Part shown: positions 1-64,000 of the stretch, piece after piece
Numbering within the stretch: position 1 is the first letter of the stretch
Layout of the letters: every line of letters begins with the position of its first letter
Assembly (NCBI RefSeq): GCF_026210795.1
Contig: NC_089430.1
Span: 3,596,001-3,660,000 of the forward strand
DNA: 64,000 nt
From: Rhizophagus irregularis
Lineage: Eukaryota
Reading direction: 5' to 3'
The notes under the pieces: model-generated
Database searches by the model: none
Told to the model about the DNA's origin: nothing
Seen by the model: only the letters and a program-made list of their open reading frames with translations
Position numbers and translations under genes: made by a program

Positions 1-1101
1 AATAAACAGCTATAGTAATATTAGATATACAGAATATGCCTTATAAAATCATATGTAAATTAAATAATTGGTTAGTCTATTAGCTTAAAATAAATATTAC
101 TAATAAAGACATTTACAAAAATATCAAATTTTTGAAGTAAAAGAAATATGAATATTATCATTAGTATTAAAGTACAAGTAAAAAATGTGGATAGTATTGT
201 TAATATTATGATATGAAGTAACAAAAAAGTAAAAAAAATGTATTAGTATTAAAATAATAAGTATTAATAAACAAATATATAAATGTATTATACATAATTA
301 AAAAATATTGAACAAAAAAATAAAAAAATAAAAAAATAAAACAAAATAAAAAATGAACATGTTATTAGTATTAAGATAAAAAAATGTAGCTAGTATTATT
401 AGTATTGTTAATATTAAAGTACAAGTAAAAAGAAATAAAAGAAATATGAATAGTATTATTAATATTATAATATAAAATAATAAAGTAGTAAAAAATACTA
501 GTATTAAAATAACAAATATTTCTATACTTGCAAAGTAATATATGTAAATATATTGTAAATAATTTTAATGTTAAAATATATTGAACAAAAAAATAAAGAA
601 ATATAAAAACTAAAAAGAGATAAAAAAAAATTAAAAAATATTAGATAAAAGAAGAAAAGGAAAAACAAAAAAATAAATAAGACAAAAAACACATATATAA
701 TTCAGCCTAATTTTGATTGATCAGAAAAAATGATATTATAAAATTATAGAAATTCTCAACATGAACATGATATAAATAAATTGTGATTGAATTTGTGTTG
801 ATAATTCTGGTAAAAATTTGTTTTTTTTTGGCCAAATTTTGTTAAATTTATTAAATTTATATTGAACTTGTATTGAATTTGTATTGTTAATTTTTTAATT
901 TATCACAAGAGGATGATATTTATTAACTATAAAGGTCATATGTAAATTTACTTAACTAAAATATAAATATATATAAATTAGCAGTTTAATACCTTAGAAT
1001 TCCAGCAGATTTCTACTAATTAGCAGTTTAATGCCTTAGAATTCCAGCAATTTTCTACTAATTAGTAATTTAACACCAATAGAATTTAAGAAAAAAATAA
1101 G

Positions 1102-1164
1102 GTAAAAACTATTAGTAAAGAGCTAATTTTCTAAGTGACTTTTATTATAAGTAAGCAGGATCCT
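1102..1164. mobile_element. Right end of an AGGATCC-terminated non-autonomous TIR element (same family as 21035-25634)
   Basis: GTAAAAACTATTAGTAAAG...TTATTATAAGTAAGCAGGATCCT closely matches 25571-25634. The left end was not found in the window. Confidence 0.65.
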
Positions 1165-1343
1165 GTTACCATCTTATTCCACTTTAGCTGTATCTTATAT
1201 ATGTAATGTGCATGATAATCTGGCATTAATTTCACATAATATAAACTTTAATTACAACATATACAAATTATGAATTTTTGTGATGCAGAATTTTTATTAT
1301 ATAAAGAAACTAATTTCCATTAATTTACATTAATTTATTAAGA

Positions 1344-1814
1344 TAGTGAAATTCAATAAACCAGAGCTATTAGTTCCACTAAAAATATCCAGTTTATTGG
1401 GATATCTAGTATAATGGAAAAATTTTGATATACTAAAAATCTATTATACTGAATTTTTAAAAAATTTTTTATGCTAATAAAACTAATAATTATACACTAT
1501 ATTTTAATTTTTTTATCTTAGTTTTAAGTCATGAAAATGAATATAAAATATTTTTAACTGAATATATAAGTAATATATAACTTCAGCCAGAATTAAGGTT
1601 TTATAATTCTGACCAAAATAAAGATTTACCGCATCACTTGTTAATTATCACGTGATCCTATTTATCGAATCATCTGGTTAGAAAATTGATCCGTTATAGC
1701 GAATATCAAGCTTTTACTAGTAAACTCCGGTATATCGAAACTATTTTAATATATGTGATTTGGTTCCAACAAAAAAGTCCGGTTTAGGCAAATTCGGTTT
1801 ATCGAATTTCATTG
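1344..1814. mobile_element. Degenerate Tc1/mariner-pogo-like MITE
   Basis: TAGTGAAATTCAATAAACC at the left is an imperfect inverted repeat of GGTTTATCGAATTTCATTG at the right. Confidence 0.45.
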
Positions 1815-2370
1815 TGTATGTTGTAAATTTAAATTTACAGTAAAGTGTTATTATACGACCAAACAGGATTATGTTTTTGACATTATTGCATAAAATATTA
1901 TTTAGATTAAATATTACATAATTATATCAAATTTTATAGGTAAAATACCAACTAGCTTATTGAGTGAAACATGATCTTGAATGTCTGAATAATATAATAT
2001 CATCGCAGTTCGGTGATATTTAACCTCCTTGCCCGATAACTATTATATATTTTAATTACCTCAAAATTTTATATGTTTTGAATTCATAACTTTTTTATTT
2101 ATAAATTAAATATTCTAGTAATTTCTGAATTCTAAAGATCTAAGTATTAATTACTCGGAAGATATGCATTATTAGCCTCATTAAAAAAAATGAAATGCTT
2201 TTACAATCCACCTGATAATCAAAAATTGAATCTATGCCAAGATTATATACATTAATGAAGAGAGAATACAATTCATCTCTTCTGAAATTGCAGGAAAAAT
2301 TAAATATTAAGAACAAAAAATAACAGTTTAAATAAAATTGTGAAATTACCTCATGTTTTTTTTTTATAAT

Positions 2371-4523
2371 TTATCGTAAATCGATCACATTAAGTTCCAT
2401 ATTTTTTTCTAAAATAACATGACCTTGGTCCACAATATTCTACAAAAAAAAAAATTATATTTTTATTATATAAAATATATTTAAAAAAACTTGAACAACG
2501 AATTCAACAAACTTTGTCAATAGGTAAATCAGATTTATGAGGATGAAATCCTCTTTCTGTGCATCCAAGAACAATCTGTAATCCTGGTGGATTAGTTAAT
2601 CGAAAGATCCCAAAGCTATATAAAGAAAAATTATTTAATGATTATTAAAAGAAAAAAAAATCCGAAATTTGAAGGAAAAAAATTACTTTGGATCATGCCT
2701 CGGTGCACACACAATAGCAATTGCTTCTGGAGAAATAACTTGATATGAAGAGTGTGTATGTAAATCCATCGAACTCATAAAACAAGTTTGTGATGGATGC
2801 GTCTGAAATTTGATTCAAATAGTTTCTTAAGAATTCTTCGTTGCATAAATAAAGTCCAAATAAAAAAGTATTTACATGTATCCACCCTAACATTATTAAA
2901 CCTCTTTCTTCGGCATAATCTATTAATTCTTCTTCATTCGTCATAGTACATGTATCTGAAGTAGCAGTTTGCTTAGGAATAATTAATGTACTGATAGAAA
3001 ATACGTTTCTTGCCTTAAGAAGATATTTTATGATATCGTTAAATATAAAATATCGAGATAATATTGAAAAACAAAACAATGACATACTAAGCTTCCAAAC
3101 AGAACTCCACATGTTTCTAGATTCTTTAAAGTGTTTTTGGCAGCAATTTTAGTAAAGTTTTCATATATATCACTTGAAAGACGTACTTTTCGAAGACCTT
3201 CACCGCCCTCGGTGAAAGCGGCAAATTCTGAAGATTTATATAGAAAATCGTTTAATTCCTATATCATAATTATAATCCTATTAGTAAAAGTGAAGTAAAA
3301 ACCTGGTTCACTTTTATGAATAGATTCAACATTAGGAATATTATATGGAACTGTCGAATTGTAAGTTGTCGACATATATTCATTTGGTTTCGGTGGAAGT
3401 TGTGGGGGTTCATATTTCACTTTAGGAGGCAATTCTGGTGAATATTTAATTTGTGTAGAAGTAGATATTCCAATAGTTGGCATTTCCACAGACGGATAAG
3501 TATATCTAATTGAGTTGATAACTAGGTTATTTACATATAAAACGAAATTAATATCTATGAATTTAGTTAATTACTAAATACCCATCACTTTGATTTCGCA
3601 TTGAAATTCCAGGATATTCAACCTACGAAGATATTTAGAAGGTAAGTTTTCGCGTATAAAAAAAATATAACAATTAACCAAAATTAACGCATTTACCGAA
3701 CGATAAGACTGTTCCTCATGTATACTTTATTAAAAAAGGATCGAAGTATGAAATTTTTGATATAATAGTAAAAAGTATGAATAATAAAATTTTACATACG
3801 AGTTATTATTGTAAGTGAATTTATTTGACGGTAAATCTTTCAACTGCTCAGCCAAATTCCAATTTTCATAAGGGACGTAAGTTTGTTGCAATGGAGGTAG
3901 CGGACGAGGTGAGCTTTCGGGTTTTTGCATGGACCGATACCGGGCTTCGTCTTCAGCAATTTCCTTTTCAGCTATTTGTCTAAAACGATCTTCTAATATA
4001 GGTTTTAAAGCTGCGATTTCATTAAGCACCTCCTTTGTATTCTAAATGAAAAAAAAGTCCTAAATCAGTGCTTGATTGAAGATCGGTCGAGAAACTCCAT
4101 TATGGGTACTTTACTTTAAGTAATTCATTTCGTCCAGCCTTATGTTCTGGCTTTTTATAGTCTGGATGACTCGGCAGTTTCTCAATGGCCAGACTATTTC
4201 ACAGAATGTTAAATTTTTAATAATTATATGACAATTTTTAAAAAAATAAAATTATTACTTACGTGGCATATCTCATATAGAATTTATATGCGTTCACTAA
4301 GTCATTCTCTTTCATGTAAAGCCTTGACTATAATGAATATTTGCTGAATTTCAGGTTTTTTCAGAAAAAAGAAGGCATTAAAAAGGTTTACCTGTCGCAA
4401 CAACGTGTTTGCTGAACGAAAGTAAATTTTTAGAGCACCACCGGGAATGTATCTGACTTGAGAAGCCTCTTCTACAAGCCGTTTCATTTTCATAGAAACG
4501 AATTCTGTAGGGTCCTTAGACAT
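2371..4523 (-). CDS. sst2: AMSH/STAMBP-like JAMM/MPN+ deubiquitinase (multi-exon)
   Basis: ATG at 4523. N-terminal USP8-dimer/MIT-like region ([11 protein letters not shown]...EKLPSHPDY). Spliced JAMM motif [25 protein letters not shown]...[10 protein letters not shown]-terminus GFHPH...VIDLR* with TAA at 2371-2373. GT-AG introns. Confidence 0.92.
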
Positions 4524-4693
4524 TGTTATGAAATATCTATTCGCAATTTTTCACAGTTGAATACTTTTTAAACTGAAGAGGTTTGTCTCACAATTCCCTT
4601 TTTAATTTAGCTTATTTTTAAGCTATTTAGGCAGGTGTAACTTAAGGAATAGATAATCATTTGTTAAATTTTTTCAGTGCAAAATAAAGAATA

Positions 4694-5350
4694 ATGGCCT
4701 CTTCAACTCGTGCTGCAGCTGCGATCGATTGGTCAAAACTTACGGTCTCTTTAGGGTTAAAAAAAGAAACAGTAGCTGCACTTCAAGCCTTTCGTAAGCG
4801 TAATGATGAGGCAAGAAGGGTAGTTTCAGCTTTGAAAGAACAAAAAACTGACATTAACTTTGAACATTATAGAAAGATCTTGAAGAATAAAAGTATTGTA
4901 AATGAAGCTGAAAATGCTCTAAGAACCTTTGAACCTGCAAAAATTGATCTTACAACACAAATGAGAGCTGTTGAAACTATTGAGACAAAGGCGGTAAGAA
5001 ATAGTGGATTATATAAGTTAAGCTTTACCTTTTTTTTTTTAAGAAAAAAAAATTTTTTAGGTTGAAAATGCAAAAAAGACAGCAGCAAGAGTTGATACAG
5101 AATTGAGAGATTTACATAATACATTAAAGAACATTGAACAAACAAGACCATTTGAAAGCATTACTGTATGTTATTTATTTATATTTGTATAATATGTCCT
5201 TTATTACTAAAATTATTTTGATTATTTTCCTTTTAGATTGAGGAAATCGTTAAAGCTAAACCTGAAATCAATGATATTGTAGAGAAGATGGTTAAAAAAG
5301 GACAGTGGAGTGTTCCTGGTTATGAAGAAAAATTTGGCTATGGTGCCTAA
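4694..5350 (+). CDS. ATP7: Mitochondrial ATP synthase subunit d (3 exons)
   Basis: MASSTRAAAAIDWSKL...AFRKRNDEARR...INFEHYR, ending KGQWSVPGYEEKFGYGA* (TAA 5348-5350). Introns at about 4993-5060 and 5166-5236. Confidence 0.95.
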
Positions 5351-5575
5351 GAAAGTATCATTATATAGTTATTGGCGAATTTATATAGTAACTACTAGTA
5401 GTGCGACTCAAATTGATGTATTAGTGAATTGTTTATTATGCCTATTTCGCCAAAATACAATGTTGTATAAAATGAGATGGTTAATTTTAATTATTATTAA
5501 ATTTTTATTTACAAAATGATTTTGCTAAATAATTATATATATTATTAAATTTATAATTAGTCTCAAAATCATTTT

Positions 5576-8500
5576 TTATCGTCGTATTTTCTTCTTGGTG
5601 CGAACATCTGTCAGACTTTGAAAACTTTCATCACTTCCTGACAGTTCATTTCCTTCATTACTGGCCTCCTCTTCATCCTTATCATGTCGTCTTCTGTTAT
5701 TTGTAGGCTTTCTTTTCTTTGGAGACCTTAAATTCTCATCATCATCATCAATTGGTGCAGACCGTTTATTGCCTGTCGGCTTTTCATTGCTGTTAACTAA
5801 AGAATTATTCGTATCTTCAACATTGAATGAAGACATCCCGATACGTTCTTTCGTAGAAGTAACAATCCCTTCATAATTTTCTTGATTCTCCGAGTTCGAA
5901 TCAATGTGCTCATCATGCTTTGCATTGCGTTTCAAAGATTGTCGATTTTTAGTATTGTTGGCAGATCGTCTTTTACTTGGATCACCAGCGGAGTTATCTA
6001 CTTGGATAGAAGTATACATAAATTAATCATATAAGAACCATATAATCATTTTTCTTCTAAGTAAATGAAATGATCTATACCTATTCTAACCCCTCCTTTC
6101 GTCATTATGTTACTAAGCTTCTGCACATATAAATAGTAAGGTTCCCATTGTTTATCCAGTTCTGATGGGTGAACCTCATGAGTATTCATCTCTTGTTGAA
6201 GAATTGAATATCTAAAATTTAAAAACGAAAGTAAGGATTACAGTACTAAATCATAGACTATATACCATACGACTTACATTTGTTGAGCATCTTTCACTTT
6301 CATTCCTCCTACCATCATGCTTAAAATTTTGAAGAACTTGATTGCTTTCATAACTTCCTCATTTTTATCGAGTACTTTGAATTTCGTTATTATTGATGTA
6401 GTATACAAAATTCCTGTACGATGTAAATCGACAAAATAGTCGACAATCTTGCGCGTTGTTTTATCAATGGTCTCTCGTAATTGCAAGGCGTTTGTGCAGA
6501 GACGAACAAGTGATGTTGTTCCATTCATTGTATCAACATGTCCTTCCACATATAGTTCATGGGACTAAATTTAATCGAATATCAAAATTGAATAAATTAT
6601 TAAAAAAAAAAAATGAAGCATTAATGAACTTTGCACATGAATACCTTTTTCAACGATGAGATGCATATTTTCGCGAATGATTTTGCTTCACCTCCTAATA
6701 CAAGATCCTTAAAATCTTGTATTAGTTTTTTAATTAAGTTGTCTAGATCACTAACAAGAGTCCCTAGTTGACACATCACAATAGCAACACGTGACTCTTG
6801 AAACCAACCACCCCTAACTCCTCGTGCAAGAGTCCCGATAATGTCCAAAATTTGTTGTTTTTCTTCAGGATCAATAAATATCTCCATATTTTTCATTACT
6901 ATGAGTTTATAACGTAAAGGTTTAGCTTACTTTGGTTTATTAAGAGTAATATTTGCTGAGATAAACGATATTAAAAACAACGTACGTTTTTTAAGTCTTT
7001 CATATTCTTGTTCTTTAAAATTATCGTATTCTTGTTTAAGAGTTTCATTAATTTGCAACAGAAGTTTTTCATATTCTTTAAGTTTTTCGGATTCTTGTTC
7101 CGTTTGATCATTTTTGTTCTGGATCTCTTCCAACCTTCTTCTAAATTTTTCATTTTCTGGTTGAACTTTATTTTGAGAAGCTTTGCTTAATGCAGCCTCT
7201 AGCATTTTCAATGCTTTATCCTCTAGCTTCGATCTTGTTTCCATCTCGAACCTTGATTTTATTGACAATATTGTATTCCTAAAATTCTCTATTTCCTCAG
7301 TAACAAATTGTTCAATTCTTTCTTGTAAATCTGCGTGACAAGAAAGCCTCAATTTGGAAAGACTAGGCCGATGATTACTGGAATAAAAAATGTCACTCGA
7401 AAACAGCCAATATATATTACCAAGAGTTGAAAATGCCTAATTATTGTGATCATTAAAAACAGTTAATATACAACCCAATTTATTAATAAGATGAACAATA
7501 AAAATATATATTACTGCTGTTTTAACTTTCAAAAGTGCCCCTGAAGAAATCGAAACGCCTACTTCAAACAAAGTTTGAACTATCTGGTCTCTTCTAACAA
7601 TTAAGTCATTCATTTTATCAAGTGATATATCTGAAGCTGGTTGATTTTTGGGCATCAGAATTTCATTAGCTTTCCAAAGTAAATAGTTCCAAATGCAGCT
7701 AATTGCCGAACAGACCATCTAAAATAGTAATAATCAATATATATCACATTACTTATAATATAATTTGAGGATCAGAGAAAACAACTTACCTGTTGTTCTT
7801 CCATATTATTCAACAAACCTCGTCGAATCAATTCGATAAAACAAGAATATATGTCTTTGCGATTATCATCGCACTCTTCAACAACATCAGTTATGCACTT
7901 ATAGCCGATTAATGTTTCGAATCTAGTTAAAGATACTCCTAATGAATGAACTTGATCACTAGTCAACTCCATTGTCAACAGTTCCTTTGGATTACAAAAG
8001 AAAAAAAAATTTTTATAAATGAATTATCACTATTATCTCGCAACAATAAATTAAGGAAATAACATTACCTTATTGTCGCATTCTTCTATAAATGTTTGAA
8101 TAACCACTTCCTGCAATTCTCCCAGGTTAGCCTCTGTAGTCGAGGCAAAGCTTTCGTATGCCTCCATATGTGAGAAAGTTCTAACTGCATGAGTAAGAAC
8201 TAACGGATGTGTGTGCTTCAAGAAGAGCTTCTTGACATCTTCGATAAGTAACTCGTAGGCCTATTGGCAAAATTTATATATAAAAAAGCTTTTATGTAAC
8301 ATAAGTCACTCTCAGTACTCTACCTTTAACATACGCAATTCTGAATATACTTGTAGATTCATTAACGGTGGTATTTGCAAAACCTCCGCTATCCGACCTG
8401 CATCAGGAGCATATTTTGTCAAGAGTCGAGGTAAAGTATGTACCATTGTTCTTGAAACTTCATCGCGTATTTCTTCGATCTGTACTTCAGTCTAAAATTT

Positions 8501-11500
8501 AAATTGGTAATTAGCCAGAATCTCGTAAAAATTTAATTATATAAACTCTGGGAATTAACCTTTTTCTTGTCTCTACTTATTGGGTCGGCAAGAATTAATT
8601 TGAGACATGCAACGAGAACCTGGACTAGCACAGATTCTTCACGTTCACTAAGCCTATAACAATCTTCAATAGCATCTACAGGATTGTCTCCTCCCTGAGG
8701 ATCTTTTGCAGTACTAGAACTATTCGTCAAAGTATGATCTTTGGAGAGGTATTCGGCTAAACTATGCCAGTCATGTAATATTTCCATTTCATTCCAAAGA
8801 GCTTCAATAGCTAATGCTATTCTATTGTTTTTTACATCTCCGATAGATAAAATTGAAGATCCATCTTCATATTCATCACTATCATTACTTTCGTCAATTT
8901 CATCATTCATCTCATCATCTTTCCGAGAGTTTTCGGTTGGCTTTCTATATTTCACCAAAAACTCTGCCAAACACTTAAAAGCTACCCAATCGCGTTTTAC
9001 GGAACTTGCAATTTCATTACCACTACCATTTCTGTTTCTTCTTTTCGTTACACCGTTACTAGATAGGAAAGTTTGAACTTTTTTAAGTTTTGAACTAATG
9101 AAATCCTCATCCAGTAAATCCTTAACGAATGGTGCAATCGCTTTCCTCACTTTTGATAAATCACTATATATGAGAAGCGATAACTCATCCCGATCTTCAT
9201 CTTCTAATAAACCTGATCTATATATTTGAGTCAATAAACTTATGGTAGTAATTCGAACACTAAGTTCGGACTCCCGCGAAGCCATTTCAATTAAACGTGG
9301 CTTGAATCGTTCGGTAAAATTTCGTAGTCCGCTTATAAACGTCTCGTTGATATATAGACGTGATAACGATTTAATGGCTTCTATTCTCGCTACTGGTGAC
9401 TAATTATCGTATAAAGTCAATATAAAGAAAATATAAATTATAAACTTTAAACTTTAAAATATACAGGATAAAAATTTTTTTTATTACCTTATCTGATAAC
9501 TGCCAACCAAGATATCTTGTAACTTTATCTTCTAGGAATCGATCAGGATATTTAATGATCCAGACTCCTAATTCCTTTACACATTCTGCTCGTATTATAG
9601 CTTCTACATCTCGATAACGATGAATAAATACACTATGTTACGAAAAAAATTAAATTAAATAAAATCAACTAGAATAAATTATAAATAATACAGTGATTTA
9701 TATATTAACCCATTAAAAAAATCATTGAAATAGATTTCTAATCGTTGCTTTTTCTCAGTTAATTCTGCTGTTTTTGACCGTAAACTACTCATCCTATCTT
9801 GATTCCTTAAATTTCTTAAATTTTTGTTCTTTATTTGTTCCGAAGTTAGCTGACGTGTAGCAATGTTCAATTCAGTTTGAACTTCTTGGGCAACCTCGCA
9901 AAGACAGCTTAATAAAAAAAGAGCAATTGCAGTTGCGGTATGTCGAAAAGGTCGGAAAGCAGAACTAAAAAAGTTTAATAAATAAATGAGAATAGACTTA
10001 ATTAAAAAAAAAAAAATCTTAATACCGAAATAGGTTTAGATACCACACCTTGACATCGAGCAGACCCAAGCATATATAGTTTCACAGAAAATACTATCAT
10101 ATAGTATAGAATGTTTAACTTGCTTTATCAACCTATGGAAAAATTCCAAAAAACTTTTACGGAATTTTTTAAAATCCTTAGCTTTGGAAACAAGAGGATA
10201 ATCTGTGATAAGTTCCTATTAAAATATTATAGCGTTAATGAAAATAAATACTTAGAAAATAACTTATAAGATAACATTTACCTTTTTAAATGCGTTTTGC
10301 AGTCCGTTTAGAACGTCAACAATTGCATCTTCATCTTTAATAGCCTCCTTTTCGATTGTTTCAGGACATCCGCAAGACTAAATTTAATACAATACAATTT
10401 ACTAAAGCTTGAATTTAACGTAAAATTTTTAACAAAGTATGAAATCCTGTACGTACCCGAATTATGAAATTGAGCAATATAAGTAAAGCTCTTTGATTAT
10501 CAATTTCGTAAGTTTCTACCCAATCCGAAACAATATTCTCTAAATTAACATTTGGCATAAGAATTGCCTCTGAAGATAAAGTATATCGATAAGTGAATAA
10601 CAAGTAACACCAAATAAGGAAATTTCTTCTCTAAAATTTAACAACGTACGATAAAGTGACAATCCACTATCTTCTAAATGGTCACGAGAACTTATAGTAT
10701 TTTGTTCATTCGCAACCGAAGATCGCAGAGAAGGCGTATTTTCTGGAGCACTTTCATGTGCACTTTCATAGATTTCACCTAAAATATTTCCAGTAACAAC
10801 TTCGCCTATATTTTCGGGTGAATTCCCTATAGCGTTTTCAGGTGTACTTTGCCGCGTATCAGTCTTAGTTTTCTTTACCCTACGAGATTCTGTTAACTTT
10901 GCAGGACCCGAAGATTTTTTAGGCCTTCCTCGCTTTCTTCGTAGTGAAATATTGGTTTCATCATTAACCATCTCATCATCAGAACTATTTTTATCATGAA
11001 CTTCACTGGACTGTGTAGATGAGTTCTTTCTTGATCTTCCACGCTTTCTTCGAATTTCTGGTTCTGATAGATTAGATACTTCCTCCTCAACAACCTCTTT
11101 ATCGTGATCATTGCCTATATCTGTGGATGAATTTTTCTTTGGCCTTCCCCGTTTTTTTGGAGCTTCAGTATTAGACTTTCCAGCTTCATCCGAGACATCT
11201 TGATCTTCACTATATTCTATGTTTTTTGGCCTTCCTCGCTTTTTTCGACCTTCGGATACTGAGCTACTTGACTCATTAGCCATTCCATCGGAACTGTTTT
11301 TATCAGAAACATCGTTAGATTTATATATTGAATCCTTCTTTGATTTTCCTCTCTTCCGTCGAATCTTTGGTTCCGCTGTATTTGAATCATTAGCTGATCC
11401 ATTGTCAGAACTATTTTTTTCACTAGATTGAGTAGAAGAATTTTTTCTTGGTCTTCCCCGCTTTTTTTGAACATTCAGAGCTAATGTGTTGGACTCATAA

Positions 11501-12105
11501 TCGGGGGCACTGATATCATTATTCTCACTTGAATTTGCAGTTGAAGATTTCCTAGGTCTTCCTCGCTTTCTTTTAACGTCTTGTGCTGATATATTGGTAT
11601 TATTGAGCATTTCAATATCCGAAACATTCTTATTATCATCATCATCTATCTCATCATTATTGCCTATACGACGTGATTTTCGTCGAGTAGTTGATGCTAT
11701 ATTCGAAATTATATTTAACTAATAGTATATTCATGAAAATAAGAAAACAAAAAGGACGTACTTTCATCTTGCAATAACCAACTTGGTGGTTTCCTTGTCC
11801 TAGTTGATCTCCGCAAGTTTGATATATTGGTTTCTTTTTAAAAGATGTTATATATTTATTTAGCCTTTATGAGAAAGTGTTTGAATCTTATAAAAAAAAA
11901 TATATATATGTATACTTGTTGAAGTTTCAGTTTCTGCCTCTGAAACTTTATCTTGAGTCTTTTCTGAACGTTCCTCATTATCAGAGGGCTGTGATCCGAT
12001 ATCCATCTATTTGTGCTTAAATTGTTTAAATGATCAATATTATAAAATCGTCTAAATTCTAATATTTACCTCCATTTCTAAATAGGATCCCGAGTTAGTA
12101 GTCAT
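5576..12105 (-). CDS. SCC3: Cohesin subunit Scc3/SA (STAG domain) with a long N-terminal AT-hook-rich disordered extension
   Basis: STAG/SCD motifs SAFRPFRHTAT, VFIHRYRDVEAIIRAEC, RYLGWQLSDK and RFKPRLIEMA. In-frame GT-AG exons join ORF 10540-11610 and upstream micro-exons to an ATG at 12105. Stop at 5576-5578. Confidence 0.9.
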
Positions 12106-12174
12106 TTTCTATATTTAATCTGAAAGTAACAAACTTTTAGGAAAATTCGTAAATCAATAAAAAAAAAAATAGCT

Positions 12175-12412
12175 CGCGAAAATGGGTTTCAAAAGGACAA
12201 GGTAATATTCAATAACAAAATAAAACTTAAGTATACCTGATGATAAAACTGAGCTTTTGAAAAAAGTTATAGATTGTAATAATATTATTGTATCTTTTGT
12301 TATTATATTTTAACAAGTTGCTTGATATTTAAGAAGGTGGTGGAAAAAAGTGTGTTTAAAACGCGTGGATAAGATACGTCTGAAACCACTAAGAAAGTTA
12401 TTTGGTACGCGT
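12175..12412. promoter_or_regulatory. Putative G1/S cell-cycle elements upstream of SCC3 (two MCB boxes, one SCB/E2F-like site)
   Basis: ACGCGT at 12361-12366 and 12407-12412, and CGCGAAA at 12175-12181, all in CpG-poor DNA 70-310 bp upstream of the SCC3 ATG. Confidence 0.5.
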
Positions 12413-12722
12413 TTTTGGGGTTTGCTTTATATTCAAAATTTTACACAATGAATCACAGGGACGTCACTATAGTAAGTTATTTAGTTTCGAAACATAGTTA
12501 GAAAAATGGCCGGAGTTACCATTTTTTTAGCCGTATTTACACACAGTAATTTGTGGCCAACCAATCATAGTTGCCATTTTTTCCGAAAACTTCGTATTAC
12601 TATAATCATAGCAAGTATGGACACGTGAATAACCAAGCCAGTATAAAGTTTTTCGAAACATCATGTAATTTATTAGGAATACAGTACGTTTAAACCGTTA
12701 AAGCACTATATCTGAAATGTAA

Positions 12723-14253
12723 TTATGCAGAGGGATTATACACCTTTCTTAATTCATTAATATCAACTTTGATTAAAGTTATTGGACATCGCTCATAATC
12801 TTCAATATAGCTAAAAATACAAGGATAGCAAAAAACATATCCAGACGGAAGTGCTGTCGTATTAGTTAGAAGGTTCGTACAAATTGGACATACATTAGGT
12901 GATTCTGGAAGCGGAATTCCTCGCGGATCAGGCTAATAAATTTAAATAAAAAATTAACGAACCGTTTAAAAGCGAAATATCATTGCGTAAAACAATACCG
13001 CTATAATATCAGGAGGTGGCACATCTACTCTATTTTCAATACCAGGCCGTCTTGCGTATTCGCTCGAATACCACCACTCCAGAAATCTGGAAAAGAATAT
13101 AGACATCTGCAATAAACTTTTGAGAAAGTTTAACAAGTCTGATAAAATTATACTTAAAAAGTTGCGAGTGGCCTGAAGTAATGTTTTTGTTGATAAATTA
13201 TTTCTTGTTGAATTTAATCTTCGTTCAAACTGTTCATATAAATAATTTGTCACATTAAAATACTATAAAACGAGACCATGAACCATATTTACTCACGTAA
13301 TCTTGCGCACTCATTCTCCGGACTTCTATACCCATTAGGCTTAGCCAAGGCGTATAACAACGTGTTTTATCATATAGATATAGAACGTTATATAATAGTA
13401 TTGAACCATGATATAAAGCATTCAACCATGGATAAAGTATCTTGAATAAATTTCGTATGAAACGATGTACGCGCTCTTTACAATTAAGCTATTCAATTTA
13501 TTAAAAAAACAAAACTTTTCTTCAACTCAACTTTAATAAATTAAATCATACGAACTTGTCTCTCATTATGTACTCGAGAAAATGTGCCACCTAGTAATCT
13601 TACACGTGCGTTTTCACTAACTTTTTCATATAAATCGTCAAGTTTTGTTTTTATGTATGGAATTCCAACCTTTTAATTTGAAATTAACAATGTTACGATT
13701 AAATAACAATTTTAAGAACACTGTGGATCGATTAAATTTTTACCAAAAAAAATAAGGATCGCCACATATCAGAATTTCTCAATTTTTGTAAATCAACATC
13801 CGGTGCTGCCTCCGGTAAATCGATTTTTGTATTTATTAATCGAATTCTTTTCAATCCATAAAAGCTCTCAGCAAAAGATGCGTCTAAAAAAATTTGAATA
13901 AAGATTATTAGAAATTGAAAACAACACTTTTAAAATTACATTATCAAATTTTACAATAATTTTTCAAGTATTGTCTTTCTATCAATAACATAGCGACAGC
14001 ATAAAATTCATCAAATCGATTAACTATACGAAGCAAATACCGAGGATATCGTTGAGCATAAACCTATTTATAAGTTTTTAAAAAATTCAGCCATTCTCAT
14101 AAGTTACGATCCTGTAGTAAAACCAATATTTACCGATAAAATATATCTGACAGCTGGTTGAATAAGCGCTCGCAACTTTTCTTGTGCTAATAATTCGAAC
14201 AAAGAGGGCCGATATATATCGGCACCTGAGCTAATATCACTCATAAATTCCAT
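12723..14253 (-). CDS. PEX12: Peroxisomal RING ubiquitin ligase subunit Pex12
   Basis: MEFMSD...[63 protein letters not shown], and a C-terminal [29 protein letters not shown]...CPIT. Stop at 12723-12725. Confidence 0.95.
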
Positions 14254-14398
14254 CGTAGGAAGGAATAAAACTGTTAAAATGGCAATCACATTTCGCTTTC
14301 TAGATTTTTATTTCAATAAATTACGATTTTGCCCATTTTTGTTATTGATCTTCACTTAAATAAAAAAATTAACAAACTTTTTTGAAATTTATTAAATC

Positions 14399-15754
14399 AT
14401 GAAGTTAGGTTTAATACACGGTTTAATACCAAATATTCAAAAAAAATCAACAATTGATTTTAGTTCTAATCGCTCATATATTTTTGATATAGCGTTAAAT
14501 AATTCATTTTGTGTGGTATCGGGTTCAAACCATGAATTAAACTCATATAATTACAATAATAATTCTCTTATATTTAATGGAAAATTATCTTATCATAATG
14601 ATACTATAACAAATTTGAAAATACACAAGGACCATTTTTTAATGTCAAGTTCAAAGGATGGCCGTATTGCTATTTGGGATCTGAGAACATCGAATCGAGA
14701 CCCTTCACAAATTTTAATGGGTAGGACATTATTTTTAGTTTCCCCGTTTTTTTAAAAACAATTAACATTTACCTCAAATTAGCGAAGAATCGAAAACCTT
14801 TACTTTCATTTGATATCAACATATCTGATACCCTTTTAGCGGCAGGTACCGAACTCGTTGCAAAAGATGCTAGCATTTTATTTTGGTACATACATATATC
14901 AATTTATCTTTTTTAAAAAAATTAAAAATATCCTGTATTAAGCGAGTTTTATCCATTTATTTCCGCAGGGACTTGAGAAATCCGTCATCAGTATACGCTG
15001 AATTTATTGAATCACATAATGATGATATTACGCAAGCTAAATTTCACCCAATAAGTCCAACTCAGCTAATTACAGGTTCAGTTGATGGGTTGATATGTAA
15101 TTTTAATTTAAATAGCTTTAAAGAAGATAAAGATCTGGTTGGCGTAATAAATTCTGGATCATCAATCAATCGAGCCGGATATTTTGGAAATGCCGAATAT
15201 GTTTATTGTCTGACACATAATGAAACATTTAGTTTGTGGGGTGCCCCCGAAGTATGTTCTATGTTTCATGAATATAATAACGAAATATTCTTTATAGTCT
15301 CGGCATTTTCGTTAAATTTGAGATAATTTCCAGGCAGATCTATTATGTGATTTTGGAGATATACGGCAAAATTCCGATCAAAGTCTTGTTCGGATCGATT
15401 ATGCTATCGATTGTCAATTCGATTTATCCACCGGTAGATTATATCTCTTTACCGGATCTAACACGTAAGTTCACGTCTGAATTCTTTCATAAACCTTTAT
15501 TGACTCTTGATTATTCGACTTGTAGCGGAGATATCAGTATGATACACGTAAATGCTAATGAGCTACAATTATGCCAAACTTTTAATGGAGCTCACTCAGA
15601 AATAGTTCGAAGCATCTGTTGGAATCCACAGGTTAGTGAATTTCTTAATAATTAAATTATTGTTTCTTTATTTTTAAAATACTATTTTTCGTTACAGACA
15701 AATATTTTTCTGACGGGCGGCGAGGATTCGAAGCTGTGTTTATGGGGACCATAA
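14399..15754 (+). CDS. WD40-repeat protein, WDR89-like
   Basis: WD repeats HNDTIT...SSSKDGRIAIWDLR, LAAGTEL, ESHNDDITQAKFHP..LITGSVDGL and GAHSEIVRS...TGGEDSKLCLW. Stop at 15752-15754. Confidence 0.85.
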
Positions 15755-15837
15755 GTAAGTATTAATATAACTCTATTAAATATGTAAATATTGGTAAATT
15801 TCAAATATTTGATCAACCGGAATGGGTTATATTAAAT

Positions 15838-17710
15838 TTATGTAAGTCCTTGATACATTGAAGACCTTTTCAGAAAAGAATTAATCGTGTGATTTGTGTA
15901 AAAAAGAGTGAATGGAAATAATGGCGCAAGAAATGTATGGCACAAAGCTTCAGTCGGAGAAAGTCTCTTGGAAGAGTCATAATTGAAAATTTCATCAACA
16001 AATTTAATGAAATCCATATTATTAGTATTTAAGGCTTTCGATAGCCTTCTAATTCGCATCGATCGTATTCTATATTGGAAAAAAAAATAAGATTCACATT
16101 TTACCCTCTGATATTTAATCCATGTGACTTACGTTTCTTTGTTCGCTCCTACTGGCCAATCTTTTAATCCATCATCATTTCGGTTTAAATACCAAGCAAA
16201 ATTTTTTGCGTTTTTATATAGCGAACTTGGAAGAGGACCTAATAGTCTTTCCATTTCTTTTATCATTCCGCTTTTTGTATCACTCTGAAAAATAGGATAA
16301 CCAATCCAAATTTCGCATAAAATACACCCTAAAAATAATTTGCATTCAAAGTTTTAGGATTTACAAACAAAATAATGACGAATTACCATACATAACATAC
16401 CGAAAGACCACATATCGATCTCATAACCAAAGGGAAGGCCCAATAAAACCTGAGATAAGAAATGTTCAGAATAAATAAATAAAATTATAAATTTTTAGTC
16501 TTAAAAACGTTTCTTACCTCTGGTGCTCTGTATAAAAGACTCTGAATTTCAAAACTTTCCGCATAATATTTTACATCATCCAGACCAATTGCATTACCGA
16601 AGTCAATCACTCTTAGCTCATAGGAATTCTCTATAACCATGATTTAAATAAAAATATGTCAAATTTTTTTTGAATTATCGAAAAATTTTCCTTATTAATA
16701 TAAAAATTACCCGTAACAAAGAGTATATTTTCTAATTTTAGATCAGTATGTATTACAGCCATATGCTTAATATAAATTAAAGCAGTTAAAAGCTGACAAG
16801 CCACTTTTCTAACAATTTGCAACCGGAATTGTTCATTAATCATATATGGAACTTTTAGTACACCACCTCGATAATATTCAAAAACTAGACAAAAATGTTT
16901 GTCATAGAGGAACGTGTTCAAGAGTTTGCTAATGTGAATGTTTTCATAAATATCGTGTAAATTTAAGTAGCGTAACTTTTTACATTCCTAAAAAAGACAA
17001 TAATAATCGTTTAAATTATTGTGATATCGAATTAATTATCTAAAATAAATTTGAATAGGAATATTAAACCTCGAATCCAACGTGGTTATACTGTGAATCC
17101 ATAATCTTAACTGCCACTAAACTCCCGTTACGATATAGGTCCTCAGCACATACAGTTTTTGAAAATGCGCCTTCACCAACTATTTTAATAACCCGATATC
17201 GACGCGCTAATATTAATTGATTTGCGATTTCTGGATTAAAAGCAATTAGATGTAATATCTAATGAGAAATAGAAAAAATTTATATTTACAATCTTATTTA
17301 CCTGGAATATCATCAAATGTCTCAGAATAATGACGCGACGTACCAGCGTGGCCAGTGTCTTTATTGTTCCAATTATTGGAAGATTTCGGATTTTCGCAGC
17401 TTTGTTGCCAAACGGCAGTTTTTACTTCCTGTAATAAAACGGAATGTGTAGTTTTCCAAGCAAAGGGTGTTTGCTCCTTCAATTCAATCAACTTTCGTTT
17501 TGAAAGTAATTCCTTGTGCAAAAACGAGAGTCCTGCAGTGACTCTTTGTACTATATTAAAATGGGCAATTGTTGGCTTGCAATTATTCGTAAAAAGATTT
17601 CGCACTTCTTCGTTCTTTTTTGTAAAGTCTCGAAAGTCCTTAAATATAGATGCATTATGAAACATTATTTTATCTGAAAGCGAAACCGACGCGTTAATTC
17701 TGATTACCAA
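15838..17710 (-). CDS. CMGC-group (DYRK-like) Ser/Thr protein kinase; 5' end uncertain
   Basis: Spliced kinase motifs RYRVIKIVGEGAFSKT, VAVK, HTDLKLENIL, IDFG, IQSLLYRAPE, IDMWSFGC and KRLSPTEALCHTF. Confidence 0.85.
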
Positions 17711-19330
17711 ATATGTAACTAATGCTAATTTACTACCCTTGAATATGATTCAATATTATCGTCTCTTTTACAATAGCTTTCTGATCACATGTTTCAGTTA
17801 AACTACCCAACTGTGAACTGGGGATCTCATTTAACGTATACCCGGGAGGACCCTGGATAATTATTTTTTGTGATGCGATAATAATTATAAATTAAAGTAT
17901 TATCAATGAAACTACCCCTCCTAACAGGAAGAAGCAGACCAGTCACTGCAGAAGTCAATACACGAATGGTGATTCATGAAAGACTTAAATAATTTGACCA
18001 ATGTCCACTCTGACCACTCCATTGGAAACGTTAAACTATTTCATAATTCCCGTCTAGAATTTCCCCTTTACTTGAAGATAATAGATAATTTAGATGGAAT
18101 AATTCATTCTTTATTAAAAGTATAATATCACACATAGAATGCTGGCTAAAGTTAGGATAATCATAAATTGGTATATTAATATCATGAAATTTATAATAAA
18201 ATCGGTATAATTAATTACAGGTGGATTTGGTTTAAGAAAGTTTGTTATAAGATTTATTTAAATTATATTAAGTTATAACTATACATATTTTTCTTTCTAA
18301 AAGTTATATGTAAATATTATTAGCTAATACAAAAAGAATTTCTTTACTATTTCTATTATGTCTTACTTCAGAAGCAAAAAAATACTTATATATCCATCAT
18401 CATAATATTTATTAAAACATTTATTAAATATTCATAAATAGCACTTATTGAATACAAAATGTGTTGAAAAAATGCCTATAAGTGTTAAATTAAAGTATTT
18501 AAAAAATGCTTAAAAAATTAAATACTTAATAAATAATAAAATATTGCAATATTTAAGTATTAATTTTTTATTACTTAATAAATGCAAATTTTTAATACTT
18601 ATTAAATACTGCCATTTAGTAAATATAAGACTCTATTTGGTTAAACTTTAAGCTTTACCTGTAAGTTGCAGTCAGATGCATAAAATTTTTCACAAGCACA
18701 ATCAAATATAATATAATTTTTTTTTAAAAAAAAAAATTATCCTCAAAGAAAGAACAATAACCTTTATTAAAAAACACTATAAGTCATCTTTACAAAATAA
18801 ATTCATATTATACCCCTGTTGTGTAATGTGAGATATACTTTATAAGCAATAAACCAGGTTAAATAGGAATTAGTAATTAGTAATATAAAAGCAAATACTA
18901 TCAGAAAATCTAATAAAACTAATTAATCAGAAAAAATAAAACTTTTGAAAGAAATAAATTTCTATTTGTAAAAAATAAATAAAACTATTTATAAAAAACA
19001 AATAAAATCTAAACAAAATCTAAACAAGAAAAGAAATTAATTTCTCAATAAATAAACTGTCAACTTCTTAATATCACATCCTATTCATTAATTTCATATA
19101 TGCTTTATTGATATTAAATACAAACAAATTATCATGAGCTATATCCACCCAGCAAGATGCAATCATCAAAATACAGATAATAAAAGAAAAATAATAGTTG
19201 ATACTATACCAATTAATTTGAACTACAAGATTTTGAGTTTTTTTTTTTCCCTTTTTCTTTCAAAATTAATGAATTTAAGTTCGGGATAAAATTAGTTATG
19301 TTGTTATTAGATCTATTATAACATTGTTAA

Positions 19331-20202
19331 TAAAGCTCCGAACGGGTCGGTTTGGTTCGGTTTTTTTGCGGTTCGGGTAGAACCGAAAACCGAAATGGAA
19401 CCGAACCGGAACCGTCCGGTTCGGTTCGGTTCTATCCGAAATTAAGAAAAATGCGAAAAAATGAATACACGACCATCCAGTGGTCGTACAAGGACGAGCC
19501 ATAGCTCGTTGGAATCCTCTCATCGAGACGCGTCGAATGGTGGTAAAATCAAGTCTCTAGCATCGATAGATCACGAGATAGCACATGGTGAGTGTTTCTT
19601 AAAAAATTTGCATTAAAAAACGATCCATTGATGCTAGAGACATGAATTTACCACCATTCGACGCATCTCGACGAGACGAATCTAATGAGCTATAATTCGT
19701 CTTTTTACAATCACTGGATGGTCATGTATTCATTTTTTCGCATTTTTTTTTAAATTTTCGAACGTCAAAAATTAAAATTCCGATACAAGTGATTAAACGC
19801 CATCTATTGATTACACAAAGACGAATTTTAGCTCATTGGATTCGTCTCACTGAGACGAGTCGAATGGTGGTAAAATGATGTCACTAGCATCGATAGATCG
19901 TTTTCTAATGCGAATTGTTTAAGAAACACTCACCATGGGCTATCTCACGATCTATCGATGATAGAGACTTGATTTTACCACCATTCGACGCTTCTCGATG
20001 AGAGGATTCCAACGAGCTATGTCTCGTCCTTGTACGATCACTGGATAGTCGTATATTCGTTTTTTTGCATTTTTTCTTAATTTCAGATAGAACCGAACCG
20101 AACCGGACGGTTCCAAGTCCAAAACCGAACCGAGAACTGAACCGAATTTTTTGCCGGTTCCGGATCGGTTTCCGGTTCAAACTGGAACCGTTCGGAGCTT
20201 TA
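19331..20202. mobile_element. hAT-type MITE (872 bp) with long internal inverted repeats
   Basis: Perfect 15-bp TIR TAAAGCTCCGAACGG/CCGTTCGGAGCTTTA. 8-bp TSD ATTGTTAA at 19323-19330 and 20203-20210. Subterminal AACCG repeats. Confidence 0.9.
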
Positions 20203-20751
20203 ATTGTTAATAATATTTTTTGTTTTCTTATAAACCAAACTATACCACCAGTTATTATTAATTAGTAAACACATCTGATCTTGAGCTTTTTTTCCCACTC
20301 TATAATACTTTGATAAAATGTAATTTTCATTTAATGAATTTTCAGACTGTACTAAATCCAACTCAATTGAAATATCATCAAGTACTACAATTTGATCTTT
20401 CTGTAAATCTGAATAATTGTTCTTTTTTAAAGTTTGTTTATCCTGTTTTAAGTGTTTAACCTGTTGGTGAGAGGATTTGAAATAATGATCCATATTTTCA
20501 GATTCATTTAATTTTTCTTTTTTTCCAATATTTCTAATCTTTTCCCATGCAATAGTAGCATTACATCTTGATATCCAAATTAGTTCTTTAAAGTAAATAA
20601 TAAAGGAGTCCAGAAGTAAAGCCAAGAATAAAATGTTTTTTGTTTCTAAGAATCCAAATGTTTGTTTTGAAATTTTGGAAATATTGGTGTTAATTTTAAC
20701 TTCCAAGACCAATGAGCTAAAATCAATAAATTTTTTGTTGTCATATTGTAA

Positions 20752-20929
20752 GGGAGCTTACAGATATTACGTAATTATTAAAGGGGAAGGGGAATAACTA
20801 AAATCTTACGTTACATTTAATAAAATATATAATTTATAAATATTATAATTTAATTGGTTATTAAATCTGACAAGAAGGTGAGGAGTAAGTTTATATTAAA
20901 CTGAATATTACGTAATATATGTAACTCCC
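20752..20929. mobile_element. PIF/Harbinger-like MITE
   Basis: TIR GGGAGCTTACAGATATTACGTAAT/ATTACGTAATATATGTAACTCCC, flanked by TAA on both sides. Confidence 0.7.
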
Positions 20930-21428
20930 TAATCCTAGTATCTGGTTTAATTTCTTACTTATAGCTTTAGGTGTGTTTTCTGGTATATTACTTTATTTTT
21001 AAATTATAGGAATTACATCATCTTACATTTTACTAGGATCCTGCTTACTTATAAGATAGGTCACCCCCAGGTATACATGGCCTGGTAATTCTATAATTTT
21101 GTATAAATACGTAATTCGTAATCCTGGTAATTAATTACCAGATTTTTCAAAAAATACGTAAATACGTAATTATTTACGTATAACGTAATTAACATAAATA
21201 TTATTGGTTAATTTATAAATAATAATTATATATAAATAATTAATAGAAAATCATGCGAAATTATGTTGATTAACATTTAAATTAATAAAGTATTCTAACT
21301 ATAAATAGTAATCTATTTACTAAATAAAAATACTATAAAAAGTAATCATTCGTTCTTTTTTTTAATATTGAACAAAGAATTTATATTTTTTCACGTTATA
21401 GTATACTTCTTTTAAATCTTCTTAAAAT

Positions 21429-24248
21429 ATGGGTGACAGACGTGATAGTAATGATAATCAAGATGCAATTATTGATCAAAATAAAAAAAAACGTGGTCAT
21501 CCAAAAACTGATATTTGGGATTATTTTAAGGAAGGACCAAGAAATAGAGGTCACTGTACGGCAGAGTGTAATTTTTGTGGCTGGAAACAACAAGTAGGGC
21601 AGCCTATCGAAATGCAAGGACATATTGCTTTAAATTGTTTAAAGGTATCACCTGAAATAAAAGCAATTTTTTTGGAAAAAGTAAAGAATAATAGACAACT
21701 TGCATATAAAAATAAAATTATTAAAGTTGATCACAAATCACAATCAGCCAAAGATAGATGAAAAATTTGATTCAACCAAAATTGATCAAGTTAAAGTTGA
21801 AATGGCAAATCGGGCTATTGTAAAATTTTTTGTTTGCTGCGGCATCCCTTTTCATATAATCGAAAACCCTTTTTTTATTGATCTCCTTCGCATATTATGT
21901 CCTGGGTATAATCTACCATGCAGACAAACTCTTTCAGAAGATATGCTTAATGCAGAAATCTCTCATGTAATTACCGAAATAAATTTTAAATTAAGCCACG
22001 AAAAAAATCTTACATTAGGTAATAATAATTATTTTATAGATTTTACATAATTAAATATTATAATTTAATAATAATTTATTAACAGTTAATTTTAATTTCT
22101 TAATATTTAAAGGAGTAGACGGTTGGACTAGTGCTAGTGGACAATCACTTTACGCATTTATTATTATTACTAGTGAAAGAAAAGAATACGTTCATTCAGT
22201 TTAAAATTTATCAAATTATTCATACACGGGAGATTTTTTAGCAAACAAAATAATTGAAGTAATCGAAAATGTTGGTACTACAAAATTTGCAGGAGTAGTA
22301 TCAAATAATGCATCTACAATGGTCAAGGCAAAAAAACTAGTTAATGATCGATATGGATTTATAATGCCAATTCGATGCATTGCACATCATATAAATCTAT
22401 TAACTAACGATATTTGTAAATTAGAGTTTGCTCAATCAATATTGAAAAAATGTATGAAATTAGTTCATTTTTTCAAAGCATCACATCGGGCAGGTGCAGA
22501 ATTGATAAATGAAATAAAAGAAAATATGGTCAAAGGTGGGAAATTGAAAGGATATTGCCAAACAAGATGGATGACTGCATTTGATTGTGTTTCTTCAGTT
22601 TTAAGATGTGAAGAAGCTCTAAAAAATGTTGGTATTTATTAATTATATTTATTTATTTATTTATTTAATTTATTATAATTAATTTATTTTTAATTTTAGA
22701 TAGCAAATAATAATTCAGATTATTTAAAGAGGACCCCGGATATCTAATATAAAGGTCATAATGGATTTTCTTTTACAAAAACACCCCTTTTTGCTGAAAC
22801 TCAAAAAATCGTTTTTTGTAAATATCTCAGCATCCAGTAATTCAATTTTAATGAACTTTTTTTTATTTTGTAGCCCTCATTTAGCTCTACAATTTAAAAA
22901 AAAGTTCATCAAAATTGGACTACTGGATGCCGAGATATTTACAAAAAACGATTTTTTGAGCCCCTGAAAAATGGGCCAATCTGCCGAAAGTGTGACTTAT
23001 GACCTGTTTTGGAGATATCCGGGGTCCTATTTAAAGCAAAATATTAAAGAAATTATAACAAGACGTTTTTTTATGGATGCTGAAGAATTACAATTAATTC
23101 TTAAGCCAATAAAAGAAGCTATCAAATATCTAGAAATGAAAAATGCAACATTAGCAGATTGTTTCTTACAATTAATAAAATTATCTTATTCAATCAAAAA
23201 TTTATCAGAAACTCATACTACTTTCTGACAACAATGTATTAAAGCATTTAATAAAAGGTGGACACAGTTCGATTTTAGGTTATATATGTTAGCCTATTTA
23301 CTTCACCCATTATACCATGGTATGTATTTGATTAAAATAACTTGACTTTTTATTTTATTTTAATCAATTAATTATTAATTATAAATAGGTAAAGGATTCC
23401 GAAATCAAGTATGCCGAAAAGTAGTTTATTGGGCAATCGAAAATATATGGATAAAAATGGACGGTAGAGAAAATTCCAGTTCCAAATTAATCGGACAAAT
23501 TGCTGCTTTTCGTAACAATCTTCCTCCTTATAATGACGAATTTATTCCTAAATATTATACAGTTGAACATTGGTGGAATTACGTAGAACAAGATGAAGGA
23601 GAAGAAAATTTTATCCAACAACTTGCATTAAAAGTATTTTCAATAACTCCACATAATGCAGGATGCGAGAGAATATTTTCAGTAATGGGCTGGTATATAA
23701 ACAAAAGGAGAACTCGGTAACTATTATTATTTTATTATATTATTGCCATAGTTATTAATTTTTTTTGAATTTTTAAGTAATTCCTTTCAATTAGATTGAG
23801 CGTAAATCATTTACAAAACCTTACGAAACTCCACACATACTATGTTTCAAATGCGAAAACTGAATTAAAGTATACTGCTAAAGATATGAATGCTAAAAAT
23901 GATGAAGAGTTTTATCAATTGGTACGAAATGGTATATATCAAAATATTAATGATGAAATTGAAGAGAAAGAATTTGATGGTGAAGATGAAGATTATGATG
24001 ATACAGAAGACGAACTTGTTGATATAGATGAGTACGAAAAATTTGGCTATAAAAATAATGATAATGTTTTACAAAATGAAAATTATTTTAATTTTGTATC
24101 AAGGGAGTTAGTGGAATTATTAAAACTTCAGGAGCCGCAAGTAATTATTGAACCTGTAAATAGTGATCATATTATTGATCACGGTAACAAAAATTTCGAT
24201 ATAGAAGAATTATTAGACCAACAATTTAATGATGATGATAATGTTTAG
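21429..24248 (+). pseudogene. hAT transposase pseudogene (BED finger, RNase H-like DDE core, hATC dimerisation domain)
   Basis: IWDYF..CNFC..H...C BED finger, VDGWTS, RCIAH, TRW and PHNAGCERIFS. Disrupted by a frameshift near 21700, stops at about 22202 and 23226, and a MITE insertion. Confidence 0.9.
22730..23028. mobile_element. MITE (299 bp) inserted in the hAT1 transposase
   Basis: Perfect 16-bp TIR AGGACCCCGGATATCT/AGATATCCGGGGTCCT. TSD ATTTAAAG at 22722-22729 and 23029-23036. Removing it restores NSDYLKQNIKE. Confidence 0.92.
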
Positions 24249-24499
24249 ATAGTTTATACTCTATCGTTGTATATTTTGATTTGTTTTATTTCTTTGTATA
24301 TTTTTTTTCAAAATTTTGAATAAAAGCTTTAACAATTTTGCGTTTAACATTATTTTATTTAATTTATTTTTAACGATCTTATATAATTTTCAATGACTTT
24401 ATTTAATTAACAGTTTTTATTTAAGGCTTAACGATACTTTAATAATATTTAAAGATCTAATTCAATAATGTTAACAATCCATTTTAATTACATGAACTA

Positions 24500-25235
24500 A
24501 AAATTTAGATTGCTGAATATACGCCAATATGAACTACTATGACAGAAGTTCTATTTTCTACAAAAAAAAATAAAAAAAAAGAAACGTTAGTACATTTATT
24601 CAAAGTAAATTCAAAAGAACTCGCCCCTATATACTTACATGTGTCCTAAAATATCTCCAGTAAGCAAAATCTACGAAAAAATAAAAAAATAAACGTTCTT
24701 ACATTTTCTTCAAAGTAAATTTCAAAAGAACCCACCCTCATACACTTACACGTGTCTTAGAAAGCAAAATCTTCAAAAAAAATTAAAAAAAAGAAACGTT
24801 AATACGTTTCTTCTAAGTAAATTTGAAAGAACTCGCCCTCATACACTTATATGTGTCCTAAAATATCTCTAGTAAGCAAAATCTACGAAAAAATAAAAAA
24901 AATAAACGTTCTTACGTTTTCTTCAAAGTGAATTTCAAAAGAATTCACTCTCATATACTTACACGTGTCTTAGAAAGCAAAATCTACAAAAAAAATTAAA
25001 AAAAAGAAACATTAGTACGTTTCTTCAAAATAAAATTCAAAGAACCCACTACGCTTACCCACATTCTAGAAGGTTCCTGGAAACTGAAACTTACAATAAA
25101 ATGAAAAAATGTTAATATATTTTAAAGAAATTTTAAAAATTCAGAAGCAAGCATGTCTTCCACCTACCATTTTTCGAAATTCATACCGCCCTTAAAGAAA
25201 AAAAGAAGAAAGGAACATAAGAGACGTTCCTATAA
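24500..25235 (-). repeat. Tandem intron/micro-exon array inside hAT1, antisense to the transposase
   Basis: Minus-strand units read GTAAGT...branch-point-like motif...(T)nGTAG. Exons alternate between about 32 and 21 nt. Confidence 0.65.
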
Positions 25236-25839
25236 GTTTGAATTAAAAAAATTTTTTTTCGAAAATAATGAATCTGATCGGCCAGATACATTTAGATTAT
25301 TTACATTATTTACGCATATTGTAAATAATTACATCAAACGTAATTATTTATGAGTGCATTTGATTAATTACGAAGTCATAAATAATTACGTATAATGTAA
25401 ATAATTACGTTAATCATAATTAATTACGAAATATGAAATTATTTACGTATTTTGAATTACGAATTACGTTTTTGGCTGATGATTTACCAGGCCATGTATA
25501 CCCCCAGGCCTAAAATAAAAATCATATATAAAATTCTTTGCAGATTCTACTATAAAAGGAAATTTTATGTGTAAAAACTATTAGTAAAGTGCCAATTTTT
25601 TACAGTGACCTTTATTATAAGTAAGCGGGATCCTATTTTACTTTTAATTATAGGCATAGATTCTTATTAATATCACATTCAATAAAATGATATCTGTTTT
25701 CTTCTTTGTTAGCATTGCACCTGGGATAAACAAAATCTTTGTATATATTTGGTTTTCGCTGTAATAGGATAGTACCTATTTTTTTATTTTATTATTATGT
25801 TTACATTCATTAATTTACTCTATTCTATCTATCTAACTA

Positions 25840-27095
25840 CTTGTTGTTAATGGTTTGGAATATTATTCCAGTTGGTTCAATTCCAACAAACAACTTTTTC
25901 TAAAGTTTTTATGCAAATTCTTTCAAAACTATTGTTTGAGAAGTATTATACTAACACCAAACGATTTTGACTTAGTAAAATTGTGAGGTGAAACATTATT
26001 TCGTTCTCTATAGAAAAAAAAGAAGAATGTTTAGTAAACGTTCTTAACAAAAAATATTAAAAAAAAATAAGTTCTGGTACCTTGTGATAATTTCATCTTG
26101 AGAGAATTACTTACAAGAAAAAGAAAAAAGTAACGTTAAAAATGTTATATTTCTTTAATATAATTATACTTCTCTGCTAATTAATTATGTCATATTTCAG
26201 CGAATAGACCAATTCACTATTTATTATAAAATTACTATGAATTAATTACGTTTGTCAAAATACATTACATTTGTTAAAATAAATTTAATTAGTATTTTGT
26301 CATTTTGACGAAAAGTATAAATATAATTAGACACTATACTCTTCCCCATATACTTTACCGGATTCTTCTAAATTTTTAGGAATCCAGTAATCTAAAAAAA
26401 ATGAAAAAAGAAATGTCAATATGTTTCTTTAATACAATTAAATGCCATACACTCCTCCCATATACTTTACTGGATTATTCTAAGTCTAATAATCTGAGAA
26501 AATGAAAAAGAAACGTTAGTATGTTTCTTTAACATAATTGAACGTCATACATCACCCATATACTATACCAGATTCTTCCAAATTTCTAGGAGTCTGGTAA
26601 TCTTAAAAAAATGAAAAAAAAGAAACGTTAATACATTTCTTTAACAATGCTCCATATATCTAAGTCTGATTTATTAAAAAAATATTAAGTATTGCAAAAA
26701 TACTTACTGAATTTAAATACCAAGCTCAATATATCTTACAAAAAAAGAAAAAGAAATATTAGAACATTTCTAATAAAAAAAATTAAGTTTCGTAATTACG
26801 AAACTTACTATATTATGAAACCTACTATTTCGTCCTACAGATTCTACAAAGAAAAAATAAAAAGAACATTAGAAATGTTTTTTGAAAAATAAAAAAAATA
26901 TTGAAAATTTTGAAACTTACTCTCTCTTAGCATCCCAGTCCAGTTATCAAAAGCTGAAGGAAGTCTACAAAAATAAATAAAGAAACATTGGTAACGTTTC
27001 TTTAAAAAAAAATAAAAATAAAAGAATCAAAATTTCAAAATGAAACTTCAAAACCTAACTGAAATCTAATATTCCAGAGAGTATCTACAAAAAAA
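25840..27095 (-). repeat. Intron/micro-exon array, 3' part; continues at 37406-38750 across the CMC-like insertion
   Basis: Repeated plus-strand CTAC/CT..(A)nGAAACGTTAGT..TTTCTT..CATAC/CTTAC units are the reverse complement of GT..CTAAC..(T)nAG introns. Confidence 0.6.
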
Positions 27096-28519
27096 TACTG
27101 GTTAAAATTGATGCTATTGGGTACATATCGGGTACCTAATATATGTATAATATATGTGATATATGTGTATGATATTTAACAATACTACACATATCGGATA
27201 CCTGATATGTGTAGTATAAATGTAGAAAAACGGTGACACATCCTACAAATATCATATATACATCATATACATATCGGGTAGTCAAATATCAGTGACATAT
27301 CTTATAAATATCATACATTTAATACACATATATCGGGTAGTAAAATATCAGTGATATATATTATAGATATCATACATTTAACACACATATATCGGGTAGT
27401 AAAATATTGGTAATATATATATAGATATTGTATATTTATATCATGTCAGATAGTAGCTATATACTATATTTTTATTGTATACGTTTTACAATTTCATATT
27501 AAAACTAATAGCTTTTTTTTTTAAAATTCAGACTAAATAAAATTTAATTTTATTAAAATTTATAAATTTTATTCACATAAAAGCAATAATACAAATCTTA
27601 CTCTATCTGCTATGTAAAAATCAAATAAAGTTGAATGTAATTATACTATGTAATATGAAAAGTTCTACTGAAAGTAGCAATGATAATAAAATTACCTCTT
27701 TGCTTGCTTTTGTTATATCTGTTTATTATTTAAAAGAAATATTAGCGAAAATATTAGTAAGTGTATTAATTAATAAGAGAAAAAAGGAAATGTTAATAAA
27801 AACGTTAGTGGTAAATATAGAAAATATTAGTAAAATGTTAGTAGGAAAAAAGAAAAGTTAGTAAAATAGAAAATATTAATAGGAAAACATTAATAAAAAT
27901 GTTAGTAGTATTTAATATTAATAGAAAATGTTAGTAATAGAAAACATTAGTAGGAGAAAAGAAAAAAATATTAGAACATCAATAGAAAATATATATATAA
28001 AAAGAAAAAAACAAGTATAATGAAAATATACCTCTATGTTTATTTCTAAATATAAAAATAAAAAAAAAAAATATTAATAATATTATTTCATAATAATTAA
28101 GTAAAGAGTTTGTTTAGTTTGTTTTAAATAATAAAAAGTTTAAGAGAAAGGTTTTTACGATGGAAAGAAAAAAAAATAAACAAAGTGCGAAATATAAACA
28201 CTTAAATCATGTGAACAATCGCCTGATTACAATAACAAATTCTGATTGGGCTATAGATTTTATGTCAATCTGGATTATTATAATTAATAAAAATGCATTT
28301 AACGTTCATGCAAATTTTGTACTACTCACTATGCTATTTATAACTAGAATTACACTGCAAATTAAACTCTTTATCGCTTTAAATAATACAAAACCCTACT
28401 TATATACCATTACACCCATCCACTAACCATTTAATCTAGGTTTTTTATTAATTTAAAACCCATAATAATGCATAAGATATAATCCTTTATAATTCAGTTA
28501 ACAATTAATAATTTTATGA

Positions 28520-29099
28520 TGGAAAAGAAATGAATATGTGAAAAGGGATGAAGTGAATGAAAGTGAATTAAAAGGACAATGTAAAAAATGAAATTGGAGT
28601 GAAAAGATAATGAAAATGAAATAGAAGTGAAGAGATGATGAAAAATGAAATAGGAAATGACGAAAAACAAAATGGAAGTGAAATGGAATGATGTAAAACA
28701 AAATGGAATGATGGAAAATAAAATCGAATGATGGAAAATAAAATGGAATGATGGAAAATAAAATGGAATTGAAGGAGATAATGAAAAAATAAAATGGAAG
28801 TGAAATGGGATGATGAAAACAAAATGGAAAAGAAATGAAATGATGTAAAACAAAATGAAACAATATAAAGCGAATTGAGATGTTAAAAAATAAAGTAGAA
28901 TGTTGCAAAATGATATGAAGGGATGAAAAACGATATGGAGCAATATGGAGTGATAAAAAACAATATGGAGCGATATGGAGTGATGAAAAATGATATGGAG
29001 CGATATGGAGTGATGAAAAATGATGTGGAGCGATATGGAGTGATGAAAAACAATATGGAGTAATATAGAGTAATGAAAAATGATGTGGAACAATATGAA
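28520..29099. repeat. Minisatellite (20-bp AAATGGAATGATGGAAAATA and 30-bp GATATGGAGCGATATGGAGTGATGAAAAAT units), left part
   Basis: Direct tandem repeats that resume at 34531. Confidence 0.85.
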
Positions 29100-29606
29100 T
29101 AAGGTTGCTTGCCGAAACCTGTTTGGCCTAATGCCGAAAGGTAAAACCTCTTATATAGTGCTGAAATGTTGAAATGCCAAAACTGCAAAACCTGTCAAAA
29201 TTGTGAAACTGCCGAAACATACCAAAACTTCAATAATAGGTTTTTCCGTAGTTTCGGCATAGTTGATCATAAGATTTGCATATAGTTACGCCAAGTTACA
29301 CCAATTAATAATATAATTTAGATAATCAAATAATCTACAGATAAAAGATTAAACTTCAATATTTTACCATCGTCTTAGTTCTTTTAAGCTTTATCTAGTG
29401 TTAGAATTTTCATTTCTAACTCCTATATTAATATTATGATATTACACGTTTTTGCAGTTTTTTTTAAGAGGCTTATATTCATTAAAGGAAAATGCGTAAC
29501 ATGCATTTAATAAACCCAATTCTGTCATCTTCTTTAACACTGAACTAAAGTTTCTTTTACTTTCTTCCGTTTTCTTAATAATAATATTAATAATAAACTG
29601 TTTCAA

Positions 29607-31905
29607 ATGACTGATCACATAGAAGATTCACCCATTAAAAAGAAAAATAGAGGAAGTCGGCCACCTAATAGCATTTGGAAAGATATTAATAAAGGAGAAG
29701 CTGTTGGTTCTGACAAATTTGCCGCCTCCTGCAAGTACTGTAAGAATACATGGGCACGCGGTGAAGTTTCAAAGCTCGAAGAGCATCTTTCAAACTATTG
29801 TCCAGATGCGCCAGCAGCAGTTGTTAGAAGGTATATAACTAAAGTAATGGAACAGCAAGATAAGTCCAAGTCATCCAAAAAAAGAAAATACTCTGAAGGT
29901 CAAAGTAACATGGATGATTATCATGATTCAACAGAGCTTAACGAACAAAGATGTACACGAATTAATCGTGCATTAGTTAAATTTTTTATTGCGTGCGGAA
30001 TTGCGTTTAAAGTAGTGGAACATCCCTTTTTCATCAATTTTATAAAATAGCTTAATGCCGGGTATAATATATCAATAAGGGAAGTATTAGTAAATCAACT
30101 ACTTGAACGTGAATTAGCTCAAGTGAACTTCAAAGTTAATTCTGAGCTTGAAAAGGAAACGAATTTAACGTTAGGTTTGTTAAATTAAATAAGCTATCAT
30201 ACGTGATTTTTATTTAATCTTACTTACTATATAATATTAATTTATAATTTAACCTTTGATGGTTGGACGTCTGGTACACATCGTTCAATTTGGAACTTCA
30301 TTGTAATGACTCTGTCACGTAAAGAATATCTTTATCAACTTTCTGATTTGTCTGAAAATTCGCACACTGCAGAATATTTAGTTACGGTAATTGAAAAGGT
30401 TATAGAAGGTATTGGAGAAGATCGAATATGTGCTGTAATTTCCGATAATACGGCCAATGTTCGTAATGCACGAAAAATTATACATGAGAATCATCCAAAG
30501 ATTGAGAATGTGTGATGCGTTGCACATTCTATCAATTTAATTGCATGCGACATTGTCAAGGAGAAGTTTGGAGAACGTTTATTAAAACGTATTAATATTT
30601 TGACAACCTTTTTTAGAAGTTCTCATCAGGCTAATGCAAAACTTGCTCAAATAATTAAAGAAAAAGGAATTAGTGGAGAAGGATTAAAATTATATTGCAA
30701 GACACGCTGGACTACTGCTAGTGAATCCGTAAATTCAGTAATAAATTTGGAATCAGCACTAGAAGAAATGGTCAGCGATCATGATAAAGTGCTAACAAAT
30801 GATAAAATAAAACTAATTATTCAATCGAGAAATTTTTTTCAAATTTACGAGTTCTTGGATTTGTTTTGGATCCTCTAAGAAAAGCAGTACTTTCATTAGA
30901 ATCGAGAAAAGCTACACTTGCAGATTGTTTCCTGAGCTTGGCAAGACTTACAGCTACATTAAAAAAGTTACCCAAATCATTAAATCCTGCATTCCGAAGT
31001 CATTGTATCAAAGTAATAAATGAAAGATTTGATGAGTTCGATGATGATAAGTATATTACTTGTTTTTTTATAGATCCCAGATTTAGAAACGCGCCACTTA
31101 AAAAATGCGACCTCATGAGAATTATCAAATGTGCAGCTTCAATCGGAAAAAATTTAGGTTTTGACCGTTACGAAGCTGAAACTTTATGTGATCAAATACA
31201 GAAATATATTAATGAACAAGAGCCATTTGACCTAGATATCGGTTTTGCTAAAGATAATCCTGTAAATTGGTGGAAATATATTAATACCGAACCAGAACCA
31301 GATGTCCTGCCAAGAATTGCAAGTTATCTATTTGCAATATGTCCTAACTCAGCAACTTGCGAATGTGGATTTTCGACTTTAGGATGGCTATTTCATAAAC
31401 GTCGCTTAAATCTTAATGTGGATAAACTAGAATCCATGTGCAAATTAATTTTGTATTGGAAATCCAATTCAAAAACTGAACTTGGATTTTATGGAATTGA
31501 TCAAAAAAAGAATACTCGTCTTAGTGATGATGAGATCAATATACGTATTGCAGAAGCTTTTGCAGAAGATGACGATGAGGAATATAATGAGGAGCAAGCT
31601 TCTACTCAGAGATTAACTATAAGTGCGAAACAATACCCAAAGACAATTGCCGTGTAGTAATCGAAAGTCTATGGATTGATCAATTTGTTAATTTATCGCA
31701 TAATTCAGTTACTAGTAAAATCGGCGATATTCCAAGAGATATATTGGATGATTCAGATGAAAATAATGCAGAAGATGATGAAGTTGATGATAGTGGTAAT
31801 AACAAGAGACCTGGAGAAGGTGACTATGATTATGATATAGATGATGTATTAGGTATGGATGACAGTGATAATAATGACGATAATTATGATGATAATGAGA
31901 AATGA
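29607..31905 (+). pseudogene. hAT transposase pseudogene
   Basis: BED finger IWKD..CKYC..HL...C, then FDGWTS, ISDN, CVAH, TRW and PNSATCE.GFS, with an acidic tail. Stops at 30048 and 30513; frameshifts near 30840 and 31625. Confidence 0.9.
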
Positions 31906-33562
31906 TAATAATGAGAATTAATTACAATAGTTAATCCAATGAGAATTAATTCTAATATCATGTGATTTAAATAATGATACTATTTAGGAAATAAATGATG
32001 TAATTATGCAGGGCAAAATATTCGCGATCAAAGTCCAGTTAACATATAATTATGCAGGAATTGTAATTTTATATTATATTTTAAACATTGTAATTTAATT
32101 AAGGAATAAGGATAAGCATATTATATTTTAAAAATAGTGCAATTTAATTAAGGAATAAGGATAAACAATTATATTAGAATCAATAAGTTTTAAGGACTTC
32201 GTTAATTAAATTTATTACATTAGATCAATAAATTTTAAGAACTGCGTTGAGATCCCCCAATTCCCTCTGTCATCAATTTACAGAGTTGCCACATCGAACA
32301 GGTATTCTCATGGTCGAACGAATGAATAATCGAACGAATGAACAATTAAACGAACAAGCAAATAATCAACAGCATAATTAACGAACAACATACAATAACA
32401 ATATATAACAACATTTTTGGTTCACAACATAAATAGCGTTAGTAATATAAAACATCAAACGGTATAAAATAAATTTAACTTCTCTAAATTTTTCCCAAAT
32501 TATATCCACTTTTACCTTTAATTTCAAACTTCGATAGCTCTCGCTACAAATTATTACTTTTCAAAAACATATATTTAATTCATCTTAAAATTTTCATTTT
32601 ATTCAATTAAAATTAATTAAGCAAACATTAATTAAAGTTTAGGGCGAACCTATTACCTTTAATTAATATTAAACTTTACTAACAAATAATTAAATGAAAC
32701 TTATATTTTTATTGAGTTCTGTGGATGAGAACTATGGAATTACTTTGAATTCCGCTCTCTATTTATACAAATTTTATGCTACTTTCTATTCTATCTATAT
32801 ATTATCTTTGAACTATCTTTCTAATATGCTATCTATATTTTAAATACGCTATCTTTTAATATGCTATCTTTTATATATGTTCTTTTTAATATGTTATCTT
32901 TTATGTTCCATCTTTATACTATCTTTTTATATTATCTTTTATATTATTTTATGTTCTTTAATCTTTCTGACATTATTTTATATGTTCTTTCAATTCACTT
33001 TATGTGTTTTGCTTATAATCTATCTTTTGTGGCTTATAATTATTCTTTCTAATCGTTCTTATTGTTAAAGATTGCTAAGCCGCAATTGATCGACTCTAAT
33101 TATTCTATTGGTTCTTTGTCAATCATTCGATAAATATTACATCATGTAGATCATTACTCTTCCTAAATGTTTATCCTTTTTCGGCTAATTATTTATCCAT
33201 CTACGTCAATTCATAATTAATTTGTTCGTTCTTAATATTTGGAAATTACATCTGGTGATTGAATTTTATCATCTTTTCATGCTTGATATTTGACCGTTTA
33301 CAGCGTTACAAAAAAAAATTTAGAACTGCGTTAATTAAATTTATTACATTAGAATCAAAACTGTGTTTATTTTGTTACAAATACTTTAATTATGTAGAAT
33401 GTTATTATGTTCATCAGTTCATGTTTTAAACATTATAAGTTATAACGAATTTTAAAATTAGTATAAATATTATGAAATTTGAAGTATATAGGATTTTTTT
33501 TTCGCAATACAAAACCAAATTGTATTTTAATTTTCGTTACGAAAAAATCATAAAAATAAAAA

Positions 33563-34214
33563 ATGGCAGCATTAGTACCTTTTGTTCCACCGCCACCACC
33601 AGTATTCCAATGGACGATTAACGCTGCTAGGCAACTAATCGCAGAGCGAAGAAACTTGCATCAGCAATTCGAAAGAATTGCAAACCGTCATCATGTAAAT
33701 GCATGGACAATAATAGCAAATAGGGTGTTCGTTGGAACGGGATTTGCAGCGACACCCAGGCAGTGCTATACAAAATGAAATGCCCTCAAACGAGGTTATG
33801 AAAACCTCAGTAGGATAATAAATAATAATGATGATGACATTCCTATTATAAGACCAAATAGTTTCGATAGAGCGTGTTTTGCTGATATGAACGATAAATT
33901 CTGGTTACAAACCGGTAATTATTATTAATTATTATTTTAAATTAATTTTATTTAGGCAATTCATTCAATTCATTAATATTTTTATTGGATTTTAGATCTG
34001 TTTAGACGAGAGTATCGACGGCAGCTATGCTGCGCATGATCGACGTCGATATGAATATAGATTGCAAAGGGAAAGAAGAAGGTCGCGATCTAGGTCATGA
34101 TCAAGAAGTAGATCAAGAAGTAGAGATAGAAGACGAGATAGAAGTAGCGATAGAAGACGGGACAGAAGTAGAGATAGAAGAAGAGGTAGAAGCAGGTCCT
34201 CACATAGAAGATAA
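33563..34214 (+). pseudogene. Myb/SANT(MADF)-like domain plus RS/RD-rich tail, carried inside hAT2
   Basis: WTINAARQLI...WTIIANRV...TPRQCYTK*NALKRGY, an intron at 33915-33995, then RERRRSRSRS*SRSRSRSRDRRRDRS.. Two stops and one frameshift. Confidence 0.7.
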
Positions 34215-34530
34215 AAATATTAAAATTTAATTTTTATTATATTTTTAATCGTATATTTTATTAGTTTAATATTAAATATTATAAAATAAATATTTACATA
34301 CAAAAAATCATATTGTCTTTATTCTTATAAATTGTTTAAATGCCAAAACTCTAATTAAATCATATAGAAAGTATTGCCGAAACGCTGAAACAATTTCGGC
34401 AAGTTACAGCAGTTTCGTGATTTTGATAGGTTTCGCAGTTTCGGCATTTCTTGATGATTTTGCAAAACTAGTTTCGGCAGTTTCGCGTATGTCATTCTGC
34501 CAAAACCTCTAGTTTTGGCAAGCAACCTTA

Positions 34531-34860
34531 AATATGGAATGATGAAAAATGATATGGAGTGATATGGAGTAATGAAAAAGAGTAATGAAAAATGATATGG
34601 AGCGATGTGGAGTGATGAAAATGATATGGAGCAATGTGGAGTGATAAAAAACGATATGGAGCTATGTGGAGTGATGAAAAATGATATGGAGCGATATAGA
34701 GTGATGAAAAATGATATGGAGCAATATGAAGTAATGAAAAATGATATGGAGCGATGTGGAGTGATGAAAATGATATGGAGCGATGTGGAGTGATAAAAAA
34801 TGATATGAAGCCATGTGAAGTGATGAAAAATGATATGGAAGCAAAAGGGACGATGATAAA
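34531..34860. repeat. 30-bp minisatellite, right part
   Basis: Same GATATGGAG..GATGAAAAAT unit as 28920-29099. Confidence 0.85.
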
Positions 34861-35459
34861 TGAAAAGGATAATTAAAAACAAAATAAGAACAAAGGGAAT
34901 CGTGAGAAAAATAAAATGGAGGCGAAGGGAATAATGAAATAATAAAAATAAAAGGAGCGAAAAAAATAATAGAAAATAAATGAAAAAAGAGTGAAATGGA
35001 TATAGAAAATGAAAAGGGAATAAAGTGGATGATAGAAAATAAAAGAAACTGTTAGTATCATTTTCAATAAAGAAAACAATAAAATAGCAAAATACTAGTA
35101 ATAAAAGTGAGTCTTATCTTAAACTCTTTGAAGTTATTTGAAATTGTTGTTTTCTGAAAAACAAGTTAACAAGTTAGCATAAAAGAAAAAAAACATTAAA
35201 CTAGCAAAGTAATAAGAAAATAAAAAAATTTTACCTTAAGAAATTTCAGAAAAAGCTGATCATTTTGGAAATAATACTACAAGAAAGCAAAAAACAAAAT
35301 GTGCTACGTGTTTGTGTAATATGAAATCATCTGGTAAATTTCACTGGGATAAATTTAAAAATTTTGATCAAGGTGAAATTCACCAGAGGTGAATGTAAAA
35401 TTAATCTGTTAGGAAGTTTTGGCAACGCGAAACTGCAACTGAAATCGACACTGCTATAT

Positions 35460-36590
35460 TCGGTTTATCATCATATAAAAAAAAATTCATTTTTTTTTAT
35501 ATTTTTTTATATTTTTTTTTTGTAGGTCGGACTCTTATTTTTTGTAAAATATCGGACCCTTGGAGACCAGGACGAACCGTACCTACACAATAAAGGTAAT
35601 GTGGGAGAAGGGGCTGGGGTTACTATTTTGTAATTAAGAAACATTTTTAATGTTTCTTTCTTTTTTTTGTAAAACTAGGACGCCAGACTCTTGAAAATAA
35701 ACCCGGACTTGGATAATGTAAGGAATAGGGAATGGGAAATTTTTTCTTTAATATTAAAGAAATGTACTAACGTTTCTTTCTTTATTTTTTTTTGTAGGAC
35801 TAGGACGCCAGATTCTTGAAAACGAACCTGAACTTGGATAACGTAAGGAATAGCAGGGAATGGGAAATTTTTTCTTTAATATTAAAGAAACGTACTAACG
35901 TTTCTTTCTTTATTTTTTTTGTAGGACTAGGACGCCAGACTCTTGAAAATGAACCTGGACTTGGATAATGTAAGGAATAGGAAATGGGGAATTTTTTCTT
36001 TAATATTAAAGAAACGTACTAACGTTTTTTTCTTTATTTTTTTTGTAGGATTAGGATGCTGGACTCTTGGAAACAAATTAAACCCGGACTTTGAATGTAA
36101 GGAATAGGAAATGGGAAATTTTTTCTTTAATATTAAAGAAACGTACTAACGTTTTTTTCTTTATTTTTTTTGTAGGATTAGGACACCAGACTCTTGAAAA
36201 CAAATTGAACCTGGACTTTGAATGTAAGAAATGAGGGAAGGGAAGAGGGGTATTTTGTAATTATGAAACGTTTTTAACGCTTCTTTCCTTTTTCTTTTGT
36301 AGGATGCCAGACTCTTACAAATCTGAACTTATGCAGCAAAGGTACTGGGAAAAGGGGAATTCTTTTGATATTAAAGATGGAAATGTACTAATGTTTCTTT
36401 TTTTTGATCTTTGTGGGTTTTAGCTTCCTGGAATGACATTTTGAATGGGCAAACATTTCTTTAAGGGTGGCGTTTGAAATTGACTTTGAGAAACGTTTTA
36501 ATGTTTCTTTTTTTTTTCTATTAAGTTTTAATAGTTGTTTATTGGAATCGAACTAACTGGAACATTGTTCCAAACCATTAACAACAAATT
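35460..36590 (+). repeat. Tandem intron/micro-exon array (putative spliced non-coding or decayed repetitive-peptide transcript)
   Basis: Introns 35718-35797, 35843-35924, 35970-36048 and 36097-36175 each read GTAAG..TACTAAC..(T)nGTAG; intron 36224-36302 has TTTTAAC at the branch point. Exons of 45, 45, 48 and 48 nt. Confidence 0.75.
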
Positions 36591-37405
36591 AATGTAAAAT
36601 AATAAATGTATTCAAAAATAAAATGTATTTAAAATAAATATAAATAATTTCATAAATTGTATACATAAATAACATACTATTGGAATTTTTTTTCATGTAA
36701 AAATTTCAGGTTACTTGATTACCTGAAGTGACCTGAATTAACCTGAATATTTTTGGGTCAGACAGGTTAGGTCAGGTTAGAATAGGTTACCCGATCTGAC
36801 TTGACCCGTTTAGAGTTCTCACTTACTCCAAGGAGTCTGTCAACCTAAAAAAACAAGAGAAAGAAATGTTAGTAACATTTCTTTAATATTAAAATAATCA
36901 CCTTTCCAACTTACATTCTAAAGTTTGAAATAGTCCAAGGAGTCCAGAAACCTAAAAAAAATAGAGAATGAAACGTTAGTAACATTTCTTTAATATTAAA
37001 AATATCACCCTTTCCAACTTACATTCCAAAGCCCGAGTTCATTCAAAGAGTCTGGCAACTTAAAAAAATAGAGGTAAAAATATAGAATTTTTTTTATTAA
37101 AATAGATTGATCGACCGGTATGACGGTTAATTAAATTTAGATTATCAAATTCTAATAGAATATCGATGTCGATATATCAAAATGTATCATACAAATATTA
37201 GTACCTGATATATATTAGAAATATATCGGTGACATATTGGGCAATATATATCTGATTATATAGGTGCCCAAAATACCAGTGTATATCGGTGACATATTGG
37301 GTACCCAATGTGTATCTGATATATGTAAATACCCGATATATATCTGATTAGTCACTGATATATAGGTGCCTGATATATATCCGATAGCATAGATTTTGAC
37401 CAGTA

Positions 37406-38750
37406 AAAAAAAGAAACATTAATATAACGTTTCTTACAAAAAAAAGAATAAAAAAAAAATTGTTTTGCAACATTTAAACTTACTGTTTCATTTTAAAGCA
37501 CTAAGCCAAACACTTGAAACTACAAAAAAAGAGAAAAATATTAATATAACATTTTTCAAAGAAAAAAAAATTTTTTTTAAGTTTCGTAACGTAACTAAAT
37601 GTTGTGAAACTCACCATCATTTCAAATTTCACAAGGCCGAAATACTTGAACCTACAAAAAAAAGAGAGAAACATTAAAATAATATTTCTTACAAAAAAAA
37701 ATAAATAAAAAATAAGTTTTGCATTGTGAAACTTACCATTCGAGATTTACTATTTCAAAGCTTTCCACTTGAACTTACAAAAAAAAGAGAAAAATATCAG
37801 AATAACGTTTTTCAAACTCTCAAAGAAAAAAAATTGTAAGTTTTGCAACATGTTGCAAAACTTACCATTCATTTTATTGAAAAATAAAAAAAGATATTTT
37901 GAAGTATACTTGAAGTATACCTTCAAAATGTCGAGTTTAATTTTGTCTGTCTAAGGAGCCATCCAAAAGAAATTGAATCTAAAAGAAAAAAAATGAAACA
38001 TTAATAAACATTTCATTGAAAAAAAACAAAAAAATATTTCAAAGTATACTCCAAGTATATTTTTAAAATATCAAGTTTCATCCGTCTAAAGAGCCATCCA
38101 AAGAACACAGGTCGAAATGCTAAAAATCAGCAAAAAAAATGGCGTGAAAAGCAGTGGCTATTCTTGGCTATTCTTGGCTATTCTTGACTATTCTTAGCTA
38201 TTTTTAGCTATTTGCGAATTAACCTATACTATTTGTAAATAGTTTATATAAATTTGCGAATAGTTTATGCAATTCTAGCCATTTTTTTTGCCTGTTTTTG
38301 ATCATTCGACGTGTGGAAGTCGAACTTAAAAAAGCAAAAAAAAAATGAAGCGTTAATAAATATTTCGTTAAAAAAAAAACTAAAAAAGAAAGACATTTTG
38401 AAGTATATATACCTTCAAAATGTCTTATTGATTTTTGTCTGTCCAAGAAGTCAAGAAGCCGTCTAAAGAAGCCAAATCTAAAAGAAAAAAAATGAAACAT
38501 TAATAAACGTTTTATTGGTCAAAAAAACAAAAAAATAATTATTTTGAAGTATACTTAAAGTATACCTTTGAAATATTGAGTTTCATCTTCAAGGAGCTAC
38601 CTAGCTGAATCTAAAATGAAGCATTAATAAATGTTTCGCTAGTTAAAAAAATAAAAAAATAAATTATTTCGAAGAAGTATATCTTTGAAATATCGAATTC
38701 TGAACCTATACCTTCAGCGTTTTGGACTTAAAAAATAAAAAAAATATTAG
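37406..38750 (-). repeat. Intron/micro-exon array, 5' part
   Basis: Repeated CTAC(A)nGAAACATTAAT..CTTAC/CTCAC and CT(A)n..GAAACATTAATAAAC..GTATAC units. Confidence 0.55.
38106..38315. mobile_element. CMC-like MITE (CAC...GTG ends, 3-bp TSD)
   Basis: About 38-bp imperfect TIR CACAGGTCGAAATG../..CATTCGACGTGTG. GAA on both flanks. Internal GGCTATTCTT repeats. Confidence 0.75.
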
Positions 38751-38909
38751 TGTTAACTAGAGCCGCAACCCGACCTGACAAATGTATCAAAGACCTGACG
38801 GGACGACCTGAAATATTCAGGTTGGAGACATCAAATTCATGATTCGATGAAGGTATCAAGATGATCGATACCGACCCAACCCGTCGATCTGATATATATT
38901 TGGGCAAAT

Positions 38910-39860
38910 AAATTAAAAAATGCTAAAACTAATAATAATTCCAGCATTTTTACATATAAAATCGAAAAAAATGCCAAAACTATCAGTTTTGGCATTTTTA
39001 TATATAAAATCAAAAAGAAAAATGCTGGAACTAATGATTCTGGCATTTTTACATATACAATTGAAAAAAAATGCCAAAACTATTAAAATCAAAAAGAAAA
39101 ATGCCAGAATTAATTATTCCAGTGCTTTTACATGTAAAATAGTGTTTTGCACGAATCAATTCATGATACGGTGTGATCCTAATTATTCCCGAATAATAAA
39201 AACGTATTTTGTGAATAACTTTTGATCTAACAGTCTGATTTTAACAATCTTTTTTTATTTTGATCAGGGCAATGAGACTTATCGATTTTAAAAAAAATCA
39301 TCGAAATTGGATCACTAGATCCTGAGATAATAACTTTTGAAGGTCAAATCAAGTCTGAATTGAGTCCAAATTGAATCGAATTTTAGAGGAGAAATTTGAT
39401 TTGTACAGAACACTAATGTAAAATCAAAAAAACTGCCAGAACTAATTATTCTGGCACTTTTACATGTAAAATCAAAAAAAATGCTGTAAACTATCAGTTT
39501 CAGCATTTTTACATATAAAATCAAAAAAAAAATGTCAGAACTAATTATTCTAGTTGCTTTTACATGTAAAATCAAAAAAAAATGCCAAAACTAACAGTTT
39601 CAGCATTTTTACATGTAAAATCAAAAAGAAAAATGCCAGAACTAATTATTTCAGCGGTTTTACATATAAAATCAAAAAAAAAATGCTGAAACTAATTATT
39701 CCAGCGTTTTTACATGTAAAATCAAAAAAAAATACTAGAACTATCAGTTTTGGCATTTTTACATGTAAAATCAAAAGGAAAAATGCTAGAACTAATTATT
39801 CTGGCGCTTTTACATGTAAAATAAAAAAAAATGCCAAAACTATCAGTTTCAGACTTCTTT
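38910..39860. repeat. Minisatellite of about 40/80 bp built from palindromes
   Basis: Units contain TTTTACATGTAAAA and the hairpin TGCCAGAACTAATTATTCTGGCA. Confidence 0.85.
39140..39415. mobile_element. hAT-type MITE inserted in the minisatellite
   Basis: TIR TAGTGTTTTGCAC/GTACAGAACACTA. 8-bp TSD ATGTAAAA at 39132-39139 and 39416-39423. Confidence 0.85.
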
Positions 39861-41089
39861 TCTAATTGATCAAAATCCATTTTGCACAATAACTCACCAT
39901 CCAGTAATCATAGAAATCCAATTAATAGCTCATTGGAATCATCTCGTCAAGATAGTTCGAATGGTACTAAAATCATCCTTCTAGAATTGATAGATAGAGA
40001 GTTGATTTTACCAATTTTTCAAAAAATAACTCGTCATCTATCAATGCTAAAAGGATAATTTTAGTACCATTCAAACCGTCTCAACAAAACGATTCTAACG
40101 AGCTATTGATTGGGTTTCTACGATCACTGGATGGTGAGTTATTACGCAAAACAGATTCTGACCAATCAGAAAAAAACTGAAAAATGGAACTGAACTGAAC
40201 CGTTTAGAGCTTTATATAATACTAAAGATTATATATTGAATGTTTAAACATTTTATTTAAAATATTTAAAAGGTTAGAAAATACTGAATATTTAGATTAT
40301 TATATTATTTTTATAATTGCTAATTAGCCAGAACAAGTAAATATAAAAAGACTTATAATATTAAGAATTAATATTAAAAGAATAGTATCTGAAATTTCAA
40401 AATTAAGTTCAATTTCTTTAATTAGACCACTTCATATTTCTTTAAGTAGTAGAGAAATTTTATTTCAAACGTATTGTTTTTTTTTAAAAAATATTATATT
40501 ATGATTTATTTGAAAATAAAAAAGTATTGTCTCAAAAACTAAAACAAACTGTAATTAATCTTATTTTAGATTTAATATTTAATAGTTAGAAAAATATTTG
40601 AGATATTATTATATATTGTTTTGAAAATTTTAAAAATATAGAATATAGAATGATGATTTATTTGTTAAATAATTTTATATCACTTACTTTAAATATACAT
40701 GCAGTACTTTTTAGAAGTAAATACTTTGAGGCAAAATTAATTATAAAATTTAAAATTAATTATAGAATACAGAATTTTATTTTCAAACTTTAAAAAAAAA
40801 CTCTTTTCCACTCTCTTCATTTCATATAAAAATTGTGTTTTTTTTAAAAAAAAATGTTTAATTTAATACTCTTTACTTATATTGAAACAATATAATTTTT
40901 ATTAAATATTTCTCTGCCTACTACTTCTACACATTTTTACTTAGAAAAACAATAATTTTTATCATGATTTTCAGGAGTTTTTCCTTTATTTTTTTACTAT
41001 TCTTTTTAAAAATACCCACCTATTTAACTATTACTTACATATAATTAAATATTAATTGCATTCATTTTTACTTACTGTTGATTTAGCAT

Positions 41090-41335
41090 TATTTAATAAA
41101 AAAAAAAATTTAAGAAAATATAAGAAATAATAATTTTATTATATTTTCAAATAAAGAATAAGTTAAAAATTATAATTTTAAGAATTATTAAATTTAAGAA
41201 AGTTACTTATAAGTAAACTTATTTAAAAATTGAAAATTATTTCTTAAAATTATAATTTTTAATTTATTCTTTATTTGAAAATATAATAAAATTTTTATTT
41301 TACATATTTTTTTAAAAAATTTTTATTATTAAATA
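41090..41335. repeat. AT-rich imperfect palindrome of about 250 bp
   Basis: TTTTATTATATTTTCAAATAAAGAATAA..AAAAATTATAATTTTAAGAA is mirrored across about 41210. Confidence 0.65.
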
Positions 41336-41707
41336 ATATTAAATTACAATAATTAGAAAATAGTAATAATAAAAAGAGTTTTTTATTTTTTTTTAGAGTA
41401 TGTCAGAAATCAGTTGATTTGAAAGAAAATGAGCAAGTTAAACTTTAAATCAGACCTATATAATTAATATAAATATAAATAATTTAATTATTTTTATATA
41501 TAATTATTATAATGCAATTATCTTTACTTTTAATAATCCAATTTTAATGAACTTTTTTTAATTTATAGCTTTTATTTAACTTTACAAATTTAGTTTTATA
41601 AAATAAAAAAAAATTTATTCAAATTGAATTATTAAAAGCCAAAATAATTGTATAATACTAATTATTATAAAAATTAAAATTTAAATGTATCTGCATTTTG
41701 AATTATA

Positions 41708-41874
41708 TATATTATCCAAATTATTTTGGGCTGCTGTAATTATAAGTAAATTTCAAATTTAATTATGGCATTTCAAATTATTTTAGCATTTTACATAGTA
41801 ATCATATATAAACTGAATGAATTATAGCATTCCAAATTATAATTATGACATTCCAAAATAATTTGGATAGTATG
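41708..41874. mobile_element. Small TA-flanked MITE
   Basis: Inverted TATCCAAATTATTTTGG/CCAAAATAATTTGGATA. Confidence 0.55.
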
Positions 41875-44097
41875 TATATTTTGATTTTTATATAATAAAA
41901 ATGCTGATCATTTTATATAATACTGGTGAATTTCTGATTTTTTTGAATAAACACAACTTATACTTTATACACTTATAAATAAACTCACATTATATATGTA
42001 TTTTTGCCTTCTTTACAACTTTACTTACTATGGTAAAAAAGGTTTAAAACTTCATTTTTAACTTATACTATAGTGATGTATTTAAATGCAGATGTATTTA
42101 AATTTTAAACCCATTATTATATATAATAATATTTAATATTTAATAATAAAAATTTTTTTAAAGTTAATATCAGTCATGCTCTTAATATTTTTTTTTAAAA
42201 AAGAGAAAGATATGTTAATTTTTTAAAGTAATTATTTTTAAAATATATGATTTTAAGTAATGCAAAAATAATATAAATTTTTGGCAATTTGGTTCAATTT
42301 TCTTTTTTACAATTTTTTCATAATAATATAATATATAAATTATTAATGAAAATTCAATATATATACTTATCTGAATTTGTTGTGATTATATATTAATTCA
42401 GACATTAATATTATAAAAATTTGAAGTTAATAGAAGGGTTCACTATTTTTATTCAGGTAATGTATATAATAATATAGAATCAATAAACAAAAATTGATAG
42501 ATAAAATGAATACTATGAGTTAAACTTAAAACTTTACATAAATATTTCCTGTATTATATATACAAGCTATAGTAAAAATAATACAGTAATTTATTTTATA
42601 ATACAGGTTTTTATAACTATGAATCAAATATAAAATCAATAAAGTTATATCATATAATCTAATAAATTAATGATTATAAATTATGAAATTATGCCACAAA
42701 ATTTTAAAAAATTAATGCTATTAAAATTTACAATATTATAAAATTAAATTTATACTATAAATATAAAATTAATATAAAATTTAATAAATAATTCAATGAC
42801 AATAATATTTCGATTTTTGTGAAAAAATAATATATACCATTTTGTTAACATGTTTAAAAATGTTGATCTTTAAATAAACACATGTATGTGCCTTATGTTA
42901 AATGATCGGCGAATGATCGGCAAAAAGAGATGTCCGCTGATCCTATGTTCATTCTTACCACCATTATTTTCGCAGGGGACTGTATCACTTCAATTTAAAT
43001 TAAACAACTATTGTTAGATTTACCTCATCGAGATGAATCTTATGAATTGTATTTCATTATTTTTCAATCACCAATTGCTATAGAAAACTCTTTTATTTTC
43101 TTTAATGAGATCTTTGATCTGGCCCATTCGGTCTTTATTAAGATCTGTTCAAGATGAAAACTTTCACCAAGGTGATGGGTTGTAGTGTCCCTGGAGAAAG
43201 AAATCTATCTTGCTCTCTTTATTCCAGCGCAAAAACGTGCTAGCCAAAAAATTCGAATGCTTTATGCAATGTTAACAAAGTCAGAACCTTTTTTATAACG
43301 TGAAATTCGAATGCACATTCAAAGATATTTTATACTTTTGTATTCTAGATTACTTGTCAAGAATAACACAACAATTGCTAAAGCCATATAAGTTTCTTTG
43401 AATTAAAGAACGGCTGATCGTTAATCGATCATTGTCCAACAATAGTCACGTTACTGCGATACGATTACTTTTATGGACTTTTATTGAGGTAGATACTTAC
43501 TCAAATATATTTAGTATAACGCAAAAATTGTTACAAAAATAGTTTTCTCTTTTGGAAATATTGTACTATTTTTGAAATTATTTTTAATGTATCACAGTAC
43601 TTGGTGTATACAAATTTACATTATGATTATTACAATTAAAAATTTTTTTTTTCCTCCAGACAGAACTAGAAAAATTGAGAAAAACCATATAAGTTTTGTC
43701 TCTTCTGTATTTGTTTAATATTATTAACGGTTTAAGTTACATGAAAAAGTGATCGTGCTCATTTCGACGGCCAAATTTTCGTTATCACGATACCTTATTT
43801 TATTGGACAATACTGAGGTTGAATTAACTTCTATTTTTAATACACTTAATTGCATACATGCTCGTAAAGAAACGTATTTGTGAACAACGAAACAAAACTT
43901 TATTTCATATTTATACATATCCATTGTATAATATTTATACTTCTTACTCTTTTTTCCTTGTATTTTCATAAAATTAATTATTTTAATTTAATTTGTTTTT
44001 TTTTAAAAAAGAACGGACCGGTTTGGACCTATTTAATTGCGTTTAACGAATCAAATTAGCTCATTCCATTACATACTGAGTTGTGTTTTAAATAACA

Positions 44098-46821
44098 ATG
44101 ATACAACTTAGACTACCAGACAATACGAAAATAACTTCGAAAATTTTGTCCCTTTTAAATAATATTTCTTATTCACTTCTTTTATGTTTAATATGTTTTC
44201 TTTTTTTTTGCGAAATTGCATCATTTGGAGTAAATGCTCAACAAGCTGATTCAGATGGAACTATTGCTATACCCATAATGCAATGGATAGACATGAGACC
44301 TAACTTGAGAGGTACATCGCCGCCTGGACTAAAAGATTTCGCTTTTGGATACTCTAAAGACAGTAACTTGGCAATAATTTTCGGCGGAACGTAAGTATTA
44401 TTTTTTAGCAATAACTTAAAGGGAGTTATCGTAGCTCTTAATATAGAGTGATTTGTGGCTTAGTAAATGTCTTGACGTCATTTAATTTGAATTCTATTTA
44501 TTTATAGAACGCCGACTGGGAGTAAATCTGGAGCAACCTATTTATTAGATTTAACTGACAATACATGGAAAACACTATCTGATTTTGGATTTCTTAATCC
44601 ACAAACTCCGGAAGCAAGATCAAATATGATTTTTGGAGTTGATAAGGCTTCATCTTATCGAAATGCATTTATTATTGCTTGTGGTCAGGGACCCGGAGAA
44701 GTGCTTTATAATGATATTTGGGCATTTGATTTTAGTTATAAACAATGGACAAAAGTTGAAGCGGTTAGTGGTGAAATACCGCCTTTAATGTATGGTAGTA
44801 TTGGTGGAATTGATACGACGTTAGCGACCCCATCTCAAACTGTATTAACAAATACATTATGGTCAAGTCATGGAACAAATGGAACTCATTTTTTTACTGA
44901 TCTTTACGCTCTTGTTACAACTGGGAACCTTTCTCCTAATTTGAAAACTTTATCAGCTACTTGGTATAAAGTTCCAGTTGTAAGTGGTTCAGATATTCCT
45001 GCAGGGCGTTCTTTTGTTGCAGGTACAATACTACCAAACAAAAGATTGGCATTATATGGGGGATGCGACAAACTTGAAGGGAAATGCGCAACATCAGATA
45101 CTTATACATTGAATTTTGGAAGTAATTATACCAATGGGCAAGTAGAAACCGCAACACCTTTATGGAGTAAAAAAAATTCTTGTTTAGGTGCGAGATCAGG
45201 AGCTGCCATGGTTATGAATAGTAATCCTGCTATAACATATCCAAATCAAGCAATAGTTTATGGTGGAAGTTCATCTGATGGAAAAGCTGTTGGGCCAGCT
45301 GGTGAAGTTGGTGTTTTTGATGCCGATTTGGGAAATTGGGTTCGTGTTCTTCCGCAAAAAGATCAGATTTCGGGATATCCACCTCAAAGAATAGGAGCTC
45401 AAATGGCTCCTATTCCATCGGCGATTGGTGTTCCTGGATTTGCGGCCACAGATATTTTATTGTTTGGGGGAGAAAGTATGGATGGAAATAATTTAAATGA
45501 TATATGGATATTGAGATTAAATAATAATTCTACTTCGGGAGCTACAGCTAGTGCAGCCAAGTTACCTATTGAGTTCCTTGAATGTGTTCCAGAACCTAAA
45601 AATGGTACAGGCGGTACAGTAGTCAAACCTGGTGGCACTACGGGAACTAACACAGGAACAAATAGTGGTTCAAATAGCGATAGTAGTGATTCCAATGATT
45701 TCGGCAAATCAACGACACCGAAAAGCCACGTGACTTTTTCAACAATTAGTTTTGCATTTTTACCATTAGCGGCATCAGTTATAAGATTCGGATATGGATC
45801 AAATCAGAAATGGGCAATAGCGGGATTATATACAATATTCATAGTAACTTCATATGCAACAGCGTTTTATGGATTTGCTATTGCATTTCAAGACAAACAA
45901 AAACTATCCGAGCATTTTAATACATCTCATGGATTAATAGGATTAGTATTATTAGTATTATTGTATATACTTGTACCTTTAATGGCGATTATTTCTTTAT
46001 TTGCAAGTAAAAAATATGAATCAGATTCATTCGCAAATGATGATTCAATTAATGATAAAGGAGGCGTCGGATCTAAATTAACAGATTTTTTTAATTGGCG
46101 AAATTCCGAATCAAATTCAAAAACGGCTAAATCATTTGAAGTTTCTAGACCAGGAAATCGATTGGTACCAGGAGGAGAAACTCCATCCCAATCGCCTCCG
46201 TTAAAATCTTCGGATAATTGGATGGAAAAAAGAAAGAGCGTTACGAATCATTCTTCTCAAGGGTCAAGAAATAATAGCTTACAATTCATCCCAAATTCAA
46301 GAAGAACATCACAAAGTACAGCTGTGTCTAGAAGCGGATTACAAACATCAACCACATCGTCTGATACATCAACTGCAATTATTATAAGACGAATTCATCA
46401 CATATTTGCACAACTTGTTTTAATTTCAACGGTAATATATATTGGAATATCATTAATTAAAACAAGAGTTGTAGACTCTTTAACTTTTTACATATTTATT
46501 GGATTTATGATGATTATTTATTTAATTTGGATTATTGCTGCTCGGTACGGATATCCAAAAGGTAGAAATAGCTTACTTGTATTATTTATGCACAAGGTTG
46601 CTTGTGGTAAAGGTGAAATTAATGAAACGAAACAATATGACTTTGAAGAAAATTACAGAAATGGCAGAGATGGTCCAGCACCATCTTCTAATAGAATGAG
46701 AATTGAAGATGATGAAATGGATGAAGAAGCTGAACAAGCCCAATTAGAACAAGATATGCACAATAGAGAAGTTGTTGTTATGACTATACCTAAAAGAAGA
46801 TTAACTGTTGTAAATGCGTAA
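44098..46821 (+). CDS. Kelch-repeat membrane protein with a C-terminal cytochrome b561-like region (2 exons)
   Basis: Exons 44098-44390 and 44508-46821 join in frame (FGGTTPTG). N-terminal hydrophobic signal. Kelch GG motifs (LYGG, VYGG, LLFGG..LNDIWIL). TM helices with SHVTF, HFNTSHGLIGL and RIHHIF. Confidence 0.85.
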
Positions 46822-47686
46822 TTGGGGGGAGTTAAATTACAAAAGAGAGGGAAAGGTATTATAATATAAAAATATATTATTTTTATTTAAAAAAAGAACT
46901 TTATATAAATACACTTTTTTTTATTTAAGCAAAAAAGTTTTCTTCATCTTTTTTTTTGATAATATAATTATGAAAAATCTTTTCTGACATGATGGATTAG
47001 TGGTATAATAAATATATACTTATGATTCTTTGTTTAAAATTTTTTTTTTAAATTGTAGTTTTATGTATTTTTTATGAAAGTAACAAAATTTTGTATATCA
47101 TTAAATATGTATTTAATTTTTTTTAGAAAATCATAATCATACTTTTGATTTTATAAAAAAAATTAATTTTGTAATTAATTATTACTTATTTTTAATTATA
47201 AAATATCAATTAAAACAAATTTCAAAATATTAAACAATTACAATTTGAAAATATATTTGAAAAAAATGAAAATTTCTTAAAATACACTAGTATGCGAAAT
47301 ATGAATTATGTGACTTTAATTTGTCACCCATGTCACATCCTTCTAGTTTTCCATTTTTACTATTTATTCTAGAAACGAATTTTTTCAGTAAAGAAAAACC
47401 TTATTTATCACATATTATATGTCATGCCTATAATTTCGGCCAAATTTTATAATTCCACTTGAATTTCCATTTTTGGAAATCAAAGCAACATTACATAACC
47501 TAAAAATCAACTTTTGATTTTCAGTAAAAATGAAAATTTGTTGCACAAATTTCCAAAAAAAGAAAATTTTTTATGCAGATTACTGAAAAAGTATAATAAA
47601 CACGTGATCTGTATTTTGCACACTAATATATAAATAGCATGACAGAAATACTTATATCATCTTGCTGATTATTTGCCAATCATATA

Positions 47687-49353
47687 CAGAGGATGATCAG
47701 AATTATCCAGCCACTTTTCAAATTGGAAAAATTTATATATATATAATATAGCAATAATAAAAATTTAAAGTTAACCAATTTCATTATGTCTTTGTTTACT
47801 AATTTTGATAAAATTTTAATAATAAATTCTATCTCCATTTGCAAAAATAACTTCCCAATTTAATGAGATATACTATTGATAGATTTTTATAATATTCTGG
47901 AGAAATACCTTTTAATGCAACTTTAACATAGTACTTTTTAAGTAGTTTTATCAGAAAATTTAATAAGGTATGCAAGCATAATGTTGAAAAAGTATTATGC
48001 CATAATATTGCATATTAATTACAAATATAATACTATGTAAATTATAAAATTTTTTGAGTTTGCAAAATTCATGAATTTTAAAATTTAAAATTGTATGTTA
48101 AGGTTATTTCGAGATCTAGTGATTGAAATTTTAAAATTTTGGGTTTATCAAATTCATCTCATTGTGAGGATTTGAATGGTAATAATTTAATATTTGTAAG
48201 ATCGATATTCATCACATGATTATGCTCTAAAAGCCTAAATGTCACCTACGATATGTTCTGATTCTGTGATTGAAATTTTACAATTTATAGCTCTTTTGAT
48301 CCATCTCATTGAGATGATTTGAATGGTGGTAAGTACAGGTCAATCAGATCAATATTGGTAAAATTATGATATTTTTAATATTTTTAAGTTTGTTTACACA
48401 AAATTGTAAAATTTATAAAATTCATATAATAGGTAACTTCATTATTTTCAAAAAATATGAAGTATTGAAATTTGTTTATAATTGTCATTATAAACATAAA
48501 ATTATATCTTATTTATATTACTAGCCGTTAACCTGTTGCTTTGTAACGGTATACATATAGGGATGGAGACAGATCATTCAGTTCCATTTCAGTTCGCCGT
48601 CGGTTTCACGTCAGTTCCCATTAAGAAAAATATGAGCTACATGTGTCAAATTAAAGACACAAGTTGAACATATATTGATTATGAATTAAAAAAATTTTGA
48701 TTGGTTAACAATCAATAGTTGGTTCATGATCATCATAATTTTGATGTTGATCATATTTTGAACCAGTTTTTAGAACTGGTTCAGAACCAGTTCAGTTCAA
48801 TTTTTAAAAGCTATTAAAAATTGTTTTGACTTATAAATTTTCTTTTTTTTTTATTTATTGTAAAAATATTAGTGTTTCTCTATTCCCAATAAGATTTTTG
48901 GCTCATATAAGTTCGAAACTCACGAGATTTTAATCAGTTTTAAAAACTGCTCAAAATTACGTAATCGAACCGATCCTATCCCTATATACATACATATAAA
49001 AAAAGCGTGACCTGCATGTAATAATTAATCTGGCCAGAATTATGTGATCGGTGCAGAAATTTCCTTTTATGGAGTATTTGTGAAACCAAAATTCCCTATT
49101 TTTGTGGGAAGCAAAATTTCCTTTTTTGGAAGTTGGTGTACTAATGTCATGTGATAAAGTGCCAATAGGAGCGATGTTACGCAATTCAAATTTATTTATA
49201 CAGGGTAGTCTAAACATTATGGTTACACACAAAAACAATTATTATATAGTATAGATATAGATATAAATATAAATATAGATATAGATATTAACACATCATG
49301 ATCAACAAAATTTTAGCAAAATAAACTGGCCGAATAATTTTGATCGCCTTCTG
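47687..49353. mobile_element. Non-autonomous Tc1/mariner-like element hosting a Helitron
   Basis: TA|CAGAGGATGATCAGAATTATCCAGCC at the left against the reverse complement of the right end, CAGAAGGCGATCAAAATTATTCGGCC. Confidence 0.6.
48521..49285 (-). mobile_element. Non-autonomous Helitron
   Basis: The minus strand starts with (TCTATA)n TCTATACTATATAA and ends with the hairpin CCGTTACAAAGCAACAGG followed by CTAG|T. Confidence 0.7.
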
Positions 49354-49651
49354 ACTTCTGTAATTTCGGATTTTAAAATTTATTGCAAAAGCTACAAACA
49401 TTTTAGCAAAAAAATAATGGAAATCTAAGCTAAACATTGAATTATCATATAATTTTAATTATATAATTATTAGCATAATTTTTTTAATATTTTTATAGTA
49501 TATTATTCATACAATAATTCATAATTTTTTGCCAATTATCAAACAAAAATTAATAGGCAGAAATAAATATACATGGGTGAAATTTAAAACTTTGTACAAA
49601 TATTTTTTATATTTATATTATGTAAAATTTATAAAAAAAATAATGCAAATG

Positions 49652-50143
49652 CCTTATGAAAAGTTTTTATACTTAAAATATACTTAAAATATACTTAAAA
49701 TAAGTATCAATTTTAATTCGTGATATACTTATAATATACTTAAAATATGCTGAAAATACTCTCAAAATATATTTTAATGTACTTGTTTTTTACCCAAGTA
49801 CTTAAATTATATTTAAAGTATACTTAAACTAGAATTTAAGTACAATATAAGTGTATTTTTTACATGTTTAAAATATTTTTAAAATGTACTTAAAATTCAA
49901 TTTAAGTATATTTTAAGAATATTTTAAACATGTAAAAAATACACTTATATTGTACTTAAATTCTAGTTTAAGTATACTTTAAATATAATTTAAGTACTTG
50001 GCAAAAAACAAGTACATTAAAAATATATTTTGAGAGTATTTTCAGCATATTTTAAGTATATTATAAGTATATCACGAATTAAAATTGATACTTATTTTAA
50101 GTATATTTTAAGTATATTTTAAGTATAAAAACTTTTTATAGGA
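49652..50143. mobile_element. Foldback MITE: near-perfect 492-bp palindrome
   Basis: Arms of about 240 bp are almost exact reverse complements around 49897. ATG flanks both ends. Confidence 0.85.
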
Positions 50144-50497
50144 ATGCAGATATTTTATTATTAGAGATTTTAATAAATTAATTTGCAAAATAAATAAGTA
50201 AATGCCTCAAAATAAACAAATAAATGCCACAAAATTTAATAAATAAATGCCACAAAATTTGATAAATTTTTTTTTTATATTTTAAAGTTTATTTATTATA
50301 ACACTTGGAACCATACAATATAGGAGTTACACTTCACAAAAATATAGTAAATTTGTTAATCACCCCCTAAGTGCAATGAGAATGCATAAATAAACCTGAT
50401 GCAAATGCATCTTCAAATCATAATAAAAACAAAAAGAAAACAAAAAAACAAAAAATGTGAAAAATAGGGAAACAGTCAGCAATAAAGCCACCCTATT

Positions 50498-50879
50498 CCC
50501 TATAAAAAATATTTTTGCTAAAATATACTTAAAATAAACTTAAAATTTTATTTTATACTTAAAATATATTTAAAATTTTATTTTATACTTAAAATATACT
50601 GAAATAGGCAAAAATTAAATATTATTTAAGTATAATTTAAGTATATAATAATATACTTAAAATATTCTTATTTTAAATATCCTTAAAATATACTGAAATA
50701 GGCAAAATTTAAATGTAAATTAAATATATTTTAAGTATATATTAAATACAATTTAATTCAAATTTTGCGAAAATTTAATTTTCAGTATATTTTAAGTATA
50801 AAATAAGAAAATTAAGTATATTTTAAAGAAAATTAAATATATTTTAAATATATTTTAAGTAAAATTTTTTTTTATAGGA
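50498..50879. mobile_element. Related MITE with CCCTATA..TATAGGA ends
   Basis: Same TACTTAAAATA subterminal repeats as 49652-50143. ATT on both flanks. Confidence 0.7.
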
Positions 50880-51787
50880 ATTACAACTATACTCCTAAAA
50901 CTAAGACTATCAGACCATTCTTTCGAACTTATATTAAGACGCTCCTAGTTTTCTAAATATTGATCTTATTTCTGCTAAAATTGTAAGCTTGTTAATACCA
51001 CCCAAGGCCTTATCTATATTCTTGATTTTCTTGGCCACCTTTTGCTTCTTACTTGACTGAGTGTTAGTATTATTTGTTCGAATCTTGGAGTCACCTTCTT
51101 GATTCACCTTCTGAGGGTATCTCCTTCTTTGCTTCAAGTTAGGGGTAAAGTACAAAATTTGATAAATTAATGCTACAAAATTAAATAAATAATATAAAAT
51201 TTAATAAATAATACTATAAATATATGCTTTAATTATTTTTATCAGTAAATTATAATAAAAAATATATAATTTTTATTTAAATTTAAATTTATTTCAAATT
51301 TTTAAAAAAATAAATAGAACTTTATTCATATTATTTATTAGCCAAATTTTACTAATTTGAATTTTAAAAATGTTAAATAATGATATATAAATTTATGCAT
51401 TTGATTCTAATAAATGTAATAGAAAAATTTATAAAATAGGAGACAAAATATTAATTTCAGAAATTAATATTAAATTAATTTCATATAATTTGTATATTTT
51501 ATTATAATAAATTTATTCTTAATGAGAACCATAGATTGGATAAATTATTGCAAGTTTATAGTATAAGGAATATAATAATTAGTGATATTTGCCTAAATTC
51601 TTTTTGCCAAAAATTTCAGTTTCATTACCAACTAGTTTCAGTTTTATCATTAACTAAATTATATAATAATAATTTTTATTTTAATTATATAAAATTATAA
51701 TTTATTATAAAAATATATAAAATTATATTATATATAAAAATTTTTTTTAAAAAATATTATATTTTAATAAAAATTTATTTTGTATAG

Positions 51788-52010
51788 ATGTTTACGGTCA
51801 GATCTTCCAATCCACCAATATTGAAGTAAGTTAGTCAGTATCCTATTATCTTCAGTGTATCACTAACAGGATGCCAATATATGAATTAACACCACCATCA
51901 GGACCTTACTAAAGACATTTTTTATTGGGCCTTTATAAGCTGATCTAAAGCTAGAAATATACTGCTTGCTTATTTTTTTATCTGCTATATAATACAGGTT
52001 AAGTATATAC
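51788..52010 (-). mobile_element. Old diverged 3' fragment related to the SINE-like unit
   Basis: TGTTTACGGTCAGA..TCCTATTATCTTCA..GGGCC..GCTGATCTAAAGCTAG is collinear with the array unit. Confidence 0.6.
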
Positions 52011-52328
52011 TTATAATCTCTTACATCCAACTATAACTTTTGTGAATACAGTCAACTCCCTCTATAGTCACTCCTGTTATAGTCACATTCTACTATATAG
52101 TCACACCAGTTGAATGTTCAAAACACTTTATTATTAAAATCTATCCTATATAGTCACAATCTATCTATAGTCACTATCACACCTATCCTCAAAAATCTTA
52201 TATTAAAAAGAACCGTTTATAATCACAGTTATATAAAAAATATATTAAATAACTTGGCATCTAATAATCGTACAAAGATGTATCATAGCTTGTTAGAATC
52301 GTCTCACTGAGACGAATCGAATGGTGGT

Positions 52329-55300
52329 AGCTTTATCCTTTTCCTTTGCTAATGTTTACGGCCAGACCACCCATTGCCTCTTATGACTAATTTCGGGTCG
52401 TGTCTATCATCTTCCGATGGGCAACCGTTATACCGAGTAGTTAACTCAGTAACATTGCACCACTATAGAAGACATCCCCCATCGGGCCATTATAGGCTGA
52501 TCTGAAGCTAGGTACACGCCGCCTACTCATCCTATACCCATTGCACGATACTGATACTCAATTTATTTAACGACCGCTTTAGAAAGCATCTACTTTCGTG
52601 AGAACTTTCGACAGGTAACATCAACCATCTAGTACCCTTCCATACCACCATTTTAGGTACTAAGTCTCACTCAAAGGCCACTACAGCCCGCGATTACCTA
52701 GCACCGATAGTACAGTTCGTTTCCCCAGCCCCAAAGGTATACTTTGTATAGGCGACCACTGGATTGCAATAAGCAGCTTCGTTCCATGGATCACCTCTTA
52801 TGGCGTATCAACCACCAGGATCACCAACCAAGACCTCGAAGTGGGGAATCGAACCCCATAACCATGCTACCTGTTCTGTGCACGAACACCTTGGTTGGTC
52901 TAAGACCTAACAGAAGGTCAAACTACCACTAAGCATTACACCCTCAGCTTTACCATCTAGGGACGACCATCTCCCCAGCCACACTACCCCAGCCCCAAGG
53001 TATGTTGGGGTGAGCCGACCACCGAACAGGAAGCCCCCCCAAGCGGTATAGAGCGACCTCAAGACAGGACTGCGCACATACCAATCGGCCTCATAGGGAA
53101 CGTTAAGACACCAGCGACTTAGTGAAATGCGCGGCCTAACCGTACACACTAATTCACCATGTGATGCACTCCAACATTACAACTGTACCTTCACGCTATT
53201 CGCACAGGCTGTACGTCCGCAGTAAATTCTTTTTTATTTCCGTATCATGGGGAATCGAACCTGCGACCTCACCATACTCAGGTTTAATGGCAATTGAGGC
53301 CTCTCGACTAACCACCGAGATAAGTGGCATGACCCCTGCAGCTTTATCCTTTCCTTTGCAAGCGTTTGCCACGGTACCACCCATCATTGCCTCTTACGAG
53401 ACTAATCTCGGTATCTGCGTCCTATCATCTTCAATGGGCAACCATTATACCGAGTACTGAATTCCTCAGAATAACAGCACCACTATACATACCCCCATCC
53501 CCCAGGGCCATTTTAGCTGATCTGAAGCGTACACGCCGCCTACTCATCCTATACCCATTGCATGATACTGATACTCAATTTATTTAACGACCTTTGTTTA
53601 GAAAGCATCTACTTTCATGGAGGACTTTCGACAGGTAACATCAACTATCTAGCACCCTTCCATACCACCATTTTAGGTCTAGCCTCACTCAAAGCGCCTA
53701 CTAGCATGACATTACCTAGTACCGATAGTACAAATGCTACCCCAAGCTGGTATACTTTATAGCGACCACTCAGACAAGAGTATAAGATCGTCCAGAGGAT
53801 CACCCCTTACATGCACATCAACCACCAGTGATCACCAACCAGAGACTCCAAGGAAAGAATCGAACCCCATAGCCATGCTACCTGCTCGCGCACGAACACC
53901 TTGGTTGGTTCCAAGACCTAACAGAAGGTCTAACTACCACAAGACATTGCACCCTCAGCTTTACCATCTATGACGACCATCTACCTATATCGACATCAAG
54001 CGGCATCATGAGCCGACCACCCAGACAGGAAGCCCCCCGCGTATAGTAAACACCTCGCCATAGCGACTGCGCACATGCAATCGGCCTCATAGGATGCGAG
54101 ACACTACGACCCTAATGTGCGCCAACCGTACACACTAATTCACCATGATGCAGTCCAACTACACTAATCCCCGTACCTTCACGCTATTGGTCAGAAGGTC
54201 TCCGCAAAGTAAAATTCTTTTTATTTCCGCTGGTCATGGGAATTGAACCTGCGACCTCACCATACTCAGGCTTAATGAGGCCTTCGAGCGACACCACCAA
54301 GATAGGCCAGTGACCAACCCTTAGCTTTATCCTTTTCCTTTGCTAACGTTTACGGTCCGTACCCACCCATTCGCCTCCCATGGCATTCAATCTCGGTCGC
54401 GTCCTATCATCTTCAATGGCGAACCATTATACCGAGCATTTCTTCATCGCAACAAGACCACTATAAGACATCTGCCCCATCGGGCCATTATAGGCTGATC
54501 TGCCAGGTGACACGCCGCCTACTCATCCTATACCCATTGCAATGAGATACGATACTCAATTTATTTAACGACCTTTGGGAGAAGATCTACTTTCACGGAT
54601 ACTTTCGACAGGTAACATCAACCATCTAAGACCCTTCCATACCACCATTTTAGCATCAAGCCTCACCTAAAGGGCCACTACAGCCCGCGATTACCTAGCA
54701 CCGATAGTACAGTTGTTTACTGCCCCAAGTGGTATACTTTGTAGTCGACCACTGGACAGGGAAGTACACTTCTGTCCAGGATCACCCCTTATGGTGGGTA
54801 TCAACCACCAGGATCACCAACCAGGACCCAAGAAGTGGGGAATCGAACCCCATAACCACCTGCTACCTGTTCTCCGCGCACGAACACCTTTGGTTGGTCT
54901 AAGACCTAACAGAAGGTCAAACTACCACTAAGACATTGCACCCTCAGCTTTACCATCTAGGGCAACCATCTAGCCATTACTGACCCCGAAGTGGTATCGT
55001 GGAGTGACCACCTGAACAGGAAGTCCCCCCAAGCGTATAGTAGGACTCACGACAGGACTGCGCACATACCAACGGCCTCATAGGAACGTTAAGGAGGACC
55101 ACACCTTAGTTGAAATGTGCGGCCTAACCGTACACACTAATTCACCATGATGCAGTCCAACTACACTAATCCCTGTACCTTCACGCTATTGGTTGTAGCG
55201 TCCGCAGTAAAATTCTTTTTATTTCCGTGGTCATGGGAATCGAACCTGCGACCTCACCATACTCAGGCTTAATGAGGGTCTCAGTGACTAACCACCGAGA

Positions 55301-56771
55301 TAGGGTGACCAACCCTTAGCTTTATCCTTTTCCTTTCGCATCGTTTACGGCCGTACCACCCATTGCCTCTTATGAGACTAATCTCGGTCAAGCCTATCAT
55401 CTTCAATGGGCAACCATTATACCGAGTACTTAATTCCTCAGGTAACAGCACCACTATAAGACATCCCCCATCGGGCCATTAGACGACGATCGGCGAGCTG
55501 TACACGCCGCCTACTCATCCTTAATCCATTGCATGATACTGGTACTCAATTTATTTTACGACCTTTAGAGAGCACCTACTTTCATGGAGGACTTTCGACA
55601 GGTAACATCAACCATCTAGTACCCTTCCATACCACCATTTTAGGTACGAGGTCTCACTCAAAGGCCACTACAGCCCGCGATTACCTAGCACCGATAGTAC
55701 AGTTGTTTACCCCAAGTGGTATACTTATGTAAGAGCCACTCAGACAGGGAAGTAGCAGGCTTCTGTCCAGGATCACCCCTTATGGTGGGTATCAACCACC
55801 AGGGATCACCAACCAGGACCCAAGAAGTGGGGAATCGAACCCCATAACCATGCTACCTGTTTTGTGCACGAACACCTTGGTTGGTCTAAGACCTAACAGA
55901 AGGTCAAACTACCACTAAGACATTGCACCCTCAGCTTTACCATCTAGGACAACCATCTAGCCATTACTGGCTTTATTCCAAGTGGTATCGTGGAGTGGAC
56001 CACCTGAACAGGAAGTCCCCCCAGTATAGTAGCGACCTCACGACAGGGACTGCGCACATACCACCTGGCCATAGGGAACGTTAGAAGGACACCATGACCC
56101 TTGGATTGAAATGTGCGGCCTAACCGTACACACTAATTCACCATGATGCAGTCCAACTACACTAATCCCTGTACCTTCACGCTATTGGTTGTAGCGTCCG
56201 CAGTAAAATTCTTTTTATTTCCGTGGTCATGGGAATCGAACCTGCGACCTCACCATACTCAGGCTTAATGGAGGTCCTCAGTGACTAACCACCCAGAGTA
56301 GGGTGACCAACCCTAGCTTTATCCTTTTCCTTTGCAAGTGTTTACGGCCAGACCACCCATTGCCTCTTATGAGACTAATCTCGGGTCTGTGTCCTATCAT
56401 CTTCAATGGGCAACCATTATACCGAGTACTTAATTCCTCAGGTAACAGCACCACTATAGAAGACATCCCCCATCGGGCCATTTTAGGCTGATCTGAAGCT
56501 AGGTACACGCCGCCTACTCATCCTATACCCATTGCATGATACTGATACTCAATTTATTTAACGACCTTTAGAGAGCATCTACTTTCATGGAGGACTTTCG
56601 ACAGGTAACATCAACTATCTAGTACCCTTCCATACCACCATTTTAGGTACTAAGTCTCACTCAAAGGCCACTACAGCCCGCGATTACCTAGTACCGATAG
56701 TACAGTTGTTTACCCCAAGTGGTATACTTTATAGTGACCACTCAGACAGGAAGTAAGCTTTATCCTTTTCC
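52329..56771 (-). mobile_element. Head-to-tail array (about 4.4 copies) of a ~1 kb tRNA-derived SINE-like element
   Basis: The junction motif AGCTTTATCCTTT(T)CC occurs at 52329, 53340, 54323, 55318, 56315 and 56756. The minus-strand 5' head has an A-box-like TATCTCGGTGGTTAG and a B box GGTTCGATTCCC. A second GGGGTTCGATTCCCC lies within the unit. Confidence 0.75.
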
Positions 56772-57841
56772 GATCACTGGCTGACGAGTTATTCAACAAA
56801 ATGTTAAACATCAGCATTATAATATTTCTTGATTTACGTTTACTGCGCCATTTAACATTTTGCTAGATTTCTCAGTACCTAGTGATTATAAAAAGACGAT
56901 TTATAGCTCGTTGGAATCGCCTCGTCGAGACGAATCGAATGGTGGTAAGCTCATCTCTCTGTGATCAATATTGACGGAGTTATTACTTAAAAACCATTTA
57001 ATATTTTTTAATTTCAGAAATTGATCTAGTGATTGGATTTCGATGTATCTTATACCATTAGATTCGTCTCATCAAGACGAATCGAATGGCGGTAAGATCA
57101 TCTCTCTACGATTAATATTGGCAGAGTTATTACACAAAAACCATTAATATTTTTTTAATTTCGGAAATTAATCTAGTGATTGGATTTCGACGTATTTTAT
57201 ACCATTAGAACCGTCTCATCATGACGAATCGAATGGCGGTAAGATCATCTCTCTACGATTAATATTGGCGAAGTTATGATACAATAAAGTTTTAAGTATA
57301 ATTCTGGCTAAAATTATGTTAATTTTTGGCCGGAATTATGATATACAAATATAAGAAATTTTTTATATAGTCACATCTCTTTATAATCACCAAATATTAT
57401 GCGTTTCTGTAATAGTATAGTTTTTCTTTACTTAATTTTATTTTGTTTAGATTTCTTTACTTGTATGAATCGTGAAGCTAGTTCTTTTTATTTTTTGTTT
57501 AATTTTCTATATTTTGTAATATTGTTCGATTTGTTTATTGTACTTTTCGTTTTAAAATTTATAATAAAAGATAAAGTCATCAGACTGTTTGCTCATAATC
57601 ACCAAATATGGAGGATCATCGCAACTCTTTCCTGAATTTTTGAAAATACTAATAAAAATTTATTTTTGAAATTTTCGTTCAAAAATTTCTAAGTGCTCGT
57701 ACAAATACTAACATTTCCCCAGTTGCTTTCCTCTTTGCTGAGCTTTATACTATAACAATACCTCTAGCTCTTTCTGTTATTAACCCGGATATTCCACCGC
57801 CACCGCGTCCTGACACTTCTGCTCCGTCTGGAGACCGACCT

Positions 57842-59876
57842 TTGTCTCCATCCAATACCGCTGGCGCGCCTAACAAACGTTCGCGTATTGTCTCTGATGA
57901 CTCTATGAATGTTGATATAACTTCACCCTCTACTCCTGCTTCCAGCCTCATTTCCACTGTTCCTTCTGGCCTTCCTATTAATAGAGTTCCTGTTATTACT
58001 CGACCTCCTCCTACTAATACGTCTTTAGATTCTTCTATACATGCCCACTCCCTTCCTGTTTCTACAAACCCTTCCCCTAATGACAAAGGTAAATCTGTTG
58101 CCTTTGATATCCCTGAACGTTGGCCATCTCCCGATGGTAATGCTGCCGCTATCAAATCTGCACCATCTCGTTATTATGCTGCGGCCTATTTACGCAACGC
58201 GCCTGACGCGTTTAAAACTAAATTCACTACCAATCGCTTCATGTATGACGAAGTGGATTGTTCACTCTCCCAATATTCCTCCTATGGTGCCCGCGCACAC
58301 TGCGATGGATCAGGCGATAATAAAAAGATCCTTGTCTTCTTCAATGATCAACATGATTTTACCGATTGTGTCAGCTCCCCACGTGCAGATCTTCTCAATT
58401 TAGTCTTCACTCACTATTCCCCTGCAGATGCCAAACTCAGTGACGAAGCGAAGTCTTTGTTTGTCACTGACATCCCACTTTTCCTAAATGAGACGCAAGT
58501 CCGCCAGGCATTTTTCCGATATGGCACTGTGATCAAGTGTAAACTCACCCCTAAAAAACATTACTATAATGGTCATATTCAATTTTCCTCCGCGAATGCA
58601 ATTACCCAATTTAACGATATCTGGGTGATCATTTGCCTAGAAAATTCCTTACGTGTCTGTCCGGCATTTTTCTCAAAATCCCAACGCAATAGCCGAAGAG
58701 AGCATGTCACCATTTTTGCCGGTATTCCAAAGAATATCAAAGAAGCTGACCTTTTAGAAATTGCTACTTAAGTCAATGCTAAAGCCTTTAATGTCCCCTT
58801 TCTATCAATTCTTACAAGCCCAAACCTTATGTTTATTTAAACTTCTCTTCGTTTGATACCCTTGAGGCAGCGAAAGAGTTATCTGTGGCTTTCCGCGGCA
58901 AAGGTTTAACATGGCACCCTCCTAATGAAGCTCACACTTTATGTCATGTTTGCGGACGTTCAGGTTGCTCCCTTCTGTATGTAACCCCTGTCCCGCACGC
59001 AAAGTGGATGATCGCCTTAACAAACTATATTCACGCTTTAATACTGGCCCTCAACGTGGTCATCAAGATTCACGCCAATCACGTGATAAATCTACTTCCC
59101 GCTCAAGATCGAGATCTACCTCTAGATCCCGTAATAATTCATCCTCGTCCAGATCTAACAACAACAATAATAATATTAATACTTCCCGTCCTAATGTTTC
59201 TAACTGTAAAAATCAGTCCAATAACAATAATACCAACTCTAGGAACAATGCCAATTCTTCTGGCTCTACTCAATCTTCACATACTCTTCGCCCTAATGAT
59301 ACTACATCTACTTCCCCAAATAACCATCCTAATTGTACGCTTCCTCAACACATCATTGATGAGTTAAAGGCGTGGATTGAAAAGATTGCTCACACACTTA
59401 ATACTTTAGAGGAAACTGTCTCCTGGATGAATGATACTATCACGGCCCATGAGTATAAGTTATCTGAACTTAAATCAATGATGAATTATGACAACCCTGG
59501 TGACTCTGATTTGTATCCACCTTGTGATGATCCTGAAATTCAAGAAAATTCTTATAATAGAGGATGGGATGATATCCCAGCCCAAGACACGAATTCTGGA
59601 TTCAATCTTCCTCCCCATACTTCCCCTTCTATTATGGATACTTCTCCTGATGCTTCTTTTTCAGCTTTGAATCCTAACTCCGTCTTATCACGCAGACATG
59701 TCTTATTACTTAACTCCCGCCATAATATCATTACCCCCGATGCTACTACTTCCCGTCTGCAATTGGAAATTTCTAATGTCACTAATGTGCAAAAGAATCT
59801 TTCTACACAACTTGGTTCGATTATAGAAAAGTTGGACTCCTTCTCTCCCTCAAAACCCTCCCCTTCCAATGATTGA
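57842..59876 (+). pseudogene. LINE ORF1 (RRM, zinc knuckle-like, RS/N-rich, coiled coil), disrupted
   Basis: SLFVTDIP..VRQAFFRYG RRM, LCHVCG and SRSRSRSTSRSR. Stop at 58769 and frameshifts. Confidence 0.75.
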
Positions 59877-59979
59877 ACACCAATCTATATCGGGTGTACC
59901 ACAGGGATTTCACCCCCTAATAGTGCGATACCAAATTTTAATAGTCCCAATAATCCTTCTTCTCCTTCTTCCCCTCTTA

Positions 59980-62900
59980 TTAATTTTGGACAAATCAATG
60001 TTAATGGTTTGTGCTCCCCTGTTCGTCAATTACATTTGTTAAATTATTTTCTTCATTCTTCTTTTGGCGTTTTATCTTTAAATGATACTCGTCTTACTTC
60101 TTCCAGTGCTAAATTTATTTATCAAAATGAACATTCCCAACATAATTTTAAGTCCTATTAGGCTCCTTCCCCTTCTAATTTGCGACCACATGATGGTGTT
60201 GGTCTTTTACTTCGCCATCCTTTACATAAACATGTTCAGAAGATTAATCCTTGGCAAGGTCGTCTTTTAAAATTGGATCTTTTTTTTCATCAAACAAAAA
60301 TTTCCATTATTTCTGTCTATATTCCTCCTTATCATTCTATTCATTACAAATAACGTGATGCTATTTTTGCACAACTTAATTTATGGCTTGATAAAACCCG
60401 TTCTAATAATTATCATGTAGTCATCCTTGGTGATTTTAATGCGAATGAAATTTCACATTCACATCTCCCCCAACATCATTTGAAAATTTTACGATCACTC
60501 TATTCTCGATATTTTACGGATCATCAATCCCATATTTCTTCAATTTCAGGTCCTAGTTCTACTTTTTATCATCAGAATGGTTCTTCAAGACTTGATTATA
60601 TTTGGTCATCCCCTGGATTTCCTGCTCCCAGTCTTTTCTCTCATGTTGAATCTTGTCCTAAGTTGAATGATAATCAATTTACTGATCACCGGGTCCTTTT
60701 TACAGCCTTCGATTTTAGCTCTTGTTTCGCTACTTTAGCCAAAGCTAGATTAAAGCAGAAAAGTGAACAACGCACCATTTTTCTGTATAAAAATTTAACA
60801 GAAGATACTTGGGCCACATTTTCCAATGAAGTAAACTTACGTCTCGAGTTGTATTTGACCACACACCATCCTTCCATATCTTCACTCTCAGTTCTCTCAT
60901 TAGACAAACTTTGGCACGCTCTTAAACGTTCTATTCTTGGAGGTGCCATAGATTCTTTACCATTCCAACACGTATCCAATACCCATCATCATAAATATTC
61001 TCCTGAGCTTACAATGCTTATTGCTATCAACAAATTTTTGGATAGATTATTGTTTAAATTGACCACATCTAGGACTAATCGTCCCGCTCAGATTTCACAA
61101 ATGATTAATTCTTTACCTACACAATTAATTCTTTTGAAATCTCTTTTAGCAGATTATACTATACCTATTTATAGTACAACACCACTTTCTGCTTTTGTCA
61201 AATTTTTGCATTCACAAAAAGCTTTGGTTTCTGCTTATCTTTCCACGCAATTTCATCAACATTGTGTGGATTCCATTGAATATTATACTGCTCTTAGAGA
61301 TGAACATTTCTCTACGTCGCCGGGTTCTTTTATTTCTTTAGCTCTATTAGTGGAACATCGCTCTATCGTTCTTGATAGAGTTTTGGTTGTAATTGACTTC
61401 AAACCTACATTACTTACTGATTCTTCAGATATCAAACAAGCTGCCATCAAACATTTCCAATCAGTTGTTACTCCTCCTTTGGTTCAGCATTCTTCCACAG
61501 ATGAATTTCCTCCACGTTGGCAAAGAGCATATACTCCTATTTCTGACATTGACTCATCTTTATATAACTCGGTCATGTCTTCTATTCTGGAAGAAGAATG
61601 GAAGAACACTATCCAGTCTATGCCTCAACAAGAAAAGTTCTCTGGTCCTTCCAAGATCTCTTATGAGATTAAGGTTGCTTGTCTAAACCTCTTCAAAATC
61701 CTACGATTAGTTTTGTCAAAATTTTACTATAGATTTATTATAGTTTTGGCAGAGTTTCGGCAGTTTCGGCATTTATAATAAGTTTCGGCAGTTTCGCCTT
61801 TCTCCAAAGTTTCGCCAGTTTTTTAATATAACTTTAATATAGTTTCGGCAGAATTTCGCTTTTCGGTGAAACGCCATCTTGCCTAAACCCCTAGGTTTCG
61901 GCAAGCAACCTTATATGAGATGCTCAAACATTTAACTGGAGAAGCTTTCAATTTGTCCCTTATATTAGCTAATGCCTGCCTCACTCATGGAGATATTCCT
62001 GCTGATTGGCGTGAAGCGCTTGTTTATCCCATTCCGAAGCCTCATGAATTTGACGCCCAATTAAAGAATACGCGTCCTATTACTCTGTTAGAAACTGTGC
62101 AGAAATGTGTGGTTAAATTCGTTACAACTCGACTTTCAAAAATCCTAGCTGATAACCAAGTGCTTCAAGGTGGTAATTTTGCTGGATTACCAGGCGGTTC
62201 TACTGACATTCCTATTAAAATGCTTGATGCTATTATTCATCAACGCCGTTTTGACAAAACTGATGACCAAGAGTTATGGATTGTTTCTCAAGACATTTCT
62301 AAGGCCTTTGACTCGATTGATTTAAATATGCTCAAATTAGCTTTAATCCGTTTACATATTCCACCTTTGTTGACCAAATTTATTATTAATCTTTTTACAA
62401 GACGCAACAACAAAATTATTACACATTATGGGGATACCTCTGGATATAGAGTTAGAATTGGTATTGACCAGGGTGAAATTATTTTCCCGTTATTATGGGT
62501 AATTTACTTAGATCCTTTGCTCACAACACTTAATCGAGAAGATTGTGATCCCTTTATTTTGAAATCCTCTGCATTATTGGATTATTCTTCGTTTGAATAT
62601 GAATAACATAATCTTCCTGTTTCACATATTACATTTATGGATGACTCTACATTGATTGCTTCATCTAAACGAGGAATTGAAGATCGCCTTTCAATCACTG
62701 CTGAATTTTATACTCTAAATAATACTCAAGCTAATTCAGCAAAATATATCCTTCTTTCTTCTGAACAAATTTCTCAAACTATAGTGTTTGATCTTTTCCC
62801 ATCTCCTTTAATCCCTATTTGTTCCCTTACTTTAAAGGCGTTAACTTTATCCAAATCTTTCCATTTTTTAGGTGTTTGGTTTTGCCTTTCAGCTTCTTCT

Positions 62901-64000
62901 CGCTTTGTTCATGATCAATGCACTTCCATGGTCAAAGACATGGCTGCCCTACTTAGCCCTAAAAAACTTTTGGCACAACATGTGGCTTATCTTTATAATA
63001 TTGTTCTACTTTCAAGGCTAGAATTTCGCCTACAAACCACGTTATTTGCTGAATCCACCATTAACCATATGGTTTTCCCAATGCTTTCTCTCATTCAACA
63101 GAAGGCTGGTTTTGCCTCAACAACTCCTCTTTCCGCACTTTTTACATTGTTGCCATTTTCAATCCAACAAGCATTTGGTCGATTTTTATCGTCTCATGTG
63201 GCTTCACGACAAAGAATTTTTTCTCATCCTTTATATAAAACCTTTGCCAATTATGTAATTACTTATCTCCAAGGCTTTCTAGATTGTGATGCCTGTCCTT
63301 CTACTATTGATTTAGAACCATGGTCCCATACCTTTTCTCTTCGCACACATTCTTTATTTAATTTTTTATTGTTCTCTTCTCGATTGAAAATCACGTGGTC
63401 TTTATTATTCTGACCTCCGAAAAAGGATCTACGTCCGGCGATTCCACTCTGGTCTATTTTACCTAAAGATTTATTTACTTCCATGAAAAATGTTCGAAAC
63501 AATTTTGGTACTCGTTTTCTTGCCCAACTGGTTACTCCATGTGGCTCCACCGCTCCAGACTTCTTTCATGGAAAGATTTACACTTTCTTAAACGAGTTTC
63601 GAACAAAGGATCTGTGCCTGCTTGGTTTACTTATTTATTTAATTTTGTTATTATTTCTAATTCTCCTTCCTTTTTTGTTTTACCGCAATTTAGAATACCT
63701 AATTCCCATACTGTAGCTTCTATCCATTTTATAGATATTAGTCGAAATTATTTGTTTAATCTCCAATGGGCTATTTCTTTTAATCGTAATACTAATTCTT
63801 TTCTCGTTGGCCGTGTGATCATTACCTATCCTGCTCCATGCAATGAAGCTCTTATTTCACATTGGATTGTGTCATCTGTTGATGACTTATTATCCGATTT
63901 TACTGCATGCCAAGGTTGTGCCTCTGCTATTCCACGATCCTCAACTTCCAAGACATTGCTTAAATGGTGTCCCTCTGAAAAGTGCTTTTCTTATGTGTCT
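59980..64000 (+). pseudogene. LINE ORF2 (AP endonuclease and reverse transcriptase), disrupted
   Basis: QINVNG, ILGDFN, SRLDYIW and TDHR (endonuclease). WREALVYPIPKP, RPITLLE, DISKAFD, GIDQGE and FMDD (RT). Several stops and a MITE insertion. Confidence 0.92.
61670..61913. mobile_element. hAT MITE (244 bp) sharing TIRs with hAT2, inserted in LINE ORF2
   Basis: TIR TAAGGTTGCTTG/CAAGCAACCTTA. Perfect TSD TATGAGAT at 61662-61669 and 61914-61921. Removing it restores SKISYEMLKHL. Confidence 0.93.

Follow-up and report, generated by a model that had tools for sequence, protein, structure and literature searches.

Intron arrays on transposons of Rhizophagus irregularis and a conserved 52-nt element antisense to a predicted tRNA mimic

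A nest of DNA transposons with arrays of introns and micro-exons

Between 21 and 40 kb, the window (i.e. the whole 64,000-nt stretch of Rhizophagus irregularis DNA analysed here) consists of a nest of DNA transposons. Arrays of tandemly repeated introns and micro-exons occur in this region, two of them next to a copy of a 52-nt element. The features are as follows (TSD, target-site duplication):

21072..25500, plus strand: hAT1, with a terminal inverted repeat, a perfect 8-bp TSD and a broken hAT transposase
24558..25191, minus strand: array C, within hAT1 and convergent with the transposase; no adjoining element copy found
25843..25894, plus strand: copy B of the 52-nt element (putative tRNA mimic); minimum-energy fold a three-way junction, z -2.0; covariance model 77.5 bits
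25895..27090, minus strand: array B, a decayed intron/micro-exon array ending in the complement of element copy B
29100..34530, plus strand: hAT2, with an 8-bp TSD (one mismatch), a broken transposase and a Myb/SANT-like ORF
35526..35717, plus strand: decayed units upstream of the array A core (exon, 77-nt intron at 35596-35672, 45-nt exon at 35673-35717)
35718..36302, plus strand: core of array A, five consensus introns of 79-82 nt and four micro-exons of 45, 45, 48 and 48 nt; branch point in a palindromic hairpin
35718-35797 (80 nt), 35843-35924 (82), 35970-36048 (79), 36097-36175 (79) and 36224-36302 (79), plus strand: introns of array A
36303..36533, plus strand: 3' part of array A (39-nt exon, weak intron at 36342-36423, short exon, decayed last intron)
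36534..36585, minus strand: copy A of the 52-nt element, with a predicted tRNA-like fold on the minus strand and its complement in the predicted last exon of array A; covariance model 71 bits
36601..36606, plus strand: AATAAA, a candidate poly(A) signal 16 nt past the element
36845..37059, minus strand: array D, introns of 70-71 nt and an exon of 37 nt; no element copy of its own found
37433..38711, minus strand: array E, decayed, with several donors in or beside hairpins; no element copy of its own found

The earlier note had centred on array A and reported further arrays at 24.5-25.2, 25.9-27.1, 36.8-37.1 and 37.4-38.75 kb, always in a transposon context. All of these arrays are present, and all lie on the minus strand. 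As for their context, the array at 24.5-25.2 kb is enclosed by the inverted repeat and TSD of hAT1, which with its transposase qualifies as a hAT element, but no pair of terminal inverted repeats was found around array A (35.5-36.6 kb). The insertion site of hAT2 is a purine-rich repeat upstream of array A, and purine-rich tandem repeats extend over 28550-29100 and 34531-35050. The second gene of hAT2 (33560-34230) gives a weak match to a Myb/SANT-like domain (E 0.0015); a second gene of this kind is more typical of Harbinger elements.

Besides, the window contains related palindromic, MITE-like repeats at 19447-20074, 39855-40176 and 56914-57284, one of which splits the flank of a LINE region. 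A broken LINE-like retroelement, with ORF1-like, endonuclease-like and reverse-transcriptase-like pieces as judged by eye, covers 57656-63716, and an ORF at 44491-46818 shares 96% identity with an R. irregularis cluster and 87% with R. clarus.

Splice signals and coding potential of the array units

Array A has a tandem period of ~127 with 4.4 copies (TRF) and exons of 45, 45, 48, 48 and 39 nt. The hallmarks of spliceosomal introns, namely a GT donor, a branch point, a pyrimidine tract, an AG acceptor and a host-like length, are found in the arrays. Five high-scoring introns lie within 35600-36400, compared with a mean of 0.0 and a maximum of 0 in 200 local shuffles, and the branch-point motif is matched 12 times in the window at up to 3 mismatches, versus 0 times in 100 dinucleotide shuffles. 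The tandem architecture proposed earlier is thus confirmed, and so is the impression that its splice signals are closer to consensus than those of housekeeping genes: a GTAAG donor is present in 5/5 array A introns versus 7/34 housekeeping introns, and CTAAC in 4/5 versus 0/34, where the 34 housekeeping introns are script predictions rather than RNA-verified. Outside the core, the units have decayed. The 77-nt intron upstream lacks the G of its acceptor AG (35670-35672), the donor of the last intron, near 36449, is lost, and the G of the last acceptor AG is at the same time the first base of the 52-nt element.

Spliced as predicted, array A would yield a 282-nt product with 9, 9 and 7 stops in the three frames, and the 45-nt exon at 35798-35842 indeed has stops in all three, as had been noticed before. 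It had also been cautioned that array A might be a decayed gene for a repetitive peptide (RLGRQTLEN...). This explanation would fit with all five array A exons being multiples of three in length, and the stops could stem from C-to-T decay. A few family arrays likewise contain long stop-free stretches: those of L041, L018, L012 and L027 were matched by at most 3% of shuffles (ten family arrays tested; shuffling bases controls only weakly for tandem exons), and the predicted spliced product of L041 has 133 stop-free codons and an ATG-initiated ORF of 106 aa (0/200 shuffles as long). However, every unit of array A carries a stop in the LGRQ frame, inside the exon in the three 45-nt exons and at the junction for the 48-nt exons, and the three 45-nt exons differ at 7 sites, just 2 of which vary synonymously. 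Family-wide, multiples of three account for only 22 of 91 exons in related arrays, which is no excess, and the related array D has an exon of 37 nt. Frame-preserving exons, an open frame and synonymous bias, as expected of a protein-coding micro-exon gene, were not found in these comparisons, and the peptide explanation is largely refuted; we regard it as highly improbable.

Comparing the introns with the rest of the unit, as suggested earlier, revealed the introns to be the more conserved part. Within array A, the introns resemble one another at 93-99% and the exons at 67-91%; when arrays A and C are compared, these values drop to 78-81% and 44-52%, respectively, with low complexity inflating intron identity in both comparisons. 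Judged by sequence, the array units are non-coding, and what is kept are the intron signals, not the exons.

The 52-nt element: predicted fold, conservation and spread

Arrays A and B both end in the same block, the 52-nt element. On the strand opposite the introns, it is predicted to fold into a three-way junction made up of a 6-bp acceptor stem, a 7-nt linker containing GG, one short hairpin and a T-arm whose 5-bp stem carries a canonical T-loop. The acceptor side would stack on the T-arm (6 bp, A·A and 5 bp, with a T-loop of 7 nt), as it does in mascRNA and menRNA, the tRNA mimics of MALAT1 and MEN-beta. The D region consists only of the 7-nt unpaired linker, in place of a small D stem-loop of 10-11 nt. 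The GG of the linker is invariant in an alignment of 34 sequences, in which it was fixed by the search pattern, and did not vary in unfiltered reads and contigs either; it would serve a tertiary elbow contact. Copy A has two private stem mutations. A tRNA gene can be discounted: ARAGORN found 0 genes, the hairpin loop varies between 4 and 10 nt and there is no four-arm cloverleaf with a 7-nt anticodon loop. Rfam returned no match at the element in the window stretch or in the 13 of 54 metagenome loci scanned. The idea that the shared 58-nt block is a coding last exon was ruled out, as its copies are bounded exactly by the stems and vary by loop indels.

The mean column identity of the element is 84% among 34 distinct sequences. 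Deviations from pairing on the tRNA-like strand comprise 15 G·U, 2 A·C and 5 other mismatches in these sequences; counting each distinct pair type once leaves a G·U bias of 7 vs 2 (p = 0.09). Hairpin pair 4 occurs as A-T (17), G-C (9), G·T (4) or other (4), and pair 2 shows one compensatory change. True compensatory change is confined to these two hairpin pairs, while the acceptor and T stems are nearly invariant, partly as they were fixed by the search pattern. Reads and contigs not filtered by the pattern yielded 13 variant rows, in which the T-loop varies only at the purine equivalent to position 57 of the standard tRNA numbering, the linker and acceptor stem are free of variants, and of 6 variants in stems, 5 are G·U on the tRNA-like strand. 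Based on the G·U bias, the tRNA-like strand would be the folding strand, with the reservation that strand-biased C deamination could produce part to much of this bias.

To what extent the element occurs elsewhere was assessed by scanning metagenome data with its pattern, which gave 56 loci, of which L009 and L055 were dropped as chance matches before all counts. This left 55 copies in 54 loci, which fall into 33 flank clusters with otherwise unrelated flanks. The pattern was absent from viral contigs, GTDB genomes and phages, as was the intron motif from viral contigs, and a covariance model search of the window and the 54 loci added no further copies. The association with introns is oriented: at least two predicted introns are located within 1 kb upstream on the complementary strand in 22/33 clusters versus 1/33 on the other strand (110 versus 5 introns counted). 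The other 11 of 33 clusters have fewer than two predicted introns upstream, and in L015, L017, L021, L050, L052 and L056 purine-rich repeats are found where other loci have the intron array. In 7/33 clusters, an acceptor AG immediately precedes the first base of the element, and 5 of these also have a donor 2 nt past the element's end, such that the complement would constitute an exon of 51-54 nt; in 7 more of the 33, as by sequence in copy A of the window, the AG shares the first base of the element. In 28/33 clusters, an AATAAA or ATTAAA is present no more than 300 nt further on along the same strand, an uncontrolled count in AT-rich DNA.

The neighbours of the element belong to different transposon types. 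They include hAT (L006), an rva_4 integrase (L021), Tet_JBP (L020, L038) and, in L014, a glomeromycete protein that gave a lead to a RAG1-like transposase. L014, L023 and L046 share a 622-aa ORF from a large glomeromycete family that has no Pfam match and is RAG1/Transib-like by its Atlas features; the L018 ORF gave no usable Atlas match. In L020 and L038, TET/JBP dioxygenase ORFs (484-2010 and 3611-4906, minus strand) lie directly downstream of array and element on the same strand, with the closest R. irregularis protein being 65% identical. L038 has a 15-intron unit with two element copies, which ends in AATAAA repeats ahead of the TET ORF. Conversely, L012 and L041 are non-autonomous elements with little beyond 14 and 21 introns, respectively, and the 52-nt element. 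Homology stops sharply between L003 and L041 and between L014 and L023, with differing flanks, and these elements must therefore be mobile. The element end in L014, L023 and L046 is 100% identical despite different flanks, which suggests that the RAG1-like family moved recently. We are highly confident in the descriptive core of these findings, that is, a non-coding intron array plus a conserved structured element common to several transposon types.

The earlier note had proposed that splicing itself may be the function of the arrays, by evading or triggering silencing or by releasing intron RNAs. This would make the 52-nt element a passenger, in line with its absence from arrays C, D and E and with the conservation of introns over exons within and between arrays. 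However, the element is far more conserved than any intron and persists in families with purine-rich repeats in place of introns. The proposal is thus incomplete, overlooking the most conserved part, which is antisense to the predicted tRNA mimic and often an exact micro-exon; splicing alone strikes us as decidedly unlikely.

Another explanation starts from the T-loop, which is also a B-box and perfect in the T-arm of nearly all copies. The element might be a miniature RNA polymerase III gene or a TFIIIC-binding site (SINE-head-like or insulator) on transposons. As part of the same explanation, it would drive an antisense A-rich RNA through the array or shield the element from heterochromatin, with the spliced RNA as the antisense partner. 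The same T-arm string is present in a tRNA-Tyr (2 of 22 viral loci), and strand-biased change from C to T would be in keeping with a transcribed tRNA-like strand. On the other hand, there is no canonical A-box, and the D-loop remnant is just 19-20 nt from the B-box, judged against the usual spacing of Pol III boxes. A conserved terminator is lacking as well, the first TTTT being more than 50 nt away or absent in 24/33 clusters (up to 400 nt examined). Besides, a DNA site would need neither a covarying hairpin nor ends that coincide with splice sites. Taken together, we consider a Pol III or TFIIIC role somewhat unlikely.

Heads of tRNA-derived SINEs combine tRNA-like sequence containing a B-box with subsequent A-rich or tandem-repeat sequence, and the element resembles them in its internal B-box and in the A-rich or tandem-repeat sequence that follows on the tRNA-like strand. 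Unlike a SINE, it moves inside inverted-repeat DNA transposons, its flanks are unrelated across the 33 clusters, its fold is kept and its complement is a defined exon. It has an A-box remnant only and no body, tail or target-site duplication of its own, and the mobility boundaries are the ends of the larger element 300-520 nt away. The element thus qualifies neither as a tRNA gene nor as a SINE or coding gene. SINE families have been reported in R. irregularis (PMC11075540, in part).

The closest structural relatives are mascRNA and menRNA. In the portion of PMC11693755 covered here, mascRNA is divided into a 15-nt anticodon-like stem-loop, a 17-nt T stem-loop and two D-loop Gs, and the element agrees with it in these sizes. 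The predicted fold of the element shares with mascRNA and menRNA the acceptor stem, the reduced D region with two Gs, the short anticodon-like stem-loop stacked on a 17-nt T stem-loop without linker residues, and the embedding in a longer RNA (PMC11693755, in part). As far as that portion goes, it differs in its length of 52 nt versus 57-58 nt, in having no D-stem and an acceptor of 6 bp plus A·A, and in its lack of a conserved upstream triple-helix block. Moreover, mascRNA and menRNA derive from the sense 3' end of Pol II lncRNAs, whereas the element is antisense to the intron-bearing strand (the 22/33 vs 1/33 clusters above) and a multi-copy cargo of fungal DNA transposons. It is mascRNA-like in its modelled shape and falls outside that group by its D-stem and orientation.

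RNA reads, hairpins and a tentative model

Raw RNA runs labelled as the same species were mapped to positions 35000-38900 and to the consensus element alone. Most reads fitted the former region only partly (1182 of 1267 in X20, 1251 of 1378 in X21). The best-supported loose read ends led from the intron 3' motif into different exons, which implies that this motif is common to a larger family and that intron-containing forms of it are present. The GT-AG junctions expected for array A were not among the best 15 of 40 joints, in a decayed copy whose repeated 45-nt exons are hard to place, and the reads contained intron sequence. Regarding the earlier claim that these transposons encode heavily spliced non-coding RNAs, their non-coding nature, transposon carriage and strong splice signals hold up, but a junction read is missing from these joints.

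The consensus element was covered by 158 poly(A) reads (X21), 303 reads of a run of uncertain RNA status (X23) and 30 contigs taken as DNA (X16). The covering reads continue past both ends, with one upstream flank class dominating (64 and 199 reads), and the two mate directions are similarly frequent in these libraries, which carry no strand. Molecule ends, as RNase P/RNase Z cleavage and CCA addition of a mascRNA-type mimic would leave, did not pile up at the element in the 150-nt reads, and a 52-nt product would be lost from such libraries. The element is thus present in poly(A) RNA inside longer molecules, to which genomic DNA could contribute given its multiple copies; that the arrays are spliced and the element functional, we infer. 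An X1 read end that looked spliced was discarded upon finding the same flank in X16 contigs. A second X1 contig end matches by eye, at 22 of 30 letters, the L038 exon preceding intron and element, and a genomic exon would look alike. Seven short read-end motifs had no convincing match in the metagenome loci.

Hairpins are a recurrent feature of the splice signals. In 65/126 family introns and 10/26 array introns of the window, the branch-point region contains a perfect stem of 7 bp or more, versus 1/34 host introns and 1.7% of shuffles. At the donor, stems are present in 48/126 family introns versus 5/34 host introns, and in 7/26 introns of the window arrays, which is not significant; related introns were included in these counts, which are not independent. 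With half of the family branch points in perfect hairpins, a consensus sequence need not mean efficient splicing. These hairpins could slow splicing or reflect palindrome formation at the level of DNA.

As to the donors, a 14-bp perfect inverted repeat at 37826-37868 pairs a donor of array E with an internal complement, and similar donor hairpins are common in L041, L012 and L053.

Could the arrays then be palindromic DNA repeats of transposon interiors, intron-like and rarely spliced, and the element a DNA-level signal? Such repeats would bind proteins or have arisen by tandem duplication and template switching. The branch-point palindromes agree with this, as do the intron-containing reads without array A junctions among the best joints. 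Likewise, L012 has a ~1.1 kb tandem array of the branch-point palindrome alone (600-1720), apparently inside one long first intron of this non-autonomous element. Yet donor, branch point, pyrimidine tract and acceptor keep their order and one strand across unrelated transposons, the intron spacing is kept (median 78 nt; host 74.5), the ends of the element fall on splice sites and, with the reservations made above, poly(A)-type motifs follow on the same strand in most clusters. On balance, we deem this explanation unlikely.

The reading we favour, to which we assign a probability of roughly 40%, is that array A is a decayed copy of a spliced non-coding RNA gene carried by glomeromycete DNA transposons, whose payload, a 52-nt exon antisense to a predicted tRNA mimic, would blunt host RNA silencing. 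Tandem duplication of intron plus micro-exon units built the array, as its sequence shows, and the units are non-coding and retain intron signals rather than exons. RNA polymerase II would transcribe, splice and polyadenylate the array into an RNA resembling host mRNA, consistent with the element in poly(A) reads. The complementary strand would then be made as RNA, most likely by the host RNA-dependent RNA polymerase (RdRP) starting at the nearby 3' end, alternatively through convergent transcription, and would adopt the predicted tRNA mimic, if the G·U bias identifies the folding strand correctly. By analogy with known mimics, RNase P and RNase Z would clip it, so that the antisense strand is cut, long double-stranded RNA is limited and a ~52-nt RNA is released. 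In a broader version, which we find doubtful, DNA transposons of unrelated superfamilies in arbuscular mycorrhizal fungi have an interchangeable RNA cassette in common. This cassette would be a non-coding transcript of 5-20 introns that carries a tRNA mimic in reverse complement, and it would become a substrate for tRNA-processing enzymes only once its antisense strand is made. It would act as a counter-silencing device of the transposons, by which RNase P/Z are directed against double-stranded RNA made by the RdRP.

Links between transposon RNA, splicing and transposon control have been described in other fungi. In Blumeria hordei, according to the part of PMC10648671 covered here, non-coding and partly spliced transposon RNAs are tied to transposon regulation. 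These resemble the present case in that non-coding, here predicted to be spliced, RNA arises from fungal transposons; they differ in being antisense to retrotransposon genes, and tandem micro-exon arrays or a shared structured element are not described in that part (PMC10648671). In Cryptococcus, inefficient splicing or a stalled spliceosome routes transposon RNA via SCANR to the RdRP/siRNA pathway (PMC5851062, in part). Intron quality in transposon RNA would thus be linked to RdRP-dependent silencing in both systems, but SCANR defends the host against transposons whose introns are poorly spliced, whereas the transposons here carry many consensus introns with hairpin-held branch points.

Our literature search retrieved no paper describing the arrays or the 52-nt element; it covered articles without their supplements, and the curated TE library of PMC11075540 may list the element as SINE or unknown. 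The sections of PMC8647823 and PMC11075540 covered make no mention of introns or splicing, those of PMC5640933 none of irregularis or Glomus, and those of PMC10234402 concern gene models only. The system of array and element is real, wider than first reported and apparently undescribed. Unclassified repeats make up about a quarter of the R. irregularis genome (PMC8647823, in part); for some of them, the architecture is now defined, and the 52 nt offer a handle for searches and assays. If the favoured reading is true, tRNA mimics of the mascRNA type would occur in fungi and on transposons as well, in an antisense orientation that we did not find described. The persistence of DNA transposons in a fungus with RNAi and methylation would then become directly testable, including elements with TET/JBP genes beside the cassette.

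Two further observations were made in the metagenome and viral data. Array exons in metagenome loci contain 103 DRACH-type 5-mers versus 53 in shuffles. Among the 22 viral-contig matches to the T-arm string, 19 share a conserved non-tRNA sequence that ends in it and in which ARAGORN detected no gene (L057-L069, L072, L073, L075-L078), possibly a phage T-loop RNA.
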